Of a stretch of 64,000 bases of DNA, positions 1-64,000 are shown in pieces. The stretch lies in the NCBI RefSeq assembly GCF_053078305.1, contig NZ_CP166879.1, one strand, 5' to 3'. The notes beneath the pieces are model-generated. The model was given only the letters and a program-made list of their open reading frames with translations, did not search any database and was not told where the DNA came from. Numbering within the stretch: position 1 is the first letter of the stretch; the number at the start of each line of letters is the position of its first letter. The translations under genes were made by a program, and so were the position numbers.

Positions 1-58
1 TGCTCTTTTGCGTCTATAGTCATGATGTCAAATGAACGCGTTTCGACAGGAAATCATC

Positions 59-1384
59 ATGAATAAATATCAGGCAGTGATTATTGGTTTTGGCAAGGCT
101 GGAAAAACATTAGCCGTCACGCTGGCAAAAGCAGGTTGGCGTGTGGCTCTCATCGAACAATCAAATGCAATGTATGGCGGGACCTGTATTAATATCGGCT
201 GCATCCCAACCAAAACATTGGTTCATGACGCACAGCAGCACACAGATTTTGTCCGTGCCATACAGCGTAAAAATGAAGTGGTTAATTTTTTACGTAATAA
301 GAATTTTCATAATCTTGCGGATATGCCCAATATCGACGTGATCGACGGCCAGGCGGAGTTTATCAATAATCATAGCCTGCGTGTTCATCGGCCTGAGGGA
401 AATCTGGAGATTCATGGCGAGAAAATTTTTATTAATACTGGTGCACAAACCGTGGTTCCGCCAATTCCTGGAATTACCACCACGCCAGGAGTATATGACA
501 GCACCGGATTACTTAATCTAAAAGAATTGCCTGGGCATTTAGGTATTTTGGGCGGCGGATATATTGGCGTTGAGTTCGCCTCTATGTTCGCTAATTTTGG
601 CAGCAAGGTAACCATTTTAGAAGCAGCTTCGCTGTTTTTGCCTCGGGAAGAGCGGGATATTGCTGATAATATCGCGACGATTTTACGCGATCAGGGCATC
701 GATATTATCCTCAATGCCCATGTGGAGCGAATCAGTCACCATGAAAATCAAGTGCAAGTGCGTAGCGAGCACGCCCAACTGGCGGTGGATGCACTGTTAA
801 TAGCTTCCGGTCGTCAACCGGCTACCGCTTCGTTACATCCAGAAAATGCCGGTATCGCAGTAAACGAGCGCGGGGCAATTGTCGTTGACAAGCGATTACA
901 TACCACCGCAGACAATATTTGGGCGATGGGAGATGTTACCGGCGGGCTGCAATTTACTTACATATCACTGGATGATTACCGCATTGTACGTGATGAGTTA
1001 CTGGGTGAAGGCAAACGTAGTACTGATGATCGGAAAAATGTGCCTTATTCCGTATTTATGACACCGCCCCTGTCCAGGGTTGGTATGACAGAAGAACAAG
1101 CCAGAGAGAGTGGTGCTGATATTCAGGTGGTGACATTGCCTGTAGCTGCAATTCCGCACGCCAGAGTGATGAACGATACCCGTGGGGTATTAAAAGCGAT
1201 TGTTGATAATAAAACCCAACGTATATTAGGGGCATCACTGCTGTGTGTTGACTCCCACGAGATGATTAATATAGTGAAAATGGTGATGGATGCCGGGCTG
1301 CCTTATAGCATATTACGCGATCAGATATTTACTCATCCGTCGATGAGCGAATCACTCAATGATCTATTTTCATTAGTCAAATAA
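59..1384 (+). CDS. rclA: RclA, FAD-dependent pyridine nucleotide-disulfide oxidoreductase (reactive chlorine stress)
   Basis: ORF 32..1384; GFGKAG dinucleotide-binding motif and redox Cys pair (GGTCINIGC); 441 aa from second Met at 59; followed by rclB and rclC homologues in conserved order. Confidence 0.9.
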   Translation: MNKYQAVIIGFGKAGKTLAVTLAKAGWRVALIEQSNAMYGGTCINIGCIPTKTLVHDAQQHTDFVRAIQRKNEVVNFLRNKNFHNLADMPNIDVIDGQAEFINNHSLRVHRPEGNLEIHGEKIFINTGAQTVVPPIPGITTTPGVYDSTGLLNLKELPGHLGILGGGYIGVEFASMFANFGSKVTILEAASLFLPREERDIADNIATILRDQGIDIILNAHVERISHHENQVQVRSEHAQLAVDALLIASGRQPATASLHPENAGIAVNERGAIVVDKRLHTTADNIWAMGDVTGGLQFTYISLDDYRIVRDELLGEGKRSTDDRKNVPYSVFMTPPLSRVGMTEEQARESGADIQVVTLPVAAIPHARVMNDTRGVLKAIVDNKTQRILGASLLCVDSHEMINIVKMVMDAGLPYSILRDQIFTHPSMSESLNDLFSLVK

Positions 1385-1492
1385 ACTCAAAATCAGACGC
1401 CAGAACAAATATTCTGGCGTCTCAGAGAAAAGAATCTTATTAATTCCCTGTTACTCTATAACTTCTTAATCACTTCATTGATGGTATTTTAT

Positions 1493-1729
1493 ATGTTTAA
1501 AAAATCTGTTTTATTTGCAACACTATTATCTGGCGTTATGGCATTTTCCACCAATGCAGATGATAAAATAATTCTGAAACATATCAGCGTCTCGTCAGTA
1601 TCAGCATCACCGACAGTTCTGGAGGATACCATTGCTGATATAGCCAGAAAATATAATGCTTCATCCTGGAAAGTCACATCGATGCGAATTGATAATAATT
1701 CAACCGCAACAGCAGTATTGTATAAATAA
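1493..1729 (+). CDS. rclB: RclB, small periplasmic DUF1471-family protein
   Basis: ORF 1478..1729; signal peptide MFKKSVLFATLLSGVMA; 78 aa from internal Met; sits between rclA and rclC. Confidence 0.8.
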   Translation: MFKKSVLFATLLSGVMAFSTNADDKIILKHISVSSVSASPTVLEDTIADIARKYNASSWKVTSMRIDNNSTATAVLYK

Positions 1730-1740
1730 GGATGTTCACA

Positions 1741-2334
1741 ATGGAAAAATACCTGCACCTGTTAAGTCGGGGAGATAAAATTGGCCTGACATTGATTCGT
1801 CTGAGTATTGCGATTGTTTTTATGTGGATTGGGTTATTAAAGTTTGTCCCTTACGAGGCAGACAGCATTACACCATTCGTCGCAAACAGTCCACTAATGT
1901 CGTTCTTTTATGAACACCCGGAAGACTATAAACAGTATCTGACTCACGAAGGCGAATACAAACCAGAAGCAAGGGCATGGCAATCGGCCAATAATACCTA
2001 TGGTTTTTCCAACGGCCTTGGCGTCGTGGAGGTGATTATTGCTCTGCTGGTTTTGGCTAATCCTGTCAATCGCTGGTTAGGTTTATTGGGAGGGCTGATG
2101 GCATTTACCACACCGTTGGTAACACTCTCATTTTTAATCACCACCCCGGAGGCATGGGTACCCGCATTGGGTGACGCTCATCATGGTTTCCCTTATTTAT
2201 CCGGTGCTGGTCGCTTGGTATTGAAAGATACTCTGATGCTGGCAGGTGCTGTCATGATAATGGCAGATTCGGCGCGGGAAATTCTTAAACAACGCAGTAA
2301 TGAATCCAGTTCAACGTTAAAAACTGAATATTGA
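1741..2334 (+). CDS. rclC: RclC, inner membrane protein (DUF417)
   Basis: ORF 1732..2334; multiple hydrophobic helices; 197 aa from MEKYLHLL; operon position after rclB. Confidence 0.8.
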   Translation: MEKYLHLLSRGDKIGLTLIRLSIAIVFMWIGLLKFVPYEADSITPFVANSPLMSFFYEHPEDYKQYLTHEGEYKPEARAWQSANNTYGFSNGLGVVEVIIALLVLANPVNRWLGLLGGLMAFTTPLVTLSFLITTPEAWVPALGDAHHGFPYLSGAGRLVLKDTLMLAGAVMIMADSAREILKQRSNESSSTLKTEY

Positions 2335-2493
2335 TAATCCGAACACTGTCTGTTGTTCACTTTTTCAGGCGTCAGGCCCCCTTTCTGATGATGAAGCCTA
2401 ACGCCATATTACCGGAGATATGACAGAGTGAAGATCAATATCACTCCCCTGTTAAAAGATTCTTGTCGTCTCAGGTAAAATACATGATTAATA

Positions 2494-3378
2494 TCAATCA
2501 TGTATTTTTACAGCAAGACAACCACGAACAAATTCAGGATTAAAATGTTTTACCGACTCCCCAACATAACCCAAATCAAGCGAACTAATTTGTGCCATTT
2601 CTTTCTCTGTCAGTGAGAAATCCCAGATAGCAAAATTTTCTTCGATACGCTGTTGATGTGTCGATTTCGGAATAACGACCACTCCCCGTTGAATATTCCA
2701 ACGCAGAATGACTTGAGAAATCGATTTTTGATGGGCATCTGCAATACTCTGAAGCAGATTATTTTCAAAGGGTTTATGTCGTCCACCACCTAACGGAGCC
2801 CATGCTTCAGGCTGCACGTTATAATACTTCATGGTTGCCAGCGCCTCTGGTTGGGCAAAATAGGGATGCAACTCGACCTGGTTGACCATCGGTTTAACTC
2901 TTACCGTTTCACAAAAGTTCGCCAGAACATGAGGATAGAAATTGGAAACCCCAATCGCTTTTAATTTGCCCTCTCCATAGGCATCTTCGAGTGCACGCCA
3001 CGCACTGAAATAATCGCGCATGGCCTGGTGCAATAAATAGAGGTCGAAGTATTCTAGTCCCGATTTTTTTAATGATGCTTCAATACCTGCTGCTGCCGTA
3101 TCCTGATTCAACATATCCTGCACCCACAATTTAGACGTTATAAATAACTCTTCTCGGGTACATAAACATTCGGATATAGCTTCACGAACGGCTTCACCGA
3201 CGGCATCTTCATTACCGTATACCGCTGCAGTGTCGATGAGTCGATACCCCGTGCGGATAGCGTTCAACACTGACTGTTTGCACACGTTTTTATCGGTAAC
3301 CTGAAAAACACCAAATCCCATCATCGGCATTTTCAGATTGTTACTTAATACGGAAAATTCCACTGTCAGTCCCTCCAT
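2494..3378 (-). CDS. aldo-keto reductase (DkgA/2,5-diketo-D-gluconate reductase-like)
   Basis: AKR N-terminal signature MPMMGFGVFQ, LIDTAAVYGNE, SNF; alternative GTG start at 3363 preceded by GGAGG. Confidence 0.85.
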   Translation of the reverse strand: MEGLTVEFSVLSNNLKMPMMGFGVFQVTDKNVCKQSVLNAIRTGYRLIDTAAVYGNEDAVGEAVREAISECLCTREELFITSKLWVQDMLNQDTAAAGIEASLKKSGLEYFDLYLLHQAMRDYFSAWRALEDAYGEGKLKAIGVSNFYPHVLANFCETVRVKPMVNQVELHPYFAQPEALATMKYYNVQPEAWAPLGGGRHKPFENNLLQSIADAHQKSISQVILRWNIQRGVVVIPKSTHQQRIEENFAIWDFSLTEKEMAQISSLDLGYVGESVKHFNPEFVRGCLAVKIHD

Positions 3379-3611
3379 TAAGCATGAACAATGAGTCTAC
3401 GTTAAAACGTAACCTCAAATTAGTATGTGGATTTTGATATCACTTATGCAAAAAATTCATTAATAATGTAGGACTGAAACCTCTCTATTTTCGGGGACAA
3501 CGAAGCAGACGCTACCAGTGCTTTTGCCTTCGCCCTTGCTGTTTTTGATACACTTAGGGCCCAGGGCATAACGAAAATGTGCGATATGACAAAGAATTAA
3601 CGGAGAATGTG

Positions 3612-4469
3612 ATGATCAGGCAGAAGATTCTACAGCAGCTCCTGGAGTGGATTGAGTGCAATCTTGAGCACCCTATTTCAATCGAAGATATCGCACAGAA
3701 ATCTGGCTACAGTAGACGCAATATCCAGCTCCTGTTCAGAAACTTCATGCATGTGCCGCTGGGAGAATACATTCGCAAACGAAGGCTTTGTCGTGCCGCC
3801 ATTCTTGTCCGGCTCACCGCGAAATCTATGCTTGATATTGCACTCTCTTTGCATTTTGATTCACAACAGTCATTCAGCCGCGAATTTAAAAAGTTATTCG
3901 GCTGCTCTCCCCGTCTATACCGCCACCGTGATTATTGGGATCTCGCAAATATCTTCCCTTCTTTTTTAATACGTCAACAGCAAAAGACGGAGTGTAGATT
4001 AGTCAACTTTCCTGAGACACCTATTTTTGGCAATTCATTTAAATATGATATTGAAGTGTCGAATAAATCACCGGATGAAGAAGTCAAACTGCGACGTCAT
4101 CATTTAGCCAGATGTATGAATAATTTTAAGACGGATATCTATTTCGTCTCCACGTTTGAACCGTCAACAAAATCGGTCGATTTACTCACAGTTGAAACTT
4201 TTGCCGGTACGGTATGCAAACAAACCGATTCAGAGATGTCGAAAGAGTGGACAATTAACCGAGGACTGTATGCCTCTTTCCGCTATGAAGGTGAGTGGGA
4301 GCACTACCCTGAATGGGCGCGAAACCTCTATCTGATGGAATTACCCGCCAGGGGGTTAGCCAGAGTGAACGGCAGCGATATTGAGCGCTTTTATTACAAT
4401 GAAGATTTCGTAGAAAAGGATGGCAATGATGTTGTTTGCGAAATATTTATCCCTGTTCGTCCGGTTTAG
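3612..4469 (+). CDS. ykgA: AraC-family transcriptional regulator with GyrI-like effector domain
   Basis: ORF 3579..4469; N-terminal AraC HTH region (IEDIAQKSGYSRRNIQLLFRNF ... FDSQQSFSREFKKLFGCSP), C-terminal ~150 aa non-HTH domain; GGAG RBS before Met at 3612; gene symbol by position, not verified. Confidence 0.7.
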   Translation: MIRQKILQQLLEWIECNLEHPISIEDIAQKSGYSRRNIQLLFRNFMHVPLGEYIRKRRLCRAAILVRLTAKSMLDIALSLHFDSQQSFSREFKKLFGCSPRLYRHRDYWDLANIFPSFLIRQQQKTECRLVNFPETPIFGNSFKYDIEVSNKSPDEEVKLRRHHLARCMNNFKTDIYFVSTFEPSTKSVDLLTVETFAGTVCKQTDSEMSKEWTINRGLYASFRYEGEWEHYPEWARNLYLMELPARGLARVNGSDIERFYYNEDFVEKDGNDVVCEIFIPVRPV

Positions 4470-4589
4470 CTGTCGCTATATCTAAATGAACTTATAACGA
4501 GACTACTGTCAGGCAATTCAATAAATAATGGCGTTGAAGATGTCAACGCCATTATTGTTTATTAGAATGTTACTTTCATATTCTTAATA

Positions 4590-7500
4590 TTAGTTCATCG
4601 CCTCCTCGCCCTTTGCCGTATCGGCATCCACCGCGGTAATGGTCACCGTCACTGGCTTCATTTCGTACCCGCCATACGTGAGGGCGTTAAATGTAAACGT
4701 ATAGACACCTGGCTTGCTGGTACTAAATGTACGCGTGATTTTTCCGCTCACGAAATGGTCATTTTTCGACGGCAGGAACTGATAATCCTTCTCCGTCACC
4801 CCTTCTGGCGTCTGAATGTCGACCCACATATTCCCGCCAACGGGGTTATTTGCCGACATCAGGGTCACCTCCAGCTTCGCGGTCGATTTCCCATCCGCCA
4901 CCAGAGATTGCATATCAGATGATGCGGTGAGCACCGCGTTTTTATCATCCGCGACGAATTTAGATTCGGCAGTTTTCGTTGATACCTGACCGTTGGTCTG
5001 ACTCACTTGCGCCGTGAGTGTATATGTCGCCGCAACAGTAGTGGTGGCGGTGAAAATAGCCTGCCCTTGCTCATTCGTTGTCGCTGTGCCATTCGGTTCC
5101 AGGTTTAACGAAGCCGGGCTGGCAGTCAGCGTCACGTCGCTATCTTTCACCAAATTGTTATTGGCATCAGTCACCGTAACTTTATACGTTTGTTTGGCTT
5201 TGCCGTCCGCCAGCGCATAGTTGCCCATCACCTCAATACCGGAGACGGTTGCGGTAGCCTTATCGGCTACAAACGTTATAGTCTGCGTATCCGAAGGCTG
5301 GCTATTCCCTGCCGATGCCGTGATCTCATACGTTCCGGCAGTCACTGAAACCACCTGCAACTCGGCTTTCCCCTCATCGTTGGCTTTCACCCAGACATTA
5401 TCGCCTGTAAGCGGCTTGACACCCCGGGGCAGATTAAAGGTCACCAGGCTCCCTGGAACAGGGTTACCATTTTTATCCTCAACGTTCGCCGTCAGCGTAA
5501 AGGCATCTTTGCCGTTTGCCACTTTTTGAGCAGCGGTGTCTACCTGCAGGTTTGCCTGACCGGTGCTGGCATCCGCGTTGAATTTCACCGTGACCGTCTT
5601 CTGAGCACCATTCACCGAAGCGGAAATATTGTGTTCTCCCGCAACCGTTGACATAAGCTCAATGTCCACTTTCCCTGCCGCATTGGTTGTTACTGTATTC
5701 CCCGTCTTGCTGGTCACACCCTGCGGTAAAGTCAGCGTAACTTCTTGCCCCTGCAACGGGTTACCATAGCTGTCCACGACGGTCAGGGTTATCTGGTTAG
5801 TAGACTGTCCATTAGCCAGTTGGTTATTAACCTTCACTGTCATATCACGAATCTCAGCCTGAGAAGCGTCCCCTGCAACATTCAGCACCAGTGGCTGAGC
5901 AACGGCATTTTGGCCGTTCACTCGCGGCATCACAGACAACTGACCCGCGGCAGATCCCAGCGTTAAGGTCGCCACGTAGACCCCATTACCTTTCTCTGTC
6001 CAGTTTCCTGCTGAAGGACGCTCACTCCCCGTGCTGGCGGCACCGCTAAACACTGGTGCATCTGGCTTCAGCCCGGTGACCGGGTTCCCGTACGCATCCT
6101 TCACGGTGAAGGTGAGTTCCGTCGTCGTTTTGACGGTCGGAGCCTTATTGTCCGCAACAAGCGTAGAGTTCGCTGATGACATCTCCCCGGCGATGACCGT
6201 CAACTGCGCGGCTTCGGTGGCTGCTGGCTGGCCGTTGAAGAGCGGCATGACGCGAAGCTCGCCCGTCTTTCCACCTGTAGTCAACGTAGCAACATAGGAA
6301 CCGTTACCTTTTTCGGTCCAACTGGAAACGGTCGCCCCTTCAGAGGCGGTCCCCGTCAAACTTGCCGACAACGCAAGACCACTGATAGCGTTGCCATGCG
6401 CATCTTTCGCCACCAGCGTCACGGTTGTGCTTTCGCCGGCTTTTACGTGATCTTCTGCGACAGAGACTTTCGACTGGTTTGAAGATAACGCATCAGCCAC
6501 CACGGTTACTTTTGCCGCATTTGCTGCCGCATCCTGTCCATTTAGCTTCGGCATAACTTCTAATTCACCCGCCGTAGAGCCGAGAGTAATCTGCGCAGTC
6601 CACGTCCCATCACCATTATTTGTCCAGCCCGATGCCGTAGAACCTACAGCAGCGGCACCCGCTAATGACGGCGCTTCCGGCGTGAGGCTGGTCACAGGGT
6701 TGTCATAGGCATCTTTTACCGTCCAGATTGCCGTAACTGTACCCCCAACCACCGGTTTATCAGGATTCAGGGTGATGGACGAATGTGCTGCATCAAGCGG
6801 CCCGGCAACAAACTTCAGCGTTTGTTGTAATGTGCCCAGCTGATACTGCTCGCTGAAAGCACGCACAACAACGTTTCCGGCACGGGTCGAAGAAACCGTG
6901 GCGCTGTAAACCCCTGGTTCTATTTCCGAAATGGCACCAACGGTTACACCATTAGTGTCTTGCGGAACAAATCGCAAGCGGCTGGCTTCTCCCGTCACCG
7001 GATTACCCTCGGAGTCCACCGCAGTCAACGTCAACGTATAGGCTTGCTGACCATCAGCAACCACGTCACCTGACGGCTCGTTAGCGCTCAGGGTGGAGTT
7101 TGCCACATCCATCATCGTGGCCCGCAGTTCTGCAGTGACGGTTTTGCTCATGCCATCAACACTAACAGTAATCGTTGCCTCACCTGACTGCGTTCCGGTA
7201 GTAAAGACAGACTGATACACCCCTGCTTCAGTTTCGGTGAACTCACCCAGTGTTGGCTTTGCCTGTGATTTAGTGGCCTTCAGGGAACGAGTCACAATAT
7301 TTCCAGCCGGTTTGAAAGTTAGTTCAGTCTTGATCTGATCTTTCATGCCCGTGACTGGCTGGCCCTCGGCGTCGCGCAGAGACAGCACCAGCGGTTTTTG
7401 CTCATTACCGTTAGCAAGCATTTGAATACGGCTCTGACCGTCAAGCGTTAACGCCGTGCGATCGGCGCTCATACCAGCTCCGGTAATGACCACCTCTGTC

Positions 7501-8843
7501 TGCACGCGTTTTGAGGTATTGCCTTTGTTATCGTAGGCAACCGCAGAAATCGCATAATAATTGTCTTTGCCTGGACGATAAGCCGGGAGCGTTACTTGCC
7601 ACTGACTACCCTGACCGGTAATTTTGCCACCTTCAGCCAGTAATGACGGCGCTTCCCACTGCACATTTTTCAGTCCGTGAGTTGCTTTGCTGACCACAAG
7701 CCCCAGGGAAAGTGTCTGACCGCCCTTACCTTCAATACGCTCAGGCAGAGCAATACGGATCACTTCAGATTTGCGGTACTCAAGAACGATGTTGTTATTA
7801 CGCTCAACCAGGTCATAGCGGCTGCCTGCCAGTACCCGACGCTCGCGAATGCTATCCGTATCGAGTTGTTTCGCCAAAGGTTCGCCAATTCGGTAGTTAA
7901 CTTCCAGGCCAAAGCGAGTGTCATTCTCACCGCTCTTGCCCTGCTTATGCCCGGCGCTCAGTGTCAGAAGAGGCACTGGCGTGTAATTCACTTCAGCGGT
8001 AATCGCATGTGGATCTTTCTGGCGTTTATCTTTACCAAACAGCCCGACTTCATCGCCATAATACTGTTCATACATCAGGCTTGCGCCAAGCTGCGGCCAG
8101 GCAGGTAAATAGCCCTCTGCGCGGATATCCCAACCATTCGCCGGGCGTTCCTGATAATCCTCAATATCCGGCGATTTTTTCCAGCCAGAAGCCCGAATAT
8201 AACCATTGGCGCTCAGTTTCAGATAATCGCGCCAGTATTCCGCACCAACACCAATGCGGGTATGACTACGGGATAAATCATGGTCGATAAAGGTGTTCAC
8301 CCCCGCCATCCAGTCATTTCCTGAAAAATGACGCCAGCCAAAACCAATATTTGACTGAGTACGATCGTCTGTACGATGTATTGCCCCCTGAGTGAACAAC
8401 ATATTTGTCGGCGTATCATAAATCGGATAAAGCATTTCCAGCGAAGAATCCTTCAGCGAGAAATCTTTATCGACATTCAGTTTGACGCGCGCTGTACCAT
8501 ATTTCCCGAGCCACTCCTGTATTTCCTGGTTAGCTTTAGCGGTGGCCATTCCGGTAATAAAATTACGTGTCGCATCGCTATCTGGCTGACTGCTTAAAAA
8601 TGTCCCGGCATTTGCGGCAAACGACGCGACATTTTTCTCCACGTTATTATCAGCAGTTACCGTAGTATTTCCCATGCTCAACCGTGGCTGAACCGCATGC
8701 TGCGCACGTGCCGCCATTACTGGGGTAAAGGTGACAGCGAGTGGAAAAAGAACCTGAACAGAGATATTTGCCCACGCCACGCAGCGGGCCAGAACTGAAT
8801 AACGAAATCGTGGTTGTTTATGACCTGTTTTATAACGTGACAT
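4590..8843 (-). CDS. eaeH: intimin/invasin-family inverse autotransporter adhesin with repeated Ig-like (Big) domains
   Basis: 1417 aa; N-terminal beta-barrel inverse-autotransporter region followed by many ~90-aa Big-type repeats; position between ykgA and the ykgM region. Confidence 0.85.
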   Translation of the reverse strand: MSRYKTGHKQPRFRYSVLARCVAWANISVQVLFPLAVTFTPVMAARAQHAVQPRLSMGNTTVTADNNVEKNVASFAANAGTFLSSQPDSDATRNFITGMATAKANQEIQEWLGKYGTARVKLNVDKDFSLKDSSLEMLYPIYDTPTNMLFTQGAIHRTDDRTQSNIGFGWRHFSGNDWMAGVNTFIDHDLSRSHTRIGVGAEYWRDYLKLSANGYIRASGWKKSPDIEDYQERPANGWDIRAEGYLPAWPQLGASLMYEQYYGDEVGLFGKDKRQKDPHAITAEVNYTPVPLLTLSAGHKQGKSGENDTRFGLEVNYRIGEPLAKQLDTDSIRERRVLAGSRYDLVERNNNIVLEYRKSEVIRIALPERIEGKGGQTLSLGLVVSKATHGLKNVQWEAPSLLAEGGKITGQGSQWQVTLPAYRPGKDNYYAISAVAYDNKGNTSKRVQTEVVITGAGMSADRTALTLDGQSRIQMLANGNEQKPLVLSLRDAEGQPVTGMKDQIKTELTFKPAGNIVTRSLKATKSQAKPTLGEFTETEAGVYQSVFTTGTQSGEATITVSVDGMSKTVTAELRATMMDVANSTLSANEPSGDVVADGQQAYTLTLTAVDSEGNPVTGEASRLRFVPQDTNGVTVGAISEIEPGVYSATVSSTRAGNVVVRAFSEQYQLGTLQQTLKFVAGPLDAAHSSITLNPDKPVVGGTVTAIWTVKDAYDNPVTSLTPEAPSLAGAAAVGSTASGWTNNGDGTWTAQITLGSTAGELEVMPKLNGQDAAANAAKVTVVADALSSNQSKVSVAEDHVKAGESTTVTLVAKDAHGNAISGLALSASLTGTASEGATVSSWTEKGNGSYVATLTTGGKTGELRVMPLFNGQPAATEAAQLTVIAGEMSSANSTLVADNKAPTVKTTTELTFTVKDAYGNPVTGLKPDAPVFSGAASTGSERPSAGNWTEKGNGVYVATLTLGSAAGQLSVMPRVNGQNAVAQPLVLNVAGDASQAEIRDMTVKVNNQLANGQSTNQITLTVVDSYGNPLQGQEVTLTLPQGVTSKTGNTVTTNAAGKVDIELMSTVAGEHNISASVNGAQKTVTVKFNADASTGQANLQVDTAAQKVANGKDAFTLTANVEDKNGNPVPGSLVTFNLPRGVKPLTGDNVWVKANDEGKAELQVVSVTAGTYEITASAGNSQPSDTQTITFVADKATATVSGIEVMGNYALADGKAKQTYKVTVTDANNNLVKDSDVTLTASPASLNLEPNGTATTNEQGQAIFTATTTVAATYTLTAQVSQTNGQVSTKTAESKFVADDKNAVLTASSDMQSLVADGKSTAKLEVTLMSANNPVGGNMWVDIQTPEGVTEKDYQFLPSKNDHFVSGKITRTFSTSKPGVYTFTFNALTYGGYEMKPVTVTITAVDADTAKGEEAMN

Positions 8844-9393
8844 TGAGATAATTTCCTGATGAACGAATTAACGAACATAGGCAGACACAAATAATGGCGT
8901 CTGCTTGTCAGAAAAACCGGGGATTTCCCGGTTTCCTTTTCCGCAGAAAAGGAAATACCTTTATGTAAGAAAGTACACCGCCACCTAATATATCCAGTGC
9001 CTGTAGCCACTCATCAGGTGGTTGGGCGCGGGATTATATTTTTATTTATGGGTGAAAATTTAGCTTTTTGTGCAAGTCATTAAATAGATACCTAAGTTAA
9101 ATTTTTTACTCTGCGGACAGTGAATAATTCATTATTCAGAGTGAATAATAATGGCCTACCTTTAATTAACAACTATTGGAAATACGTCGAAGTAGGTATA
9201 TACGCCAGGATAAACCGATATATTTTTTATGGATATTCATTTTCCTTTATCGGACTGTAAATTGCGGGGATATCGAACTTGTACTACCCATCGCAACACT
9301 CAAACAGATTTATGAATTTCGTTCATAACCCCTGACAAATCCTGCCGTCTAATCGAGCTCTTCTCTTTACGTTATGCTTCTCATGAACGATAA

Positions 9394-12261
<2,868 letters not shown>

Positions 12262-12401
12262 CTATTATTTTAGCCACATTATTAGTAACAATGATAATCT
12301 GGCTGTATCGAAAATAATTCTAAACTTTCAGGAGATTTATTATGAATAAACGTATCCTCACGATTGCGCCATTCTTCTTACCGATATTCTGACACATATC
12401 A

Positions 12402-13328
12402 TCAATTTTCGAGTTTTACTCTTTTCTCCACCATAAAATCAATAAAAGCACGAACTTTAGAGGGCATTCTCACCCGTGATGAAACATAAATATAAAATCC
12501 AGGAAATGAAACAGCCCAATCCTCAAGAATCGGCTGTAACTTGCCCGCATTGATATGTTCAGCGATTGCAAAATCCAGATGTTGAATGATACCCGTTCCA
12601 TTCAGCGCCATTCGTATCATGCTTTCGTCATCATTAGAAATATACTTACCTGAAACCTCTATTTCGAACTCTTCATTCCCGCCCGCAACATTAGAAAACT
12701 CCCATGCAGAGAGTGCACCGCTACTTTTATGCCGCAACCGAAGGCAATTATGGTTACTCAGTTCCTGAGGCGTTTCAGGAATACCGTGTTCTTTTAAATA
12801 ATCTGGCGATGCCACAGTAACCAGTTTAATAAGCGGAGAAACAGGAACGGCAGTCATATGCTCATCCAGTCCTTGCTCAAGACGTATGCCCACATCACAG
12901 CCGTCCGCAATAATGTTAGATAAACCGTCATCCATAATGAGTTCTATCTTTGTTTTGGGGTAACGAGTAAGAAACTCGCCAATATGAGGCTCAACAAGCA
13001 TCCGTGCTGCAACACGGGAGGAATTTATTCTCAACAGGCCTGTAGGTTCAAGTTGGGTATCACCAACATCTTTCAAAGCATCATCAATTTGCCCCAAAGC
13101 CGACACCAGCACTTCATACAGACGCTGTCCTTCCTCAGTAAGCGACATATTGCGGGTCGTACGGTATATCAGCTTGGTGTTAAGACGTTCCTCAAGAGAT
13201 TTTAAATTCTGGGACAATGCGGCCCGCGTAATACCCATTTCAGAAGCGGCTCTGGAAAAACTGCCGGCACGAACAATCAGCGCAAACCAGGCAAGAGAAG
13301 GCAAAATTGAAGGCTCTATTTTCATCAT
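12402..13328 (-). CDS. LysR-family transcriptional regulator
   Basis: ORF 12402..13391; LysR HTH (FSRAASEMGITRAALSQNLKSLEERL); divergent from hydrolase gene; probable start at internal MMKIEPS. Confidence 0.8.
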   Translation of the reverse strand: MMKIEPSILPSLAWFALIVRAGSFSRAASEMGITRAALSQNLKSLEERLNTKLIYRTTRNMSLTEEGQRLYEVLVSALGQIDDALKDVGDTQLEPTGLLRINSSRVAARMLVEPHIGEFLTRYPKTKIELIMDDGLSNIIADGCDVGIRLEQGLDEHMTAVPVSPLIKLVTVASPDYLKEHGIPETPQELSNHNCLRLRHKSSGALSAWEFSNVAGGNEEFEIEVSGKYISNDDESMIRMALNGTGIIQHLDFAIAEHINAGKLQPILEDWAVSFPGFYIYVSSRVRMPSKVRAFIDFMVEKRVKLEN

Positions 13329-13484
13329 TGTAAACCTTAACTTAACACTGTGATAGATATTAGACCATTGATGATAACCAATACAAGTCATACTATTACG
13401 CCGTTCTCGATATGAACACGAATGCCAGTTGCGGATAATAGAAATGATATTTAAATCTGTTTAGGCAAATCCCCGGAGCTTGAA

Positions 13485-14405
13485 ATGAAAACTGTTTCGA
13501 TAAAACACACTTACTGGGATATAGCTGCTGATATCTATTTCCCTGACGATTTTAATAGTGAAAAAAAGTATCCTGCCATTATCAGCGCCCATCCAATTGG
13601 AAGCTGCAAAGAACAGACATCGGGTAGTGTGTATGGTGCCGCCCTGGCAAAAGCTGGCTTTATCGTCATTGCTTTTGATGCCAGTTTTCAGGGAAGCAGC
13701 GGTGGGGAACCGCGTTATCTGGAAGATCCAACAATGCGAGTAAAAGACTTCAGCATTGTCGTTGATTACCTTACCAGCTTACCTTACGTTGATGCCGGGC
13801 GTATTGGTGTACTGGGTATTTGTGGTGGAGGTGGATATGCCATTAATGCCGCAATGACAGAACGTCGAATTAAAGCTATTGGTACTGTCACGGGTGCAAA
13901 CTACGGGCGTCTTATGCGTGAGGGATTTACAGCGTTTAATCCTATCGGAGCACTCGAAGCAATGGCGCAACAAAGAACAGACGAAGCTAACGGCGCAAAA
14001 CTTCGCGTAGATGATTTACTCCCCTCTTCTCCGGATGCAGCTCTTGAAGCGGGATTAACAGAAATAGACCTTTTTGAAGCCACAGAATATTATCGTTCGC
14101 CACGAGGCTATGCACCTAATGGGGTAAATCGTTCGCTATTCTCACATCAGACTGTTGCCGTGGGTTGGGATGCATTTCATCTTGCAGAAGTCCTGTTAAC
14201 TCAACCAATAATGGTTGTGGTGGGCGATAGAGTGGGCGCATTTGGTGCCTACCGTGACGGCTGCGAAATTATTGGCCGCGCTGCTTCAAAACATAAAGAG
14301 CTGGTCGTGGTTGAAGGTTATTCACATTACGACCTGTATGATAAGCCAGAACCTGTGAAACAGGCACTCGATAAATTAATTCCTTTTTATAAAACACATT
14401 TGTAA
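13485..14405 (+). CDS. alpha/beta hydrolase, dienelactone-hydrolase-like (Cys nucleophile elbow GICGGGG)
   Basis: 306 aa; nucleophile elbow with Cys (LGICGGGGYA) and C-terminal HYDLYD motif. Confidence 0.7.
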   Translation: MKTVSIKHTYWDIAADIYFPDDFNSEKKYPAIISAHPIGSCKEQTSGSVYGAALAKAGFIVIAFDASFQGSSGGEPRYLEDPTMRVKDFSIVVDYLTSLPYVDAGRIGVLGICGGGGYAINAAMTERRIKAIGTVTGANYGRLMREGFTAFNPIGALEAMAQQRTDEANGAKLRVDDLLPSSPDAALEAGLTEIDLFEATEYYRSPRGYAPNGVNRSLFSHQTVAVGWDAFHLAEVLLTQPIMVVVGDRVGAFGAYRDGCEIIGRAASKHKELVVVEGYSHYDLYDKPEPVKQALDKLIPFYKTHL

Positions 14406-14415
14406 TAATTTTACA

Positions 14416-14444
14416 GGGAGATTCCTTATCTCCCTTATATTTAT
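14416..14444 (+). terminator. putative intrinsic terminator after hydrolase gene
   Basis: hairpin gggagat-tcctt-atctccc followed by T-rich tract. Confidence 0.45.
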
Positions 14445-14649
14445 CCTTTATTGACTACACAACAATAATAAAATTACTCAAAAAGAAATTTCATTAAAGA
14501 AACAAAAAAGCAGCAACTCAATTATTAAGATTATTAGAAACCCTTTGAAGGGATTATAAATAAAGCCAGAAATCTTGATTCCAAAGCTGGCAACAACTAA
14601 CCAGTTAAAACATACGCATCAAAATCAGATAAACATTTGAGGTATTGTT

Positions 14650-15792
14650 ATGACAAATAAACACCCATCATTGTTTTCTCCTTTTATGCTGACAGAAAAA
14701 ATAAAGCTACGTAATCGTATCGTTATGGCTCCTATGACGACCTGGTCAGCGAATCCTGATGGAACCATCTCTGAGCAAGAACTCGAATTTTATAAACGCC
14801 GCTCACAAAATGTTGGTTTAGTAATAACAGGATGTACCTATGTCACGCCAAGCGGCATTGGGTTTACTCATGAATTTGCCGCATATGACGACCGTTTCAT
14901 TAACAGCCTTGAAAAGTTAGCAGCGGCAGCCCAAAGTGGGGGTGCTCCGGCTATTTTGCAGATTTTCCACGCCGGTAATAAAGCCATCCCGGAGCTTGTA
15001 CCAAATAACGATGTTATTAGTGCCAGCGCATCAAGCGTAAAAACTGGTGACTTTATGAAGAGAGTGGTACAAAGCAGGGAAATGACTGAAAACGAAATTC
15101 AGGAAACCATTAGAGCATTCGGAGATGTCACAAAAAGGGCGATTAAAGCAGGTTTTGATGGCATTGAACTTCATGGTGCGCACGGATTCCTTCTACAGAA
15201 TTTCTTCTCCCCACTATTTAACCAGCGTAATGACCGATGGGGAGGAGATCTCGAAGGACGTATGCGCTTCCCGCTGGCCGTATTACAGGAAGTAAAAAAT
15301 GTAGTCTATGAATATGCGACAAAGCCCTTTGCCATCGGTTACAGAATATCTCCTGAAGAATCTGCAACAGGGGGGCTGCGGATAGAGGATACTTATAAAC
15401 TCCTTGATCGGCTCATTTCATCCGGTATTTCGTATATACATACCTCGCTGGTCAGTATTAACGATAGCTACCCTGTTGAGTCGCCAAATGGCCCCCGAAC
15501 TATTGAATTGATTTTAAATCATATTGCAGGCAGAGTGCCGGTAATCGCTGCAGGTAAAATACGCACACCGTCTCAGGCTCAAGAAGCAATTTCCACTGGC
15601 CTGCCACTTGTTGCAATCGGTAAAGGGCTGGTGATAAATCCAGAATGGGTGACTTTAGCTGAATCAGGTAGAGGCCATGAAATTCAAACAACCCTTAATC
15701 CACAACTTGTTCCTGAATTAACCATTCCGGATAAACTATGGGATCAAATTCAGGCATCGAAAGGAACTGGCTGGTTTCCGTTAATGGATTAA
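14650..15792 (+). CDS. NADH:flavin oxidoreductase, Old Yellow Enzyme family
   Basis: 380 aa; OYE N-terminus (LFSPFMLTEKIKLRNRIVMAPMTT), HGAHGFLLQNFFSP active-site region. Confidence 0.8.
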   Translation: MTNKHPSLFSPFMLTEKIKLRNRIVMAPMTTWSANPDGTISEQELEFYKRRSQNVGLVITGCTYVTPSGIGFTHEFAAYDDRFINSLEKLAAAAQSGGAPAILQIFHAGNKAIPELVPNNDVISASASSVKTGDFMKRVVQSREMTENEIQETIRAFGDVTKRAIKAGFDGIELHGAHGFLLQNFFSPLFNQRNDRWGGDLEGRMRFPLAVLQEVKNVVYEYATKPFAIGYRISPEESATGGLRIEDTYKLLDRLISSGISYIHTSLVSINDSYPVESPNGPRTIELILNHIAGRVPVIAAGKIRTPSQAQEAISTGLPLVAIGKGLVINPEWVTLAESGRGHEIQTTLNPQLVPELTIPDKLWDQIQASKGTGWFPLMD

Positions 15793-16265
15793 ATATCTAT
15801 TACTCTCCCGAGAGTAAAACTATCAAATCAATGAGTAACCGATACAGCCTCACAAATTCTTTCAGATAATTAACCCGTCACTGCGGCACGTTCTCTCATA
15901 AGGCGTGCCTGCAGTGTAATCCAGTATGTATCCGGCATAGTTGACGGTTTAATAGAGCTCAATTCCTCGCCCAGGTTACCAACAACGATATCTTGTATAA
16001 CACCCCAGGAGATACGACATTATGATGAGATGCGATATGCTCCTCAGCGCCAATCAACGCCAGGACTGGGCCAGTCTTGAGATCAGACTCATTCCCGGAA
16101 CTGACTTCAGGCGACATATATCAATGACGTTGGTGCAATAAAAGATAGCCGATGTAATACATCTATTCAAATTTGTGATACATGTCAAAAAATTGGTTGA
16201 CCAAACTCGTTATTTATATAAGGGCACTTACGAAGTGCGCTCTTTTTTAAAGCGAGGAAGTACCA

Positions 16266-16367
16266 ATGAAAGAGAATAAAGTACAACAAATCAGTCATAA
16301 ACTGATTAATATCGTTGTTTTTGTCGCAATTGTAGAATACGCCTATTTATTTCTCCATTTCTATTAA
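16266..16367 (+). CDS. ykgR: small membrane protein YkgR (33 aa)
   Basis: ATG at 16266 encodes MKENKVQQISHKLINIVVFVAIVEYAYLFLHFY with single hydrophobic helix; not in supplied ORF track (below length cutoff). Confidence 0.65.
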   Translation: MKENKVQQISHKLINIVVFVAIVEYAYLFLHFY

Positions 16368-16701
16368 TAACGGCAATAAACTGTTCACTTCAGTGATATT
16401 TAAAATATGCATCCTCTCCCTTTTTGTAAGTAATTATTATATCCGTGGGAGAGGAATACACGCTGTCAGGTAATCAATCATACTGCGATAAATCATCGGC
16501 CAGTAAAGTGGAGATAACCTCCATTCTCGAAAAATCCATACTCTCAGCGAAACTATCATCAATCACTCATCCAGGCGTTTATGGGAGCGTCGCCAATGGC
16601 TGTTAACAATGCCAGAGTTCCCCGTTGAGGAAATTCCACATACCACTAATGGTCACAGGGATTGGGTGTTGAAATGATCCGGATGAGCATGTATCTTTAT
16701 G

Positions 16702-16719
16702 GTTATGTTATAACATAAC
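16702..16719. promoter_or_regulatory. Zur box (zinc uptake regulator operator) upstream of ykgM
   Basis: perfect 18-bp palindrome gttatgttataacataac centred ~20 bp upstream of ykgM start; matches Zur operator core TGTTATnnATAACA. Confidence 0.7.
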
Positions 16720-16730
16720 AGGTAAAAATG

Positions 16731-16994
16731 ATGAAGCCCAATATCCATCCTGAGTATCGTACTGTGGTGTTCCACGACACCAGTGTTGATGAGTACTTTA
16801 AAATCGGCTCGACTATCAAAACAGACCGTGAGATTGAGCTGGATGGCGTAACGTATCCGTACGTAACAATTGATGTCTCTTCGAAATCGCACCCGTTCTA
16901 TACAGGGAAGCTGAGAACAGTGGCATCAGAAGGAAATGTTGCACGATTCACCCAACGTTTTGGTCGTTTTGTTAGCACGAAAAAGGGGGCGTGA
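16731..16994 (+). CDS. ykgM: 50S ribosomal protein L31 type B (zinc-independent paralogue)
   Basis: ORF 16728..16994; [18 protein letters not shown]... lacks the CxxC zinc ribbon of primary L31; Zur box upstream. Confidence 0.9.
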
Positions 16995-17134
16995 TGAAAG
17001 TTCTTAACTCTCTTCGTACCGCAAAAGAACGCCATCCAGACTGTCAGATTGTGAAGCGAAAAGGACGGCTATATGTGATTTGTAAATCTAATCCACGTTT
17101 TAAGGCCGTTCAGGGTCGTAAGAAAAAACGTTGA
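16994..17134 (+). CDS. ykgO: 50S ribosomal protein L36 paralogue (46 aa)
   Basis: ATG overlapping ykgM stop (TGATG); encodes [46 protein letters not shown]; not in ORF track. Confidence 0.85.
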
Positions 17135-17203
17135 TTCAAAATTCGACGGATTAACGATATTTGTCTGATTAATAATCAGACCGGATTAATGTTGGTGTAT
17201 TTA

Positions 17204-17395
17204 TTACACCAGCATTAATTTTCCTGGGGATGTATCTTCCTGTTCATTTAAGGTCAACTGCCTGACGTTTCTCTCCGAATATTCCATTATATTAATGTTG
17301 ACTTGTTGACCAGCTTCGCCCCTGTATGCTGGCATCAACCCTCTTTTAGACTGAACACGCCACTCAGTTTCCTCCCTTTGCGACGCAGCCTGCAT
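17204..17395 (-). CDS. small hypothetical ORF (possible ykgL-like)
   Basis: 63-aa ORF only; position matches where a small gene lies between ykgO and ecpR in E. coli; no motif support. Confidence 0.2.
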   Translation of the reverse strand: MQAASQREETEWRVQSKRGLMPAYRGEAGQQVNINIMEYSERNVRQLTLNEQEDTSPGKLMLV

Positions 17396-18149
17396 TTACA
17401 CTCAAACTGTTAAGATGATAAATGTGGTAAATCTGTTGGTACTGACATAAAAACGTTTACGCCACAGGAACGGCCTGATCCACCGGTAACCCCGTCGCCG
17501 ACGTTCGAGTGCCAGTTAGAGTAACGCGCACAGATGACTGAATGCAGTGCCCTGGCAAAGAGGCCATCGTTCCGGTGACAACTGGCAGTCTTCGTTTAAC
17601 TTCACTTAATCTGGCTCTTAGGGGGCTTACCGGACAGATGACGTACTTACACCTGTTTAATTTTTCATCACTTATTGGGATGAACACCCATAACCATTTT
17701 GTGCGGCATGTTAATCCATTAAAACACCTTACTGATTGGCAAATCATCTTTAATTATGACTCATGATAGTTTTATATTCTATTTCTTATCATTTAGACTT
17801 GTTTTTTTACTAGTCCATTACACAACACATTAAGACTATTCCTAACACCTCAGGGCAAAGTTCCTGGCTAATATAAAATGCAAGTAAGAATTGAACGTTA
17901 TATTGCCAATAACCTTATGAAACTGAATGTCTTTTTCTTCTTATCAAAAAAGCAATATTTTCATTTTTTGTAAATATTGACTTAACCATGGAATTCATTT
18001 TCTGTTCACATATTGACACTCATCAGGAAAAAAACATAAATTTAAACCTAATCGAAATAATTAAAACTTAATCTCGTTTAACCTATATTGATATGTGCTA
18101 CGTATCTTATTTACTTCCGATTTACTAAAGAAACTGAATGTACCTGTAA

Positions 18150-18761
<612 letters not shown>

Positions 18762-18835
18762 ACTCCAGGCAAGTTAGTTTTAAAAAATGACTCACCGGGA
18801 CTCCATGTCCTCAATTCAACTCGGGAAGAAAAGCA

Positions 18836-19423
18836 ATGAAAAAAAAGGTTCTGGCAATAGCTCTGGTAACGGTGTTTACCGGTATAGGTGTGGCGCAGGC
18901 TGCTGACGTAACAGCTCAGGCTGTAGCGACCTGGTCAGCAACAGCCAAAAAAGACACCACCAGTAAGCTGGTTGTGACGCCACTCGGTAGCCTGGCGTTC
19001 CAGTATGCCGAAGGCATTAAAGGTTTTAACTCACAGAAAGGTCTATTTGACGTGGCTATCGAGGGTGACTCAACGGCTACCGCCTTTAAACTGACCTCAC
19101 GTCTTATCACCAACACCTTAACCCAGTTGGATACCTCAGGTTCTACACTGAATGTGGGCGTGGATTATAACGGCGCGGCAGTCGAAAAAACTGGCGATAC
19201 CGTGATGATCGATACCGCCAACGGCGTACTGGGCGGCAACCTTAGCCCGCTGGCAAACGGTTACAATGCCAGCAATCGTACCACCGCACAGGATGGTTTC
19301 ACTTTCTCCATCATCAGCGGCACCACCAATGGTACCACCGCAGTAACCGATTACAGCACTCTACCGGAGGGCATCTGGAGCGGCGACGTTAGCGTACAGT
19401 TCGACGCGACCTGGACCAGTTAA
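18836..19423 (+). CDS. ecpA: EcpA (MatB), E. coli common pilus major subunit
   Basis: 195 aa; signal peptide [22 protein letters not shown], Thr/Ser-rich pilin. Confidence 0.9.
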
Positions 19424-19480
19424 TCTCTCTGATGTACCAGCAGGGGTAGCCCCCCTGCTTTATTCCTGGACGGAATTGTT

Positions 19481-20149
19481 ATGAAAAAGCACCTTCTGCT
19501 TCTCGCTCTGCTGTTATCCGGAATATCTCCGGCCCAGGCGCTGGATGTCGGCGATATATCATCGTTTATGAACAGTGACAGCAGCACGCTGAGCAAAACG
19601 ATCAAAAACAGTACCGACAGTGGTCGCCTCATCAATATCCGTCTCGAACGGCTCTCTTCACCGCTTGACGACGGGCAGGTTATCTCAATGGACAAGCCGG
19701 ACGAGTTGCTACTCACTCCCGCCAGCTTGCTGCTACCCGCCCAAGCCAGCGAAGTGATCCGCTTCTTCTATAAGGGACCAGCAGATGAAAAAGAGCGCTA
19801 CTACCGCATTGTCTGGTTTGATCAGGCCCTCAGTGATGCGCAGCGCGATAATGCCAACCGCAGCGCTGTGGCCACTGCTTCCGCCCGCATCGGCACCATT
19901 CTGGTCGTCGCCCCCCGCCAGGCAAACTACCACTTTCAGTACGCCAACGGCACCCTGACAAATACAGGAAATGCGACGCTGCGGATCCTCGCCTACGGCC
20001 CCTGCCTGAAAGCCGCCAATGGTAAAGAGTGTAAAGAGAATTACTACCTGATGCCGGGCAAGTCGCGTCGTTTTACCCGCGTGGACACGGCGGATAACAA
20101 AGGACGGGTTGCACTTTGGCAGGGTGATAAGTTCATTCCCGTGAAATAG
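19481..20149 (+). CDS. ecpB: EcpB, periplasmic pilus chaperone
   Basis: 222 aa with signal peptide; operon position. Confidence 0.85.
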
Positions 20150-20174
20150 ATAGCTGTGCAGATGGATAACGACA

Positions 20175-22700
20175 ATGCCTTTACGACGGTTCTCCCCAGG
20201 ACTGAAAGCCCAGTTTGCCTTCGGCATGGTCTTTTTGTTCGTTCAGCCCGATGCCAGCGCTGCTGACATAAGTGCGCAGCAAATAGGTGGGGTGATTATT
20301 CCGCAGGCCTTCAGTCAGGCGCTCCAGGACGGCATGAGCGTCCCGCTTTATATTCATCTCGCCGGTAGCCAGGGTCGCCAGGACGATCAGCGAATCGGCA
20401 GCGCTTTTATCTGGTTGGATGATGGACAGCTACGCATCCGGAAAATACAGCTGGAAGAGAGTGAAGATAACGCCAGTGTCAGCGAACAAACTCGACAGCA
20501 GCTGATGGCTCTGGCGAACGCCCCGTTCAATGAGGCCCTTACCATCCCCCTGACTGACAACGCGCAGCTGGATCTCAGCTTGCGCCAACTGCTGCTGCAG
20601 CTGGTGGTCAAGCGCGAAGCGCTGGGCACTGTACTACGCTCACGTAGCGAAGACATCGGGCAGTCCAGTGTTAACACCCTCAGCAGTAATCTGAGCTATA
20701 ACTTCGGCATCTATAACAACCAGTTGCGTAACGGCGGGAGCAACACATCCAGCTATCTGTCGCTGAATAACGTTACTGCACTGCGCGAACATCATGTGGT
20801 GCTCGACGGCTCGCTGTACGGAATCGGTAGCGGTCAACAGGACAGTGAATTATATAAAGCGATGTATGAACGCGATTTTGCCGGTCACCGATTTGCCGGT
20901 GGAATGCTCGACACCTGGAACTTGCAGTCCTTAGGGCCGATGACCGCCATTTCAGCAGGGAAGATTTACGGCCTTTCCTGGGGAAACCAGGCCAGCTCCA
21001 CCATCTTCGACAGCAGCCAGTCAGCCACGCCAGTGATCGCCTTTTTACCGGCGGCGGGTGAAGTACATCTCACCCGTGATGGGCGGCTACTAAGCGTTCA
21101 GAACTTCACTATGGGCAATCATGAAGTGGATACCCGGGGTCTACCGTACGGTATTTACGATGTGGAAGTTGAGGTGATCGTTAACGGTCGCGTGATCAGC
21201 AAACGCACCCAGCGGGTCAATAAGCTGTTTAGCCGGGGGCGCGGCGTTGGTGCACCACTGGCGTGGCAGGTATGGGGCGGTAGCTTTCATATGGATCGCT
21301 GGTCGGAAAACGGGAAAAAGACGCGACCAGCTAAGGAGAGCTGGCTAGCAGGTGCCTCGACCTCCGGCTCATTGAGTACGCTTAGCTGGGCGGCAACGGG
21401 ATATGGATACGATAATCAGGCGGTGGGTGAAACCCGTCTGACGCTGCCGCTTGGGGGAGCGATCAACGTTAACCTGCAAAATATGCTGGCCAGTGACAGC
21501 TCATGGAGCAACATCGCCAGCATCAGCGCCACTCTACCGGGAGGCTTTAGTTCGCTGTGGGTTAACCAGGAAAAAACCCGCATTGGCAATCAATTGCGAC
21601 GTAGCGATGCCGACAACCGTGCAATCGGCGGCACACTCAACCTGAACTCACTGTGGTCGAAGCTGGGCACATTCAGCATCAGCTACAATGATGACCGCCG
21701 TTACAACAGCCATTATTACACGGCAGATTACTATCAAAATGTCTACAGCGGTCCCTTTGGTTCGCTTGGCCTGCGGGCCGGTATTCAGCGCTATAACAAC
21801 GGCGACAGCAACGCCAATACAGGGAAATATATCGCTCTCGATCTCTCGCTACCACTGGGCAACTGGTTTAGCGCAGGGATGACTCATCAAAACGGCTACA
21901 CCATGGCAAACCTGTCAGCACGCAAGCAGTTTGATGAAGGGACCATTCGCACTGTTGGTGCCAATCTGTCACGAGCCATCTCCGGCGATACCGGTGATGA
22001 CAAAACTCTCAGTGGTGGGGCGTATGCACAGTTCGACGCTCGCTACGCCAGCGGAACGCTGAACGTCAATAGCGCGGCGGACGGCTACGTCAATACCAAT
22101 TTAACCGCCAATGGCAGCGTCGGCTGGCAGGGTAAAAACATTGCTGCCAGCGGGCGGACTGATGGCAACGCTGGGGTGATATTCAACACCGGGCTGGAGG
22201 ACGACGGTCAGATCAGCGCCAAAATCAACGGGCGGATTTTCCCGCTTAACGGCAAGCGTAACTATCTCCCGCTCTCTCCCTATGGAAGATATGAGGTGGA
22301 GTTACAGAACAGCAAAAACTCACTCGACAGTTACGATATCGTCAGCGGTCGCAAAAGTCATCTGACTCTCTATCCAGGCAATGTCGCTGTCATTGAGCCA
22401 GAGGTGAAGCAGATGGTTACCGTCTCCGGTCGTATCCGTGCGGAAGACGGCACACTGCTGGCTAACGCACGGATTAACAACCATATCGGCCGAACCCGAA
22501 CCGATGAAAACGGCGAGTTTGTCATGGACGTGGATAAGAAATACCCCACTATCGATTTTCGCTACAGTGGCAATAAAACCTGCGAAGTGGCACTGGAACT
22601 CAACCAGGCGCGCGGTGCCGTCTGGGTCGGTGATGTGGTCTGCAGCGGCCTCTCATCGTGGGCGGCGGTGACGCAGACAGGAGAAGAGAATGAGAGTTAA
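20175..22700 (+). CDS. ecpC: EcpC, outer membrane usher
   Basis: 841 aa, signal peptide, beta-rich; operon position. Confidence 0.9.
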
Positions 22701-24333
22701 CCTACTGATAGCGATGATAATCTTTGCGCTAATCTGGCCAGTAACTGCGCTCAGAGCGGCAGTGAGCAAAACAACCTGGGCGGATGCACCGGCACGCGAG
22801 TTTGTGTTTGTCGAAAACAACTCAGACGACAACTTTTTCGTCACTCCTGGCGGGGCGCTGGATCCGCGCCTGACCGGTGCCAACCGCTGGACCGGTTTAA
22901 AATACAATGGTTCAGGAACCATCTATCAGCAAAGCCTCGGCTACATTGATAACGGTTACAACACCGGCCTTTATACCAACTGGAAGTTTGATATGTGGCT
23001 GGAAAATTCACCAGTTTCATCTCCTTTAACTGGCTTGCGCTGCATCAACTGGTACGCTGGGTGTAATATGACCACCAGTCTTATCCTGCCGCAAACCACC
23101 GACACCAGTGGATTTTATGGCGCGACGGTGACCAGCGGCGGCGCGAAGTGGATGCACGGCATGTTGTCAGACGCGTTTTACCAGTATCTGCAACAAATGC
23201 CCGTCGGCAGCAGCTTTACAATGACCATCAATGCCTGCCAGACCTCTGTGAACTATGACGCCAGCAGCGGCGCACGCTGTAAGGATCAGGCCTCCGGCAA
23301 CTGGTATGTTCGCAACGTCACCCATACGAAAGCAGCAAACCTACGGTTGATAAATACCCACTCGCTGGCGGAAGTATTTATCAACAGCGACGGAGTACCG
23401 ACTCTGGGCGAAGGGAACGCCGACTGCCGGACGCAAACCATCGGCAGCCGTTCAGGATTAAGTTGTAAGATGGTTAACTATACCCTGCAAACAAACGGAC
23501 TCAGCAACACCTCAATCCATATATTCCCGGCGATCGCCAACTCGTCGTTAGCCTCGGCCATCGGGGCGTACGATATGCAGTTCAGTCTGAATGGCAGTTC
23601 ATGGAAACCGGTGAGCAATACTGCCTATTACTACACCTTCAACGAGATGAAGAGCGCAGACTCGATCTATGTTTTCTTCTCGAGCAACTTCTTTAAGCAG
23701 ATGGTGAACCAGGGAATCAGCGATATCAACACCAAAGATCTATTCAACTTTCGCTTTCAGAACACCACATCACCGGAGTCTGGCTGGTATGAATTTTCTA
23801 CCTCCAACACGCTGATTATCAAACCCCGTGATTTCAGCATCAGTATTATCTCCGATGAATATACTCAGACACCGTCGCGGGAGGGATATGTTGGCAGCGG
23901 CGAGTCGGCACTCGATTTCGGCTATATCGTAACCACCAGCGGTAAAACAGCTGCCGACGAAGTGCTGATCAAGGTGACCGGACCCGCGCAGGTGATTGGC
24001 GGGCGCTCCTATTGTGTCTTCAGCTCCGATGACGGTAAGGCGAAAGTACCGTTCCCGGCGACGCTTTCCTTTATTACCCGCAACGGAGCTACAAAAACCT
24101 ACGATGCCGGGTGCGATGATAGCTGGCGGGATATGACCGATGCGCTGTGGCTGACCACACCGTGGACTGATATCTCTGGCGAAGTGGGGCAGATGGATAA
24201 GACCACAGTCAAATTTTCGATTCCAATGGATAACGCCATTTCGCTGCGTACGGTAGATGATAACGGCTGGTTTGGCGAAGTCAGCGCTTCAGGAGAAATT
24301 CATGTTCAGGCGACGTGGCGTAACATTAACTAA
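22690..24333 (+). CDS. ecpD: EcpD, pilus tip adhesin subunit
   Basis: 547 aa with signal peptide; overlaps ecpC stop; operon position. Confidence 0.85.
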
Positions 24334-25012
24334 GGCCCTGCTGACAGCGGTCTGTATGCTGGCGGCACCTTTGACACAGGCGATTTCGGTCGGCAATCTG
24401 ACATTTTCGCTGCCGTCCGAGACTGACTTTGTCAGCAAACGTGTAGTGAATAACAACAAAAGCGCACGGATATACCGTATTGCCATCAGTGCTATTGATA
24501 GCCCGGGCAGCAGTGAATTGCGCACCCGACCGGTGGATGGTGAACTGCTTTTCGCCCCCCGCCAGCTGGCGTTGCAGGCTGGTGAGAGCGAGTATTTTAA
24601 ATTTTACTATCATGGTCCACAGGATAACCGCGAGCGCTACTACCGGGTCTCATTTCGCGAGGTCCCCACTCGTAACCTGACAAAACGCAGCCCTACCGGC
24701 GGTGAGGTCAGCACGGAGCCGGTGGTGGTGATGGATACCATTCTGGTAGTACGACCACGTCAGGTTCAGTTTAAATGGTCCTTCGACAAGGTGACAGGAA
24801 CGGTAAGTAACACCGGCAACACATGGTTTAAGCTACTGATTAAGCCAGGATGTGATTCGACCGAAGAGGAAGGCGATGCCTGGTATCTACGTCCGGGAGA
24901 CGTGGTTCATCAGCCTGAGTTACGTCAGCCGGGGAATCATTATCTGGTCTATAACGACAAATTCATTAAGATTAGCGATTCCTGTCCGGCTAAGCCCCCT
25001 TCGGCGGACTGA
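24302..25012 (+). CDS. ecpE: EcpE, second pilus chaperone
   Basis: ORF 24257..25012; start assigned to [27 protein letters not shown] signal peptide; overlaps ecpD 3' end. Confidence 0.8.
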
Positions 25013-25324
25013 TACTTATCCATCGGTCGAGGGAAGAATTCCACCTCAGAGACTCAAAAAACGTTTAAATGATGTGGAAGCGATCGTCAATGTCACCTGT
25101 AACGATGGGCTTTCTCATATGCACACCATAGTGTTCAGGAGACACAGAAAGGTATCAGGCTGCCTGCTAACGAGTGGTTTATTCACGAAATAGTACGTAA
25201 AATCGGTAACGGCTGGAAATCATTCAATACTCACACTATCGAAAGTACACCAGCCAACCGCGGTACGTTCTTACATACGATGTACCGCTGTTCTCTTTAC
25301 GATTTATAGCTGTACTGGTGAATT

Positions 25325-25654
25325 ATGAGCAATCTGAATCCATGCATGACGTGTGGTGCCTGTTGTGCATTTTTCCGCGTCTCTTTTTACTGGGCCGAAG
25401 CCGACGATGCTGGCGGTACCATTCCCGCCAGGCTCACTGAACAAATATCCCCTTTTCACCGATGCATGAGCGGTACCAATCAGAAAAACCCCCGATGTAT
25501 TGCCCTTGCAGGAACCCCAGGCAAAAATGCCTGCTGCACGATATATAAAAATCGATCGTCCACGTGCAGAGAATTCGCCATGTCTGGTGAGAACGGAGAA
25601 GTCAATGAGGCTTGCAATCGTGCAAGGGCTAAATACGGGCTGACACCGTTATAA
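25325..25654 (+). CDS. ykgJ: YkgJ, Cys-rich zinc/iron-chelating-domain protein (UPF0153)
   Basis: 109 aa; CMTCGACC ... [17 protein letters not shown] ... STCREF Cys clusters. Confidence 0.8.
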
Positions 25655-25677
25655 ATATACAATAATTAATTGCACTG

Positions 25678-25709
25678 CCCCGCCAGCGATAATAGCGGGG
25701 CTTCGTTTT
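25678..25709 (+). terminator. intrinsic terminator after ykgJ
   Basis: hairpin ccccgc-cagcgataata-gcgggg followed by cttcgtttt. Confidence 0.5.
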
Positions 25710-25854
25710 CAGGGACAACAAAACCCGAAACTTCTTGTATTTGCCAGCAACAATGCCTCTCTTCTGTAGCGTTCTTCGGATCTACATCATCCTGAAGTAG
25801 CGCGATATACTCACTGACTATCTGAATCAGAATATAAAAAGCAATGTTTTTAAC

Positions 25855-25890
25855 CTATAAAAATGGCGCTGTATTTGCGCCATTTTTATC
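25855..25890. terminator. bidirectional intrinsic terminator (3' of yagU)
   Basis: hairpin ggcgctgtatttgcgcc flanked by A-run and T-run. Confidence 0.5.
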
Positions 25891-25900
25891 ATTCAATGCA

Positions 25901-26515
25901 TTATCTGTTTGAGCCTAAGGGGATCTCAGGGTCTGGCTCATGAGTAATTCTGTTTCGTAAATCTCTGCGAATAATTTCAATGGACCAGAACCAGACTAAA
26001 TGTCCAAAAATTTCAGAAACATTCTCATACCACGGGAGATCAAAAAGAGGTGGTGTCAGTCCCATGAGAGGGAATGAAATCATATGAACAAAAAGTTGGG
26101 CTAAAGCACCTGCCAGTAAGCCCTGCCAGAGTTTAATTTTTGGAAATACTTCAGCGACCACACAATAACCGACAGCAAACACTATCGAAAAGATAATGTG
26201 CGTAACACCAACCCAGTTAAAGATATGCCCGGCAAAGGTATAAACAGCCGCATTGGGATCTGTCAGCCCCAGCCAGTCTCGAAGAAAAATATACGGAGGA
26301 TTGAGAAAATTACGCGAGCAATCAATTTGCCCAGCAGCCCTGATTAATGATTCCGGGCCACACGCTGCATTAAACATATCCACCGGGCTACGTGGAGGCA
26401 ATGGAACTTCAGCCCCCCACTTCACAAATGCGGAAACAACGCCAGCAATCAGCCCAATGAATGCAGCAAGACCATAACGTCTGCGGTTCGGTGGAGTTTG
26501 TTCAAATATATTCAT
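25901..26515 (-). CDS. yagU: YagU, inner membrane protein (DUF1440)
   Basis: 204 aa; three to four hydrophobic helices; conserved position next to pao operon. Confidence 0.85.
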
Positions 26516-26932
26516 ATCTACCCTGCTTGTACCATTATGTTATACACCTCTTTAGGAGTATTCATAAAACAAGGCGAATGTAAAGAACTGTATTGTTTTG
26601 TATAACAAGATGGTTGTCTAATCGCCAAAGAATATAAGCACCATCATTTCTCCCTATTTTTATATTAGAAGTGACATAGATTTGCAGGGTGATGCAGAGC
26701 TGACAATCACAGGTTTCCTTATCGGTTTTTGCATCGTACAACTCAAGCAATAAACCAGCTCCCATCATCATCAACATCCCGGCGAACATGAATTTATTAG
26801 CCGGGCTCATAGCTGCATTCGCGTTTTAAGAATAATCCTCCTGCTGTCGCCGACTATGCTTAACGTTTAAAAAAGCATCAGCACTCTCGCAACGCACTCT
26901 TATTTTCCCCTTTAGAATACCGGAGGCCTGGT

Positions 26933-27622
26933 ATGAGCAACCAAGGCGAATACCCCGAAGATAATCGGGTTGGGAAGCACGAGCCGCACGATTTTAGTTT
27001 GACCCGTCGCGATCTGATTAAAGTGAGCGCCGCAACGGCGGCGACCGCCGTGGTTTATCCTCATTCTACGCTTGCGGCAAGCGTTCCGGCAGCTACACCC
27101 GCGCCAGAGATAATGCCCCTGACACTTAAGGTGAACGGCAAAACCGAGCAGCTTGAGGTGGATACCCGAACCACGCTACTGGACGCTTTGCGTGAAAATC
27201 TGCATTTGATCGGTACCAAGAAAGGTTGCGATCACGGACAGTGCGGAGCCTGTACCGTGCTGGTCAATGGTCGCAGGCTTAATGCCTGCCTGACGCTGGC
27301 AGTCATGCATCAGGGGGCCGAGATCACCACCATTGAAGGCCTGGGTTCACCAGATAATCTTCACCCCATGCAGGCGGCCTTTATCAAGCATGATGGCTTC
27401 CAGTGCGGCTACTGCACCTCCGGGCAAATTTGCTCATCAGTAGCGGTGCTAAAAGAGATTCAGGATGGCATTCCCAGTCACGTCACGGTCGATTTGGTTT
27501 CCGCTCCAGAAACAACTGCCGATGAGATCCGTGAACGTATGAGCGGCAACATCTGTCGCTGTGGTGCATACGCTAACATCCTTGCCGCCATTGAAGACGC
27601 TGCGGGGGAGATAAAATCATGA
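26933..27622 (+). CDS. paoA: PaoA, periplasmic aldehyde oxidoreductase 2Fe-2S subunit (Tat signal)
   Basis: 229 aa; twin-arginine signal ([17 protein letters not shown]); two [2Fe-2S] Cys motifs ([10 protein letters not shown]; CGYCTSGQ ... CRCGAY). Confidence 0.9.
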
Positions 27623-28575
27623 AGGCGTTTACCTATGAACGAGTGAACACCCCCGCCGAGGCGGCACTTAGCGCTCAGCGCGTACCCGGCGCAAAATTTA
27701 TCGCGGGCGGGACCAATCTGCTGGACCTGATGAAGCTGGAAATTGAAACGCCCACCCACCTTATCGATGTGAACGGCCTCGGGCTCGATAAGATTGAAGT
27801 GACCGACGCGGGTGGGCTGCGCATCGGCGCACTGGTACGGAACACCGACCTGGCGGCTCACGAGCGCGTGCGTCGTGATTACGCGGTACTCTCCCGCGCC
27901 CTGCTCGCTGGCGCGTCTGGTCAGTTACGCAATCAGGCAACCACCGCAGGTAATCTGCTCCAGCGCACGCGCTGCCCCTATTTTTACGACACCAATCAGC
28001 CCTGCAATAAGCGCCTGCCCGGGAGCGGCTGCGCGGCGCTTGAAGGCTTTAGCCGTCAGCACGCGGTGGTAGGCGTAAGCGAAGCCTGCATTGCCACCCA
28101 TCCGAGCGATATGGCGGTCGCAATGCGGTTGCTGGATGCGGTGGTGGAAACCATCACGCCGGAGGGAAAGACTCGCAGTATCACACTGGCTGATTTTTAT
28201 CACCCACCGGGGAAAACGCCGCACATTGAAACCGCCCTGCTTCCCGGTGAGCTTATCGTTGCGGTGACGTTACCTCCGCCGCTCGGCGGAAAACATATCT
28301 ACCGTAAGGTGCGCGATCGCGCCTCCTACGCCTTTGCCCTGGTATCGGTCGCAGCGATTATTCAGCCTGACAGCAGCGGGCGCGTCGCGCTGGGTGGAGT
28401 AGCACATAAGCCCTGGCGCATTGAGGCTGCGGATGCTCAGCTATCCCAGGGGGCACAGGCCGTGTATGACGCGCTGTTCGCCAGCGCCCATCCCACCGCT
28501 GAAAACACCTTTAAACTCCTGTTGGCGAAGCGAACGCTTGCCTCCGTACTGGCTGAAGCGAGGGCACAAGCATGA
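27619..28575 (+). CDS. paoB: PaoB, FAD-binding subunit of aldehyde oxidoreductase
   Basis: 318 aa; CO-dehydrogenase-flavoprotein-like ([13 protein letters not shown]); translationally coupled to paoA and paoC. Confidence 0.9.
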
Positions 28576-30770
28576 AATTTGATAAACCCGCAGGGGAAAA
28601 CCCGATCGATCAGCTGAAGGTTGTCGGTCGTCCCCATGACCGCATCGACGGACCGCTGAAAACTACCGGCACGGCACGCTACGCCTACGAATGGTTTGAA
28701 GAAGCTCCCAACGCCGCCTATGGCTATATCGTCGGTTCCGCCATTGCCAAAGGACGCCTCACCGCCCTTGATACGGACGCCGCGCAAAAAGCGCCGGGCG
28801 TACTGGCTGTCATTACCGCCAGTAACGCCGGGGCACTCGGCAAAGGCGACAAAAACACCGCCAGGCTGTTAGGCGGCCCCACTATTGAGCACTATCATCA
28901 GGCCATTGCGCTGGTAGTGGCCGAGACCTTCGAACAGGCGCGAGCGGCGGCCTCGCTGGTGCAGGCGCACTATCGCCGTAATAAAGGAGCTTACTCCCTG
29001 GCGGACGAAAAACAGGCCGTCAATCAGCCGCCGGAAGGCACGCCCGACAAAAACGTCGGTGACTTTGACGGGGCTTTCTCCTCCGCTGCGGTGAAGATTG
29101 ATGCTACCTACACGACCCCGGACCAGAGCCATATGGCGATGGAGCCGCATGCCTCGATGGCCGTCTGGGATGGAAATAAGCTTACTCTCTGGACCTCAAA
29201 TCAGATGATTGACTGGTGCCGCACCGATCTGGCAAAAACGCTGAAAGTGCCCGTGGAGAATGTGCGTATTATCTCCCCGTATATCGGCGGAGGGTTTGGC
29301 GGCAAGCTGTTCCTGAGAAGCGATGCGCTGCTGGCAGCCCTCGCCGCCCGAGCGGTGAAACGTCCGGTTAAAGTGATGCTCCCCCGCCCCACTATTCCCA
29401 ATAACACCACGCACCGCCCCGCAACCCATCAGCATCTGCGTATCGGTGCCGACCAGAGCGGGAAAATCACCGCTATCTCACATGAAAGCTGGTCCGGAAA
29501 CCTGCCCGGCGGTACGCCGGAAACGGCGGTACAGCAAAGCGAATTACTCTACGCCGGGGCAAACCGTCATACCGGCCTGCGGCTCGCCACGCTTGATTTG
29601 CCGGAAGGGAACGCCATGCGTGCGCCCGGCGAAGCCCCCGGTCTGATGGCGCTCGAAATCGCGATCGACGAACTGGCGGAAAAAGCGGGCATCGATCCCG
29701 TCGAGTTTCGCATCCTGAATGACACTCAGGTTGACCCCGCCGACCCGACGCGCCGCTTCTCTCGCCGTCAGCTTATCGAGTGCTTGCGCACCGGAGCGGA
29801 TAAATTTGGCTGGAAGCAGCGCAACGCCACACCCGGACAGGTGCGCGACGGGGAGTGGCTAGTCGGCCACGGCGTCGCGGCGGGCTTTCGCAATAATCTG
29901 CTGGAAAAATCGGGGGCTCGGGTTCACCTCGAACCAAACGGCACCGTTACCGTGGAAACGGACATGACCGACATTGGCACCGGCAGCTACACCATTCTGG
30001 CCCAGACGGCAGCGGAAATGCTTGGCGTACCGCTGGAGCAGGTTGCGGTTCACCTCGGCGATTCCAGTTTCCCGGTTTCTGCGGGTTCTGGTGGACAATG
30101 GGGCGCGAATACCTCCACCTCCGGCGTTTACGCCGCCTGTGTGAAGCTTCGCGAAATGATTGCCTCGGCAGTCGGGTTTGATCCTGAGCAGTCGCAGTTT
30201 GCCGACGGCAAGATTACCAACGGTACCCGAAGCGCCATGCTACATGAGGCCACCGCAGGCGGCAGACTGACAGCGGAAGAGAGCATTGAATTCGGAACAC
30301 TGAGCAAGGAGTACCAGCAGTCGACCTTTGCCGGGCATTTTGTGGAGGTCGGCGTGCATAGCGCGACGGGAGAAGTTCGGGTCCGGCGTATGCTCGCTGT
30401 GTGTGCTGCAGGACGCATCCTGAATCCGAAAACTGCACGCAGCCAGGTCATTGGCGCAATGACTATGGGCATGGGCGCGGCACTGATGGAGGAGCTGGCG
30501 GTGGATGACCGTTTGGGCTACTTCGTTAATCACGATATGGCGGGGTATGAGGTGCCGGTCCATGCGGATATCCCAAAACAGGAGGTGATTTTCCTGGATG
30601 ATACCGACCCCATATCCTCCCCGATGAAGGCCAAAGGTGTCGGTGAGCTGGGCCTGTGCGGCGTGAGCGCGGCTATCGCCAACGCGGTGTATAACGCCAC
30701 CGGTATTCGGGTACGCGATTATCCCATCACTCTGGATAAGCTGCTCGATAAGCTGCCGGATGTGGTTTAA
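28572..30770 (+). CDS. paoC: PaoC, molybdopterin-binding catalytic subunit of aldehyde oxidoreductase
   Basis: 732 aa xanthine-dehydrogenase-family Mo-co subunit. Confidence 0.9.
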
Positions 30771-30779
30771 GGAGGAACA

Positions 30780-31736
30780 ATGTCATACCCGCTTTTTGAT
30801 AAAGACGAACACTGGCATAAGCCAGAGCAGGCGTTTCTCACCGATGACCACCGGACCATTCTGCGCTTCGCCGTAGAGGCGCTAATGTCCGGTAAAGGAG
30901 CGGTGCTGGTGACGCTGGTGGAGATACGCGGCGGCGCGGCGCGCCCGCTCGGGGCGCAGATGGTGGTGCGCGAAGATGGTCGTTACTGCGGTTTTGTCTC
31001 TGGCGGCTGCGTGGAGGCCGCTGCCGCTTTTGAAGCGCTGGAGATGATGGGCTCAGGCCGCGATCGCGAAATTCGCTATGGCGAAGGTTCGCCGTGGTTT
31101 GACATCGTTCTGCCCTGCGGCGGTGGGATCACGCTGACGCTCCATAAACTACGCTCGGCACAGCCTCTGCTCGCCGTGCTGAACCGCCTGGAACAGAGAA
31201 AACCGGCGGGGCTGCGCTACGATCCGCAAGCACAATCGCTGGTGTGTCTGCCCACGCAAACCCGGACGGGCTGGAATCTCAATGGCTTTGAGGTGGGGTT
31301 CAGGCCATGCGTCAGGCTGATGATTTACGGACGTTCTCTTGAGGCGCAGGCAACCGCGAGTCTTGCAGCAGCCACAGGCTATGACAGCCATATCTTCGAT
31401 CTTTTTCCGGCCTCAGCCAGCGCTCAGATCGATACCGATACGGCGGTCATTTTGCTGTGCCATGATCTCAACCGAGAGCTGCCAGTGTTGCAGGCCGCGC
31501 GAGAGGCAAAACCCTTTTATCTCGGCGCATTGGGCAGCTATCGAACCCACACGTTACGTCTGCAAAAGCTCCACGAGCTGGGATGGTCCAGGGAGGAGAC
31601 AGCGCAAATCCGGGCACCCGTCGGGATATTTCCCAAAGCCCGGGATGCGCATACTCTGGCACTCTCCGTGCTGGCAGAAGTCGCCTCTGTACGTCTCCAT
31701 CAGGAGGAGGATTCATACCTGCCCCCGTCGTCCTGA
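30780..31736 (+). CDS. paoD: PaoD, XdhC-like molybdenum cofactor insertion chaperone
   Basis: 318 aa XdhC/CoxI family. Confidence 0.85.
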   Translation: MSYPLFDKDEHWHKPEQAFLTDDHRTILRFAVEALMSGKGAVLVTLVEIRGGAARPLGAQMVVREDGRYCGFVSGGCVEAAAAFEALEMMGSGRDREIRYGEGSPWFDIVLPCGGGITLTLHKLRSAQPLLAVLNRLEQRKPAGLRYDPQAQSLVCLPTQTRTGWNLNGFEVGFRPCVRLMIYGRSLEAQATASLAAATGYDSHIFDLFPASASAQIDTDTAVILLCHDLNRELPVLQAAREAKPFYLGALGSYRTHTLRLQKLHELGWSREETAQIRAPVGIFPKARDAHTLALSVLAEVASVRLHQEEDSYLPPSS

Positions 31737-31914
31737 TCCTTGCGGCCGGGCGTGGGAAGCGCTTTCTCACCTCCGGGGGAAATACCATAAATTAAGAGAA
31801 AAATCTGCAGTAGCCGTTTTAGAAAATCACCTAAATCGTTTAAAAGAGCGCCCTACCCATAGTGGGTGCTCATCGCCTTGTGTAACTTATTCAGCAACGC
31901 GCGCCCTCGCCGGA

Positions 31915-33108
31915 CTAAAGCGCACCGGCCTTCTGGCGTGCGGTAACAAAGGTCAGTACGCCCGCGCAAAGGAGCAGCACACTACTCATGGCAAACGTAC
32001 TCTGCCAGCCAAGGCGGTCAAACACGATGCCTCCTGCCGTTGATCCAAGGGCGATTGAGAGCTGAATCACCGCGACCATGAGCCCGCCTCCGGCTTCGGC
32101 GTTGTCAGGCAACGTACGCGCAATCCATGTCCACCATCCGGTTGGCGCGGCGGTGGCCAGCATGCCCCAGAGTCCTAACAGCAGCGAGACCGTCCAGACG
32201 TGATGCCCGGTAAGCATCAGACCGATGGCAATGACGGCCATCAGTCCGGGTATGGCCATCAGCGTGGGGTAGAATTTTCTGTTGAGAAATGTCGAAACAA
32301 CCAGCGTGCCAATAAAACCGGCCACGCCGATAATCAGCAAAATCAACGACAAGCCTAAGGAATTAACCCGTGTCACCGACTCCAGAAACGGGCGCACATA
32401 GGTGAATAGCGCAAACTGCCCCATGAAAAACAGGCCACAAGCTATCATGCCGACCACAACCATGCGGCGGCTAAATAAGCGGAATACCGCGCCACATGAC
32501 GTGTGGCTTTTATTCGCATCCATGCTGGGCAGACTAATGCACTGCCAGATAAAGGCGACAACCGCCATGGGCACCAGGCACAAGAAAGCGCCTCGCCATC
32601 CGACCGTAGCCCCCAGATAGCTTCCCAGCGGCGCGGCCACGACCGTCGCCAGCGCATTACCGGCGTTGAAAATCGCCAGCGCACGCGTGACCTGATGCTG
32701 CGGCACCAGACGAATCGCCGTTGCCGCTGACATCGACCAGAATCCGCCAATGGCCACACCAATCATCGCACGACCGACCATATACATCAGATAACTGGTA
32801 GCCAGCGCAATAATAAGCCCCGATACGGCCATCAGAACCGTCATCCCCAGCAGCAGGAACTTACGATTCATCTTTCCAGCTAGCGTTGAAAGCGTCAGGC
32901 TGGTCAGAACCGCCAGCGCGCCGGAGATAGCAATCCCCTGCCCTGCCAGCCCCTCCGTCACGCCTAAATCGCGGGTAATCGGCGTGAGCAGGCTGACGGG
33001 CATAAATTCAGAAGCAATCAGCACAAACACGCACAGGGTCATGGCAAAAATACCGCCCCAGTATGCGCGCTGATGATGAGGTGATAGTGTTTGGCTTAGT
33101 GTCGACAT
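31915..33108 (-). CDS. MFS transporter (12-TM, sugar-efflux/drug-efflux type)
   Basis: 397 aa; ~12 hydrophobic helices, MFS loop motif GKMNRKFLLLG. Confidence 0.8.
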   Translation of the reverse strand: MSTLSQTLSPHHQRAYWGGIFAMTLCVFVLIASEFMPVSLLTPITRDLGVTEGLAGQGIAISGALAVLTSLTLSTLAGKMNRKFLLLGMTVLMAVSGLIIALATSYLMYMVGRAMIGVAIGGFWSMSAATAIRLVPQHQVTRALAIFNAGNALATVVAAPLGSYLGATVGWRGAFLCLVPMAVVAFIWQCISLPSMDANKSHTSCGAVFRLFSRRMVVVGMIACGLFFMGQFALFTYVRPFLESVTRVNSLGLSLILLIIGVAGFIGTLVVSTFLNRKFYPTLMAIPGLMAVIAIGLMLTGHHVWTVSLLLGLWGMLATAAPTGWWTWIARTLPDNAEAGGGLMVAVIQLSIALGSTAGGIVFDRLGWQSTFAMSSVLLLCAGVLTFVTARQKAGAL

Positions 33109-33183
33109 AGTGAAATTTCACAAAGATCAGGATAAAAGCCACCAGCCTATGGTCGGTGGCTTTGCATCAATTCAGGAGAGGTT

Positions 33184-34320
33184 TTATTTCAGTTTGGTCT
33201 GGAAAAATTGTTCGAACTTCGCGAAAGGTATTTTTCCGGCCACGTTATCGTACAGGTCCACGTGATTTGCCCCTGGTACCACCACCAACTCTTTGTCTTT
33301 ACTGCCAACCGCCTTGTAAGCATCTTCAGCAAAATAGCGTGAATGTGCTTTCTCACCGGTCACAATCAGCGTCGGAATGGTTATTTCACTGGCGTAGCTC
33401 AACAGCGGCATATTCATAAATGACAGCGGCATCGTTGCCGTCCACGCCCCGGTAGAGTTAACGGAACGTTCGTGGAAGCCGCGCGGCATGCGATAGTAGT
33501 CAAAGAACTCTTTCAGTACCGGATGAGGATTTGCCGGCAGCGTTTCTGGCAGAATGCGCTCGCCCGCACTGACCTTGCCGTTGCTGTCGACATTAATATC
33601 ATGACCACCGTGAGCGAACGTTCCGCTCTGCGCATCCTTCCAGCGCTGTTCATTCAGATATTGCAGAACAGCACGACGGTCGGCGGTAGAATAACGGTCT
33701 TCGCCATCCCCCACACCATGGCCCATCGCCCGGCTCATGTCATACATCACGCTGGTAGCAACCGCTTTAACGCGGGTATCCATCGCCACGTCGTTCAGCG
33801 CCATGCCACCCCAGCCACAAATACCGAGCAGCCCGATACGGTTGCGATCTACCTCTTTTTGCAGCCCTAAGAAATCCACCGCCGCGCTGAAATCTTCAGT
33901 GTTGATATCCGGTGAGGCGACGTTCCGCGGATAGCCGCCGCTTTCCCCGGTGTAAGAAGGATCGAACGCCAGGGTAACAAACCCTCGTTCCGCCAGCGTC
34001 TGCGCATACAAGCCGCTGGATTGCTCTTTCACCGCGCCAAATGGCCCACTGACCGCAATCGCCGCCAGCTTGCGATCGCCACGGTCTTTAGGCAGGTAAA
34101 GATCGCCCACTAAGGTGATGCCATATCGGTTCGGGAACGATACTTTACGGTGATCGACTTTCTGGCTCTCGGCGAACGTTTTATCCCATTTATCGGTCAT
34201 GGACACAGGGGCATTAGGATTGGTTGAATCAGCATAACTCATTGTCGTGACTCCACTTAATGATGCGAAAAGCAGCATGGCCGGCATCGCGGTTTTTAGC
34301 GTTCGGGTGAAGGCTTTCAT
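33184..34320 (-). CDS. secreted alpha/beta hydrolase, dienelactone-hydrolase-like (paralogue of the 13485..14405 product)
   Basis: ORF 33184..34341; signal peptide; nucleophile elbow LGICGWGG with Cys; C-terminal NHVDLYD. Confidence 0.7.
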   Translation of the reverse strand: MKAFTRTLKTAMPAMLLFASLSGVTTMSYADSTNPNAPVSMTDKWDKTFAESQKVDHRKVSFPNRYGITLVGDLYLPKDRGDRKLAAIAVSGPFGAVKEQSSGLYAQTLAERGFVTLAFDPSYTGESGGYPRNVASPDINTEDFSAAVDFLGLQKEVDRNRIGLLGICGWGGMALNDVAMDTRVKAVATSVMYDMSRAMGHGVGDGEDRYSTADRRAVLQYLNEQRWKDAQSGTFAHGGHDINVDSNGKVSAGERILPETLPANPHPVLKEFFDYYRMPRGFHERSVNSTGAWTATMPLSFMNMPLLSYASEITIPTLIVTGEKAHSRYFAEDAYKAVGSKDKELVVVPGANHVDLYDNVAGKIPFAKFEQFFQTKLK

Positions 34321-34506
34321 AAAAATCCCCATAAAAAACAACAGAGAGATACAGGTTTCCGACGGACAACGCTGCGGTGCTTTACTTTGATGGGGTCATT
34401 ATAGTGAGCAGAATTAGTGCTGATTAGGGGGCGATTAATGCTAAGATTAATACCATATTGTTATAAATTAATGCGAAGATTGCCGGCATGAAGGGGGGAT
34501 GTTTCA

Positions 34507-35391
34507 ATGGCGAAAAGGGAGAACTACAACGAGCTGTACCTGTTTATGCAGGTGGTGCGAGAAGGCAGCTTTACCGCAGCGGCTCAGCGGCTGGGTCTTG
34601 CTCAGTCAGGAGTCAGCCGTTCTGTTCGCGAGCTTGAAGAAAGGCTGGGTGTCCAGCTGCTAGTGCGCACCACGCGTAAACTGTCGCTGACACAAGCAGG
34701 CGAGCAGCTCTACCAGAAGACGGCATCTGGATTTGAAATGTTAGATCTTGGGCTTGCCACACTGGCGCACTATCGAGAGACGCCCTCCGGCACGGTGCGT
34801 ATCAATGCCAGCCAGCACGCGATTGATAAATGCCTGCTGCCAAAGCTGGCGGTATTTAAACAGCGATATCCTGATATCCGGCTTGAACTGATAAATGAGA
34901 GCCGGTTCGTCGATATCATCGAGGAAAGATTCGATGCAGGTGTCCGCCTGGGGCCTGAAGTCGGCCAGGGTATGGTCGCGGTACGCATCACGCCCGATAT
35001 GGAGATGGCAATTGTGGGGACTCCGGAACATTTTCGTCGCTATGGTTTTCCGCAAACTCCGGCGGATTTAAAGGCGCATCCCTGTATCGCCTATCAGTTT
35101 GCCGACGGCAGCGTATACCAGTGGGAACTCAATCAGGATGATAAAAAAATCACTCATCAACCCGAAGGACAATGGGCCCTATCCGACAGCTATATGGAAG
35201 CAGAAGCCGCCCGGCTGGGCCTCGGATTGGCCTATGTTCCTGTTGAACTGGTCGCGGATGATTTAGAACACGGTAAGCTTATCAGGGTGTTGCAGCGTTA
35301 CAGCCTGCGAATGGAGGGATTGTTTCTCTATTACCCTCATCGCAACGTCTCCCCCGCTCTGCGGATGGTCATTGATACATTGAAAATCTGA
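34507..35391 (+). CDS. LysR-family transcriptional regulator
   Basis: 294 aa; HTH FTAAAQRLGLAQSGVSRSVRELEERL; divergent from hydrolase. Confidence 0.8.
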   Translation: MAKRENYNELYLFMQVVREGSFTAAAQRLGLAQSGVSRSVRELEERLGVQLLVRTTRKLSLTQAGEQLYQKTASGFEMLDLGLATLAHYRETPSGTVRINASQHAIDKCLLPKLAVFKQRYPDIRLELINESRFVDIIEERFDAGVRLGPEVGQGMVAVRITPDMEMAIVGTPEHFRRYGFPQTPADLKAHPCIAYQFADGSVYQWELNQDDKKITHQPEGQWALSDSYMEAEAARLGLGLAYVPVELVADDLEHGKLIRVLQRYSLRMEGLFLYYPHRNVSPALRMVIDTLKI

Positions 35392-35629
35392 ACGTTAACA
35401 ACGACCGACTCTTCACGGTGCAATATTGTGTCAGGTAGTCACTCTGCGTTCAATTCCAGGGTCTGCTTTGAGCGAGAAAGAGCAGACTTATCTGTACAAG
35501 GGGACTATCCAGCAATGGAGATCATCCAAAAGAAAAAACCACCTGGCTCCCCTCGACAACCTTAATCCGGGCATTTAGCCTCAATCAACATTTTCATATC
35601 TGTCAGGTTACTTCATTATGAAAACCGAT

Positions 35630-35880
35630 CAATATCGTTGTTTTTGTTGCAACAGTAGAATACGCGTATTTATCCCTCCATTTCTATTAATAACGGCAAT
35701 AAACTGTTCATTTCACTGATATTTAAAATATGCATCCTTTTCAAGCTGTTCAGCGGCGTAAGAAAACGTATTAAATATGAATTCGACGATTTAACCATTT
35801 CTGTCTGATTGGTAATCATCTGTGATTAATGCTGGTCTATTGATTACGCCAGCATTAACCGCTTAGGGATGTATTCTTCC
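35630..35880 (+). repeat. degenerate paralogous copy of the ykgR and ykgO-3'/downstream segments (ykgM and most of ykgO absent)
   Basis: 35633..35745 aligns with 16300..16415 (ykgR region, frame disrupted); 35745..35880 aligns with 17105..17240 (ykgO 3' end and downstream) at roughly 75% identity by eye. Confidence 0.6.
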
Positions 35881-36093
35881 TGATCATATACAGCCCTCGA
35901 AAAAGAGAGAAAATAAAACTGTGTCCAATATTACTCTACCACTCCAGACCGAAGCATCGGTAGAATTAGCAGAACGACTGGTACAATAGATTGGGATAGC
36001 GTCATTTGTCAGGTATTCCATTGCCTGACAAATGACAATTTTGAGTCAATAGACGTGCTTCTTGATCATGTCTTAAAAATTATACCATGAGCC

Positions 36094-36366
36094 TTATGAA
36101 GCATCATTTTTACTGACTGGTGTTAATTTTGCTATCATATAAACTCTGTTCTTAAAAAACGCGCCCAGAATTTTATATGATTTCCCTTGTTTTTCTGCCT
36201 GTAAAGAAATTTCTTTTTCAGTGCTGTCAATGGTTGAACCGACGGCAGTAATCGTTTTGGCGACGCTACTGAATGATAATAAAGACAGTGTAACAACAAC
36301 AATTAAAGAACAGATAGTATTCACGCTAATTCTCCTGACAATTGAGAGGATGAGTTTTATATACAT
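36094..36366 (-). CDS. small secreted DUF1471-like (YjfY/BhsA-type) protein
   Basis: 90 aa; N-terminal hydrophobic signal, then ITAVGSTIDSTEKEISLQAEKQGKSYKILGAF pattern typical of DUF1471 stress proteins. Confidence 0.45.
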   Translation of the reverse strand: MYIKLILSIVRRISVNTICSLIVVVTLSLLSFSSVAKTITAVGSTIDSTEKEISLQAEKQGKSYKILGAFFKNRVYMIAKLTPVSKNDAS

Positions 36367-36536
36367 AGGTATTAAACATGAGTCATATTTACCCCAAGAG
36401 AAAATACTCCTTCTGTAATTAAACCTTCATCTCCTTCGGGGTGAGCAATACATAATACATCTTGCTATGAAAACACAGGGATATATAAATCTTCCTTCTG
36501 ACCTATTTAATAAAACGTGAATGTAAAAGTTATTCT

Positions 36537-36779
36537 TCAGTTTGCAGATGCAGTGGGTCTGATGGTAATTTCGGTTGTATCAACGCTTTCGGGAGATTCA
36601 ATAATATGCCTTACCGCACGGGCAATATCCGCAGGTTGAAGTGCAACAGAACGGTAGGCGTCCATTGCCTTCATGGTTTCCACATGGGTAATGGTTGAAG
36701 CCAGTTCACTTTCGACAACGCCAGGATTTACGCAGGTCACACGGATTTTCGAGCTTTCCTGCCGTAAGCCATCAGAAAT
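36537..36779 (-). pseudogene. C-terminal fragment of a short-chain dehydrogenase/reductase
   Basis: 67-aa ORF matching only the SDR C-terminus (NPGVVESELASTITHVET ... ADIARAVRHIIESPESV); no N-terminal Rossmann part; abuts a second gene fragment. Confidence 0.55.
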
Positions 36780-36780
36780 A

Positions 36781-37216
36781 GCCCGTACTGCAAATCAGGC
36801 AGCGTGAAATGGTCGTTGCCTCTCCCTCCTATCTCGCAGCCAACAGCACACCTGTTCATCCGCGTGAACTTGTGAATCATAAGTGTATCGGCTGGCGTCA
36901 ATCCCCGGATGTTGCGCCTTATCGCTGGCCATTTGAAGAAAACGGGAGAGCTTTCGACCTTGCGATTGAACCACAGATTACGACTAATGATCTGCGTCTG
37001 ATGTTGAGGCTGGCTCTTGCCGGCGGAGGAATAACAATTGCCACTCAGGAAACTTTCAGGCCGTATATTGAAAGCGGTAAGCTTGTATCTCTGCTTGATG
37101 ACTTTCTTCCACAATTTCCGGGCTTCTATCTGTATTTCCCACAGCGTCGCAATATTGCACCAAAGCTCCGCGCCCTGATTGACCACGTCAAGGAATGGCG
37201 GCAGCAATTGGCTTAA
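36781..37216 (+). pseudogene. C-terminal fragment of a LysR-family regulator (substrate-binding domain only)
   Basis: 135-aa ORF with LysR C-terminal motif FPGFYLYFPQRRNIAPKLRALIDHV but no HTH; junction with SDR fragment near 36780. Confidence 0.55.
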
Positions 37217-37343
37217 ATGTCTGCACCTGCATTGCCTGATGTCAGAACAGTATTTTGATTAATTGCCAGGGTTACAATGGCATAAATACGGCACAGGAGG
37301 AAACGTGGTGTATTTGAATATGGGGTAACTACTTGATTTAAAT

Positions 37344-37389
37344 GGTGCCGATAATAGGAGTCGAACCTACGACCTTCGCATTACGAATT
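37344..37389 (-). repeat. 3' 46-nt fragment of tRNA-Thr(CGU): att direct repeat marking the island boundary
   Basis: reverse complement ATTCGTAATGCGAAGGTCGTAGGTTCGACTCCTATTATCGGCACCA is the anticodon stem to CCA end of tRNA-Thr; the 5' half is absent, so not a functional tRNA. Confidence 0.75.
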
Positions 37390-37553
37390 AGCGAGACCAG
37401 TGATTCAAGATGTTCACAGCTGTTTCAGCATACAATAAAAAATATATAAAAATCAACAAAATACACATAAATGCAGTATCAAGATGTTTCGCCTTGTTTC
37501 TGATGATATCATGTTAAATGTGTACCCCACTGTGTACCCAAAAGGCTGAAGAT

Positions 37554-38873
37554 ATGACTTTTACTATTACACAAGACAGACAATTGGCTTCATTGACCGT
37601 TACTAAAGAAGAAAAAGAAATCTTATTTGCTGTAAAATCTAAAGCTGGGGGAGGACTCTTTATACGCGTTCGTTATGGTAGCGACAATAAAAGCTGGATT
37701 TATCGTTATCGAATAGCTCAAAAGCCAGCTAAATTAACACTAGGTAGTTACCCTGCCATGGGATTAGCTCAAGCTCGTAAAGCTCATGCGGATGCAATTG
37801 AATTAGTAAGAAAAGGTATAGATCCTCGTCATATTAGAAAAAATGAAAAACAAAAAAATGAACAAATGATTATTTACTCTGAATTATGGAAAGATTGGAT
37901 AGAATTCAGAAAGACAAGTAAACCAATTAGCACCAGAACCCTTGCAGATTATGAAGGGACTTATCACCGCCACCTTGAAAAAGCATTAGGAAACCTTCGC
38001 ATTGACGAACTTACCAAAAGCGTTATTTTTGAACATCTCAGTAATGTAAGAAAAACCAGTTCTGAAGCAGTTCGTAAAGGATTAATTATTCTAAATATGA
38101 CTCTTGATCATGCCAACTTACAGGGTATGCTTGAGCATAACCCAGCACGACTGCTCAAACCAGCAATGTTTGGTGCATCGATGAATAAACCTCGCGAGCG
38201 ATGGCTTCCTGAGAATGAACTCCGGATGCTATGGAAGGCTTTGGATGATGCTACTGTTGGAGGAGGCTCCATTGCATCTGGTGGCTATGGAATTTCCTCT
38301 AGTGTGGTATTATCTCATTCTGTCGCAAATGCACTCCGTTTGATTATTTTCACAGGAGTGCGCCGCTCTGAAGCGGCACAAATGCGCTGGGATCAAATTA
38401 ATGGAGAGCGTTGGACCATACCAGCCACTAAAAATGGGAAAAGCCATATTGTTACTTTACATCCGTATATGCTTTCTTTAATAAAAACACAACGTGAATT
38501 CACTGAAGGTGCATATGTTTTTGGTTCTACTAGCAAACCTGGCTTTCCCATCACAAATGACGCTCTGACTCGCGCGTTAGAAAGGGTTCGCTCTAAGTAT
38601 CTAGCCGAACTTACTCCATTTTCTCCTCATGATCTGCGTAGAAGTGTTGCGACTGGATGCGCTGAATACCTTGATGCTCCAGAGCGCCTAATAGAGTTAC
38701 TGTTAAATCATGTACCCAAAGACCGTTTAATACGAACATATCAAGTCGGACAACAAGCTGAAAAATTAAAAAATTTATTTATAGAATGGGGGAATTTTAT
38801 TATGAATAACGTCATTACTGTGCAGCAGAATGCTCCGGATAATGTTATTCATATAAAATTTGGGAACAGATGA
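37554..38873 (+). CDS. intF: tyrosine recombinase, P4-like prophage integrase
   Basis: ORF 37518..38873; N-terminal arm-binding/SAM-like region and C-terminal catalytic domain (HDLRRSVATG ... LLNHV... Y); adjacent to tRNA fragment; symbol by analogy to the CP4-6 integrase. Confidence 0.85.
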   Translation: MTFTITQDRQLASLTVTKEEKEILFAVKSKAGGGLFIRVRYGSDNKSWIYRYRIAQKPAKLTLGSYPAMGLAQARKAHADAIELVRKGIDPRHIRKNEKQKNEQMIIYSELWKDWIEFRKTSKPISTRTLADYEGTYHRHLEKALGNLRIDELTKSVIFEHLSNVRKTSSEAVRKGLIILNMTLDHANLQGMLEHNPARLLKPAMFGASMNKPRERWLPENELRMLWKALDDATVGGGSIASGGYGISSSVVLSHSVANALRLIIFTGVRRSEAAQMRWDQINGERWTIPATKNGKSHIVTLHPYMLSLIKTQREFTEGAYVFGSTSKPGFPITNDALTRALERVRSKYLAELTPFSPHDLRRSVATGCAEYLDAPERLIELLLNHVPKDRLIRTYQVGQQAEKLKNLFIEWGNFIMNNVITVQQNAPDNVIHIKFGNR

Positions 38874-38965
38874 TAAAAATACATGCATGGTCTGAGATAC
38901 CCTGTCTACTCGACCATGCAGTATGGTTCAACTAAATCAGTCACAACAAGAAATGATTAGTTTTA

Positions 38966-39814
38966 TTAGATATTGTATGGGATTATTTCTGGATAATACT
39001 TCGCAATGATGTCATTTAGCCGATCAACCAGTTCTGGTTTTCTGAACGTGATATGCGCGGAGCCCTTCTTAAAGTATCTGATGCTGAACATCTCATCTTC
39101 ATAGCAGGCTTTGCCCTGAACGGAGCGGATGTGATCATCCAGCCGAATAATGATATTTTCCCGGCTGTCGGGGATCGGTTTGCCGCTGAACAGGTGCAGC
39201 ATTCTTTCCAGGTCGGCAAGTCGATCTGCCTGTTGCCCGGTGATAAGATGCAATCCCCACCGGTCCCACCTCACCAGATTGTTGACGATAATTTTACTGC
39301 CAAATTTACAGGGGCAATTGGTTTTGTAATCCCAGCTCAGTCCCCTGAAGACGTTGATGACCCCACGCTCAAACACTTCATCCTTATTCTGGTGTAGCTG
39401 CTCAAACGTACTCAGTATATTCTCTTCACTGATTTCCGGAAAATTATCGTACTCCAGTGACCGGTACCATGTATCACGGGCCTGTGCATCCATTAAGGAA
39501 AGCATCCCTGAACGTTGCATCAGGTCACGCCAGATTTCACGGTCAAGGTTGCGGGTGATGGCTTTCATTGCCGTTTCAGGTTTCTCCATCAGCCAGCAAC
39601 CGCAGCGAAAATCCTGTTTCATGGCCCAGTCCGGAGCAGTTTTACCTCCAATACTTTCTGTCATTGCTGATATTTCAGCCAGTTGCCGGATAAGTGTGTC
39701 GATTTGCAGAAGTGTGCTCTTTCGTACAGCCAAAATGTGGCGGATACTGGTTGAGCAGATAACGTCCGTATGCCCGTTGACCACTTCCGGACGGGCGATT
39801 GTGATGCCTGACAT
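38966..39814 (-). CDS. hypothetical island protein (282 aa), function unknown
   Basis: long ORF with coding-like composition between integrase and a hairpin; CGC and CPC motifs; no family recognised. Confidence 0.5.
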   Translation of the reverse strand: MSGITIARPEVVNGHTDVICSTSIRHILAVRKSTLLQIDTLIRQLAEISAMTESIGGKTAPDWAMKQDFRCGCWLMEKPETAMKAITRNLDREIWRDLMQRSGMLSLMDAQARDTWYRSLEYDNFPEISEENILSTFEQLHQNKDEVFERGVINVFRGLSWDYKTNCPCKFGSKIIVNNLVRWDRWGLHLITGQQADRLADLERMLHLFSGKPIPDSRENIIIRLDDHIRSVQGKACYEDEMFSIRYFKKGSAHITFRKPELVDRLNDIIAKYYPEIIPYNI

Positions 39815-39830
39815 AATCGGTTTTCCTTTC

Positions 39831-39869
39831 TGTTTATAAATGAAAACGCCAGCCGTATTCAGGCTGGCG
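39831..39869 (-). terminator. putative intrinsic terminator downstream of the TA/yeeW-like operon
   Basis: hairpin acgccagcc-gtattca-ggctggcgt followed on minus strand by T-rich tract. Confidence 0.4.
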
Positions 39870-40127
39870 TCGGGGGAATGAAGTGTGGTGAGAAAGATAA
39901 TGAGTGAAACTCACCGGTTCAGGTGCTGAAACTGCAGATGGCGCAGAGTTCGGACATCCTGTCGCGCCTGTTCGATACAGGGCAACAGTGCTGCCGAATC
40001 CGTTTTATCCTCATCGTTGTCAAAGATAATTTCCGATTCGCAGTCAATATTGTCCTGCAGCCACGCAATCAGAATATCCAGCGCCGTTTCTGTGGTTAAT
40101 AATTTCATCCAGTGTCTTTTGTCCTGA

Positions 40128-40616
40128 TTACCAGTCGAAAGTGGGGAACCCCGGCAGACATTCTGCGCTGGCGTCCAGATGAATGAGACTGACGCCATAA
40201 CGCCGGGTGAGTGTGACAACCAGACGACGGAACGTTTTTGACAGGCCCAGGCGCTTAAGCCGCAGAACCGGGTATGACCACGCATCGGTACGTAACAGAT
40301 AGCCGCTGCCTGTAAAATGAATCCATTCTGATTCACCAACGTCACTGGTCTGGTGTGACAGCGAGTACAGCCAGGCGTTGTCCGTTTCCGTGATATGTGC
40401 GGTACTGCAGCGTATGCCGGTAAGGGCAGCAGAGGGGGGTATGCTGTCTGTTGAGGTCCGGTCAGATTCATCAACAACACGAAGGGAGTAGCCATTATCG
40501 CAGACCACGTTAATCAGTTCGGCAAGCTCAACACCATCGACGTCAACGACAATTCGCCCCATGTTCAGTGCCTGTACGTTAACGCTGTCAGCTTCCAGCG
40601 TCAGGGCCAGTTTCAT
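40128..40616 (-). CDS. YeeW-like protein, translationally coupled downstream of the CbtA toxin gene
   Basis: 162-aa ORF starting immediately after toxin stop; identification by position and partial recollection of YeeW sequence. Confidence 0.5.
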
Positions 40617-40990
40617 CGTTTTGCCTCCGGATGCTTGCCCCGGGTAATGTTATTTACCATTCTGTAATTGTTCCGGGTCATCAGGCCGGTCGCCCTGCGA
40701 GCCCGGAGAATATCAATGCTGTTGATTAACTGCGACGGGGCTCCTGCGCTGAATCCCGGCTGGTCGGTACGTACCAGCGCGTATTTTTCAACGAGAAATT
40801 TCACCGCGTCACACAGTGAAATCCCTGCCTCAATATGCTGCTCAATCACACGTTCATCAGCGAACGGTGTGTCATTCAGCGTAAGGCCATAGTGCTGGTC
40901 CAGCAGTCGGGTGAGCAGTGTCTGCCAGATTTCAACAGGAGATGGGCGTGAACTGGCCGACTGCCCGGGTAATACAGGTAATGTTTTCAT
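40613..40990 (-). CDS. cbtA: CbtA/YeeV-family type IV toxin (cytoskeleton-binding toxin)
   Basis: ORF 40613..41131; from internal Met the product [63 protein letters not shown]... matches the CbtA family throughout. Confidence 0.85.
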
Positions 40991-41079
40991 ACTGAAGATT
41001 TTCCTGATATGCAGAGATAAAAAATGGGAAAGTGGCGTGGTGAAAACACCAGGCCGTAGCAGAAGGCTATTCTGGAGGG

Positions 41080-41448
41080 TTAATTTTTCATTTCGGGCGT
41101 CGGATAAACAGCCAGATAAACGTAACCACAACTGCCGAGGGTATCGGCTTTGCAGGTCAGCCCTTTTGCATACAGCGTGACGGTATGCTGATGGCGGGGA
41201 TTCAGTTCACCGCTGGTGAGCATGAGTTCCAGTTGTTTCATCAGCAGCGGAAAGGCCTGGTCCAGGTGGTACGCATCCGCGTCGCTGAACCGGCCTCTGA
41301 TACCGGCGCGGTCGGCAAGGTAATGCAACCGGTTACCCTCCTGCACCAGACGGGCGCCGAAACAGGGCGTCGCGGTGCAGGGTAGCCCCCACCAGGGGCG
41401 GTCGTGATTGTCGTCGGGATGCGTTGTCCCGGGGAGTGTGTCTGACAC
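41080..41448 (-). CDS. cbeA: CbeA/YeeU-family type IV antitoxin
   Basis: ORF 41080..41568; GTG start at 41448 with GAGGA RBS gives (M)[51 protein letters not shown]..., a CbeA-family sequence. Confidence 0.85.
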
Positions 41449-41497
41449 GATAAAATCCTCACAGAAAATCGGTGAATGATAGTTTAACGATGACGGG

Positions 41498-42145
41498 TCA
41501 GCCGGCGCGCAGACCGGCTTCGGTGAAGGTGTATTTGTTGATGAGAAGGGTCTCATCAACAGCGGCATCTGAGGTCAGCCAGTCATACTCGTTTTCCAGT
41601 TGACGGTACAACCAGAAGGCCAGGTCGCGCAGGGCTTCGCTGACTGCGGCTTCCGCATCGGTTGTCATTACCTGACCAGTCGGACTGTTCCGGGTGACGG
41701 TGATATCCATGCTGTACGGATGGCAGTAGCGTCCCCGGAGATTGATTTCAGCCTGAAGCTGCCAGAAGTTACGTTTCTGCACCACCTGCAGGGCATCCGC
41801 GATACGATGAAGCTCACGGTCCTGCGGGGCATATTCCCGGAGCCTCCTGGCTGTTGCTGACTGCCAGTGCCAGCGTCCTTCAAAACAGGCTCCGTCCCCC
41901 TGGCTGCAGAATCCGCTGAACCAGATGCACGGCTCTTCCATAAACCTGCCACTGCTGAGCCGGAAAACGCGCTGGCGGAGGTCAATTCCGAAAATGCCAC
42001 AGACCGCCCTGAAGTCCTCGTACACGTTTTCATACCAGTTGCTGTCAGAATGGTGCACACGGTACCAGTCGCGGGCTTTTTCCCGTGCAGAAGGGCAGGA
42101 AAGTTCATCCAGCGTATACACTGTGGTGGTGATAATGCTGCTCAT
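41498..42145 (-). CDS. hypothetical 215-aa protein inserted between yeeT-like and cbeA (Trp/Cys-rich)
   Basis: long ORF in the module's transcription direction; not part of the canonical yeeS-yeeT-cbeA-cbtA arrangement; several alternative-frame ORFs overlap so the frame is uncertain. Confidence 0.35.
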   Translation of the reverse strand: MSSIITTTVYTLDELSCPSAREKARDWYRVHHSDSNWYENVYEDFRAVCGIFGIDLRQRVFRLSSGRFMEEPCIWFSGFCSQGDGACFEGRWHWQSATARRLREYAPQDRELHRIADALQVVQKRNFWQLQAEINLRGRYCHPYSMDITVTRNSPTGQVMTTDAEAAVSEALRDLAFWLYRQLENEYDWLTSDAAVDETLLINKYTFTEAGLRAG

Positions 42146-42163
42146 CAGAATCCCCTTTCTGAC

Positions 42164-42385
42164 TCAGTTCAGAGTAACGCTCATCAACCGGACATACGGG
42201 CCAAAACTGTCCTTACGGCGTTCAGCAAACACGGCCAGCACACCGGGAATATCCTGCACTTCACGACCGGTATACGTTTCAGCACTGCCGTGCCAGCGGT
42301 ACTTACCGGTACAGAACGGAAAAAGACGGGATGCAGGATGCTGTTGGTGAATACGCATGGCTTCACCACGGGTGATAATTTTCAT
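42164..42385 (-). CDS. yeeT: YeeT-like DUF987 protein (73 aa)
   Basis: MKIITRGEAMRIHQQHP...FPFCTGKYRWHG...GPYVRLMSVTLN matches the YeeT/YkfH family. Confidence 0.8.
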   Translation of the reverse strand: MKIITRGEAMRIHQQHPASRLFPFCTGKYRWHGSAETYTGREVQDIPGVLAVFAERRKDSFGPYVRLMSVTLN

Positions 42386-42453
42386 GATGGGATACCTCTG
42401 AAGACAGAAGATAAAAGTGAAAACAAGTGTGATGTGGTTGTGATGGTGACGGG

Positions 42454-42930
42454 TTAAAGCAGACCGTGTTCAGCAAAGGAGAAAACCTGGCTGCCACCGA
42501 TTATCAGATGGTCCGGCACCCGGATATCCACCAGGGCCAGTGCCTGTACCAGACGTTCCGTAATAAGGCGGTCAGCCTTACTGGGTGTGACTTCACCTGA
42601 CGGGTGATTGTGCGCCAGCACCACGGCAGCGGCATTGTGGTACAGGGCACGTTTAATCACTTCCCGGGGATGGACTTCCGTGCGGTTGATGGTGCCGGTG
42701 AAGAGGGTTTCACCGGCAATCAGCTGATTCTGATTGTTCAGATACAGCACCCGGAACTCTTCCCGCTCCAGTCCCGCCATGTTCAGAATCAGCCACTCCC
42801 GTGCCGCACGGGTGGAGGTGAAGGCCACGCCGGGTTCATGAAGATGGCGGTCCAGGGTTTTCAGGGCCCGCAGAATGAGACTGCGCTCGCCGGGCGTCAT
42901 CTCTCCGGGCAGAAAGGAAAGCTGTTGCAT
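42454..42930 (-). CDS. yeeS: RadC-like JAB-domain protein (YeeS/YkfG family)
   Basis: ORF 42454..42945; JAMM-like motif HNHPSGEVTPSKADRLITERL; conserved island position. Confidence 0.85.
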   Translation of the reverse strand: MQQLSFLPGEMTPGERSLILRALKTLDRHLHEPGVAFTSTRAAREWLILNMAGLEREEFRVLYLNNQNQLIAGETLFTGTINRTEVHPREVIKRALYHNAAAVVLAHNHPSGEVTPSKADRLITERLVQALALVDIRVPDHLIIGGSQVFSFAEHGLL

Positions 42931-42945
42931 TGTGCTTCTCTCCAT

Positions 42946-43452
42946 TCAGTCGATGATGCGCATAATGGCGCTGCATTCCGGATGCTGCAGGGCGTAATCC
43001 CGCAGCCGGTAATAATGGACCGTCATGGCATAACACTCCGTACGACAGGCATGATGACTGTACGTCATCAGACAGGCAGCAATGCCGGCAGCTTCCGGAC
43101 TCATTTCAGCGCGGTTACCGTTCATGGCATTGAACAGCACCCATGTTTCGTCATCATCATCCGGTTCGGGCGCCATAAATGCGCCACCGTTGTTCAGGGT
43201 GTACAGACTCCAGATACCACCGCAGTAGTCTTCACACAGACGGTCCATCCAGCCGAAGATACGGGGCTCCAGGGTCACCCACTGTGGAATGAGGCCAAAG
43301 TGCTGCGGCCAGAAGCTGATGCGCTGTTCATCAGGGACGGGAGTGGCAACCAGTTGAGACTGGTTATTCCCTGATGCAGCGGTCACGGAAACAGAAGGTG
43401 TGGTGGAATTATGCGAAGAGGTTGTCATGAGATTATTCCTTATAAAAAGCAA
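42946..43452 (-). CDS. antirestriction protein (KlcA/ArdB-like, YfjX/YafX family)
   Basis: 168 aa, acidic, Trp-rich; conserved position upstream of radC-like gene. Confidence 0.75.
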   Translation of the reverse strand: MLFIRNNLMTTSSHNSTTPSVSVTAASGNNQSQLVATPVPDEQRISFWPQHFGLIPQWVTLEPRIFGWMDRLCEDYCGGIWSLYTLNNGGAFMAPEPDDDDETWVLFNAMNGNRAEMSPEAAGIAACLMTYSHHACRTECYAMTVHYYRLRDYALQHPECSAIMRIID

Positions 43453-43516
43453 ATGAATGGAAGAAGTCGCGGGGCAGGGACGGACATGTCAGAACTGCGC
43501 TTTCAGGGAAAAGGCA

Positions 43517-44335
43517 TCAGCGCATACTCTCCAGCAGTGTTTCTGCCATCACCCACAACGCCCGGTTGAGCTTAATGTCGGTGTCGATGCTGTGAATGGC
43601 ACGGGTATGGATACGTTTCCCTCTGGCACTGCGACCGGAAATCCCGCCTTTCAGCATATTTTCCTGGATGGTCTGATAAGTACTCCACAGGTCCTTACCG
43701 TAATCCTCCCGGCGTCGTGGTGTCAGAATGTCGGCGGTGGTGACGGGCTGATGTTCGTCACCATAACGGTAAGTCAGCGCCGCCTGTGCCAGCGCCTGAC
43801 GTGCCGGTGGCGGTAAGAGCAGCGACTGCATGGCATCACGCTTTTCCTCAATCCGGTCAAAAACGCCCACCACTTCGTAAGCCCCTTCAATAACTTTCTC
43901 CACCACGTCTCCCCGGTGCGGAACACGCACCTCTCCCAGAGACTGACCGCAGACGCACCCGTTCTGACAAACGAATCTGAAGTAACCCGGCAGCATCTGG
44001 TAGCTGGAGGTACCGTCATGGGAATTGAGCAGGATGATTTCCGGGACATGCTGTCCGTTTATCTCTCCGGCCCGCCGCAGACGCAGCATGTGTTTTGTGT
44101 ATCCCCGGCGGCCCGGGTCACGTACGCGGGTCTGGCAGGCGAAGAATGGCTGAAAACCTTCCCGCTGCAGGCTTTCCAGTACGGTGATGGTGGGGATCCA
44201 GGTATAGTTCTCGCTTCTGGATGTGTGCTTATCTTCCCCGAATACGCTGGGGACGACTTGCATCAGTTCTTCGCGAGTTAAGGGGCGGTCACGGCGTATC
44301 TGGTTCGCATAACCAAAACGACTGGCTAATCGCAT
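43517..44335 (-). CDS. DUF932-family protein (YfjQ/YafZ-like)
   Basis: 272 aa; conserved island position and family-typical sequence (LLNSHDGTSSYQMLPGYFRFVCQNG). Confidence 0.75.
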   Translation of the reverse strand: MRLASRFGYANQIRRDRPLTREELMQVVPSVFGEDKHTSRSENYTWIPTITVLESLQREGFQPFFACQTRVRDPGRRGYTKHMLRLRRAGEINGQHVPEIILLNSHDGTSSYQMLPGYFRFVCQNGCVCGQSLGEVRVPHRGDVVEKVIEGAYEVVGVFDRIEEKRDAMQSLLLPPPARQALAQAALTYRYGDEHQPVTTADILTPRRREDYGKDLWSTYQTIQENMLKGGISGRSARGKRIHTRAIHSIDTDIKLNRALWVMAETLLESMR

Positions 44336-44746
44336 AATTTGCTCCTTATCGGTGGTTAAGATTTGCTGGTGTAATAAATGAAAAAGCCACGTCTCCCGGA
44401 GAAGACGCGGCCTGATGGGTGAAATGAATGACGTTTATTGTCTGAGAAGACCGTCACTGGCGAGCCGCGTATTAAGCACCTTTCCGGCATCGGGTTCAGA
44501 ATTCCGGCTGCGCCAGCGTCGCTGACCTTCCGCGTTGCGGATAACCCGACGGAAATGCATTCCCGGGTCATTCTGGATAAACACATTGCGGTAAGCGGTT
44601 ATGACAGCAACCGCCTGCCCGTATGAGAAAGATCCTTCAGCCAGGACATACTCTGTGTAACCCGGCATATCTGTTTTCTCCTGATAAATAAAAAGCCTCT
44701 GCCACGCGTTGTGACAGAGGCTGAAGCATGAAACTGACTTCAGGGA

Positions 44747-45202
44747 TCAGTTAACGTTTTTTCCGGAAACGGTAATCAGCAGTGGATGGTAGTCCTGGGG
44801 ATCGAAAACCGATAACGGCAGACTGACACGATGGCCGTTACTTTCTTCAGTTGCTTTAATGATTTCGGTTGTGGCGATATTTTCCACGCACTCCGTTTCC
44901 AGAAATGCGTCTGTGGTTCGCGTGGCATTACTGTCACCAAAAGCTTCCGTTTCCATTTTTCTGGTCACCAGCGTCTGACCATATTTGTCTTTGAGTTGCA
45001 GAGTGATGGTGAGGGGGCCAAATCCTTCACCGTTTCCGCCATTATCCAGCCGGAACTGGTAAGCACAAATATTTCCCGGGAGCCATATCGTATCTGTATT
45101 GCGTATACTGATGTAACGATGATCCTGTGCCCGGAGTGGGGCAGACCACGTTAACCCCAGAATGAAGGCGGTAATCATGCAGGTTTTGAACAGGTGAATC
45201 AT
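44747..45202 (-). CDS. small secreted/lipoprotein-like island protein
   Basis: 151 aa with N-terminal signal peptide MIHLFKTCMITAFILGLTWSAPLRA. Confidence 0.5.
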   Translation of the reverse strand: MIHLFKTCMITAFILGLTWSAPLRAQDHRYISIRNTDTIWLPGNICAYQFRLDNGGNGEGFGPLTITLQLKDKYGQTLVTRKMETEAFGDSNATRTTDAFLETECVENIATTEIIKATEESNGHRVSLPLSVFDPQDYHPLLITVSGKNVN

Positions 45203-45277
45203 GGTATTTACCTCTCTGAGTCATGACGATGACACTGACAAATCAGGTGATAAAACGTAAAAGGCGCAGAATAGCCG

Positions 45278-47800
45278 TTATGCCGGTAACTCCGGAGGTA
45301 ATGCTTCTTCCAGTCGGTTAACCATATTGCCGAGATGGGATGCATCATATTCCATGACGGGGCGTTGCCTGATGATACTGACCACCAGTGGTTTGATTAA
45401 CATATTGGTCGCGGCCCGTTGTTGTATACCGGCGGCGAAAATGATCTCCAGAGCATTCTGATCGATAACACGGGCCAGATTCTCGTTCAGATTTTCAATC
45501 TCATGTCCGGTCAGCAGGAAACTGCCGGCAAGCCATGTCACCTGCTCCTGAATCATTGCCAGAATTTTGACGCGATCTTCTTCAACCAGCGCTCCGGCAA
45601 TTTTTCCTGATACAGCGGAGGCAATCATTCCCCCCAGAACACCGCCAACCACACGCCCTGTCAGTGCACCAAATGGTCCCAGTGGACTGAACAGTATCCC
45701 GCCCGCCACTGACCCGACAGCTCCACCTGCAACACCGGAAGATGCCACGGCAAGATTCCTGATGAACTGCGTACCGGAGATCCGTCCCCGCAACATTTTG
45801 ATCATGTCAGGGCCGGTTGTGACAGCTACCAGTGCCAGAGATGTCACCAGCGTACCCTTCATCACTTTGTTCAGGGCACTGATATTTCCTGCACCGGTCC
45901 CCTTCTGAAGAGCCAGTCGGACAGTCGGGCTGGCAGTCGAAAAATCAATGTGCTTCAGCATACCCTGAACAACACTGAGCCGGTGGAGTTGCTGGGTTGT
46001 GACGTAGACAGCCAGTGTGCGGGTGAAGGTTTTTCCTGCCTGGACAGCAGCTGTCTGCAGGGCAGCATCGCGATCGCCGGTGCTGAGCCAGAAGACCGAT
46101 GCCGTCAGGGCAAAACTGATCCCTCCGGCCGCCAGACTGACAACCGAACCCTCGGCAATATCATAAGTGACCGATTCGATGGTCCCGAACCGGGTGATAT
46201 TACGGGCCTGAGTATAAGTCAGATGTCCCCGACGAATCAGCCGGGACGCTTCTGCGGGATCGGTTACACCGGGTACTTTACCTTCGCGGATCTTATTCCT
46301 CATGGTTTCAACAGCGCCGGCATACTGATCACGGGGGACTTCCAGTTGCATGGGGCCATTATTTCCCATGTAACGATACTGTCCGTTTTGTCCGTCGAAT
46401 GCCGCACCGACGCTACGGGCTGCAGTTGAACAATATTTCGTCTGGATTTCTGTTCCGCTGACCAGTCTGTCTGCTCCATTTCTGGCATTATTATCACCGA
46501 GGATCCGTGCGTTTTTCAGACGGACTCTGTCGACAATATGGTTTCCCCGTTCAGCGGCAAACCCATGTCCCTGCCCTCCGGAAGCAAACATTTTCTCATT
46601 TGTACTCCAGGTTTCCGGCAGTTTCATGAGAATCAGACCATTCGCCGTTGCATCGGAAATAAAACCGGTGTAAGAACGTTCATAAATGTCCTGACACAGT
46701 GTTTCTGTTTCGCGACAAAGAGAGGAGCAGTACCATTCCGGATCCGGCTTATGATTTTCCGGGGCATGATGTACTTCTGTCAGCCCGCAGGAGGCACAGA
46801 TACGAAGCTCATCCACGTGATGGAATGATAAAAAACGGCGACCTTCTGAAAAGGGATACCAGTCACCGCCGTCCAGGCAACGATCGAGAAAATCGTCATT
46901 CGCTTCCGGTGATAAATTCAGGCGGTTCCGGAAGAGCGTTTTCAGTTCATCAGGTGTGAATGACAGGTTCTCTTTCAACTGTTCGTTAAACCCTGCCATG
47001 TTTCTTTCATACCAGGCATTGTTCAGTAACCAGTTTCCGTCTGCCAGTTCAAATTCCCTCAGCTCTCCCCGGGAAATCCGTTGAGAAATGAGCGTCAGCC
47101 AGATGCGCTCCGTCAGTGAGTCAGGAAGGCTGTAATCGTTTTGCAAACTGGTCAGCCACGATTTACTGTTGAGCACCGGTTGTTCTTCCAGTGTCTGGCT
47201 GATGGCACAGGTCAGTTTTTTCAGCGCCTGGATCTGGCTGGCCGCCCATAGCAGCGTCACTAATGCAGCCAGCCAGTACAACAACCCGCCCCACCACATC
47301 AGTGACGGTGAAATATCGTACTGTAACGCGATCAATGGTGCGCATGCAGAACACGCCATAAGGAAAAAGGCAGTATAAAAACAGCAGTAATACCCGTTAA
47401 TTTCCTTGCTGATATCTTCTGGTGTGATCCCGTTCTGCTGAATGTTTTTGATCTGCAGGGGAACAGCCAGCAGACCACCGGCGAGAGCAGTGGTCAGAAT
47501 AAATTTCACAGAGTCAAAGGTGTGAGCCTCCAGCGCGATATGTTTACCATCAAGTCCCCACATGAAGCTGATGATCATTCCGGCAATCGTCAGAAATACG
47601 CCTGCCAGCCAGCGAATATGGAACAACCGGGTTATGCGTTCGGTGATATAGCCAGCCAGTAAGGCCGGGCCGAACAGACACAGCAATATGAGCCCTGCCA
47701 GCGCAGAAGCCGTGCTGATTAATGCTCTGAACAAAAGGCGAAGAATGGCAAATCCTGCGATCAGCAGGATCAGCGCGCCGACTATCTGTAACATAGTCAC
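45278..47800 (-). CDS. YeeR-like inner membrane protein (840 aa) with N-terminal TM bundle, central Cys4 zinc-ribbon-like motif and C-terminal Gly-zipper segment
   Basis: about 6 N-terminal hydrophobic helices; CASCGL...(18)...CSSLC; Gly-rich GVAGGAVGSVAGGILF...GGVLGGMIASAVSG; position immediately downstream of Ag43 as for yeeR. Confidence 0.55.
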   Translation of the reverse strand: MTMLQIVGALILLIAGFAILRLLFRALISTASALAGLILLCLFGPALLAGYITERITRLFHIRWLAGVFLTIAGMIISFMWGLDGKHIALEAHTFDSVKFILTTALAGGLLAVPLQIKNIQQNGITPEDISKEINGYYCCFYTAFFLMACSACAPLIALQYDISPSLMWWGGLLYWLAALVTLLWAASQIQALKKLTCAISQTLEEQPVLNSKSWLTSLQNDYSLPDSLTERIWLTLISQRISRGELREFELADGNWLLNNAWYERNMAGFNEQLKENLSFTPDELKTLFRNRLNLSPEANDDFLDRCLDGGDWYPFSEGRRFLSFHHVDELRICASCGLTEVHHAPENHKPDPEWYCSSLCRETETLCQDIYERSYTGFISDATANGLILMKLPETWSTNEKMFASGGQGHGFAAERGNHIVDRVRLKNARILGDNNARNGADRLVSGTEIQTKYCSTAARSVGAAFDGQNGQYRYMGNNGPMQLEVPRDQYAGAVETMRNKIREGKVPGVTDPAEASRLIRRGHLTYTQARNITRFGTIESVTYDIAEGSVVSLAAGGISFALTASVFWLSTGDRDAALQTAAVQAGKTFTRTLAVYVTTQQLHRLSVVQGMLKHIDFSTASPTVRLALQKGTGAGNISALNKVMKGTLVTSLALVAVTTGPDMIKMLRGRISGTQFIRNLAVASSGVAGGAVGSVAGGILFSPLGPFGALTGRVVGGVLGGMIASAVSGKIAGALVEEDRVKILAMIQEQVTWLAGSFLLTGHEIENLNENLARVIDQNALEIIFAAGIQQRAATNMLIKPLVVSIIRQRPVMEYDASHLGNMVNRLEEALPPELPA

Positions 47801-47914
47801 TCCGTGATGAATATCATGTTATTGTTAATGCCAGCGAATGTGGCGTTGAAGATCCGTTGCGCCGGTCCGGGTCCCGGTCATGATGACCGGGACCACAGAG
47901 AGGCGATGGTTCTG

Positions 47915-50900
47915 TCAGAAGGTCACATTCAGTGTGGCCTGACCGTTATACCCTTCAGCGCTGCTGCCGCTGACGCTGTGGGCATAACCGGCCTGAACGC
48001 CCAGGGTGATATTTTCCCGGACACGGGCTTCCAGTCCGGCCTGCAGGTCCAGTGACGTGCCATTCCGGGACGGTGAGAACGTCATGTTACTGCCGGCTGC
48101 AGCTGTACCCATGCTCATGTCCCCCCGGGAGCTGAAGGTGCGGATAACAGAAGGTTGTACCCACCAGTTCACAGGCAGTTCACTCACACCGTGTTTTGTA
48201 CTGTCGCGCAGGGTGTCACGGGATGAGGTGCCTTCACCAAAGGTCATATCGTTGTGGCTGCCCAGACGGAAACCGGCACGCACATGTTGTGCACTGCCAT
48301 ACCCGAACTTCACATAACCGGCGTTATCCTGGCCGTCATCCAGGGAGAGTCCCTGCCAGGTGTACTGCAGTTGCGGCTCCAGCATCAGATTGTCAGTGAT
48401 ACTGAAGGGCAGACCGGTTTCCAGCGAACCCAGCCAGCCCCACCCCCGGGCGCGGAAGTCGTTATTGTCCGTTGACGCTTTCATGCTGTGGCGGGTTCCC
48501 AGGGCCACAATGTCAGCCCACAGGCCGGAGGATGTATGTGTCAGATTCAGGTATCCGCCAAGGCTGCCGGCATCATCCCGGACCGTGCCGGCACGGGAGG
48601 CGTCATCATCCTTAACATCAACGGAAGAATGGCCTGCAGCACCATATATCCCTGCGGTCACAGACATACCGGCAACCTCTGTTCTCAGCAGGTCACCCTC
48701 CAGGCGGACGAAGCCATAGCTGCCGCTGCTTTCCGGCGTGGCCCCACGGGCAATACCGCCGTTGTTATCGTGACCGAGATGGCCGCCCTGAATGCTGAGA
48801 CGGACGCTGTTATTTTCACCGTTTACACCGGTCTGATGGCTGCGTGAGCCTGCCAGAATCCGGTCATAGTCCATTGCCTGTGTCAGCATGGAGGCATACA
48901 GGGGGACTTCTGCACGATAAGCATTTTCACTGCGCAGATACCAGCTCTCATCACTGTCCCGGTTGAGGGAGTAGTTAAAGGCACCGGCCTGCAGCCTGTT
49001 CCCCTGGACAAAGGCCCCTTCCTCCGTGGTGGCACCGTTAATGGCTTCCACCACCTGAATACCCTTACCGCTGGTCGCCAGCCCCGACGCACTGTTGCCA
49101 GCGTTCACCAGGTTCAGGATGGTTTTTCCGGTTGCCCTGCCACCGTCAATGACCAGTCTGTCAGCATTGTTCTGTGCCATATCCGGGCGTACACGCAGGC
49201 TGATGGTGCCATTCTGTCCGTTCAGGTTTTTCACTTTCAGGGTTGCCGGTACGAACTTCCCTGTGCGGGTGGAGGTGAAATGAATCTGTCCGGCATGGCT
49301 GAGGTCATCCACCACCGACTGCACCGTGGCGTTATCGGGGATATTCCAGGTGGCACCGGAGGCGAGAGTGACATTCGTGGGGTCAATGGCACCGTTCAGC
49401 ACAGTGCTGCCGGTCAGCTTCAGGGCTGTACCGCGCTGAGCAATGACATCCGTGGTGACGGTACTGTCGTTCAGCGTCAGCGTGCCTTCATTCAGGTTGA
49501 CGGCTTTCTGGGTGAGTGTGGTGTTGCTGACAGTGAGTGTGCCACTTCCTGATTTTTCCACGCTGCCGTTACCGGTGAGAGAGCCTCCCTGCAGGAGTGC
49601 ATCGCCTTCACGGATGGTCAGGGTATCGTTGTTCACCGTCTTCCCGGAAAGGGTAAGTATGGCGCCGTTATTCAGCGTGGTGGTGCCCGCCAGTGTGCCG
49701 CCCCTGGCGGTGAACAGTCCGCCATTTACCGTGGTATCCGTGGCCGTATCACCGGCGTTCAGCGTGAATGAACTGCCTTTTTCCAGCATCAGGGCATCCG
49801 CCTGACCGCCTCCGATACTGAATGCCTTTCCGTCGCTCCGTGTACCACTGACAGCGGCACCGGAATCGGCCAGCAGTACACCGCCATTCCCCATGGATAC
49901 GGTGGTGGCGGCACCACCGTTGCGGACATCCAGCGTTCCGCCATCATCCACACGGGTATTAGTGGCTGTGTGTCCGCTCAGCACATCCAGACGTCCGCCA
50001 TTTTCCAGTACGACATTATCAGCTTTACCCTCCACAACAGAGAATGCTCCCTGGCGGTTTATGCCGGTAACGGTTGCAGCCGTACTGGTAACCAGTGCGC
50101 CGCCCTGCTTCAGGGTGACATTCGTGGCTGTACCACCGGCGTTCACCTGCAGTTTGCCTTTCTGGTTAACGGTGGTGAAATCCGCCAGACCACCTTCCTT
50201 GACAATCTGCCAGCCGTCACTGTTTACAACCGTGTCAGAGGCTGTGCCTCCGTTGTGCACATACTGGTAACCGCCATTCAGTGTGGTATCCAGCGCATGC
50301 CCGTGTACCGTCTGGTCGCCGCCGGCATAAACCACAGTGGTATTTGCTGTTCCTTCAGCAGCCACAATCTGACGACCATTTTTATTGATAGTGGTACGTA
50401 CGGCATTTCCGCGAACAAACTGCCCGGTATCACCATTTTCTGCATCTGGTCCCCCTTCCGCGCCGGTATTCACAACCGTGTCGGTTGCCATTGCGCCGGA
50501 TTTGACGGCCTGCCAGCCCTTCTCATTAATGACGGTACCCGTTGCAATCCCGCCTTCATGTACCCACTGCTCACCGCCGTTCAGAGTGGTGTTCACTGCC
50601 TGCCCCTGAAGGCTCTGTCCGCCTCCGGCACTGATAACCGTGTCTGAAACACTTCCGCCGGGATTCACTCTCTGAAGACCACCACTGGTGACAGTCGTTT
50701 TGTTGGCTGTACCGCCATCCTGTACCCATTGACCGCCGGTATTGGCCTCATTGTCCGGCCCGTACTCCAGCCCGGTACTGATGGTCATTCCGTTGGTCAT
50801 ACCGAAGACAATCTGGTTGTCATGATTTGTCAGTGTTCCGCCGCTCACGGTTTCTCCCGCCTGTACAACCGTGTCAGCAGCCAGTGCCGGGACTGATGTG

Positions 50901-51034
50901 ACAGCAGCAAGAGACAGCGCAACCGCCACTCCGGCGCGTTTTCCCCGTGAGCGGGCCAGTTCGGAGGCCACCACCAGGGTGCCCGTAATGTGATTCCATA
51001 CCAGCCTGTAGCTGGTGTTCAGATGTCGTTTCAT
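47915..51034 (-). CDS. flu: Antigen 43 (Flu) self-associating autotransporter adhesin
   Basis: ORF 47915..51190; 1039 aa from MKRHLNTSYRLVWNHITGTLVVASELA extended signal peptide, passenger beta-helix repeats, C-terminal beta-barrel ending in aromatic residue. Confidence 0.9.
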   Translation of the reverse strand: MKRHLNTSYRLVWNHITGTLVVASELARSRGKRAGVAVALSLAAVTSVPALAADTVVQAGETVSGGTLTNHDNQIVFGMTNGMTISTGLEYGPDNEANTGGQWVQDGGTANKTTVTSGGLQRVNPGGSVSDTVISAGGGQSLQGQAVNTTLNGGEQWVHEGGIATGTVINEKGWQAVKSGAMATDTVVNTGAEGGPDAENGDTGQFVRGNAVRTTINKNGRQIVAAEGTANTTVVYAGGDQTVHGHALDTTLNGGYQYVHNGGTASDTVVNSDGWQIVKEGGLADFTTVNQKGKLQVNAGGTATNVTLKQGGALVTSTAATVTGINRQGAFSVVEGKADNVVLENGGRLDVLSGHTATNTRVDDGGTLDVRNGGAATTVSMGNGGVLLADSGAAVSGTRSDGKAFSIGGGQADALMLEKGSSFTLNAGDTATDTTVNGGLFTARGGTLAGTTTLNNGAILTLSGKTVNNDTLTIREGDALLQGGSLTGNGSVEKSGSGTLTVSNTTLTQKAVNLNEGTLTLNDSTVTTDVIAQRGTALKLTGSTVLNGAIDPTNVTLASGATWNIPDNATVQSVVDDLSHAGQIHFTSTRTGKFVPATLKVKNLNGQNGTISLRVRPDMAQNNADRLVIDGGRATGKTILNLVNAGNSASGLATSGKGIQVVEAINGATTEEGAFVQGNRLQAGAFNYSLNRDSDESWYLRSENAYRAEVPLYASMLTQAMDYDRILAGSRSHQTGVNGENNSVRLSIQGGHLGHDNNGGIARGATPESSGSYGFVRLEGDLLRTEVAGMSVTAGIYGAAGHSSVDVKDDDASRAGTVRDDAGSLGGYLNLTHTSSGLWADIVALGTRHSMKASTDNNDFRARGWGWLGSLETGLPFSITDNLMLEPQLQYTWQGLSLDDGQDNAGYVKFGYGSAQHVRAGFRLGSHNDMTFGEGTSSRDTLRDSTKHGVSELPVNWWVQPSVIRTFSSRGDMSMGTAAAGSNMTFSPSRNGTSLDLQAGLEARVRENITLGVQAGYAHSVSGSSAEGYNGQATLNVTF

Positions 51035-51214
51035 CAGCTTTTCCTTAGATTGAGGGTGAATAAAAAAGCCGGTACCCACAAACGTGGATACCGGCAGGTA
51101 AAGGGTTACAGTGCCGGAGGTCCGGCTGTGGGAGTTTCTGAATTGTGGTTCTGTTGTTCCCTGAATGTCTTTCTGTACGTATCTGTGCATGTTACTGACA
51201 AAGGTTATTATTAG

Positions 51215-51260
51215 CTTATCGATCGATATAAACGATCGATAAAATAGGTATCGATCGTTT
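51215..51260. promoter_or_regulatory. agn43 phase-variation switch: three Dam GATC sites within the OxyR operator
   Basis: GATC at 51221, 51234 and 51253 in the sequence tcgatcgatataaacgatcgataaaataggtatcgatcg, ~180-225 bp upstream of flu start. Confidence 0.75.
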
Positions 51261-51361
51261 TATTCTATTGTTTGGCTATTGCACGGACAAGAGAGACAGT
51301 AACGAAAACAGCGCTTTTGTGAGCAGACTCAGAGTCAGGGAGGGCATCAGTCACGACAGGT

Positions 51362-52234
51362 TCAGAAGAAAATCCAGTTCCATACCGCACGGGCAACAGA
51401 GACCACCGTGTTACGAACAGCGCGCAGGGCCGTACGGACAACAGAGGCAACACAGACGCTCTCCGCTGTGTCAAATATCCGGTCCACCGCACCGGTAAAC
51501 TGTTCACGGGCCTGAGACCGGACAGATTCCGTGCGCAGCTCGTCCTGCAGTCGGGTCATCAGGGGACTGGCGGCATGGTCGGGAAGCGCTGTCATGAGCG
51601 CACTGACCAGCGTATCCAGTTCCCAGCCGGTGCGGGCCGATACGGCCACAACCGGATGTACGGGCCGGAACAGACGGAATACCGCCTCCGTTTTTTCGCG
51701 AATATTCTGTGCCTGTGCAGGAGAAGGCTGAATACCGGCCATATCCCATTCATGGCAGGGCTCCGTTTTGTCGGCCTGCGTCACCACAAACAGCACCTGC
51801 TGATGTCCGCACTGCAGGATGTGTCGCCAGAAATACTCATCCACAGACAGGGCACGGTCATCGGCTTTAATCAGCCACAGTACCAGGTCAAGTTCAGGCA
51901 GAATGTCACGGTACAGGGCTTCATACTCAGCATCCCTGTCCCGGCTCTCGCCCACCCCGGGCAGGTCAGTGATAACCATGCTGTGACCATGGCCACTCAG
52001 ACGGAAGCGCTGCACTTCCCGGGTGCCAGCGTGAACATCACTGACCGGGGTGACCTCCCCCTGAAACAGTGCATTACAGAGTGAGGATTTACCGGCCCCG
52101 CTTTTACCCATAATGCCAATCACGGGTTCGTGGCTGGTGAGTTTGCGCAGATGTTCCAGGATGTGACGGGAAAGTGAATAAGGCAGGGAGGAGAGTGGTT
52201 TTTCAATTGCCTCAATGGCATCAGACGGATTCAT
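51362..52234 (-). CDS. yeeP: YeeP/YkfA-like island GTPase
   Basis: ORF 51362..52297; Walker A GKSGAGKSS, G3 DLPG, NKxD-like TQADK; start assigned to MNPSDAIE. Confidence 0.8.
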   Translation of the reverse strand: MNPSDAIEAIEKPLSSLPYSLSRHILEHLRKLTSHEPVIGIMGKSGAGKSSLCNALFQGEVTPVSDVHAGTREVQRFRLSGHGHSMVITDLPGVGESRDRDAEYEALYRDILPELDLVLWLIKADDRALSVDEYFWRHILQCGHQQVLFVVTQADKTEPCHEWDMAGIQPSPAQAQNIREKTEAVFRLFRPVHPVVAVSARTGWELDTLVSALMTALPDHAASPLMTRLQDELRTESVRSQAREQFTGAVDRIFDTAESVCVASVVRTALRAVRNTVVSVARAVWNWIFF

Positions 52235-52543
52235 ACATGTATTCCCGGTGAAAAAAAGACAAAACCCCGCGCACCGGAAAGGTGGCGGGGGACTCACGGA
52301 GATAATATATGTCTGAAATTATTTTGATTGTATGGTGTCATGAGATAGCTGAAACCGAGCTATGGATATGCAAATAATAACCTACAGTTTCCGGTTTGAG
52401 GATCGATGAAATCGTTGATTAATGTTAATATACCGCCAATTTTTCAGCGTTCTGATTCTTTCAGTGAATCAACGTATTGGGCTTCCCTGATAGCTGAACG
52501 CTTTAACTTACAATGCTCAGAATTGATAAGAAAAAAGGAATAT

Positions 52544-54667
52544 ATGTCCAGGCTGACTGATTTAATAGCTAAAGCGAAGGCCAAAGACCCACAGTTGGGC
52601 GCTGACCTGGATCGAGAAATCAAGATCCTATCATCACGACTTCCCTTTGGTCTTAATTTCGAACGACATAGCCCTGAAGTTGTCGAGTTGCCATTGCGGC
52701 CTATTCGAAAGGGAGACAAGGTTCGCGTTCTGCCGGAGCGTGGCTCCCCTAAGAAAGGCGATCAGCGGCTATGGCAGGTGAAAGCCATCAACAAGGCGAA
52801 AAAAAACGCTGATATCGAATTGCTGGATACAGTTGTTGTCGAGACTCAGACTGTAGCGCTGAACGATCTTGTCGTTATAGCTGAATTTCGTGACACCATC
52901 TGGCCAGGTCTGGTCAGTACGGGAAAAGTACAGCGCGGTGGTGATAAGCCTTTTCACTCGGTCATTAATGGCGAAAACTATCATGTGCTGAAAGCATTGA
53001 CCTACACGCATAGAGGCAAGGTGGATGCCATTTATATCGATCCTCCGTATAACTCGGGAGCTAAAGACTGGAAATACAATAACGATTACGTTGAGAAGGA
53101 CGATTTATATCGCCACAGTAAATGGTTGGCCTTTATGGAACGCCGCTTGTTGGTAGCTAAAGAGTTACTAAATCCTGCCGACTCAGTTCTCATCATCGCT
53201 ATTGATGAGAAAGAATATTTACGACTTGGGCTATTACTCGAACAAGTGTTCCCAGAGGCCAGTATTGAGATGGTAACGTCTGTGGTAAATCCCCGTGGTC
53301 GTCATCGCCCTGGAAGGTTTGCCCGGTCGGACGAATATGTCTTTTTTGTTCTGTTTGGAAAAGCAACAGTTGGACAAGAGTTAGATCCAGACTTTGCCGG
53401 AGGCAGCCAAGTCCCATGGAGGACCCTGAGACGAAGTGACGCTGCGTCGGCACGAGGTAAGCCAAAAGGCGGTACGGCTCAATTTTATCCGATCTACGTA
53501 AACAGCAATGGAGAAATTGAAGAAATAGGTACACCACTACCGCATGGAATTCCACGTAATACAGTCCAAGAGCGTGAAAATTGTGTTGCAGTATTTCCAA
53601 TACGCGACTCAGGACTTGAAATGAACTGGGGATTAACCTCTTCAGCTCTTAAGGCAATCCACGCTAAAGGCTATGTACGCGTTGGTCGCAGCACGCCTAA
53701 TAAGCCACAAAAATGGGAAATATCATATCTGACATCTGGCAAAATAGATGATATAGAGAGCGGGCGTGCAACTATTGTTGGGCATAATTCTGATGGAAGT
53801 GTTAAAGCGGAATACATTGCGGATAAGTTGAAAACGCCAACCTCAACGTGGATGAGAATCTCTCACAATGCAGAAACAGGTGGAACAAATCTGCTGAAAG
53901 CTCTGTTGCCTGATCGCCGATTTCCTTTCCCAAAATCACTGTATGCAGTTGAAGATGCACTCCGTTTTTTTATTTCAGCAAAAAAAAATGCTGTAGTAGT
54001 AGATTTCTTCAGTGGCTCAGGAACAACCGCCCATGCAGTCATGCGTCTGAACAAACAGGATGGTGGTCGCCGCCAGTGCATCTCCATCACGAACAATGAA
54101 GTCGCTGCCAGCGAACAAAAACAGTTGCGTGAACAGGGGTTACGCCCCGGAGATCCCGAATGGGAAAAATGGGGGATCTGTGATTACATCACAAAGCCGC
54201 GTGTACAGGCAGCTATAACAGGCAAGACACCTGAAGGAGAACCGATTGATGGCGACTATAAGTTTATCGACGAGTTCCCAATGTCTAAAGGCTTTGAGGA
54301 AAACGCTGAATTCTTTACCCTGACTTACGAAGCTGAAAAATCGGTTAGCCATAACCTTGCCTATGCGCGCATTGCGCCGTTACTGTGGTTACGTGCGGGT
54401 GCTCGTGGCAAATGTATTGACAGACTGCCTGCTGAAGGATGGGCGGTGGCTGATACTTATGGCCTGCTATCGGCTGTGGATCAGGCCACGCCTTTCATTG
54501 AAGCCATTAGCCATGCCAGTGACGTACGGGTGGCCTTTATCGTCACTGACGATGACCGCCACTTTCAAGCTGTCACGAGGCGTCTGCCAAAAGGTGTTGA
54601 ACCGGTACGTTTGTACGAATCGTATCTGACCAATTTCAGCTTTACCAATGGGGAATGGACAGAATGA
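52544..54667 (+). CDS. mod: Type III restriction-modification Mod subunit (beta-class N6-adenine DNA methyltransferase)
   Basis: ORF 52406..54667; AGGA RBS before ATG at 52544; motif IV DPPYN precedes motif I FFSGSGTT (beta order); flanking blocks resemble EcoP15I-type Mod as recalled from memory. Confidence 0.8.
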   Translation: MSRLTDLIAKAKAKDPQLGADLDREIKILSSRLPFGLNFERHSPEVVELPLRPIRKGDKVRVLPERGSPKKGDQRLWQVKAINKAKKNADIELLDTVVVETQTVALNDLVVIAEFRDTIWPGLVSTGKVQRGGDKPFHSVINGENYHVLKALTYTHRGKVDAIYIDPPYNSGAKDWKYNNDYVEKDDLYRHSKWLAFMERRLLVAKELLNPADSVLIIAIDEKEYLRLGLLLEQVFPEASIEMVTSVVNPRGRHRPGRFARSDEYVFFVLFGKATVGQELDPDFAGGSQVPWRTLRRSDAASARGKPKGGTAQFYPIYVNSNGEIEEIGTPLPHGIPRNTVQERENCVAVFPIRDSGLEMNWGLTSSALKAIHAKGYVRVGRSTPNKPQKWEISYLTSGKIDDIESGRATIVGHNSDGSVKAEYIADKLKTPTSTWMRISHNAETGGTNLLKALLPDRRFPFPKSLYAVEDALRFFISAKKNAVVVDFFSGSGTTAHAVMRLNKQDGGRRQCISITNNEVAASEQKQLREQGLRPGDPEWEKWGICDYITKPRVQAAITGKTPEGEPIDGDYKFIDEFPMSKGFEENAEFFTLTYEAEKSVSHNLAYARIAPLLWLRAGARGKCIDRLPAEGWAVADTYGLLSAVDQATPFIEAISHASDVRVAFIVTDDDRHFQAVTRRLPKGVEPVRLYESYLTNFSFTNGEWTE

Positions 54668-57237
54668 AATTTACTCTCAAAGGTTATCAGCGCGATGCTG
54701 TACATGATGCTCTGGCAAATCTCAGGAAGGCTCGCCGTTACTGGCATAACGAGAGCGACAAAAGCGCCTTCTCTTTAACTGCTGTAACCGGTGCAGGTAA
54801 GACCGTCATGGCTGCTGCTGTATTTGAAGCATTATTTCATGGCGACGATGAATTTAATTTCGATGCAGATCCCGGTGCGGTAGTGATCTGGTTTAGTGAC
54901 GACCCTGCACTGAACGAGCAAACCCGCTTTCGCTTGATGGAAGCGAGTGACCGTATCAACTACAACGATATGGTGGTAGTTGAACATCCCTTCAGTCGGC
55001 GTAAGTTCCAGGCCGGAAAAATCTATTTTCTTAACACGCAGAAGTTTGGCAAGAATAGTCTGTTAGTACGCGGATTCGATGATAAAGGCGGGCTTTTCGA
55101 GGCAACCCCTGATGCACAGGCTTATACACTGTGGGATACCATCCAGAATACCATCGAAGACCCAGATCTGACTCTCTATCTAGTACTGGACGAAGCGCAC
55201 AGGGGGATGGGGTCGTCAACGCCTTCCGGTGAAGTTGCTAAGAGTACTATTGTGCAACGTCTAATCAATGGTTCGGCTGGAGTGAAAGGTATTCCAGTAG
55301 TGTGGGGTATTTCTGCCACAGTTGAACGTTTCGACAATGCCATTGCCAATGCCGGTCATCATGTCAAACTGCCGAACGTGGTGGTTGACTCAGCTAAAGT
55401 GCAGGAATCGGGACTTATCAAGGACGATATCATTCTGGGTGTGCCTGATGAAGCTGGTGACTTCGATACAGTGTGGGTACGCCGTGCTGCCGACAAACTC
55501 AGGGAAGCGAGCGATGCCTGGGCTGAGTACGCAAGGCAGCAGGAAACCGTACACGAAGTAGTGCCTCTGATGGTATTCCAGGTTCCCAATATGCCAGATC
55601 CGAACGAGGTCGGACACTGGCTGGATACGTTATTCTCCCGTTATCCTGAATTGCCCATTGACAGTGTTGCTCATGTCTTCGGTGAACACACCACACAACG
55701 TTTCGGCCGACATCAGGTGCCTTATATTGAACCGCAGCGGGTGCAGGAATCAACTTGGGTGCGCGTATTGATTGCTAAAGATGCTATCAGCACTGGCTGG
55801 GATTGCCCACGTGCCGAAGTAATGGTTTCCTTCCGTGCAGCCAGCGACAGGACGCATATTACGCAATTGTTGGGGCGTATGGTACGTACTCCATTGGCGA
55901 GACGTATTCCGGGTAATGAGCGTTTAAACTCTGTAGAATGCCTATTGCCCAAGTTTAATACCAATACCGTGAGAGATGTCGTCAATACCTTGTTTAAGGG
56001 CGATGATACCTCTCCTCCAAGTGGACGCATCCTGGTTAACCCTGTGGAGATGAAACCTAACCCGGCTGCTTCAGCTGAAGTATGGGAAGCATTTGAAGCG
56101 CTACCTTCGCAAACCCGCCCACAGAAAGGAGCCAGACCCGCCAGACGTCTGACCGCGCTGGCACAAGAACTGGTTGATGACGGAATTCTTGATGGGGCAG
56201 TCAGGAAAGCCCATGCTGCGTTGCACGCGGTCTTGGACAAATACCAGACAGAAAATGCCGAGAAAATCAAAAACAAACGCAATGCAGTGCTCGTCGTAGA
56301 TGGTAAGGCCTTGGTTGCCAGCCTAAAGAACAAAGCTATGACCTTCAACGAATTCTGGGAAGAGGCGGATGTAGCGGTGATTGATGACGCATACCGGCGT
56401 GCAGCCCGAATCTTCAGCCCAGATGTTTCACGTACCTATGTCGAATATCTGGCCGATAAGGTTGCGGATAGAGAAGATGATGCTGAGGAATATCTGGAAG
56501 CAATCATGGAAGCTCGTGTGACCGTTGCTGGTTTGGGGCTAGTGATGGAGGTGCAGGATTACTTCGATGCTGAAGCCGATAAACTGACGAAGGCGTGGTT
56601 GGTCGTGTACACACCACAGATCAAGTCTTTGAAAGATGAGCGTAAAGAGGCTTACCGTCAAATCGTCGAAATGAGTACCAAACCGCAGGATGTGGATCTG
56701 GTCAGGCCAGAGAACAAGTTTGAAATGACCAGTGTGCGTGAAGGTGAGAAGGAAACTAACCTTCCAGTCTGGAAACACCATTTGTTGTGTGACAAAAGTG
56801 GGAACTATCCGGCTCAGTTTAACCATTGGGAAACCAAGGTTTTTGAGATCGAAACCAAACGTGAAGGATTTGCTTTCTGGTATCGTAATCCACAGTACAC
56901 AGGGCAATCGTCACTGGGAATCGCCTATGTTGAAGCCGAACAGTACAAAATTGTTCGTCCCGATTTCCTGTTCTTTGCCGAACAGGATGGTAAAATGGTT
57001 GTGGATCTTGTAGATCCTCATGGCCTACATTTGGCTGATGCTTTGCCCAAACTGAAAGGAATTGCTTTATATGCCGAACAGCATTCTGATGCTTACAGGC
57101 GAATTGAATCTGTCGCCGAAGTAAAGGGGAAATTACGAGTGTTAGATTTGAAACGGCAGGATGTACAGGATGCTGTTGCTAACGCTGAAAATGCAGAAAC
57201 GTTATTTAGTAGCGGACTTGCTAATGACTACCTGTAA
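54655..57237 (+). CDS. res: Type III restriction enzyme Res subunit (SF2 helicase plus C-terminal nuclease-like region)
   Basis: 860 aa; Walker A TGAGKT, DEAH box LVLDEAH, motif VI QLLGRMVRT; overlaps mod stop by 13 nt; C-terminal region has candidate D...ExK nuclease residues (VFEIETK). Confidence 0.7.
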   Translation: MDRMKFTLKGYQRDAVHDALANLRKARRYWHNESDKSAFSLTAVTGAGKTVMAAAVFEALFHGDDEFNFDADPGAVVIWFSDDPALNEQTRFRLMEASDRINYNDMVVVEHPFSRRKFQAGKIYFLNTQKFGKNSLLVRGFDDKGGLFEATPDAQAYTLWDTIQNTIEDPDLTLYLVLDEAHRGMGSSTPSGEVAKSTIVQRLINGSAGVKGIPVVWGISATVERFDNAIANAGHHVKLPNVVVDSAKVQESGLIKDDIILGVPDEAGDFDTVWVRRAADKLREASDAWAEYARQQETVHEVVPLMVFQVPNMPDPNEVGHWLDTLFSRYPELPIDSVAHVFGEHTTQRFGRHQVPYIEPQRVQESTWVRVLIAKDAISTGWDCPRAEVMVSFRAASDRTHITQLLGRMVRTPLARRIPGNERLNSVECLLPKFNTNTVRDVVNTLFKGDDTSPPSGRILVNPVEMKPNPAASAEVWEAFEALPSQTRPQKGARPARRLTALAQELVDDGILDGAVRKAHAALHAVLDKYQTENAEKIKNKRNAVLVVDGKALVASLKNKAMTFNEFWEEADVAVIDDAYRRAARIFSPDVSRTYVEYLADKVADREDDAEEYLEAIMEARVTVAGLGLVMEVQDYFDAEADKLTKAWLVVYTPQIKSLKDERKEAYRQIVEMSTKPQDVDLVRPENKFEMTSVREGEKETNLPVWKHHLLCDKSGNYPAQFNHWETKVFEIETKREGFAFWYRNPQYTGQSSLGIAYVEAEQYKIVRPDFLFFAEQDGKMVVDLVDPHGLHLADALPKLKGIALYAEQHSDAYRRIESVAEVKGKLRVLDLKRQDVQDAVANAENAETLFSSGLANDYL

Positions 57238-57549
57238 TCTATAGAAATTGCGTAACGAAACTGCATTTCAAATTGGTTGAGACAATCTAACTCTGAGTAT
57301 TGGAGCTTCTCTGTAAGAAGGTCCAATACTTACAAGTCTATTTGGTGACCACAGCCACTATAACTTAAAGCAGTTTAGCAGCTTGTTAACTAAAGAGTTT
57401 TATTGTTTCTTCAACCTGGAATTGCGGAATCCCCTCTTTCGTACAATTAATGATAGGATGTGTCAATATAGTAACTTTTGCAACTTCACCCGAAGTTTTT
57501 TGTAAAATATACTGACCTATTATATGTCACAAAATATGTGATGTGAGGA

Positions 57550-58344
57550 ATGATGAACAGTAACCTGACCAAAATATGTTATCAAGGTGAGACCGGAGAA
57601 AGTGATTTAAGAACGTTGATGCTTGGTGATATTTTATATATCTCATTGCGAGACGTTTTAGTGACACTGAATAAAGAAAATAGAGAAATAAATGCTGATT
57701 ACACAGTAAAATCAATGGCGGGAATAATCAGAGCACAATTACAGGTTCTTGATCCTGACGAGTATATCACGACTGATGCTGAACACAGTGTTTTTGAAGG
57801 TCAAAAAGAGATCTTCGTCACCCAGCCTGGTTTGTATCGAGTCATGTCAAGTGACCGAAGTGCTGCTGGTAAGCGCTTTCAAAAATGGCTATTTCATGAA
57901 GTCATACCATCATTGACTAAACATGGAGTATACCCACCTCCGCCAGAGGCTAAAGGATCAGTTTTAGCTCAAATGGCTGAAATACTTGCACAAAATTCGC
58001 GAGCACTTGCTGACGCAATCCATAAACACGAAAAATTGGCAGAAGATGTCTCACAGGTTAAAGGTAAGGTTGCCGACGTTGAAAGCCGCTTGGAACTGTT
58101 AGAATCAGGTCCTTCCACTATAACTGAAGATATGAAATCCCTTGATGAACGACTTGTTTTCTTGGATATGAGAATGGAGGAAAAGCATTTCACCGAGACA
58201 TTAGCCTGGTGCGAAAATATTTCAGTTCAAAAAAGCAGGAAAGTGATTCGCAAGAATTGTAGAGAGAATTCACTCTTTACTATACAGACTATCGACGAGG
58301 CGATAGCCATCATGACTGAAAGTGGAAAAATAACACAAAATTAA
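57550..58344 (+). CDS. BRO-N domain protein (prophage antirepressor-like) with C-terminal coiled coil
   Basis: 264 aa; BRO-N hallmark QPGLYRVMSSDRSAAGKRFQKWLFHEVIPSLTKHG; heptad-rich C-terminus. Confidence 0.7.
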   Translation: MMNSNLTKICYQGETGESDLRTLMLGDILYISLRDVLVTLNKENREINADYTVKSMAGIIRAQLQVLDPDEYITTDAEHSVFEGQKEIFVTQPGLYRVMSSDRSAAGKRFQKWLFHEVIPSLTKHGVYPPPPEAKGSVLAQMAEILAQNSRALADAIHKHEKLAEDVSQVKGKVADVESRLELLESGPSTITEDMKSLDERLVFLDMRMEEKHFTETLAWCENISVQKSRKVIRKNCRENSLFTIQTIDEAIAIMTESGKITQN

Positions 58345-58685
58345 AGAGTTAGGGGCATGTTATCTGCTGGTTATATTATTGAACGCTGACGTGACACAGG
58401 CTTTTCCGCAAAGAGAAGGCCTATCCAGAGGGTTACTTACGGCTACAACCGAAGTTACGCTCCCTTTTCGTAAATTTTAGTGTCAAGTTTGGTCAGATGC
58501 GTATTCCGAACAAACTGCGATCGATTCAGGTGCCATTTTGCAACAACTACTGAGTTTGCCCAACCAACTCAGATAAAATGTCAGCAACGTTATTAAAGGA
58601 TATTTACCAGGGCAAAGAAATCGTCGTAAAATTATTCAACAAATAATTTTACTGTACTTGCTCAATTTGCAGAAGGAAAATCAGG

Positions 58686-59003
58686 ATGACCAAACCATCA
58701 ACTATAGCCGGAACAGCAGGCGCTTTGGCAACTGCCGGTACTGCAGCCTCAACAGCATCAACCGTTGCAGGTGCATCAGCTGCAACAATTATGTCAGCGA
58801 CAGCAGGAACAACAGGAGCAGCTCTGGCTTCCGTTGCAGGCGCATCCGGTACAGCAGGCGCAGCAGCAATTTCATCAGGTATGGCAGCGATTGGTTCCAC
58901 TGTTGGTGGTGGGATGGCTGCCGGTGCGGTAATTACTGCAGCAGCGCCTGTTGCGATTAGTGCAGCCGTCATTTATGGGCTGGTTAAAATATTCAAAGAT
59001 TAA
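58686..59003 (+). CDS. small Ala/Gly/Thr-rich protein (105 aa) with hydrophobic C-terminal segment; function unknown
   Basis: AAGGA RBS 8 nt upstream of ATG; strong GCx codon periodicity; sequence ...GGGMAAGAVITAAAPVAISAAVIYGLVKIFKD. Confidence 0.45.
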   Translation: MTKPSTIAGTAGALATAGTAASTASTVAGASAATIMSATAGTTGAALASVAGASGTAGAAAISSGMAAIGSTVGGGMAAGAVITAAAPVAISAAVIYGLVKIFKD

Positions 59004-59610
59004 TTGCAGGGGCTTCGTACAGAAACCAGTCGCACCTCCTGACGGTTCCGAAAGCTCGACTGGCAGAGTTGCTGCCTCTTGAGGGATTTACCTTCTCCGG
59101 GTGAGTGATATCTGCCGTCAGGTGTTCGTGCAGCGGGCCATAACCTGCAGTCGGGAGTTGAACGCCTGACGACAGGAAATCAGCCAGGCCAGTCACCACG
59201 CAGGCTGACAACAGGTCAGAACCTGAATCAGCCGGCAGCCATTCCCGTGGTCAGTACTTCGCGGCCTGACACGATCACCAGACTCAGTCCTTCAGAACCA
59301 GACTCCAGTACCTGCCTGGCGGTCGCCCCGGCGCAACAGAATAAATCAACCATCGTCAGACGGCGATCGTTTATATGCCAACGACGTGCCCGAAAAATGC
59401 GTCAATATGAGTTCCCCGGATGCTTACGTTGGTTGCAAAAAATGTAATTTACAATGTGTGTGGATAATTTTAATAGTTTGATTAATATCGTGCGTTAGTT
59501 AAATCAATAACGGGCTAACTACTGTAAAGAGGTTAGTCCGTGTTTTTATTGTAAGCATGACTATTTTTTATTTATTTGTATTAGTCGCGACTTGCTCTGA
59601 CGTATGACTT

Positions 59611-60048
59611 TTAAAGACTATCGTCGTAGGGTGCTTCAGTCAGAATCTTTTGAATTTCATGTCGTGCTTTTAGCTCCCATGAAAGATTCATATTTGCCAT
59701 TAACTCAATAAATTTTGGAAACGCGATACGTCGTCCATCTCTGCCTTCCACCCTGTGTTCTAACTCATATTGAAATGCTATCTTATAAGCGAGTTCTGAC
59801 ATGATCCAATAAAGTAGCTCATCTAGCGAACTAGTTACCTTCCGCGAGAATTCATAACCTCTTTCTGAATGAATGTAATTATATACATTGTTTTCAAATG
59901 TAACATATGGTGTGCCATCACCAATTGGAGCAGAACAAAGATTAACTGAATATCTTGAGAGACCAGCTTTCAAAGTCAATGCGTCAATTTTTTTTTGTAT
60001 TTCATTGATATTCAACAACATGTTAGCGAACCTCACGAATATATCCAT
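59611..60048 (-). CDS. cdiI: CdiI-type immunity protein cognate to the CdiA C-terminal toxin
   Basis: 145-aa ORF immediately downstream of, and overlapping, the cdiA stop; low-GC relative to cdiA body; alternative start 60021 one nt after cdiA stop. Confidence 0.6.
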
Positions 60049-63000
60049 TCTTTAATAGCCATTCCACATTCACTCGTTCTTGCATATTAGGTAATATTTG
60101 AATCCCCCCTCCAGGCTCACCAAAAGCGGGGGCAATCTTTCCTTGTATAGCAGGCAATGGTTTTATTACCTCATATTCATAGTATTTTTCAGCTTTAGTT
60201 CCTGGCGCTAGAGCTCGTTGTTCGTAAGGAGTACCTTTAGGAGCAAGGAAAGAGCCAGTAGGCTCACCATATCTATCTAGGCGTGTGCCTACCGGAATTA
60301 TAGTTTTGATTGGATCACCTTCAAACCCCAAATTCTTGGGCCAATCCCACCCACCATTAGCATTCTTGAATTTGTCGTAGTAAGAATAGCCTCCGGCTTC
60401 AGCATCTGTAATTGCACTTGAAGAGTTAGGGTTTTTAGATACGCTTTCTTTAACGATACCTTGGCCTAATACACTGATTTTATTAGCTGCCGCAGCACCT
60501 AACACTGGCGTCATTGATGCCGCTACAGTCTTCATCCCGTCATAGGTTTCGACGTAGCTTTCAGCCGTCGCTTTATCCACACCGAACTGCGTCATAGCAT
60601 AGTTTACCATTGCATCTTTCACCTGCTGCTGATTTTGTGCATCAACACTGGTGATATTCAGCAGGTTTACTATCTGCCCGTAAGCATCCGGATACATATC
60701 GCTGACTTGGTTATTGTAGTTTCCGGTTTCATAACCTCCTTTAGCAGCAATAACCCTCAGTCTTTCACCGGCACAAGCCACGCTGGCTGCCTGTCCATTA
60801 CTGCATGCAGCGATTACCGCCTTATCACTGCTGATATCTTTTTCAAGCAATGCATCATATTTCTGCTGCGCCTTTTCGCGCTCTGCCGGATCTTTACTGT
60901 TTTTAAGCGTCTGTTTTGCTATCTCAAGCTCTGTCTTTTCAGACACGCTAAGATAATTATTCTCAACCGAGTTCCTGCCTGCCTGTGCCCCCGTACCGGC
61001 AGCACTTGTACTGTTGCCGGCAAGCCCGCCCGCAATACCCGAGGCAATGGTGGCCAGCATGCTGATTTGCTGACGTTCCTGTTCACTCAGGCTATCGGTA
61101 CGACCACCATAGTAGTTATCAATGATATACCGGGCTGCAAGTTCACCGCTGAATGCCCCTGCAGCACCGGAAGCCGCATTGTTTCCGCCCAGTTGTGCGG
61201 CAAGCGCTCCCCAGACTGCGTGAGCCATCAGGTTTGCTTCCCGGTTATCGCCTGTGGCCTGTTTTATAAGCTGTGCCACTGCCGGATTCAGACCGCCAGC
61301 CAGTACCTGCCCCGGATTCCCTGCATTCAGTCCGCCCAGCACGCCCGTGATGGCCTGTACCACCATCTGCGGCGTACTGCCCGTACCGTAGCCTTTCATG
61401 ACCTCTCTGTATTCCGGGGTCTCCCGCAACTGTGCATCGCTCATGCCAGGATGCTCTTTCCTGGCTGCTTTCATCGCTTCAGTTTCGCCATACGTCATGA
61501 CGATGTTACTCATCTGACCGCTAATCTGGCTGATAACCTGCGCTTCCTGCAGACGCTTCTGCTCTTTCTCCCTGTCAAATATCGGTGCAATGCTGCCGTT
61601 GGCGTTTTCCGGGTCCCGGCTGAGCCCGGCAATATCCTGCTTCTGACTCTCATTATCACGGATAATGAGATTTCCGCCGCTGATGGCGGATGACGTGGTA
61701 CCTTCAGCATGTCCACTGCTGCCGGACATACCGGTAAGTGCGTTCGCCGCACCGGCTATTGCATTTGAGGCCACCATCTGGCTGGCTGACATCCCTGAGC
61801 CACCCGATAAACTGATTCCGGTATGGCTGGCTTTATAGTCTGCCTGGTTATGGATATCCGACCAGCCCAGCGTGTTGGTATTGAGGCTGTTTTTGTCATC
61901 CGTTGCCGTGGACGCAATTACCGCACCATTGAGCTGAGTGTGATTCCCAACAGTGACATCAAACCCGTCTTTTCCGGCGTAGATACCACTCTGTTCCCGG
62001 ACAGAATCGTAATTGCTTTTAATTTTGTCCTGACTGATGCTGGCATAGCCGCTGCCGGACATTGAGCCAAACGTGAAGCTTCCACCTGCAGCCACGCTGT
62101 TCTGTCTGCTGTCGTAACGGTCGCTGTCCTGAAGGCTCGAAATGGTCAGGTTATTCCCCACATCCGCTGTGACTTTCTCACCACTGACCTGAGCCCCCGA
62201 CAGGGTGGTATCATGTCCGCTTGTGAGGGAGACATTTTTACCCGCATCCAGCATGGTTTCGGTCCAGGTCGTGCCGTTGCCTTTCTCCCTGCCCTCTGAA
62301 CCATTGATACCGGCGAAGATACTGAGGCCTCCGCCATTGGTTCCACCACCAAAGCTGACGCCCACGCCGCCACCTTTGCTGCTGTTCTTCCCGGTTGTCT
62401 GTCGGGTGTCAGCGGCGGCAGCCAGCAGAATATCGTTCTGTGCATTCAGGCTGGTGTCATTGCCGGACTTAATCTGGCTCCCGGTAATGAGAATATCGCC
62501 GCTGTTGTTATGGTCCTTATTTTTCCCCGTGGCAGTGACGGAGACATTGTTACCGGCGCTGAGGGTTGAGCCGGAGACGATATCGTGCTGATATTTCGTC
62601 TCAGACTTCGACTGCTGATGGTTGAGCGAAATGCTCACGCCGATACCATTATTCGGGTCAGCACTCTGTTGCTGCAATCCGTGGTTAACACTGGCCTGTA
62701 CACCGGACAGAACCGCCTGTGTTCCTTTCAGTGCCGCCAGACGGCTGTCGCTGGTTTCTTTCGCCTCCCGGGCCATGGTGGCAGCATTATTGATGGCACT
62801 GCCCACCGTGCCGGAAAGGGCAACCGTCAGCCCGCTTTTCTTCTGCTCAAATTTTTCGTCCACAGTACGACGGTCATGCCCCGGGTCAACCACCACACTG
62901 TCACCGGTAATGCTGATATCACGGTTCGCAATCACATCCGAACCGCTGATATGAGCCTGTTTGCCCGCGGTAATACTGACATTACCGGCAGTGGAGCCGA

Positions 63001-64000
63001 TGGTACTGGCACTCTGACTCTGCGTTGTCCCGGCCTCACGGCGGTCGTGCGTTGTCTTACTGCTGCCAGTGGTGAAACCAATACCACCGGTACCCATCAG
63101 ACCGGATTTCTTCGTTTCCTTAAAGCGCCAGGACGTATCTGTACTGGTGGCAGCAAGAACATCAACATGGTTACCCGCCGCCAGTGACACATCCCGGTCA
63201 GCCACCACATCCGAACCCTCTACCGTCAGGTTATTACCGGCGTTAACGGTCACGCGGTTTCCCGACAACAGGGAGCCCTTCTCACGGGTGACGCTGTCTT
63301 CCGTGATGGTCCGGGTGGTCTGATGGCTGAGGAGACGGTTACGGGTTTCCCCTGATTCACTGTAGTGATAATCACTTTCCGTGGCAGTACCCAGTACGAT
63401 GTCATGACCGGCATTCACACGGATATCGCCCTTTGCCGTTACAGCGGTCGCAACTGAGGTGATATCCCGTCCGGCAGTAACCGTGATGTCACCGCCACTG
63501 GTCATGTCTGTTCCCTGCTGCCGGACCGAATCATGAACCGTCTTCATGCTGAAAGTGCTGTCGTGGTCACCTGTGCCTGTGGACTCCGCAGCCATGTTCA
63601 CATCCCGTCCGGCGCGGATATCCATACTGTTTTCAGCCATAATACCGGCAGCCTGGCTGTTCACATCACGACCGGCGGAAAGCATCAGACTGTTCCCGGC
63701 AGTGACCGTGGGGGCCACGGCATGAGTTTCATACCACCCGGACCCGCCATAGCGACGACGTTCTCCGGCCTGTATCGCGTTCATGTTCAGGTCATTACCG
63801 GCGGACAGTAACACGCTGTCACCGGCAGAAACGGCGGCACCGGTGATACTGATATCCCCGGCTGCGCCCATAAACAGTGAGTCCGTTGCCCTGACAGCAG
63901 CCAGCGGACCGGTATCCGTTCCGCTGAAATGGTTATATCCGTTGTTCATCGCCCACTGTTCTGTACGGGTGAGGTTACTGATGTTTCCGGTGGCGCTTTC
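60023..64000 (-). CDS. cdiA: CdiA contact-dependent inhibition exoprotein, 3' portion (FHA repeats, pretoxin VENN, C-terminal toxin); 5' end beyond window
   Basis: ORF open to window edge; filamentous-haemagglutinin-type repeats; VENN motif (NSVENNYLS) ~313 aa before C-terminus; C-terminal ~110 aa resemble TNT-type domain. Confidence 0.85.

Follow-up and report, generated by a model that had tools for sequence, protein, structure and literature searches.

Within the window (the whole 64,000-nt stretch of DNA analysed here), a CP4-type island block of genes on the minus strand surrounds an ORF of 215 aa at positions 41498–42145. The block begins with a DUF932 gene (43517–44335; PF06067, E 8.7e-51), followed by a KlcA/ArdB-type antirestriction gene (42946–43428; PF03230, E 1.8e-37), a radC gene encoding a JAB-domain protein (42454–42930; PF04002, E 5.5e-45) and a yeeT-like DUF987 gene (42164–42385; PF06174, E 9.7e-40), which is the 5′ neighbour of the ORF. 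The 3′ neighbour is cbeA, coding for a type IV antitoxin of the YeeU family (41080–41448; PF06154, E 2.2e-53), and beyond it lie a cbtA-family toxin gene (40613–40990; PF06755, E 4.6e-55) and genes assigned by Pfam match to DUF5983 (40128–40616), DUF957 (39911–40108) and DUF4942 (38966–39814), all on the minus strand. The antirestriction gene, the DUF987 gene and every gene from cbeA to DUF4942 are also given in RefSeq. Beside the DUF4942 gene, a tyrosine integrase gene (37518–38873) runs on the plus strand. Specifically, the gap between the DUF987 stop codon and the ORF is 18 nt, and that between the ORF and the start of cbeA is 49 nt; cbeA uses a GTG start codon and has its GAGGA Shine-Dalgarno (SD) sequence in the spacer that separates it from the ORF. 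A consensus scan placed terminator-like hairpins 5′ of the block (44384–44413, minus strand) and past the DUF957 gene (39845–39871, minus strand) and found neither a promoter-like nor a strong terminator-like site on the minus strand between them, so the genes from DUF932 to DUF957 plausibly form one transcription unit. On these signals, the gene of 215 codons is probably co-transcribed with the DUF932, antirestriction, RadC, DUF987, CbeA and CbtA genes. An Rfam search of positions 38500–45500 gave no credible RNA.

Judged by comparison of sequences, the ORF is a genuine and intact protein gene, already catalogued rather than new. An earlier sequence-only reading of this DNA had reported an ORF of 215 aa between the yeeT-like gene and cbeA, and it is present exactly as described, with an ATG start codon, 215 codons and an SD-like AAAGGGG (42152–42158, minus strand) placed 6 nt 5′ of the ATG, in the context ...CAGAAAGGGGATTCTG that runs up to the start codon. 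In RefSeq, a CDS with identical coordinates encodes WP_000094921.1 (‘hypothetical protein’) in the complete genome of an STEC strain whose DNA matches ours at 100% identity across the 851-nt query spanning the ORF. The exact protein is seen on 237 public contigs, and the DNA of the ORF occurs 2,827 times, nearly always in full length, in 1,963 of the 5,426 complete genomes of E. coli. In the 215-codon frame, dN/dS lies between 0.15 and 0.27 (Nei-Gojobori; four E. coli alleles and their comparison with Salmonella), and third codon positions hold most of the differences, both among the E. coli alleles and against Salmonella. Additionally, the G+C content at each codon position is like that of the adjacent genes. 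The protein was fairly called Trp/Cys-rich, because Trp makes up 3.7% and Cys 2.8% of its residues, both above the levels of approximately 1.5% and 1.1% that are usual for the E. coli proteome. The many overlapping alternative frames that had been pointed out do exist, as ORFs of 146 aa on the minus strand and of 196, 141 and 86 aa on the plus strand, but they turn out to be uninformative. Their extents vary by allele whereas the frame of 214 or 215 codons is constant, and the alternative open stretch has 157 codons as against 137 ± 28 in codon-shuffled versions of the gene. Because codon-shuffled genes give similar open stretches, the alternative frames are best seen as a by-product of the 57% G+C. 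Taken together, the segment is a real additional gene within the yeeT–cbeA–cbtA operon, a point on which that reading is supported, and its conservation extends to related islands.

Homology places the 215-aa protein in the DUF8835 family, from whose other members nothing sets it apart. RefSeq gives the name DUF8835 to proteins that are 90–94% identical to it, and phrog_5162 matches its residues 3–211 (E 3.7e-34). An exhaustive HMMER search returned 3,269 representative clusters (50% identity) at E ≤ 1e-3, and a separate search returned 3,276 homologues. The clusters are typically 200–225 aa long and align end to end, and homologues of 214–215 aa are 57–100% identical, with E-values down to 1e-145. 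In an alignment of 66 sequences, the conserved core consists of GFxSQGDGAxFEG together with E14, D44, D109, Q123, H142, W178 and N203. The 215-aa protein carries SGFCSQGDGACFEG and H142, and the motif columns are at least 90% conserved among the 66 sequences. The residues E14, D44, Q82, D84, D109, Q123, H142 and N203 are invariant and polar, which would fit a small enzyme as well as an inhibitor that binds tightly. AF2, run on the same 66-sequence alignment, gave a mean pLDDT of 96.3 and a pTM of 0.89 and predicts a mixed α/β fold, in which an antiparallel sheet is packed by long helices. The protein has a mass of approximately 25 kDa, a pI of 5.4, a net charge of about −6 and no hydrophobic segment, as a soluble protein has.

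Beyond its own family, the protein has few points of reference. The 215-aa sequence gave no match in Pfam (a 2025 copy that lacks a DUF8835 model), NCBIfam or PADLOC, Pfam returned noise only for the 66 members, a search of the PDB by single sequence and by profile found no relative, and for the AlphaFold model no solved structural relative was found. The fold matches in BFVD are exclusively uncharacterised phage proteins. A literature search found no mention of DUF8835, of the WP accessions or of phrog_5162, and the family goes unmentioned in the ICE and leading-region papers. Longer members of the family (P0132, P0180 and others) have extensions in which Pfam finds no domain, and the long member P0001 is an internal duplication. 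Functional names that some records carry were considered and set aside. The record of Acinetobacter phage CP14 gives the name ‘RNA polymerase binding protein’, which was not accepted since the annotation of that record is unreliable, with neighbouring genes of 50–70 aa labelled ‘DNA polymerase’ and ‘clamp loader’. The name ‘antitoxin’ given by PGAP has no homology behind it, as neither Pfam nor NCBIfam finds an antitoxin domain in DUF8835, and we found no experiment that would support it. In the literature, the PGAP phrase denotes RelB-type antitoxins, to which Pfam finds no similarity in the 215-aa protein. Antitoxins of the RelB/StbD type are small, adjoin a cognate toxin and have an RHH or Phd/YefM-like domain, whereas DUF8835 has 215 aa, a predicted mixed α/β fold and no such domain.

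The segment had been described as extra, inserted into a module in which yeeT is normally followed directly by cbeA. Comparison with K-12 indicates the opposite polarity. In CP4-44 of K-12, the spacer between yeeT and cbeA measures 73 nt and keeps the SD sequence of the gene together with its first 23 nt, ATGAGCAGAATTATCGCCACTAC (MAFFT and local alignments). These 23 nt encode MSRIIAT(T), in agreement with the N-terminus of the family, M-x-x-I-I-x-T-T-V-Y. The alignment with CP4-44 stops at position 42123 and picks up at 41472, 26 nt past the stop codon of the ORF. The segment that is absent from CP4-44 therefore spans 41473–42122 on the minus strand (approximately 650 bp), and about 14 unalignable nucleotides stand in its place. 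Because the spacer holds the SD sequence and the 5′ 23 nt of the gene, CP4-44 of K-12 is a deletion derivative, and by this alignment it has lost the gene via an internal deletion of approximately 650 bp. The junction of the K-12 type occurs in 3,529 of the 5,426 genomes (at least 80% coverage) as against 1,963 with the gene, which makes the deletion allele the commonest form in E. coli and explains why yeeT seems to stand ‘normally’ directly before cbeA. In the comparison with the CP4 modules of K-12 that the sequence-only reading had put forward, the CP4-44 spacer carries a remnant of the gene, while the modules of CP4-6 (ykfH–yafW) and CP4-57 (ypjJ–yfjZ), with spacers of 18 and 37 nt, carry none. 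The antitoxins of CP4-6 and CP4-57 are shorter, at 105 aa.

These observations bear directly on the less favourable views of the ORF. One view takes it as a decayed or frame-shifted remnant, or as a chance frame in G+C-rich DNA, from which no functional protein would be made. The several long overlapping frames and the lack of a match in Pfam, NCBIfam and PADLOC could be cited for it, but the overlapping frames are unconserved and predicted by composition, thousands of clusters contain full-length homologues of approximately 214 aa, dN/dS is about 0.2 and the AF2 model reaches a pLDDT of 96. We regard this view as refuted by conservation and purifying selection and give it a negligible probability. 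The gene is intact and its homologues are full-length, so it is not the frame-shifted remnant of a known gene, and the ‘decayed insertion’ that had been suggested does not agree with homologues that keep their full length at 60% identity in Alphaproteobacteria. Another view holds that a cassette or a fragment of a mobile element was recently inserted, as foreign DNA, into a contiguous yeeT–cbeA junction in the lineage of this strain. The three modules of K-12, in which the antitoxin gene follows DUF987 after 73, 37 and 18 nt, would fit such an event, but the 5′ end of the gene is present at the supposedly empty site of CP4-44 and encodes an N-terminus typical of the family. No inverted or direct repeats border the ORF within 41300–42300, and the hallmarks of an insertion sequence or cassette (terminal inverted repeats, target-site duplication) are absent at its borders. 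The codon-position G+C resembles that of the neighbours, Citrobacter and Salmonella carry the gene at the same position, and the order RadC, small gene, DUF8835 returns in Alphaproteobacteria. Since convergent identity over 23 nt is implausible, the remnant in K-12 is enough to refute a recent insertion, which we consider very unlikely.

Outside E. coli, a genome scan yielded 80 loci in other species, nearly all of them alphaproteobacterial, with 57–62% identity. A gene for CbeA, CbtA or DUF987 lies nearby in a single one of these 80 loci, that of Salmonella diarizonae. The DUF8835 gene is immediately preceded by a gene for a 139-aa protein with no assigned family in 73 of the 80 loci, and the overlap of these two genes amounts to 8 nt in pP97_c. 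A RadC-like gene lies just upstream in 43 loci, as it does in pP97_c and pP73C, and a gene for a ParB_N protein of approximately 710 aa lies upstream in 54. On the downstream side, a strawberry-notch-type methylase-helicase of 1,460 aa (AAA_34 and Helicase_C_4) is encoded in 72 loci, a DUF7146-Toprim protein in 52 and a DUF2493 protein in 42. The E. coli order of RadC, small gene and DUF8835 mirrors the alphaproteobacterial order of RadC, 139-aa gene and DUF8835.

In pP73C, a conjugative plasmid of the MOBP and MPF_T types, the 5′ part of the co-oriented series reads RepC, ParB, further genes, SSB, a DUF932-like gene, RadC, further genes, the 139-aa gene and DUF8835, and the series continues with MbcA, RES, strawberry notch, Toprim, DUF2493, further genes, mobC and the relaxase gene. 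Here, DUF8835 lies 19 kb upstream of mobC and the relaxase gene, in the same orientation. The same block, from ParB through DUF2493, is found in pP97_c. In Tistrella, DUF8835 is located 2 kb upstream of nikA and the relaxase gene and co-oriented with them, with ParB_N, DUF736 and DUF2958 farther upstream and the coupling protein beyond these. As read from the position of the relaxase genes, DUF8835 in Tistrella and pP73C appears to be placed like a leading-region gene, on the upstream side of the relaxase and directed at it. The family is encoded in 112 plasmid records, 41 of which are typed as conjugative, and in 59 phage records, including the giant Caulobacter phages of the phiCbK-like type. 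In the latter, DUF8835 is situated inside the terminal repeats of 18 kb, among small unknown genes. The DUF8835 proteins of jumbo phages have approximately 30–40% identity.

The enterobacterial DUF8835 proteins form one clade in a neighbour-joining tree. In E. coli, Citrobacter and one Salmonella locus, the gene order is DUF987-DUF8835-CbeA-CbtA. In Klebsiella and Salmonella, it is DUF987-CbeA(-CbeA)-DUF8835-CbtA, and in Salmonella the start of the DUF8835 gene overlaps cbeA by 4 nt. DUF8835 thus shares with CbtA/CbeA (YeeV/YeeU, with the paralogues YkfI/YafW and YpjF/YfjZ) the operon, the type of island and the orientation, and it stands beside cbeA in the enterobacterial copies examined, with short spacers (the 18 and 49 nt of the present locus). 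On the other hand, DUF8835 is unrelated to either component, with no homology of the 215-aa protein or of the 66 family members to CbeA (PF06154) or CbtA (PF06755) in Pfam. The family mostly occurs without CbtA/CbeA, a contact with CbeA is not confidently predicted, and the K-12 systems work without DUF8835 (PMC5371832). Natural DUF8835-CbeA fusions of 342–343 aa were first weighed as Rosetta-stone evidence and later given less weight. Their origin is a TGA-to-TTA change in an allele with a spacer 34 bp shorter, an allele present in 473 genomes, where the stop codon is normally kept and the SD sequence and GTG of cbeA are retained. Because the fusion comes down to a mutated stop codon in an allele that is common, with the SD sequence and start of cbeA intact, it is weak evidence. 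An AF2 model of a chimera that joins DUF8835 to CbeA by a 30-residue GS linker, built from a shallow pairing of nine rows and read without PAE, gave a pTM of 0.61 compared with 0.89 for DUF8835 alone, the pLDDT of DUF8835 staying at approximately 96 and that of the CbeA part ranging from 66 to 81. These values match two independently placed domains and so provide no confident interface between DUF8835 and CbeA.

Whether the gene serves the toxin–antitoxin (TA) pair at its side can be weighed on this basis. The sequence-only reading had suggested that the gene might be a third component of the type IV TA system or modulate it. In its strongest form, this proposal holds that the enterobacterial DUF8835 was recruited as a co-antitoxin, sensor or regulator that tunes CbtA/CbeA, which we think unlikely; with no better likelihood, the studies on K-12 would then have used a crippled, two-gene version. 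In favour of recruitment, cbeA adjoins every enterobacterial copy examined, in both the DUF8835-CbeA-CbtA order and the CbeA-DUF8835-CbtA order with its 4-nt overlap in Salmonella, natural in-frame fusions with CbeA exist, and a roseobacter plasmid has another TA pair, MbcA–RES, directly 3′ of DUF8835. Additionally, YafW neutralised YkfI only partially, with no help from the upstream genes yafX, ykfG and ykfH (PMC5371832), which leaves room for a missing factor. However, 79 of the 80 loci from other species are without CbeA, CbtA and DUF987, and MbcA/RES is found in one of the 80. The K-12 proteins CbtA, YkfI and YpjF show toxicity, and their own antitoxins neutralise them without a DUF8835 gene (Wen et al. 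2017, PMC5371832). Obligate co-occurrence of DUF8835 with the toxin and antitoxin genes is not observed, since the TA modules of E. coli are mostly without DUF8835, the deletion allele outnumbers the gene (3,529 against 1,963 genomes) and the modules of CP4-6 and CP4-57 never offered space for it. The fusion derives, as a rare form, from a common allele, the chimera leaves the DUF8835 domain unchanged, weak as its shallow paired alignment makes that result, and DUF8835 shows homology neither to CbeA nor to any antitoxin family. A role as third component of the TA system in general finds no support in these data, and a modulator role confined to the Enterobacteria is, in our estimate, improbable.

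The explanation that we favour, with moderate confidence, is that DUF8835 is an ancestral gene of the CP4-type block and that the family acts as a stand-alone factor for the entry and establishment of mobile elements, with no need of CbtA/CbeA. We propose that DUF8835 was an original member of the DUF932-antirestriction-RadC-DUF987-DUF8835-CbeA-CbtA block of CP4-type islands, from which many E. coli, including K-12 with its CP4-44, have lost it by the internal deletion. The protein would be made early, upon entry of the element into a new cell, and would act on a conserved target in the host or in a DNA transaction, helping the incoming DNA to survive and become established through either counter-defence or modulation of the host. 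It would do so without requiring CbtA or CbeA.

The genomic company of the family is consistent with this proposal. Leading regions are enriched in genes for SSBs, methyltransferases, anti-restriction proteins and TA systems, and they are also rich in uncharacterised families, some of which are common to phages (Samuel et al. 2024, PMC11541004). Known leading-region functions likewise accompany DUF8835, namely SSB, anti-restriction, methyltransferase, ParB-like and TA genes. DUF8835 keeps company similar to that of the establishment and anti-defence genes of leading regions (ArdA, KlcA/ArdB, PsiB, SSB and orphan methyltransferases; PMC11541004) and, as these do, is common to plasmids, ICEs and phages. 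Given the company and geometry of a conjugative entry region, the CP4-type block can be read as related to such a region or descended from it. DUF8835 differs from these genes in that it matches no known anti-defence protein: no characterised one was found by sequence or fold, nor any in the defence library of PADLOC. It is also unlike the DNA mimics of the ArdA/Ocr type, with a pI of 5.4 and a net charge of −6 that make it only mildly acidic.

With regard to its activity, the invariant acidic, His and Gln residues and the identity of approximately 60% between alphaproteobacterial and gammaproteobacterial members suggest an enzyme, or a protein that binds a conserved target, and not an inhibitor that evolves quickly. 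Certain observations count against an entry role or against a purely independent function. The identity of 57–62% between Alphaproteobacteria and Gammaproteobacteria would be an uncommonly high value in an arms-race inhibitor, the E. coli copy sits in a non-conjugative island, and the enterobacterial copies are tied to cbeA and cbtA. We know of no conjugative transfer of CP4-type islands. A combined reading, according to which DUF8835 is a new entry-phase effector that neutralises conserved host immunity or DNA processing and is additionally wired into the enterobacterial CbtA/CbeA operon, seems possible to us but on the doubtful side. If it were true, the textbook type IV TA locus of K-12 would be a deletion-crippled unit of three genes.

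The gene is no new kind of element, since RefSeq already lists an identical protein and a DUF number is assigned to the family. As a large, constrained and foldable family spread across plasmids, ICEs, islands and phages, DUF8835 is a reasonable candidate for establishment or counter-defence. CP4-44 of K-12, on which the paradigm of type IV CbtA/CbeA is based, is a deletion derivative without a conserved member of the operon, and about one third of complete E. coli genomes keep the member that it is missing.

In 73 of the 80 DUF8835 loci from other species, the gene directly upstream of DUF8835 in Alphaproteobacteria encodes a protein of about 139 amino acids, which belongs to no Pfam family (comparison loci L093:13589-14008, L108:19589-20008 and L034:7571-8008). 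This gene and the DUF8835 gene overlap by 8 nt in the roseobacter plasmids pP97_c and pP73C. The protein is likely a functional partner of DUF8835, and E. coli has no counterpart of it unless DUF987 is one. Additionally, gene sets for ubiquitin-like conjugation, comprising ThiF/E1, E2/UBC, multiubiquitin and JAB or DUF6527, lie near the ParB/DUF8835 regions of a Tistrella element (L003:1-1742) and of pP73C (L108:4523-8620), the latter set being broken up by IS256. The DUF8835 homologue of Acinetobacter phage vB_AbaM_CP14 (L096:3992-4591) is labelled "RNA polymerase binding protein"; the annotation of this record looks unreliable, because genes of 50-70 aa around the homologue bear implausible names such as DNA polymerase and clamp loader.

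Within the Enterobacteria, the position of the DUF8835 gene relative to the antitoxin and toxin genes varies. In Salmonella and Klebsiella, it is placed between cbeA and cbtA (L104:2787-4148, L098:5610-6996 and L045:7287-9080). Specifically, Salmonella carries two tandem, overlapping CbeA paralogues upstream of DUF8835, the second of which shares 4 nt with the start of the DUF8835 gene. In one E. coli module, with a DUF8835 that shares 62% identity with the window protein, an extra 76-aa gene lies between cbeA and cbtA (L100:7053-7283), and its product has no Pfam match; the antitoxin–toxin pair is therefore interrupted by unrelated genes in at least two different arrangements. DUF8835 and CbeA are also found naturally joined in frame as a 342-343 aa product (L006:4001-5032, also L007; proteins P0003-P0014, P0018, P0021, P0024 and P0025), owing to a TGA>TTA change together with a spacer shortened by 34 bp. 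The short-spacer allele is present in 473 complete genomes, mostly with the stop codon kept, as exemplified by L095:635-1663.

The K-12 deletion remnant between yeeT and cbeA leaves a 16-codon ORF (MSRIIATTGPFLADFL, then a stop codon) downstream of the original Shine-Dalgarno site (L088:2553-2603, corresponding to K-12 MG1655 2,077,052-2,077,102). The cbeA GTG starts 10 nt after the end of this ORF, which the K-12 record leaves unannotated. In the window, the DUF8835-cbeA spacer holds the sole sigma-70-like match of region 39800-45300, at 41442-41469 (+). Lying on the opposite strand, it would run antisense to the DUF8835 gene at its 3' end; it fits the consensus at 9 of 12 positions, and shuffled controls of the region contain more such matches, so it is probably due to chance.

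A segment of about 5.1 kb (window 31791-36877), located upstream of a LysR-type remnant and the island integrase and containing ORFs of 397, 385 and 294 aa, is missing from the closest complete genome, STEC17-190. Conversely, the Ag43 gene of STEC17-190 carries an IS66 copy that is absent from the window, where the junction falls near 50829-50852.

Follow-up and report, generated by a model that had tools for sequence, protein, structure and literature searches.

A single DUF905 (YkfF-family) gene in the gap between the IrmA and DUF932 genes of a CP4-type island

Gene content of the gap

The window analyzed here is a 64,000-nucleotide stretch of contig NZ_CP166879.1 (RefSeq assembly GCF_053078305.1). 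A gap of 411 bp (44336-44746) separates two genes of the island, both on the minus strand, and the open reading frames (ORFs) within it and its two neighbours are as follows.

43517..44335, minus strand: DUF932 gene, the downstream neighbour (Pfam E=8.7e-51)
44356..44586, minus strand: 76-aa ORF (ORF listing)
44435..44668, minus strand: 77-aa ORF (77 aa plus stop codon), the DUF905 (PF06006, YkfF-family) gene
44438..44626, plus strand: 62-aa ORF (ORF listing)
44747..45202, minus strand: IrmA-family gene of 151 aa, the upstream neighbour (Pfam IrmA E=2.1e-38; PGAP annotation)

These three are exactly the ORFs of at least 60 aa listed within 44336-44746; they overlap one another and lie in different frames. 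An earlier note on this DNA had described several overlapping small ORFs in a gap of about 400 bp, and this description was borne out: the ORFs span 62 to 77 aa, and their number is above chance, with 2000 mononucleotide shuffles of the 411 bp giving a mean of 0.56 ORFs of at least 60 aa (P for three or more, 0.014). The excess over the shuffles is present because one real gene brings with it out-of-frame and antisense shadow ORFs. The same note's expectation that CP4-type islands carry small genes at such a gap also held, in that a DUF905 gene is present, and the "secreted island protein" with which it bounded the gap is the 151-aa gene that matches IrmA.

When the 601-bp segment 44250-44850 was compared with complete E. 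coli genomes by megablast, matches were found in 4187 of 5426, at a median of 2 places per genome and at up to 14. Strain STEC17-190 is 100% identical to the window over the 601 bases compared, and its RefSeq annotation marks exactly the 77-aa ORF as a "DUF905 family protein" (WP_024210659.1), lying between an "IrmA family protein" and a "DUF932 domain-containing protein". The DUF905 gene has already been annotated in thousands of E. coli genomes; the gene is annotated in RefSeq, it belongs to a family with a solved structure, and nothing in this is new.

Elsewhere, the window differs from STEC17-190, its closest complete genome, by about 5 kb of additional DNA at 31790-36878, in the interval from the pao operon side to the island integrase. 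The island is 99.6% identical in the two, and the window lacks, at about 50829-50852, the IS66 insertion that splits Ag43 in STEC17-190; because this insertion is absent, Ag43 is probably intact here. Between Ag43 and IrmA, 45278-47800 on the minus strand encodes a predicted multi-pass membrane protein of 840 aa ("hypothetical protein" in RefSeq), whose sole Pfam match is a weak, sub-threshold one to a C19orf12-like family (E=0.0096).

The 77-aa ORF encodes a member of the DUF905 family

The 77-aa ORF scored 61.8 bits with the Pfam DUF905 model (PF06006; gathering score 22.3; E=6.4e-17), aligned over profile positions 2-68 of 70, and its product also matched E. coli YkfF, whose structure was solved by NMR (2HJJ), with E=7e-15. 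AlphaFold2, given an alignment of 30 sequences, produced a model with a pLDDT of 78.5 that consists of a helix, three strands and a helix; the product is a 77-residue soluble protein, predicted on this model to retain the YkfF fold of a three-strand sheet between two helices. DUF905 proteins are stand-alone products of about 70-80 aa from enterobacterial islands and plasmids, a size range into which the 77 residues fall. By HMM score, fold, length and context alike, the ORF is a member of Pfam DUF905. A ribosome-binding site was read from the sequence just ahead of it:

44678..44682, minus strand: Shine-Dalgarno AGGAG, 9 nt before the ATG at 44668

Residues conserved in the DUF905 family alignment were scored (A19, A21, V22, Y26, N28, E32, D34, F39, R40, V42, R44, W52, R53, N56, E58, A61, G62, N66 and G73). 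The family-invariant N28, F39, R44 and G73 are all present, as are the nearly invariant residues with the exception of E32, which is here Q. In the clade to which the window protein belongs, the consensus residues L41, W55, F57 and Y69 have been replaced by R, R, S and R, respectively, and the protein is unusually basic, with a pI of about 10.

The family itself is narrow: 99 representatives were retrieved at E<=1e-3 from 1.84 billion cluster representatives. Two of them, P0146 and P0182, had the appearance of multi-copy DUF905 proteins but were rejected as unrelated repeat proteins. Tblastn against the window found only the copy at 44435..44668, the sole match in PHROGs was phrog_8779, a family of unknown function, and no NCBIfam model matched the candidate ORFs or IrmA.

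The type member of DUF905 is K-12 YkfF, encoded in the CP4-6 prophage (PDB 2HJJ). Relative to YkfF, the window protein belongs to a paralogous subfamily rather than being an orthologue; it is strongly basic, with several hydrophobic and aromatic consensus residues replaced as above. The settings differ as well, the window gene lying between IrmA and DUF932, whereas ykfF of K-12 is directly upstream of yafX.

Predicted terminators flank the DUF905 gene

Two hairpins with T-runs were found on the minus strand of the gap, one on each side of the DUF905 gene.

44684..44722, minus strand: upstream intrinsic terminator, after the IrmA gene (12-bp stem at 44722..44694, plus T-run)
44374..44413, minus strand: downstream intrinsic terminator, after the DUF905 gene (13-bp stem at 44413..44384, plus T-run)

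RNA folding gave -21.7 kcal/mol (z=-6.2) for the upstream hairpin and -22.6 kcal/mol (z=-5.6) for the downstream one, with 7 G-C pairs in each. The former lies 24 nt past the stop codon of IrmA and 11 nt short of the DUF905 Shine-Dalgarno sequence; the latter lies 21 nt past the DUF905 stop and 38 nt upstream of the DUF932 start (T-run end 44374, start codon 44335). From their sequences, both are predicted to be strong intrinsic terminators, the one ending the IrmA transcript and the other following DUF905.

The whole gap was aligned between the window and nine further island copies sharing 81-98% DNA identity. The AGGAG is conserved in the IrmA-linked homologues. The downstream hairpin is nearly invariant in 10 of 10 homologues, the only variable stem position alternating between G-U and G-C. 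L009 and L010 lack an intergenic spacer; each of the eight homologues with one has a hairpin at the upstream site, although the hairpin sequence varies with the gene upstream, which may be IrmA, Ag43 or another hypothetical gene. Five of the eight keep the T-run of this upstream hairpin (L012, L005, L011, L002 and the window), with three kinds of upstream gene represented among them, whereas in L006, L007 and L008 four T's have been lost from it.

A promoter scan of 44100-45300 found no sigma-70-like promoter, and over 38000-52000 the count of sigma-70-like sites was no higher than in shuffled sequence. Because the island DUF905 gene has no recognizable promoter of its own, its expression would be expected only through read-through of the upstream terminator, which is the simplest inference. 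For ykfF of K-12, a sense transcript went undetected (PMC5389530).

Only the DUF905 frame is conserved among island copies

To determine which of the three frames is maintained, pooled pN/pS was computed from the alignment over the segment common to all three ORFs. The DUF905 frame gave 0.42, the 76-aa frame 0.81 and the 62-aa frame 0.97, while the three remaining frames gave 1.06, 0.70 and 0.96. Stop codons interrupt the 76-aa ORF in L005, L006, L011, L009 and L010, and the 62-aa ORF in L011, L009 and L010; DUF905 is intact in L005, L011, L009 and L010, where the alternative ORFs are broken. On plasmids, similarity to DUF905 persists at 36-47% protein identity in spite of a DNA divergence too great for matches at the nucleotide level, and conservation of this kind can be explained only by a coding function in the DUF905 frame.

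These results bear on two other readings of the gap. That the 76-aa ORF or the 62-aa ORF is a real gene, besides or in place of DUF905, is suggested by both being open in the window and in its closest relative, L012; but both are interrupted in other relatives and evolve at the near-neutral rates given above, neither has a match in Pfam or NCBIfam, the 76-aa ORF reads through a terminator hairpin, and RefSeq annotates neither in any of the genomes examined, so that we give this reading almost no credence. The important content of the gap might instead be non-coding, a small RNA or an antisense transcript, as two very stable, conserved hairpins with T-runs could indicate; in K-12, moreover, ykfF is reported to have an antisense RNA, about 500 nt long, opposite it (PMC5389530). 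This too appears very improbable, if a little less so: no Rfam family was matched at E<=1 on either strand of 43000-46000, so that no known small RNA or riboswitch is present there, the hairpins are fully accounted for by termination after IrmA and after DUF905, and the protein-level conservation seen on plasmids is left unexplained by it.

Together these data show that only one protein-coding gene lies in the gap, at 44435..44668 on the minus strand, and that the other two ORFs are non-coding shadow frames. The earlier note had held that none of the ORFs could be called from sequence alone, a view that does not stand for the 77-aa ORF, which can be called from its Pfam match, its homology to YkfF, its Shine-Dalgarno sequence and ATG, the flanking terminators and the identical RefSeq annotation. 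Conservation across islands, which that note had named as a check, was found for the 77-aa frame and speaks against the 76-aa and 62-aa ORFs.

Homologues in the leading regions of conjugative plasmids

DUF905 homologues were detected by tblastn on at least 5000 enterobacterial plasmids, and 85% of the plasmids among these listed matches are conjugative by prediction. An IncK2/Z plasmid (L003) and F both have, in their leading regions, the order ssb, DUF905, ParB-like gene, psiB, psiA; in F the homologue was assigned to yfjA by gene position. The window protein shares 43% identity with the F protein and 47% with the IncK2/Z copy; it is of the same Pfam family and the same 77-aa length as F YfjA, of which it is a paralogue, and the "ykfF" products of IncI and IncK plasmids. 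A further likeness is that homologues of DUF932 and of ArdB/KlcA-type antirestriction proteins are found on the same element. The window DUF932 protein is 65% identical to that of the F leading region (BLASTP, E=1e-133), and the window antirestriction protein is 28% identical to its F counterpart. Three consecutive island genes (42946-44668; DUF905, DUF932 and antirestriction) thus all have homologues in the F leading region (L013, F 55000-67000).

In transconjugants, YfjA-sfGFP is produced early and for a short time only, from the single-stranded DNA promoter Frpo2 (PMC9849209; PMC12672017); such timing has been shown for F YfjA alone. Deletion of Frpo2 left the conjugation frequency of F unchanged (PMC9849209). 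A common location of DUF905 close to psiB and psiA has been pointed out (PMC12826799), "ykfF" of IncI1 plasmids has been assigned to the ssi3 leading-region operon, and RNA of the pO157 DUF905 copy was induced 5-fold by ciprofloxacin (PMC11125564).

The window gene was considered as a member of a Frpo-driven leading-region operon of this type, and this was rejected: neither a hairpin promoter nor ssb, ParB-like, psiB or psiA neighbours were found. A search of 42000-48500 for inverted repeats of 14 nt or longer, as expected of a Frpo/ssi-type hairpin, found none, the hairpins present being the two short terminators, and the RefSeq annotation of the closely related island (99.6% identical) contains neither ssb nor psiB. 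The plasmid copies are Frpo2-driven and belong to a ssb-psiB operon. Since the island copy lacks both an Frpo-like hairpin and ssb or psiB as a neighbour, the mode of expression described for plasmids cannot be transferred to the island. The block of the CP4-type island resembles a plasmid leading region minus ssb, psiB and the single-stranded DNA promoters.

The flanking structures differ also. The island copy has a T-run terminator on each side, whereas F yfjA is bracketed by short G+C-rich hairpins without T-runs (L013 4190-4240 and 4476-4505), GCCCCG...CGGGGC upstream and GCCGGACG...CGTCCGGC downstream, which may be intercistronic RNA structures.

Constraint and possible decay of island copies

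DUF905 is frameshifted or truncated in 4 of 10 sampled island copies, at the following positions.

L002, 3195-3390: broken DUF905 copy
L006, 1758-1847: broken DUF905 copy
L007, 1681-1889: broken DUF905 copy
L008, 1695-1892: broken DUF905 copy

In the three broken copies that have an IrmA neighbour, DUF932 and IrmA on either side are intact; L002 has Ag43 upstream instead. Broken copies beside intact flanks suggest that DUF905 is dispensable in chromosomal islands. Between distant copies pN/pS was 0.31-0.39, and between the window and its close relatives L005 and L011 it was 0.59-0.87; the island copies look weakly constrained, and the window gene may be on its way to decay.

A stronger form of this view is that the 77-aa ORF, albeit intact, is a dead relic, silent and under relaxed selection, kept only because the island is young. 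The broken copies and the high within-clade pN/pS fit such a state, as does the substitution of Arg and Ser for hydrophobic and aromatic consensus residues in the window clade; so do the strong terminator directly upstream, with no promoter found in its vicinity, and the K-12 precedent of an undetected ykfF sense transcript accompanied by antisense RNA. Set against these are the intact ORF, Shine-Dalgarno sequence and start codon of the window gene, the lower pN/pS among more distant copies, the confident AlphaFold2 model in which the YkfF fold is kept, and the retention of all four invariant residues. On balance we consider a relic rather unlikely, while taking it seriously.

Discussion

We are highly confident in the account as a whole, namely one DUF905 gene with its shadow ORFs, an inferred role in an establishment gene set, and weak constraint on the island copies; its separate parts carry the strengths given to each.

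As to role, we tentatively propose, at a likelihood somewhat short of even, that DUF905 proteins are non-enzymatic binding proteins encoded within the set of "establishment" genes that conjugatively transferred DNA carries. Plasmids of the IncF, IncI and IncK groups have the homologue between ssb and a ParB-like gene, just before psiB/psiA, and there it would be transcribed from Frpo2 and made only transiently in the new host. The island gene occupies a homologous block, composed of DUF905, DUF932, an ArdB/KlcA-type antirestriction gene and RadC; its product would most likely bind, or once have bound, a protein of the host or of the element that is involved in handling incoming DNA. The notion of a binding protein draws on small size, lack of catalytic motifs and genomic context, and its basis is limited to these three because net charge is not conserved and the search for structural neighbours of the 77-aa model returned no informative one beyond YkfF. 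Net charge in the DUF905 family ranges from -4 to +5, a spread that also speaks against a family-wide property of DNA mimicry or generic nucleic-acid binding. Two points count against the proposed mechanism: to our knowledge, none of the DUF905 proteins has a demonstrated function, and F conjugates at an unchanged frequency when Frpo2 is deleted.

A bolder proposal, which we regard as improbable though worth stating, is that the island block of DUF905, DUF932 and ArdB/KlcA-like genes could be the fossil, or even the active, leading region of integrative mobilisable elements. DUF905 would then be an unrecognized establishment or anti-defence factor common to islands and IncF/IncI/IncK plasmids, a small binder of the inhibitor type, and the basic, aromatic-depleted subfamily of the window would have been retargeted rather than be decaying.

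The useful outcome for this locus is that a region called "unresolved" has been resolved and two overlapping ORFs recognized as spurious, which carries little weight as discovery. In the leading regions of conjugative plasmids from enterobacteria, DUF905 ranks with the most widespread genes; that it occurs together with DUF932 and antirestriction genes, on plasmids and islands alike, makes it a reasonable candidate for establishment or anti-defence screens.

What the first reader, a model, noticed from the sequence alone, without database searches (positions are those of the whole stretch)
51215..51260. Intact Dam/OxyR phase-variation switch upstream of Ag43
Three GATC sites with the characteristic spacing lie in the flu leader, so the adhesin is predicted to be phase-variable. 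This is a known mechanism, noted here because it confirms that the flu copy is regulated rather than a remnant.
Basis: established knowledge. Interest (0 to 1): 0.3.

Follow-up and report, generated by a model that had tools for sequence, protein, structure and literature searches.

The report
Known Ag43 Dam/OxyR on-off switch
The three GATC sites are real and form the well-known Dam/OxyR methylation switch in front of an intact E. coli antigen 43 (flu) adhesin gene, so this is an ordinary, already understood feature.

Summary
Confirmed and ordinary. GATC occurs at 51221-51224, 51234-51237 and 51253-51256. The gene lies on the minus strand, so these are GATC-III, -II and -I. Their spacing (19 and 13 nt) and their distance to the flu ATG (222/203/190 nt) are identical to E. 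coli K-12, with no indels.

The -35 TTGTCC and -10 TAGAAT hexamers and the 17-nt spacer length are unchanged. The region corresponding to the published OxyR footprint (51215-51272) differs from K-12 at three positions. Two of them fall on unspecified positions of the OxyR consensus.

In 13 diverse flu/cah alleles the three GATCs and their spacing never vary, even where neighbouring sequence is only about 45% identical. flu is intact: 1039 aa, 95% identical to K-12 Ag43, and above the NCBIfam Ag43 cut-off. dam and oxyR are each present in 5425 of 5426 complete E. coli genomes.

- The first GATC sits at the transcription start rather than deep in the leader.
- The 222-nt leader is the IsrC/IS102 RNA and carries its own terminator.
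- The switch probably drives a flu-yeeR-irmA operon.

Actual switching is inferred, not shown. By-product: these are the only GATCs in a 4.5-kb GATC-free stretch.

The parts
51285..51290 (-). -35 hexamer TTGTCC of the flu (agn43) promoter
   Evidence: Promoter scan, the only sigma-70-like hit in 50900-51500. Identical to K-12.
51262..51267 (-). -10 hexamer TAGAAT, 17-nt spacer after the -35
   Evidence: The hexamer is identical in 11 of 13 alleles, and the AAAAC following it is invariant. The spacer carries 3 substitutions relative to K-12 (at -14, -17, -18) but keeps its length.
51253..51256 (-). GATC-I. Its G (51256) corresponds to the transcription start (+1)
   Evidence: The K-12 isrC annotation starts at the homologous G, 2071317. 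The Rfam IS102 match starts at 51258. The TSS assignment is recalled from Wallecha et al. 2002 and was not read here.
51234..51237 (-). GATC-II (+20 to +23)
   Evidence: Invariant in 13 alleles.
51221..51224 (-). GATC-III (+33 to +36)
   Evidence: Invariant in 13 alleles.
51215..51272 (-). OxyR operator, the equivalent of the published -16..+42 DNase I footprint. It contains the 37-nt OxyR motif 51222-51258 and a 12-bp perfect inverted repeat around GATC-I and GATC-II
   Evidence: Coordinates computed. The motif matches the consensus ATAGnTnnnAnCTAT-n7-ATAGnTnnnAnCTAT at 14 of 20 specified positions, the same as K-12. The inverted repeat 51230-51260 was reported by the terminator scan. 55 of 58 positions are identical to K-12. 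The footprint limits come from my recollection of Wallecha 2002.
51035..51256 (-). 222-nt flu leader (5' UTR). Its first ~200 nt are the IsrC / IS102 RNA
   Evidence: Rfam RF00124 IS102 matches 51055-51258(-) at 253 bits against a gathering score of 46. K-12 isrC is annotated at the homologous place. The fold has z = -4.8. PMC5389530 states that flu expression is controlled by antitermination of IsrC.
51058..51095 (-). Intrinsic terminator in the leader: a 12-bp stem (51095-51068) followed by TTTTTTATTC, just upstream of the RBS
   Evidence: 25 of 28 stem-loop positions and all 10 T-run positions are invariant in 13 alleles.
47915..51034 (-). flu / agn43 coding sequence, 1039 aa, intact
   Evidence: 95% identity to K-12 Ag43 over the full length with no gaps. 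NCBIfam auto_Ag43 scores 1889.8 bits against a cut-off of 1200. Pfam finds ESPR, AIDA, AC_1 and Autotransporter domains. The ORF listing shows a mechanical in-frame extension to an ATG at 51190; the true start is set by homology and the RBS.
45278..47800 (-). yeeR-like gene (838-840 aa), the second gene of the probable operon
   Evidence: ORF. RefSeq annotates the homologue as a hypothetical protein in STEC17-190. No Pfam or NCBIfam hit. The agn43-yeeR-irmA operon is described in PMC4807369.
44747..45202 (-). irmA (interleukin-receptor mimic protein A), the third gene of the probable operon
   Evidence: Pfam IrmA PF18673 scores 131 bits. Annotated as an IrmA family protein in STEC17-190. Co-transcription with agn43 and OxyR repression were shown in UPEC (PMC4807369).
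44684..44722 (-). First terminator-like hairpin on the minus strand after the flu stop, 25 nt after the irmA stop; probable end of the transcription unit
   Evidence: there is no minus-strand terminator-like site between 47915 and 44747.
51362..52234 (-). YeeP-like GTPase gene immediately upstream. This is conserved context, not part of the switch
   Evidence: It is the neighbour of the switch in every allele fetched and in Citrobacter.

Best explanation
This is the canonical agn43 (flu) epigenetic phase-variation switch, located on the minus strand. A sigma-70 promoter (-35 at 51290-51285, -10 at 51267-51262) starts transcription at the G of GATC-I (51256). An OxyR tetramer binds the operator that spans the start site (about 51272-51215) and contains all three GATCs, but only when they are unmethylated. 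Bound OxyR blocks transcription and shields the sites from Dam, giving the OFF state. If Dam methylates the sites after replication before OxyR rebinds, OxyR cannot bind and the promoter is active, giving the ON state. Each state is inherited and flips at low frequency. In ON cells the transcript must also read through the intrinsic terminator of the 222-nt IsrC/IS102 leader. It then probably continues through flu, the yeeR-like gene and irmA to a terminator at about 44700. Shown here: all the sequence elements, their register, their conservation, and the intactness of the genes. Inferred: OxyR binding, differential methylation, switching, and co-transcription in this strain.
For: - The three GATCs are at the stated coordinates.
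- The alignment to K-12 has no indels and the GATC-to-ATG distances are identical, 222/203/190 nt.
- The promoter hexamers and spacer length are unchanged.
- The OxyR consensus match equals that of K-12 (14 of 20), and the two operator substitutions (+5, +9) fall on unspecified consensus positions.
- The GATCs, the 19/13 spacing, the 5 nt (AAAAC) between the -10 hexamer and GATC-I, and the leader terminator T-run are invariant across 13 alleles; the -10 hexamer is identical in 11 of them. This includes cah-type alleles in which the rest of the leader is about 45% identical.
- The K-12 isrC annotation begins at the G of GATC-I, and Rfam IS102 scores 253 bits.
- flu is intact and passes the Ag43 equivalog cut-off.
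- dam and oxyR are each found in 5425 of 5426 complete E. coli genomes.
- The mechanism is described in PMC3764049, PMC2909390, PMC4872104 and PMC13337833.
- The operon and its OxyR control are described in PMC4807369. The window has the matching gene order and no internal terminator.
Against: - No methylation or expression data exist for this strain.
- dam and oxyR are not in the window.
- There are five substitutions relative to K-12 between -18 and +9, and three of them (-14, -17, -18) are unique to this allele within the 13-allele sample. An exact 101-bp match does exist in other genomes: 12 records at 99% identity or more.
- The consensus score for OxyR is not discriminating on its own. 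Another 14/20 match lies at 31368-31404, and many 13/20 matches exist.
- The TSS and footprint limits are recalled from Wallecha et al. 2002, which could not be read here.
Confidence: 0.9

Rival explanations
1. The switch is present but functionally altered or locked. The substitutions at -14, -17 and -18 in the promoter spacer, and at +5 and +9 in the operator, would change promoter strength or OxyR affinity enough to bias this copy strongly ON or OFF. Alternatively, this strain could carry a defective dam or oxyR.
For: There are five differences from K-12 within 27 nt of the start site. The spacer variant GCCAAACAAT is unique among the 13 alleles aligned, and only 12 of 5426 genomes match the 101-bp region at 99% or more. 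The +5 A-to-G change makes the GATC-I/GATC-II inverted repeat perfect, 12/12 against 11/12 in K-12, which could raise OxyR affinity.
Against: The hexamers, spacer length, all three GATCs and all specified OxyR consensus positions are unchanged. G at +5 is the majority state among alleles, and C at +9 occurs in three other alleles with intact agn43. dam and oxyR are almost never missing in E. coli.
Confidence: 0.07
2. The GATC triplet is a chance cluster, or a sequence relic with no regulatory role in this copy.
For: Random placement of 154 sites yields a triple this tight somewhere in 64 kb in about 34% of trials.
Against: The triplet sits exactly at the homologous position of a characterised switch. 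It is invariant in 13 alleles despite heavy flanking divergence. It is the only GATC in 4.5 kb where 13-15 are expected. The gene downstream is intact.
Confidence: 0.01
3. The GATC cluster acts mainly through a protein other than OxyR, for example SeqA binding to hemimethylated sites, or a methyltransferase other than Dam such as the adjacent type III-like Mod enzyme.
For: SeqA mutants alter Ag43 switching bias (reviewed in PMC13337833). A 753-aa N6_N4_Mtase gene lies 1.1 kb upstream, at 52406-54667.
Against: [quoted passage not shown] The Mod gene is absent from K-12 and from most flu loci, which nevertheless keep the identical switch. Its target sequence is unknown.
Confidence: 0.02

Closest known systems
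E. coli K-12 agn43 (flu) Dam/OxyR phase-variation switch (Henderson & Owen 1999; Haagmans & van der Woude 2000; Waldron 2002; Wallecha 2002)
   Same: Same locus type and same architecture. The -35/-10 hexamers, 17-nt spacer, three GATCs at +1/+20/+33, the 222-nt leader, the terminator and the RBS all align without indels at 98% identity. The upstream neighbour is the same YeeP-like GTPase gene.
   Different: There are five substitutions (-18, -17, -14, +5, +9). The Ag43 protein is 95% identical. K-12 has a truncated yeeP and yeeR and lacks irmA, whereas this island has full-length versions of all three. The chromosomal location differs: an island next to paoD rather than CP4-44.
IsrC / IS102 RNA (Rfam RF00124), the flu leader
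   Same: Full-length match (model positions 1-206) at 253 bits, with the same terminator hairpin.
   Different: No meaningful difference. It is the same element, read as a leader that terminates prematurely (PMC5389530).
agn43-yeeR-irmA operon of uropathogenic E. coli (Moriel et al. 2016, PMC4807369)
   Same: Same gene order and orientation, an IrmA Pfam match, and no internal terminator.
   Different: Co-transcription and OxyR control were shown in EC958 and CFT073, not in this strain. The closest relatives here are STEC and bovine isolates.
Salmonella gtr (P22) and opvAB Dam/OxyR switches
   Same: Dam and OxyR compete at GATC-containing OxyR half-sites and produce heritable ON/OFF states (PMC2909390; PMC4856963).
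   Different: Those systems have four GATCs in pairs and alternative OxyR sites, and OxyR also acts as an activator. At agn43 there is a single repressor site with three GATCs, and a dam mutant is locked OFF.
pap Dam/Lrp switch
   Same: An epigenetic switch based on GATC methylation and protection by a DNA-binding protein.
   Different: It uses Lrp and PapI, with two GATCs 102 bp apart in two mutually exclusive binding-site sets.

Membership tests
agn43-type Dam/OxyR phase-variation switch | Three GATC sites within about 36 bp, spaced 19 and 13 nt apart, at the promoter/leader junction of an Ag43-family gene | tested here: met
   Sites at 51253-56, 51234-37 and 51221-24. The spacing and the distance to the ATG are identical to K-12 and to 12 other alleles.
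agn43-type Dam/OxyR phase-variation switch | A single OxyR operator overlapping the GATCs and the transcription start | tested here: met
   Met at sequence level only. 55 of 58 positions are identical to the K-12 region equivalent to -16..+42. The consensus match is 14/20, the same as K-12, and both operator substitutions fall on N positions. The consensus score alone is not specific. Binding was not tested.
agn43-type Dam/OxyR phase-variation switch | Sigma-70 promoter directing a start at GATC-I | tested here: met
   TTGTCC, 17 nt, TAGAAT, with hexamers identical to K-12. K-12 isrC starts at the homologous G. The TSS in this strain was not mapped.
agn43-type Dam/OxyR phase-variation switch | Host encodes Dam and OxyR | not testable with these tools
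   Neither gene is in the window. Indirect support: each is present in 5425 of 5426 complete E. coli genomes, and the window is E. coli chromosome with fdeC, ecp and pao core genes.
agn43-type Dam/OxyR phase-variation switch | Methylated (ON) and unmethylated (OFF) states of the GATCs, with heritable reversible switching | not testable with these tools
   Needs m6A sequencing, an MboI/DpnI assay, or a reporter or aggregation assay.
Ag43/Cah family autotransporter adhesin (NCBIfam NF033177) | A full-length protein above the equivalog cut-off with ESPR signal peptide, AIDA repeats, autochaperone and beta-barrel | tested here: met
   1889.8 bits against a cut-off of 1200. Pfam finds ESPR, AIDA x4, AC_1 and Autotransporter. 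1039 aa, with no gaps against K-12.
IS102 / IsrC RNA (Rfam RF00124) | A covariance-model score above the gathering threshold over the full model | tested here: met
   253 bits against 46, model positions 1-206 of 206, at 51055-51258(-).
agn43-yeeR-irmA operon | Three co-oriented genes with no terminator between them, co-transcribed from the agn43 promoter | tested here: inconclusive
   Gene order, the IrmA domain and the absence of minus-strand terminator-like sites until 25 nt after irmA are met. Co-transcription itself is not testable here. It is shown only in UPEC.

The most novel reading that the evidence does not exclude
The switch's three GATCs may be deliberately isolated. The flu coding sequence has no GATC at all in five alleles of 76-94% DNA identity (6-10 expected each), and the upstream GTPase gene has none in four of those five loci (one site in FDAARGOS_536). 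This leaves the operator as the only Dam/SeqA target in about 4.5 kb. If this desert is selected, for example to stop processive Dam or SeqA filaments from reaching the operator and biasing the OxyR/Dam race, it would be an unrecognised cis requirement of the switch. A related possibility: the GTPase-promoter-operator cassette is portable and drives unrelated small secreted or membrane proteins in Citrobacter. Those would be unrecognised phase-variable genes.
Probability: 0.15. Interest if true: 0.4.

Novelty: already known. Interest (0 to 1): 0.1.

Why it matters
For annotation, this island's adhesin, and probably the immune-modulating IrmA protein encoded downstream, should be expected to be expressed in only a fraction of cells. 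That affects aggregation, biofilm and antigen-expression assays on this strain (the 'did I pick the right colony' problem, PMC3764049). It adds no new biology. The mechanism has been characterised since 1999-2002, and this copy differs from the reference by only a few substitutions at positions not known to matter.

Tried and rejected
- I tried to read the primary papers: Wallecha 2002 (PMC135096; a first look-up, used the mistyped id PMC135095), Kaminska 2010 (PMC2838033) and Wallecha 2014 (PMC4135670). None is held. The TSS at the G of GATC-I and the -16..+42 footprint therefore rest on my recollection. They are corroborated by the K-12 isrC start and by the 5'-RACE distance of 228 bp in EC958. 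That distance equals the GATC-I-to-ATG distance in the FDAARGOS_536-type alleles. I did not check which allele EC958 carries.
- A naive clustering statistic gave P of about 0.34 per window. I rejected it as support and replaced it with homology, conservation and the local GATC-free background.
- Scanning the window with the Toledano OxyR consensus is not discriminating: a 14/20 match also lies at 31368-31404, and there are many 13/20 matches.
- A scan of 100,044 species-representative genomes with a degenerate three-GATC operator pattern returned only four loci and no E. coli record. It therefore says little about taxonomic distribution.
- The 154-aa Citrobacter protein downstream of the operator has no Pfam family and only four database relatives, all unnamed. 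It is not IrmA.
- The + strand 'terminator' at 51230-51260 is simply the operator's dyad symmetry.
- The 1091-aa ORF starting at 51190 is a mechanical in-frame extension into the leader.

Full report
OBSERVATION. An exact search finds GATC at 51221-51224, 51234-51237 and 51253-51256, inside the reported 51215-51260. It is the only triple within 40 bp in the window. The sequence there, read on the minus strand, is AATAGAATAAAACGATCGATACCTATTTTATCGATCGTTTATATCGATCGATAAGC.

ANATOMY. The gene is on the minus strand.
- The flu ATG is at 51034 and the stop codon ends at 47915. This gives 1039 aa, 95% identical to K-12 Ag43 with no gaps.
- The protein scores 1889.8 bits against the NCBIfam Ag43 equivalog (cut-off 1200). 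It has ESPR, AIDA, autochaperone and beta-barrel domains.
- The only sigma-70-like promoter in 50900-51500 is TTGTCC (51290-51285), a 17-nt spacer, then TAGAAT (51267-51262).
- Taking the G of the first GATC (51256) as +1, the GATCs lie at +1, +20 and +33. The region equivalent to the published OxyR footprint (-16..+42) is 51272-51215, and the 5' UTR is 222 nt.
- The +1 and footprint limits are from my recollection of Wallecha et al. 2002, which is not held in the library. They are corroborated by two results. The K-12 isrC annotation begins exactly at the homologous G. A 5'-RACE start lies 228 bp upstream of agn43 in EC958 (PMC4807369), which is the GATC-I-to-ATG distance in alleles with a 6-nt longer leader.
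- The leader is the Rfam IS102/IsrC RNA (253 bits against a gathering score of 46, 51055-51258). It ends in a strong hairpin (51095-51068) plus a T-run just before the RBS. A held paper describes flu expression as controlled by antitermination of IsrC (PMC5389530).

COMPARISON.
- Against K-12 MG1655 the 400-nt regulatory region aligns at 98% identity without indels. The three G-to-ATG distances (222/203/190) are identical.
- Five substitutions lie near the switch. Three are in the promoter spacer (-18, -17, -14). Two are in the operator (+5 A-to-G, +9 T-to-C).
- Both operator changes fall on unspecified positions of the OxyR consensus ATAGnTnnnAnCTAT-n7-ATAGnTnnnAnCTAT. Both alleles match 14 of 20 specified positions. 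The +5 change makes the GATC-I/GATC-II inverted repeat perfect.
- I aligned 13 alleles sampled across the identity range of 9659 matches in 4507 of 5426 complete E. coli genomes. The three GATCs, the 19/13 spacing, the five bases before +1 and the terminator T-run are invariant, and the -10 hexamer is identical in 11 of the 13. In the cah/H10407-type alleles, the promoter-upstream region and the middle of the leader fall to about 45% identity. That pattern is what purifying selection on the switch would produce.

CHANCE. Clustering alone is weak: random placement of 154 sites gives such a triple in about 34% of 64-kb windows. The local background changes this. The three sites are the only GATCs between 47855 and 52400, where 13-15 are expected.

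TRANS FACTORS. dam and oxyR are not in the window, but each is present in 5425 of 5426 complete E. coli genomes. The left 37 kb of the window is E. coli core chromosome (fdeC, ecp, rclA, pao).

WHAT THE SWITCH CONTROLS. Downstream of flu, on the same strand, lie an 840-aa yeeR-like ORF (47800-45278) and irmA (45202-44747; Pfam IrmA 131 bits). No minus-strand terminator-like site occurs until 44722-44694, 25 nt after irmA. Moriel et al. 2016 showed in UPEC that agn43-yeeR-irmA is one OxyR-repressed transcript. The switch here therefore probably gates a 6.5-kb three-gene unit.

MECHANISM. The mechanism is known from the literature.
- Unmethylated GATCs allow OxyR to bind across the start site. 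OxyR then represses transcription and blocks Dam, giving the OFF state.
- Methylated GATCs exclude OxyR, giving the ON state.
- Replication creates a hemimethylated window in which Dam and OxyR compete, so each state is heritable but reversible at about 1e-3 per generation.
- What I show here is that every cis element is present, in register and conserved, and that the genes are intact. OxyR binding, methylation states and switching in this strain are inferred.

'NOT A REMNANT'. The closest genome (STEC17-190, 99.8% identical over 25 kb) has this very flu copy split by an IS66 element, at about window position 50829-50852.

BY-PRODUCTS.
(a) The flu CDS contains no GATC in the window, K-12, O157 cah, FDAARGOS_536 and L2_E1649 alleles. 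Synonymous-codon shuffles expect 6.3-9.6 sites, and at most 1 of 1000 shuffles reaches zero. The upstream GTPase gene has none in four of these five loci and a single site in FDAARGOS_536. The cbtA/radC/antirestriction module at 39227-44194 has 0 against about 21 expected. GATC-free stretches in mobile elements are a known general pattern (PMC4659465). The consequence here is that the operator is an isolated Dam target.
(b) A pattern scan of species-representative genomes found the same operator, with the same 19/13 spacing and -10 hexamer, in C. braakii and C. amalonaticus. There it sits behind a YeeP-like GTPase gene but in front of an uncharacterised 154-aa signal-peptide protein instead of flu. 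In C. werkmanii it sits in front of a small membrane protein.
(c) Differences between the window and STEC17-190 cluster around the switch: 6 of the 13 differences in 50829-64000 fall in 51248-51518. This suggests recombination among flu paralogues.

VERDICT. This is a textbook, already-known element, and its interest is low.

Noticed in passing
window 47855-52400 (flu CDS 47915-51034, GTPase gene 51362-52234); also L001, L019, L020, L021: Apart from the three switch sites there is no GATC in 4.5 kb (13-15 expected). The flu/cah coding sequence has zero GATC in five alleles of 76-94% DNA identity; synonymous-codon shuffles expect 6.3-9.6, and at most 1 of 1000 reaches zero. The upstream GTPase gene has zero in four of those five loci and one site in FDAARGOS_536. 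This might insulate the switch from Dam processivity or SeqA, or might simply reflect the known GATC depletion of mobile elements (PMC4659465).
   Followed up: partly
window 39227-44194: A 4,968-bp stretch covering the DUF4942 / cbtA-cbeA / radC / antirestriction / DUF932 module has no GATC at all (about 21 expected). The adjacent yeeR-irmA segment, 44195-47854, has 26 (about 20 expected), which suggests a mosaic origin. The whole window is GATC-poor: 154 against 251 expected.
   Followed up: partly
L016 5108-5145(-) (Citrobacter braakii ATCC 51113); L018 941-978(+) (C. amalonaticus); L015 7175-7212(-) (C. werkmanii): The same three-GATC operator (19/13 spacing; preceded by the TAGAAT -10 hexamer in C. 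braakii and C. amalonaticus, with different flanks in C. werkmanii) occurs without flu. In C. braakii and C. amalonaticus it lies between a YeeP-like GTPase gene and an uncharacterised 154-aa signal-peptide protein. In C. werkmanii it lies in front of a small membrane protein. These are candidate unrecognised Dam/OxyR phase-variable genes.
   Followed up: partly
window ~50829-50852, compared with L002 14852-17369: In the closest genome (STEC17-190, 99.8% identical) the same flu copy is interrupted near its 5' end by an IS66-family element (tnpA/B/C). The window copy is uninterrupted.
   Followed up: yes
window 51248-51518: Differences from STEC17-190 are concentrated at the switch, the promoter and the GTPase 3' end: 6 of the 13 differences in 50829-64000. 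Other clusters lie in the flu passenger region (49841-50282), the yeeR-like gene (46664-46831) and the island edge (36901-37348). This points to patchy recombination, possibly between the several flu paralogues per genome (median 2, up to 7 places).
   Followed up: partly
window 44747-47800: Full-length yeeR-like (838-840 aa, no family hit) and irmA (interleukin-receptor mimic) genes follow flu on the same strand with no terminator between them. They match the OxyR-repressed agn43-yeeR-irmA operon of UPEC, although the closest relatives of this window are STEC and bovine isolates.
   Followed up: partly
window 52406-57237 (+): Directly upstream of the GTPase gene and divergent from it lie a 753-aa N6_N4 DNA methyltransferase and an overlapping 860-aa ResIII/DEAD-box helicase, a type III-like restriction-modification or defence pair. 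The target sequence is unknown, and I did not examine whether it methylates anything in the switch.
   Followed up: no
window 59611-64000 (-): A cdiA gene (contact-dependent inhibition toxin, tRNA-nuclease type in the homologous annotation) runs off the right end of the window. It is followed by an 'immunity 63 family' gene at 59611-60021. A BRO-N domain gene lies at 57550-58344.
   Followed up: no
window 36809-38873: Island boundary: a LysR-family gene fragment next to paoD, then a tyrosine recombinase gene (37518/37554-38873, +). The flu-bearing island is therefore inserted beside the pao operon rather than at the K-12 CP4-44 site.
   Followed up: no
window 25697-25895 (-): Rfam IS009 (RF02111) match at 183.6 bits against a gathering score of 117, in the core-genome part of the window.
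   Followed up: no
L017 (JAIJJM010000733.1, labelled a Collinsella sp. MAG, 1560 bp): This contig carries a cah-type E. coli flu promoter, switch and leader nearly identical to the O157/H10407 alleles. It is most likely a mis-binned Enterobacteriaceae fragment in an Actinobacteria MAG.
   Followed up: no

Follow-up and report, generated by a model that had tools for sequence, protein, structure and literature searches.

The closest described relatives of the locus reported here are the prototype Type III restriction-modification systems EcoP15I and EcoP1I (PDB 4zcf), which are carried on phage P1 or plasmid p15B and comprise two genes, mod followed by res, with a PD...ExK nuclease domain at the C-terminus of Res. 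Type III enzymes methylate one strand of an asymmetric site and cleave, with ATP, where two unmethylated sites lie in inverse orientation; Type III Res proteins are inactive without Mod. A number of Type III mod genes are phase-variable, among them modA of H. influenzae and Neisseria, modH of H. pylori and M.Eco131I of STEC, their alleles differing in the target-recognition domain (TRD) and sharing conserved 5' and 3' ends; in the true phase-variable mod groups the repeat is kept across alleles. In a survey of Type III systems, mononucleotide runs of nine bases were counted as potentially phase-variable, with rates derived from poly-G tracts of Campylobacter, and the only phase-variable Type III mod documented in E. 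coli is M.Eco131I, with the repeat CAGCGAC[n] (PMC5909438). A run of nine A or T is also the classical slippage-prone length in bacteria, one such run being exploited by dnaX of T. thermophilus, and in many bacteria it is at this length that slippery runs show signs of being selected against (PMC1088944). A further relative is YagJ of E. coli K-12 (Pfam PF27151), encoded in the CP4-6 prophage, for which a literature search did not find a functional study. EcoMVII of ST131 was considered as a relative and rejected, being an unrelated Type IIG enzyme.

The window analysed here is a stretch of 64,000 nucleotides from contig NZ_CP166879.1 (assembly GCF_053078305.1). From the letters alone it had been read as carrying mod and res as a Type III operon whose reading frames overlap, with two poly-A tracts in mod that might support slipped-strand phase variation. 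The operon itself was borne out, with domain homologies, sequence motifs and allelic variation of the TRD in agreement. With a probability of roughly 85%, we consider mod and res to be a constitutively intact two-gene Type III restriction-modification cassette on a CP4-type E. coli island, in which A8 and A9 are incidental and have no role as a switch. The features of the locus are collected in Table 1.

Table 1. Features of the mod-res locus, with positions counted from the first nucleotide of the window.
Feature	Position	Strand	Basis
mod, Type III beta-class N6-adenine DNA methyltransferase, 707 aa	52544..54667	+	PADLOC MTase_III, Pfam and PDB matches; PGAP CDS with equal coordinates in four genomes
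A8 tract, GCG AAA AAA AAC (A-K-K-N), Mod residues 85-88	52799..52806	+	
Mod motif IV, DPPY, residues 166-169	53039..53050	+	Read from sequence; aligns to DPPY of EcoP15I Mod and Mbo45V
Mod central target-recognition domain (TRD), approximate, differs between alleles	53290..53950	+	Allele comparison
A9 tract, GCA AAA AAA AAT (A-K-K-N), Mod residues 478-481, in the variable loop just before motif I	53980..53988	+	
Mod motif I, FxGxG (FSGSG, residues 489-493), AdoMet-binding	54008..54022	+	Aligned with DFFAGSGTT in EcoP15I Mod
ATGA shared by the mod stop and the conserved res start, for translational coupling	54664..54667	+	PGAP start; homologue starts
res, 857 aa, SF2 ATPase/translocase subunit ending in a nuclease-like domain	54664..57237	+	
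Res Walker A, GAGKT, residues 43-47	54790..54804	+	G45, K46 and T47 invariant in 66 homologues
Res DEAH box, residues 176-179	55189..55200	+	Invariant in 66 homologues
Res C-terminal domain, residues 665-857, Pfam PF27151 'YagJ', predicted restriction-endonuclease-like fold	56656..57234	+	Conserved E723, P766-D767, D784-P785-H786 and K796

The start codon of mod is that chosen by PGAP in four near-identical genomes and is also where the PADLOC profile match begins, a longer reading frame with the same end being possible from 52406. The longest reading frame of res opens at 54655 and overlaps mod by 13 nt, the figure given by the sequence-only reading. That the frames overlap was upheld, at a shorter length: the true overlap is most likely the 4-nt ATGA, because the homologues of Res (855-866 aa) begin with MKxTLK, PGAP places the start at 54664 (MKFTLK..., conserved in the homologues), and a GGGGA lies at 54650-54654, 9 nt upstream of this ATG. 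Both genes were intact, adjacent and co-oriented, with mod upstream, in 13 of the 13 loci having both (12 loci of E. coli genomes and one metagenome contig). Promoter and terminator scans gave scores no better than those of shuffled sequence.

Mod matched the PADLOC MTase_III profile (PDLC03645) with 963 bits over positions 1-709 of the profile, the match beginning with the Met encoded at 52544, and the Pfam N6_N4_Mtase domain at 2.5e-17. Its sequence matches in the PDB were Mbo45V, EcoP15I Mod and H. pylori Mod, the homology to EcoP15I Mod standing at E 1e-22 with DPPY and DFFxGSGTT aligned, while an NCBIfam search with Mod and Res returned nothing above the curated cut-offs. The motif order, from DPPY (residue 166) through the TRD to FxGxG (residue 489), is that of the beta-class. 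When eight other E. coli mod alleles were compared, their TRDs were 22-46% identical and the protein flanks 74-100% identical, and this variable centre between conserved ends reads as the classical Type III TRD pattern, which the phase-variable mods share. An N-terminal extension of approximately 110 aa had been described ahead of the methyltransferase core. Approximately 130 aa do precede the first residue that can be aligned to solved Type III Mods, but residue 133 aligns to residue 90 of EcoP15I Mod (90-93 across the solved Mods); the solved Mods themselves have about 90 aa before the core, and the PADLOC family profile covers the N-terminal region of Mod. Judged by these alignments, the extension appears to be mostly a feature of the family, with a real excess of about 40 aa over EcoP15I and the other solved Mods.

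Whereas Mod is homologous to EcoP15I Mod, Res is without detectable sequence relation to EcoP15I Res. PDB sequence searches using Res alone, a 66-sequence Res profile or a profile of the C-terminal domain gave no useful match, and the PADLOC REase_III profiles reached at most 33 bits over about 70 residues. The motifs of an SF2 helicase-like ATPase are present, with GKT, DEAH and QxxGRxxR invariant across the 66 homologues, and the predicted structure of the motor resembles EcoP15I Res and HsdR. Homologues of Res numbered at least 8000 in a word-based search and 623 as cluster representatives (50% identity, E <= 1e-30). Some databases label them 'type III restriction enzyme'; at NCBI, mod is named 'site-specific DNA-methyltransferase' and res 'DEAD/DEAH box helicase'.

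The sequence-only reading had held that a Res without a nuclease domain in HMM searches would count against a Type III system, and the Pfam library used gave matches to ResIII (3.2e-10) and, weakly, to Helicase_C, and to nothing else. The Type III reading stands despite this result because the predicted fold of the YagJ domain, which occupies the last ~190 residues of Res, is nuclease-like. Modelled alone, the domain reached a pLDDT of 91, and the top matches in the fold comparison were DNA nucleases, including the nuclease domains of LlaBIII and HsdR. In the model, E723 is found on helix 1, P766-D767 at the start of strand 2 and D784-P785-H786 at the end of strand 3, which are the places where E...PD...(D/E)xK falls in the PD-(D/E)xK fold. 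It is thus predicted that Res, like EcoP15I Res, has a nuclease-like domain of this fold at its C-terminus, with the signature E...PD...D-P-H where EcoP15I has PD...ExK; a nuclease activity would be in keeping with the fold, though not assured by it.

The yagJ region of E. coli K-12 aligns to positions 56406-57286 of the window at 92.9% nucleotide identity, a stretch with the 3' terminus of res in it. The yagJ CDS, of 243 aa, matches the final 243 codons of res, those of the nuclease-like domain among them. Unlike res, yagJ is a fragment only, lying directly downstream of IS1B with neither mod nor the motor part of res. On this alignment, K-12 yagJ is a relic of a res gene truncated by IS1 and no working gene.

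The island that carries mod-res, a CP4-type integrative element of E. coli, adjoins paoABCD, a chromosomal setting that differs from the phage and plasmid locations of EcoP1I and EcoP15I. Its genes occur in the order integrase, CbtA/CbeA, RadC, antirestriction gene, DUF932, Ag43, GTPase, mod-res, BRO-N and cdiA/immunity. The GC content of mod (0.476) and res (0.488) differs from that of Ag43 (0.575) and the GTPase gene (0.574), with BRO-N at 0.396, so that the compositional break with the Ag43 module that had been described is confirmed. Its separate acquisition from Ag43, also proposed at that time, fits the different neighbours found in other islands and a modular mode of acquisition. In other genomes, mod-res is found beside Cah, YfjR/YpjK, dynamin-like genes or integrases, with BRO-N or yagK as the downstream gene, and because the flanking genes differ between islands, the pair is regarded as the mobile unit. 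Neither BRO-N nor the GTPase gene was accepted as part of the system, since BRO-N alternates with yagK and one locus lacks both BRO-N/yagK and the GTPase gene. Most of the operon was present in 17 of 5426 complete E. coli genomes, and this mod allele in four.

Both poly-A tracts occur in mod exactly where and as long as had been claimed. A slip of ±1 at A8 is predicted to give a product of 89 or 103 aa, and at A9 one of 483 or 518 aa without motif I. When mod was shuffled synonymously, with the protein sequence and its own codon usage held fixed, the probability of an A/T run of at least eight was 0.78, that of a run of at least nine was 0.17, and that of two runs of at least eight was 0.34; given the protein and the codon usage, A8 and A9 are not above chance. 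The other two A/T runs of at least eight in the window likewise stem from Lys-Lys codons. The tracts are most probably an incidental outcome of encoding Lys-Lys-Asn in an acquired gene that is moderately AT-rich and prefers AAA for Lys. Tandem Repeats Finder detected no multi-base repeat in mod or res.

The earlier suggestion to compare tract lengths across related genomes was followed up, and no length variation was observed. In all 12 sequences read, each with this TRD allele (the window, L001-L004, L013 and L015-L020), the A9 tract is exactly nine bases long. The four genomes closest to the window differ from it by 2-3 SNPs and by no indel, and both of their tracts are identical to those of the window. 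Seven diverged copies of the same TRD, in which 87-105 of 2124 bases are unlike those of the window, all have A9; one is a metagenome contig, and six are contigs whose proteins are named in databases from Klebsiella, Enterobacter and other members of the Enterobacteriaceae. The 34 nt flanking A9 are equally invariant across the same-TRD copies. The A8 tract is confined to the E. coli copies of the allele, namely the window and L001-L004, the seven diverged copies, those in other genera among them, having AAAAAGACC in its place. In the eight other alleles both tract positions are interrupted, the homologous codons being AAG AAG GTC, AAT AAT ACA, AAC AAG CCT or AAA AAA GAA, with AAG AAG or AAT AAT at the site of A8. 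A metagenome scan using the A9 flanks with a variable gap between them recovered one contig, also with A9, and the same scan of species-representative genomes gave no match.

Protein records were searched for the products that slippage would leave. The exact intact Mod protein is found on 167 contigs, the 753-aa call of that cluster on 81 and the variant of the window itself on 2 (~250 in total). By comparison, none of ten predicted frameshift products (±1 slips at either tract, from both start codons and for both alleles) was found among about 15 billion proteins. A search using the TRD only gave, among the matches listed, which did not include the full-length cluster, no protein of 510 aa or less with more than 79% identity; the lack of shortened proteins of the same allele in this search is taken as supporting evidence only.

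It seems highly improbable that mod is a phasevarion gene in which slipped-strand mispairing at A9, and perhaps at A8, turns Mod ON and OFF. Restriction would then switch along with Mod, as Res needs Mod, and populations would be mixed in methylome and phage sensitivity. A run of nine bases inside the reading frame is a feature shared with phase-variable Type III mods, and A9, though not A8, has the length counted in the survey cited above (PMC5909438), the sole test for phase variation with a favourable outcome. With either ±1 slip, Mod would also end short of motif I, and the resulting OFF state would be clean and non-lethal. However, the rates behind this nine-base rule are those of poly-G in Campylobacter, and the CAGCGAC[n] repeat of M.Eco131I is absent here, as is any multi-base repeat. 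E. coli is also proficient in mismatch repair, and its indel rates climb exponentially with run length (PMC8510543). It also counts against such a switch that the run, a poly-A of Lys codons, is expected by chance, is absent or interrupted in the sister alleles, did not vary in length even among copies as diverged as the seven described above, and has left no OFF product on record. In repair-proficient E. coli, slippage at a 9-nt A run is orders of magnitude under phase-variation rates. The proposal of phase variation through A8 and A9 is accordingly not supported. Rare slippage at A9 is physically possible, a minority of OFF cells within a culture would be compatible with consensus assemblies, and slipped alleles could be kept out of sight by purifying selection. 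Were either tract to slip, the system would be silenced harmlessly, but a useful frequency of such slips is not supported by the evidence. We hold it to be very improbable, too, that RNA polymerase stutters on A9, so that a fraction of mod mRNAs is frameshifted with the DNA unchanged and a shortened Mod (483 or 518 aa), with the TRD and without the AdoMet site, lowers or modulates Mod activity. Runs of nine A/T are of the classical slippage-prone length (PMC1088944), and every copy of this TRD allele keeps A9; this retention is nothing special, however, since the flanking 34 nt are as invariant as the tract. The shifted frames hold no long or conserved alternative reading frame (the tails are of 4 and 39 aa), and the absence of the tract from sister alleles implies that it serves no conserved function.

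The preferred reading, of an intact Type III cassette without a switch, has also to be set against a non-classical role of Res. On the pattern of established Type III enzymology, a Mod dimer would recognise a short asymmetric site through the allele-specific central TRD and place m6A on one strand, and Res, translationally coupled to Mod via the ATGA overlap, would join this dimer. On unmethylated incoming DNA, the SF2 ATPase of Res would act as a switch or translocase whose ATP hydrolysis licenses a cut by the YagJ-type nuclease-like domain. These steps are the most likely ones by analogy, and an anti-phage role of the pair may be inferred in the same way. Alternatively, Res could be a helicase or translocase in which the YagJ domain, having D-x-H where (D/E)xK is expected, lacks catalytic activity or cuts a substrate that is not duplex DNA. 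The pair would then serve as a methyltransferase plus accessory motor, or as some other type of defence. We judge this improbable. It would accord with the lack of sequence matches to solved Type III Res proteins, the weak PADLOC REase_III matches and the NCBI name, which is merely that of a helicase. It would also suit the replacement of the canonical (D/E)xK Lys by the invariant His786 of the Res family and the presence of tRNA-splicing endonucleases, with their His/Lys catalytic mechanism, among the fold matches of the domain. Against it stands the Type III architecture of the locus, with mod upstream, ATGA coupling and an SF2 motor joined to a C-terminal nuclease fold. Further, E723, D767 and D784 are invariant at metal-binding positions, the near-invariant K796 lies on the next helix, and DNA nucleases head the fold matches. 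Strains in which mod is deleted and res kept exist, which would be expected of a Res that does no harm in the absence of Mod. A broader proposal, which is tentative and on balance unlikely, is that Res belongs to a large branch of Type III restriction enzymes that is uncharacterised biochemically and has YagJ as its nuclease module, marked by E...PD...D-P-H. As a separate part of this proposal, slippage at A9 at a low level, transcriptional or replicational, might tune the dosage of Mod.

The analysis removes a false lead, as a 9-base poly-A in a Type III mod gene of E. coli passes a length screen and fails every comparative test that was run. This is a caution for repeat-based surveys of phasevarions in genomes that are proficient in mismatch repair and biased towards AAA as the Lys codon. 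It also supports the naming as Type III restriction-modification of a pair that carries only the general methyltransferase and helicase names at NCBI. The general understanding of Type III systems is unchanged, mod-res being an uncharacterised example of an established system type. The new points are modest, namely a predicted nuclease-like fold with a variant signature for the YagJ domain and an explanation for the origin of K-12 yagJ. If the YagJ domain uses a variant chemistry or a different substrate, the Res family would constitute a distinct Type III subtype, and K-12 yagJ, as a leftover of this res gene, would for the first time be explained in functional terms.

Full-length homologues of Mod, the N6-adenine methyltransferase, that include the variable central target-recognition domain (P0272-P0312; mod at window 52544-54667) were found at 77-83% identity in Betaproteobacteria (Limnohabitans) and Acidobacteria (Tunturiibacter, Edaphobacter), and identities for Res were 72-75% in Xanthomonas and Burkholderiales. 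These homologue identities suggest that spread between phyla was horizontal and recent.

Remnants of the system are present within E. coli. On alignment, yagJ of K-12 (243 aa, CP4-6 prophage) is a 3' remnant of the res gene of the window, with positions 56406-57286 being 92.9% identical at the DNA level to positions 2501-3384 of the K-12 MG1655 locus (L022). That strain lacks mod and the portion of res that encodes the motor, and IS1B lies immediately upstream of the matching region. Approximately 360 of the 5426 complete E. coli genomes carry only res remnants of this yagJ kind. Another form of decay was identified in E. coli CX21, in which an insertion that includes an ISPpu12 transposase, lspA, a cation transporter and cadR interrupts mod, leaving only its last 73 codons next to an intact res. 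AW1.7, AH04 and further CX strains share this arrangement of a mod stub with a whole res. The "orphan" Res of such strains should be harmless in the absence of Mod.

Further features of the window and of comparison loci
Feature	Sequence	Coordinates	Strand	Remarks
Run of 8	Window	18839-18846		ATG AAA AAA AA; 5' end of EcpA-like ORF
BRO-N domain gene	Window	57550-58344		Downstream of res; very low GC (0.396)
Putative Ala/Gly/Thr-rich ORF, 105 aa	Window	58686..59003	+	"Hypothetical" in annotation of related genomes
A9 run	Window	59988-59996	-	CAA AAA AAA ATT (Q-K-K-I); Imm63-family immunity gene (59611..60048)
Intact res, disrupted mod	L021 (E. coli CX21)	4972-7763
"Antirestriction protein" gene	L014 (SI-NP020)	19984-20466		Same island, upstream of Ag43

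Downstream of res, the BRO-N domain gene was considered as a component of the restriction-modification system and rejected; it is placed outside the unit because in other islands its position is occupied by yagK (inovirus Gp2 family), encoded on the opposite strand. Beyond this gene, the stretch at 58649-59003 is low-complexity sequence, and open reading frames similar in length to the putative 105-aa ORF occur here in a second plus-strand frame and on the minus strand. Outside mod, the window holds only two further A/T runs of at least 8 nt, both of which stem from Lys-Lys codons, as do the A8 and A9 tracts of mod.

The island of SI-NP020 also encodes RadC and a CbtA/CbeA toxin-antitoxin pair alongside the restriction-modification system. 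Given that an "antirestriction protein" is encoded there as well, genes for restriction and for anti-restriction sit together on one mobile element.

Follow-up and report, generated by a model that had tools for sequence, protein, structure and literature searches.

The pinholin S21 of phage 21 is a small protein in which a weakly hydrophobic helix is followed by a glycine-zipper helix and a charged C-terminal tail. Class II microcins have a Gly/Ala/Ser-rich, uncharged composition, and eukaryotic LRAT/PLAAT proteins (H-RAS-like suppressor) consist of a catalytic domain plus a C-terminal membrane anchor. SAR segments of phage proteins are charge-free and weakly hydrophobic, are preceded by two to three basic residues and are often missed by hydropathy methods (PMC9239132). 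The depiction of the anti-phage protein BnzA, of the Bunzi system, includes two predicted transmembrane helices (bioRxiv 10.1101/2022.05.11.491447). Here we compare with these systems a small Ala/Gly-rich, membrane-type protein encoded in a 64,000-nucleotide stretch of DNA, hereafter the window.

The window protein is, like S21, small, and the basic residues at its N-terminus precede charge-free, weakly hydrophobic helices rich in Gly, Ala, Ser and Thr, after which it ends in a more hydrophobic glycine-zipper helix and a short charged tail, KIFKD. It should be emphasized, however, that the two proteins display no sequence similarity, that the window protein matches no PHROG holin model, and that it is predicted to contain four helices rather than two. 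In contrast with holins, copies of the gene in prophages lie outside the lysis cassette, in the nin region, with no adjoining endolysin. The Gly/Ala-rich uncharged composition and a GxxxGxxxT pattern are also features of class II microcins and of the Pfam glycine-zipper families PF13488, PF13441, PF13436 and PF05433. The window protein, however, lacks both a match to the models of these Pfam families (E <= 1) and a lipoprotein or outer-membrane signal. Annotation overlooks most small membrane proteins, and the present one is described as 'hypothetical' in every source that names it.

A protein-coding gene under purifying selection

Counting its stop codon, the open reading frame occupies 58686..59003 of the + strand; it opens with ATG and encodes 105 residues, of which Ala contributes 32%, Gly 15%, Thr 13% and Ser 10.5%. 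The combined share of 71.4% bears out the first-pass annotation, which had put these four residues at about 70% of the product and whose quoted translation is exact. Charged residues are limited to K3, K101, K104 and D105. The good ribosome-binding site that had been claimed is also present, as a Shine-Dalgarno-like AAGGA (58673..58677, + strand, read from the sequence) located 8 nt before the ATG. The product is identical over its full length to WP_000165753.1, which PGAP names 'hypothetical protein', and PGAP annotates the + frame in identical E. coli loci.

Homologues displaying 57-83% identity occur in Vibrio, Thermomonas, Sulfurovum, Acinetobacter, Xenorhabdus, Cetobacterium and other genera, in genes whose GC content spans 43-69%. 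When 15 homologues from different genera were compared, the + frame exhibited a pN/pS of 0.27 at a pS of 0.70 (near-saturated synonymous sites) and contained zero stops, while four other frames returned pN/pS values >1.3 and many stops. The length of 105-108 residues, the start and the ...FKLFED stop are retained across genera, and hence this is no fragment of some longer gene of low complexity. These data show that 58686-59003 encodes a protein and that purifying selection acts on it.

It could be argued that there is no functional gene here, and that the frame is a compositional open reading frame, a decaying remnant or the shadow of a true antisense product of 107 residues. Indeed, three overlapping frames arise from GCN codon periodicity, PGAP calls the minus strand in a short E. 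coli variant, truncation is common among E. coli copies and an IS66 scar adjoins the gene. The window copy, however, is full length, the features of the family noted above are conserved across phyla, and the + frame is the best on every measure. The antisense frame (58649..58972, - strand) looks constrained too, with a ratio of 0.33 across the 15 homologues, because it has its wobble position in common with the sense frame; its replacements nevertheless have a mean BLOSUM62 score of -0.51, compared to +0.30 for the sense frame, its start is not conserved, and 10 of the 15 homologues have a stop within it. The 100-residue frame in +2 (58658..58960, + strand) has a pN/pS of 1.6 and contains stops in 12 of the 15; there are three in the Vibrio copy and one in the Cetobacterium copy. 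The third overlapping frame, of 55 residues, is at 58765..58932 (+ strand, from the list of open reading frames). We therefore assign next to no probability to the view that the locus lacks a functional gene. The overlapping frames are, as had been proposed from the sequence, by-products of GCN periodicity, and only the 58686-59003 frame is coding.

A conserved C-terminal hairpin and its relatives

Structure prediction with AF2 returned four helices, although confidence was low over residues 1-56. The overall pLDDT was 54.6 with 22 sequences and 63.6 with an alignment of 85 sequences; with the larger alignment helices were placed at residues 57-73 and 77-104, a block in which pLDDT was 71-88. 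This block (residues 57-104, SSGMAAIGSTVGGGMAAGAVITAAAPVA...YGLVKIF; 58854..58997, + strand) appears from the AF2 model, the alignments and hhalign to be a conserved hairpin in which two helices are joined by a GGG turn. S64, A67, G70, G74-76, M77, G80, P88 and G98 are invariant or nearly so, and the hairpin carries a mid-helix proline. Residues ~79-100 are the sole stretch of the protein with a Kyte-Doolittle mean >1.6, which agrees with the hydrophobic C-terminal helix of the first-pass annotation. The Gly-zipper likeness suggested there stands as far as the pattern is concerned, G76-x3-G80-x3-T84 being found in VGGGMAAGAVIT (58911..58937, + strand) with G76 and G80 invariant in 85 sequences, but does not extend to membership of PF13488, since no Pfam model was matched at E <= 1. 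A Foldseek search of the PDB with the AF2 model returned 0 matches, and a sequence search of the PDB with the family profile returned nothing below E 0.87. An internal duplication, in which the N-terminal half would resemble the C-terminal half, was suspected by eye; hhalign of one half against the other found nothing, and the N-terminal half scored 1.3% against the A4 family described below, so that a duplication is unsupported.

The protein would insert in the inner membrane as two helical hairpins with both ends in the cytoplasm. In relatives a helix-turn-helix (HTH) domain, which is cytoplasmic, lies ahead of the hairpin, and the latter would therefore start from the cytoplasmic side. Helices 1-3 appear too weakly hydrophobic for ordinary membrane spans and in this respect resemble phage SAR segments; if so, their hold on the membrane would, as in those segments, depend on the proton-motive force. 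Alternatively, the protein could comprise a tail anchor plus a long soluble or disordered N-terminal region, a topology that is conceivable because the hydrophobicity expected of a membrane span is reached by just one segment. We favour the arrangement of two hairpins.

An exhaustive profile search, in which representatives were taken at the 50% cluster level, places the protein in a superfamily of 328 representatives at a cut-off of E <= 1e-3, 46 of them at E <= 1e-10. The members have in common the C-terminal hairpin SGLAAIGxxVGGGMAAGxxxTAAAPxA...YGxYK, and window residues 64-101 conform to the consensus S-G-[LM]-A-x-[IV]-G-x-x-[VI]-G-G-G-M-x-x-G ... A-A-P ... Y-G-x-[FY]-K. Among 54 larger members, the N-terminal domain is LRAT (PF04970) in 24, an XRE-type HTH in four and GYF_2 in one. 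The profile matches thus show the same hairpin at the C-terminus of LRAT-like enzymes and XRE-type regulators, where it appears to serve as the membrane module. The LRAT members mirror the layout of the eukaryotic LRAT/PLAAT proteins, in which the anchor follows the catalytic domain; in bacteria, however, the anchor is a Gly-rich hairpin that is conserved and frequently occurs in two copies, rather than a single generic helix, and the window protein itself has no LRAT domain.

The superfamily is unannotated and previously unnamed. The window protein matches no model in Pfam (E <= 1), NCBIfam, PHROG or PADLOC (E <= 1) and no PDB entry, it is absent from the DefensePredictor supplements, and literature searches with the motif, the accession and glycine zipper plus defence terms found no description of the hairpin family. 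A tblastn search of phage and plasmid collections with the consensus protein also returned nothing, a result that is uninformative because the low-complexity filter probably masked the query.

The fused relatives bear on the possibility that the gene encodes an exported peptide of the microcin or bacteriocin type that kills competitors. A class II microcin-like character had been raised in the first-pass annotation, and the Gly/Ala/Ser-rich uncharged composition, the adjacent cdiA/cdiI competition locus, the location of one copy on a small ColE1-type plasmid and the presence in several homologues of ...V(A/V)GG ~13 residues from the start could all be cited in its favour. The VAGG or VVGG at about position 13 of these homologues, however, lacks the double-glycine leader consensus, and the window protein has no such leader, as had been noted from its sequence: its N-terminus is MTKPSTIAGTAGAL and its first GG is at residues 74-75. 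When the protein was checked against bacteriocin and microcin models and PF13488, as had been advised, no match was obtained at E <= 1, which excludes microcins and the glycine-zipper Pfam families as families. In the neighbourhoods read or scanned, moreover, there is no C39 peptidase or C39 ABC exporter, HlyD-type protein or immunity gene, and the association with cdi genes is not conserved. The same segment is found C-terminal to cytoplasmic HTH and LRAT domains, which fits a module embedded in the membrane, within a protein that stays inside the cell, and not an exported peptide. The microcin reading is thus left with a very slight probability.

Several lines of evidence link the hairpin to anti-phage proteins. 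In hhalign comparisons, window residues 46-104 of the family aligned with the P0090 (A4) family, ~177-residue proteins found in BREX/SEFIR and GmrSD/Vsr islands, at a probability of 98.6% (E 5e-16). The N-terminal half, despite being equally rich in Ala and Gly, scored 1.3% against the same family, and composition therefore does not account for the hairpin match. Members of the superfamily also match the PADLOC model for BnzA (profile positions 300-407, E 8.8e-9 to 3e-3) and the PDC-M09A and LeoBC models. In the hairpin-only relatives P0047 and P0116 the BnzA match is at profile positions 306-374, a stretch that we infer to be the region of the two predicted transmembrane helices of BnzA. For the window protein the link is transitive, because that protein itself matches no PADLOC, PHROG, Pfam or NCBIfam model; the suggested kinship with BnzA runs through relatives and over ~60 low-complexity residues. 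By way of these relatives, the hairpin appears to be present in established as well as candidate anti-phage proteins. The window protein differs from BnzA in lacking a TerB or any other domain and a BnzB-like partner; it comprises the hairpin and two weakly hydrophobic helices and does not reach the BnzA model at E <= 1.

Genomic contexts and possible function

In the window the gene lies, as described in the first-pass annotation, between a BRO-N gene (57550..58344; PF02498, E 2.7e-7) and cdiI, which encodes an Imm63 protein (59611..60048, - strand; PF15599, E 2.3e-30) and is followed by cdiA (60023..63949, - strand). The proximity of cdiI and the toxin-encoding cdiA-CT, and the putative glycine zipper contained in CDI ionophore toxins (PMC11630599), could indicate that the gene belongs to the CDI locus, either as an orphaned piece of a CdiA-CT ionophore toxin or as an additional immunity gene. 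The gene, however, is on the opposite strand to cdiA and cdiI, has a start and a ribosome-binding site of its own and contains no VENN motif, and most homologues are nowhere near CDI genes. The best 150 profile matches are all <=601 residues in length, and thus none of them is a CdiA. Strand, architecture and distribution led us to reject a CDI toxin, and a CDI role of either kind is the least probable of the explanations weighed here.

In E. coli and E. albertii the gene is found directly after hsdR, or after a pair of genes encoding a type III-like methyltransferase and helicase together with BRO-N. The Acinetobacter rathckeae copy adjoins a type I system, the Thermomonas copy an integrase and Card1 and RAMP genes, and the Cetobacterium copy a CRISPR-Cas locus. 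The Vibrio copy is at the end of an integrative element beside a short ChlI/Mg-chelatase-family gene, which by our own inference is a truncated comM. Other neighbours include a MobA relaxase, a conflict-type histidine kinase and T6SS VRR-NUC/TsiV arrays. In lambdoid prophages the gene sits in the nin region between O/Ren-like genes and DinI/NinB/RusA/Q genes, apparently as its own transcription unit. A DNA search of plasmids identified one carrier, an 8.2-kb Enterobacter plasmid of the ColE1 type, on which the gene forms an operon with genes for a Zn-ribbon plus TM2 protein and a Zn-ribbon Gly-rich protein. A sub-threshold match to PF13488 was traced to a neighbouring plasmid protein and does not belong to the hairpin protein.

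All-against-all BLAST of the neighbouring genes detected no conserved partner; the only recurrent neighbours, each restricted to particular lineages, are hsdR, integrases and a gene of ~420 codons, the latter in Alteromonadales and without Pfam or NCBIfam matches. Upstream small open reading frames in Ferrimonas and Thioploca that looked HicA-like by eye were unsupported by Pfam. These contexts show that the gene stands alone and has spread patchily by horizontal transfer, in prophages, plasmids and integrase-bounded islands and next to restriction-modification and CRISPR systems. The gene is dispensable in E. coli, where decay is frequent: of the 149 matching genomes, 35 retain most of it (>=80% of the query covered), and the others contain internal deletions or a 150-nt stub. 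Selection within E. coli is therefore weak.

The explanation that we consider, on balance, the probable one is that a selected gene encodes a self-associating inner-membrane hairpin protein, carried as cargo that benefits mobile elements through a leak or pore or through modulation of defence. The protein would associate with itself, or pair with related hairpins, through faces of small residues, and would probably disturb the membrane or act as a modulator of defence proteins bound to it. In the first case it might form a small leak or pore, as pinholins do, that would give exclusion or abortive infection; a constitutively toxic pore is awkward, however, as there is no antitoxin or regulator beside the gene. 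In the second case it may modulate membrane-anchored defence proteins that carry a homologous hairpin. Under both options the mobile element carrying the gene would benefit. A stricter version, in which the stand-alone 105-residue hairpin is a complete single-gene conflict factor, seems distinctly doubtful. Such a factor might be a minimal anti-phage pore sensitive to the proton-motive force, by which incoming phage would be aborted or excluded. Otherwise it may be an anti-defence protein that copies the transmembrane hairpin of BnzA-like, PDC-M09A-like and LRAT-fused proteins and would mix into the assemblies of those defence proteins, switching them off.

It could also be proposed that the gene encodes a small membrane protein with a passive part, for instance that of an anchor, a scaffold or a helper in envelope stress, which hitch-hikes on mobile DNA with no pore, toxicity or role in conflict. 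The hairpin does resemble a plain membrane anchor in the fusion proteins, the Enterobacter operon is shared with two other small proteins, no antitoxin accompanies the gene and decay in E. coli is frequent. Plain anchors, however, do not keep invariant Gly, Met and Pro motifs across phyla, and purifying selection on the family is strong. The repeated placement of the gene in prophage accessory regions, plasmids and defence islands, moreover, argues for a function that benefits mobile elements. We thus regard a passive role as unlikely, albeit one that retains appreciable weight. Were the protein merely passive, this analysis would provide a useful family definition and little else. If the stand-alone form acts by itself, by contrast, it would rank with the smallest factors of defence or anti-defence and provide a simple handle on the membrane parts of systems such as Bunzi. 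In either event, the hairpin module appears to tie a stand-alone cargo gene to LRAT-like enzymes and XRE regulators, to the membrane segment of the validated anti-phage protein BnzA and to several PADLOC candidates.

Leader, repeats and edges of the unit

A leader (58542..58685, + strand) travels with the open reading frame among E. coli contexts, as judged from the query coverage of matches. In E. coli loci in which the gene follows hsdR, similarity begins at window position 58542 or 58561 (query 143-901 and 162-901, respectively), and in these other strains the leader starts directly after the hsdR stop. A motif scan located a sigma-70 promoter-like site (TTTACC/TTACCA, a 17-18 nt spacer and TAAAAT, nine of 12 matches) at 58603..58632 (+ strand), one of three such sites found against 1.7 expected, and thus by itself no better than chance. 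The site falls inside the leader that moves with the open reading frame.

The leader also contains an upstream open reading frame of 22 residues, MSATLLKDIYQGKEIVVKLFNK (58578..58646, + strand), and the conservation of both would fit the view that the protein is a type I-like addiction toxin, controlled by an antisense RNA and stabilizing the island or plasmid. Type I toxins are usually hydrophobic peptides of under ~60 residues. A small hydrophobic protein encoded on mobile DNA with no protein partner fits such a system; its 105 residues, however, make it roughly double the usual size. Scanning of 57000-60200 with Rfam on both strands identified no RNA (two chance-level hits only), and no antisense promoter was identified. 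Furthermore, many decayed copies exist alongside the intact ones, contrary to what an addiction system would predict. An addiction toxin therefore has, in our estimation, a slight chance of being the correct description.

At the 3' end the gene adjoins an IS66-family tnpC remnant (59048..59420); this region was matched in 868 genomes, with annotated tnpC or IS66 features beneath the matches, and delimits the unit on its right side in E. coli. At the other end, the stop of the upstream open reading frame has been lost in E. coli E200139 and in E. albertii, where PGAP calls a fusion of 141 residues (P0009). The gene itself contains a direct repeat encoding VAGAS, whose first 15-nt copy (58764..58778, + strand, read from the sequence) specifies residues 27-31 and whose second copy (58833..58847, + strand), the same at 13 of 15 nt, specifies residues 50-54. 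The two copies bracket a 23-codon in-frame deletion in E. albertii P0009, and P0020 and P0024 are further deletion variants at the same repeat.

Coding status of the small gene

The 105-codon ATG open reading frame (ORF) at 58686-59003 (+) reproduces exactly the translation in the first-pass annotation, and its Ala, Gly, Thr and Ser content, estimated there at ~70%, was measured as 71.4%. K3, K101, K104 and D105 are the only charged residues of the protein, and the 19-residue Kyte-Doolittle mean exceeds 1.6 only at approximately residues 79-100. The ribosome-binding site claimed for the gene is AAGGA at 58673-58677, 8 nt 5' of the ATG. The flanks also match the description, with a BRO-N protein gene (57550-58344) on one side and, on the other, an Imm63-type cdiI (59611-60048 (-)) behind cdiA, the C-terminal part of which is a TNT domain according to the PGAP label at an identical locus. 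The observation as a whole is confirmed.

It could be argued that the ORF is non-functional; three overlapping ORFs, of 100 aa (+), 55 aa (+) and 107 aa (-), are indeed present. The + frame is WP_000165753.1, a 'hypothetical protein', in RefSeq (identical E. coli loci). Homologues hold 57-83% protein identity while gene GC spans 43%-69%, and they conserve length (100-111 aa), a start region of the form M-x-x-x-[VI]-K-x-S-T and the end ...YGLFKLFED; therefore the scenario in which the ORF is a fragment of a larger low-complexity gene is ruled out. Across 15 homologues the + frame contains zero stops, has pN 0.185 and pS 0.697 (ratio 0.27) and shows conservative replacements (mean BLOSUM62 +0.30), while four other frames have ratios of 1.35-1.93 and many stops. 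The antisense -1 frame (ratio 0.33) appears constrained and is largely open because its third codon position is the sense wobble (GCN reversed is NGC). Its replacements are less conservative (mean BLOSUM62 -0.51), a stop interrupts 10 of the 15 sequences and no conserved start was found among the homologues compared. These statistics therefore identify the overlapping ORFs as compositional by-products, as had been supposed. The window gene is under selection and codes for a charge-free helical protein; very probably it is a genuine gene for a membrane protein and represents a new family.

A widely reused C-terminal hairpin

Among 5.8 billion proteins searched, 38 relatives were identified, including proteins of Thermomonas fusca, Vibrio splendidus, Cetobacterium and Escherichia albertii, and a one-genome-per-species scan added homologues in Sulfurovum, Lacimicrobium, Colwellia, Aliidiomarina, Ferrimonas, Xenorhabdus, Acinetobacter, Herbaspirillum, Massilia, Oleispira and Photobacterium. 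Homologues are sparse, in ~20 of 100,044 species, and scattered unevenly over phyla, as is typical of horizontally moving cargo. The window protein had no match at E <= 1 in Pfam or NCBIfam, save one chance-level NCBIfam line, and none in PADLOC, PHROGs or PDB sequences.

An exhaustive HMMER search with the family profile over 1.84 billion cluster representatives matched 328 proteins at E <= 1e-3, of which 46 reached E <= 1e-10. Common to these is the C-terminal ~60-75 residues, ...AGLSAAGITSGLAAIGSVVGGGMAAGvvvTAAAPvAvgaaGYGlYKwlkd, in which, on an 85-sequence alignment, G70, G76 and G80 are invariant and S64, A67, G74, G75, M77, P88 and G98 nearly so. AlphaFold2 placed four helices in the window protein (4-26, 31-50, 57-73 and 77-104); with a deeper alignment the block formed by the last two and the GGG turn between them reached pLDDT 71-88, the first half remaining at ~50. 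A fold search with the predicted structure returned no match. The glycine-zipper reading stands in part: the conserved GxxxGxxxT (G76, G80, T84) resembles a membrane glycine zipper, but the lack of any Pfam match at E <= 1 places the protein outside the Pfam glycine-zipper families that had been named.

Among 54 larger members, 24 have an LRAT domain (PF04970) at the N-terminus and one or two hairpin copies behind it, four have an XRE-type HTH and one has GYF_2; a separate ~177-aa family consists of the hairpin and then a coiled coil. In a few members a signal-peptide-like hydrophobic segment takes the place of the first helix. The hairpin is a widely reused, motif-conserved membrane module. 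The window gene, new and unannotated, adds to an already known kind, the small membrane proteins with hairpins that are linked to conflict systems. The LRAT-domain proteins (L026 5839-6681; P0045, P0067, P0094 and 20 others) have a conserved ERxARxAGR motif before the C-terminal hairpin(s), a layout that parallels the eukaryotic tail-anchored LRAT/PLAAT enzymes.

Several hairpin-bearing relatives match positions ~300-407 of the PADLOC model of BnzA: P0110 (E 8.8e-9), P0090 of the ~177-aa family (2.8e-8), P0047 (7.6e-6) and P0116 (3e-3). BnzA, depicted with two predicted transmembrane helices, is the TerB protein of the Bunzi system, which has been validated by experiment (bioRxiv 10.1101/2022.05.11.491447). 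The putative link between the window family and BnzA is transitive, through these relatives. It appears firmer in light of the alignment of the window family with the ~177-aa family (98.6% probability, E 5e-16, window residues 46-104); the equally Ala/Gly-rich N-terminal half reached 1.3% with that target, evidence against a match due to composition alone. The window gene thereby gains a concrete, testable connection to the Bunzi membrane segment and to LRAT-fused proteins.

P0090 also matches PADLOC LeoBC (E 1.9e-4). The ~177-aa family, whose islands contain BREX with a SEFIR/TIR protein, or GmrSD with Vsr and a methyltransferase, matches PADLOC BnzA, LeoBC and PDC-M09A (L053 6001-7819; L054 and L055 6001-7950). 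At all three loci read, which come from two organisms, the family member is followed by a gene of 436-459 aa that lacks Pfam domains, and the pair looks like a two-gene candidate defence system. In large proteins of five further loci (L033, L035, L037, L039 and L040; ORFs of 502-674 aa around position 8001) the hairpin lies mid-protein. In the 600-aa proteins of L035 and L040, the two scanned, the hairpin matches PDC-M09A and the C-terminal domain PDC-M72B (E 1e-27 in L035). By eye, the GADVQI...EVQLKA motif of the large proteins looks like that of a candidate PD-(D/E)xK nuclease.

Topology and possible activity

As the HTH is necessarily cytoplasmic, the hairpin must start from the cytoplasmic side. 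An arrangement of the 105-aa protein as two hairpins with both ends cytoplasmic would fit the HTH fusions, the Lys-rich N-terminus and the short charged C-terminal tail. Helices 1-3 seem too weakly hydrophobic for ordinary spans and may be akin to the SAR segments of phages, charge-free, Gly/Ala/Ser/Thr-rich stretches that have basic residues in front and are often missed by hydropathy methods (PMC9239132). We propose that the protein inserts in the membrane as two hairpins, and that its small-residue faces would mediate self-association or association with homologous hairpins; the outcome could be a small pinholin-like leak, or altered behaviour of membrane-anchored defence proteins. A type I-like toxin, a passive anchor or stress protein and an orphan CDI module were considered as alternatives. 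The microcin-like reading in the first-pass annotation does not hold: leader, exporter, immunity gene and fusion architecture all speak against it. The interpretation offered there is partly supported. Any specific activity must be regarded as doubtful, and the proposal taken whole, which mixes the gene and family claim with that of a specific activity, as slightly favoured.

Carriage by mobile elements and decay in E. coli

Across the neighbourhoods compared, no partner gene is conserved. In E. coli and E. albertii the gene lies directly 3' of type I restriction hsdR, or of a methyltransferase/helicase pair and BRO-N as in the window. It adjoins a type I system in Acinetobacter rathckeae, integrase, Card1 and RAMP genes in Thermomonas, and CRISPR-Cas in Cetobacterium. 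In Vibrio it is the last gene of an integrative element, adjoining a short ChlI/Mg-chelatase-family gene that we infer to be a truncated comM. Other genomes place it with MobA relaxase, a conflict-type histidine kinase or T6SS VRR-NUC/TsiV arrays, and a variant family occupies an island that also encodes an integrase, an AAA protein, DUF87 and a PLD-like protein. Homologues occur on six viral contigs. On one of these, the lambdoid prophage L042, the gene sits in the nin region, between O/Ren-like and DinI/NinB/RusA/Q genes, with long intergenic gaps on either side and a strong terminator-like hairpin 3' of the gene; four near-identical relatives (L043-L046) presumably share this placement. On the 8.2-kb ColE1-type Enterobacter cloacae plasmid CP056477.1 (L048) the homologue is in an apparent operon with two small Zn-ribbon protein genes. 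The small gene is carried by mobile elements.

Several features accompany these loci. In the prophage, the DinI-like gene 3' of the homologue has a LexA-box-like palindrome (TACTGTATAAAAACACAGTA; L042 ~8596-8615) immediately in front of it. The plasmid homologue has 79% nucleotide identity to the window gene; the three small genes in a row (L048 6787-7806), which may form a small membrane-protein operon, include one for a Zn-ribbon + TM2 protein ('NINE protein'), and the second encodes a 105-aa protein whose Gly-rich core lies between the two ends of a split Zn-ribbon. In four genomes of Alteromonadales the small gene is closely preceded by a divergently oriented gene for a 405-461-aa protein, itself divergent in sequence (~20% identity) and unmatched in Pfam and NCBIfam (L015 16-1278, L018 6699-7916, L019 6200-7585 and L024 6243-7583, all (-)). 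Two Ferrimonas loci have a 67-aa ORF between these genes; its HicA-like appearance by eye was unsupported by Pfam.

Among 5,426 complete E. coli genomes, 149 have a match. In only 35 of these is the gene mostly complete (query coverage >=80%); ~63 hold a copy with an internal deletion and with the start and stop codons lost as well; in many others only the first 150 nt are left, ending at insertion-sequence debris. The window copy is intact. Two 15-nt direct repeats (58764-58778 and 58833-58847; 13/15 nt identical, both encoding VAGAS) flank precisely the in-frame 23-codon deletion of the E. albertii copy, and further in-frame deletion variants (P0020, P0024, P0030, P0031 and P0038) indicate that length variants arise repeatedly. 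An IS66-family tnpC remnant (59048-59420) abuts the 3' end of the gene, which explains why this flank is matched in ~870 E. coli genomes; the 41-aa PGAP 'hypothetical protein' inside it (59228-59353 (-)) is probably spurious. A 145-nt leader moves together with the gene. Within it is a 22-aa upstream ORF, possibly for a leader peptide (58578-58646; MSATLLKDIYQGKEIVVKLFNK); its stop is lost in E. coli E200139 and E. albertii, where PGAP annotates a 141-aa fusion. The upstream block (52406-58344) encodes a site-specific DNA methyltransferase, an 860-aa DEAD/ResIII helicase that weakly matches PADLOC models for type III restriction enzymes, and the BRO-N/anti-repressor-like protein; in other E. 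coli strains the same position holds a type I hsdMSR operon.
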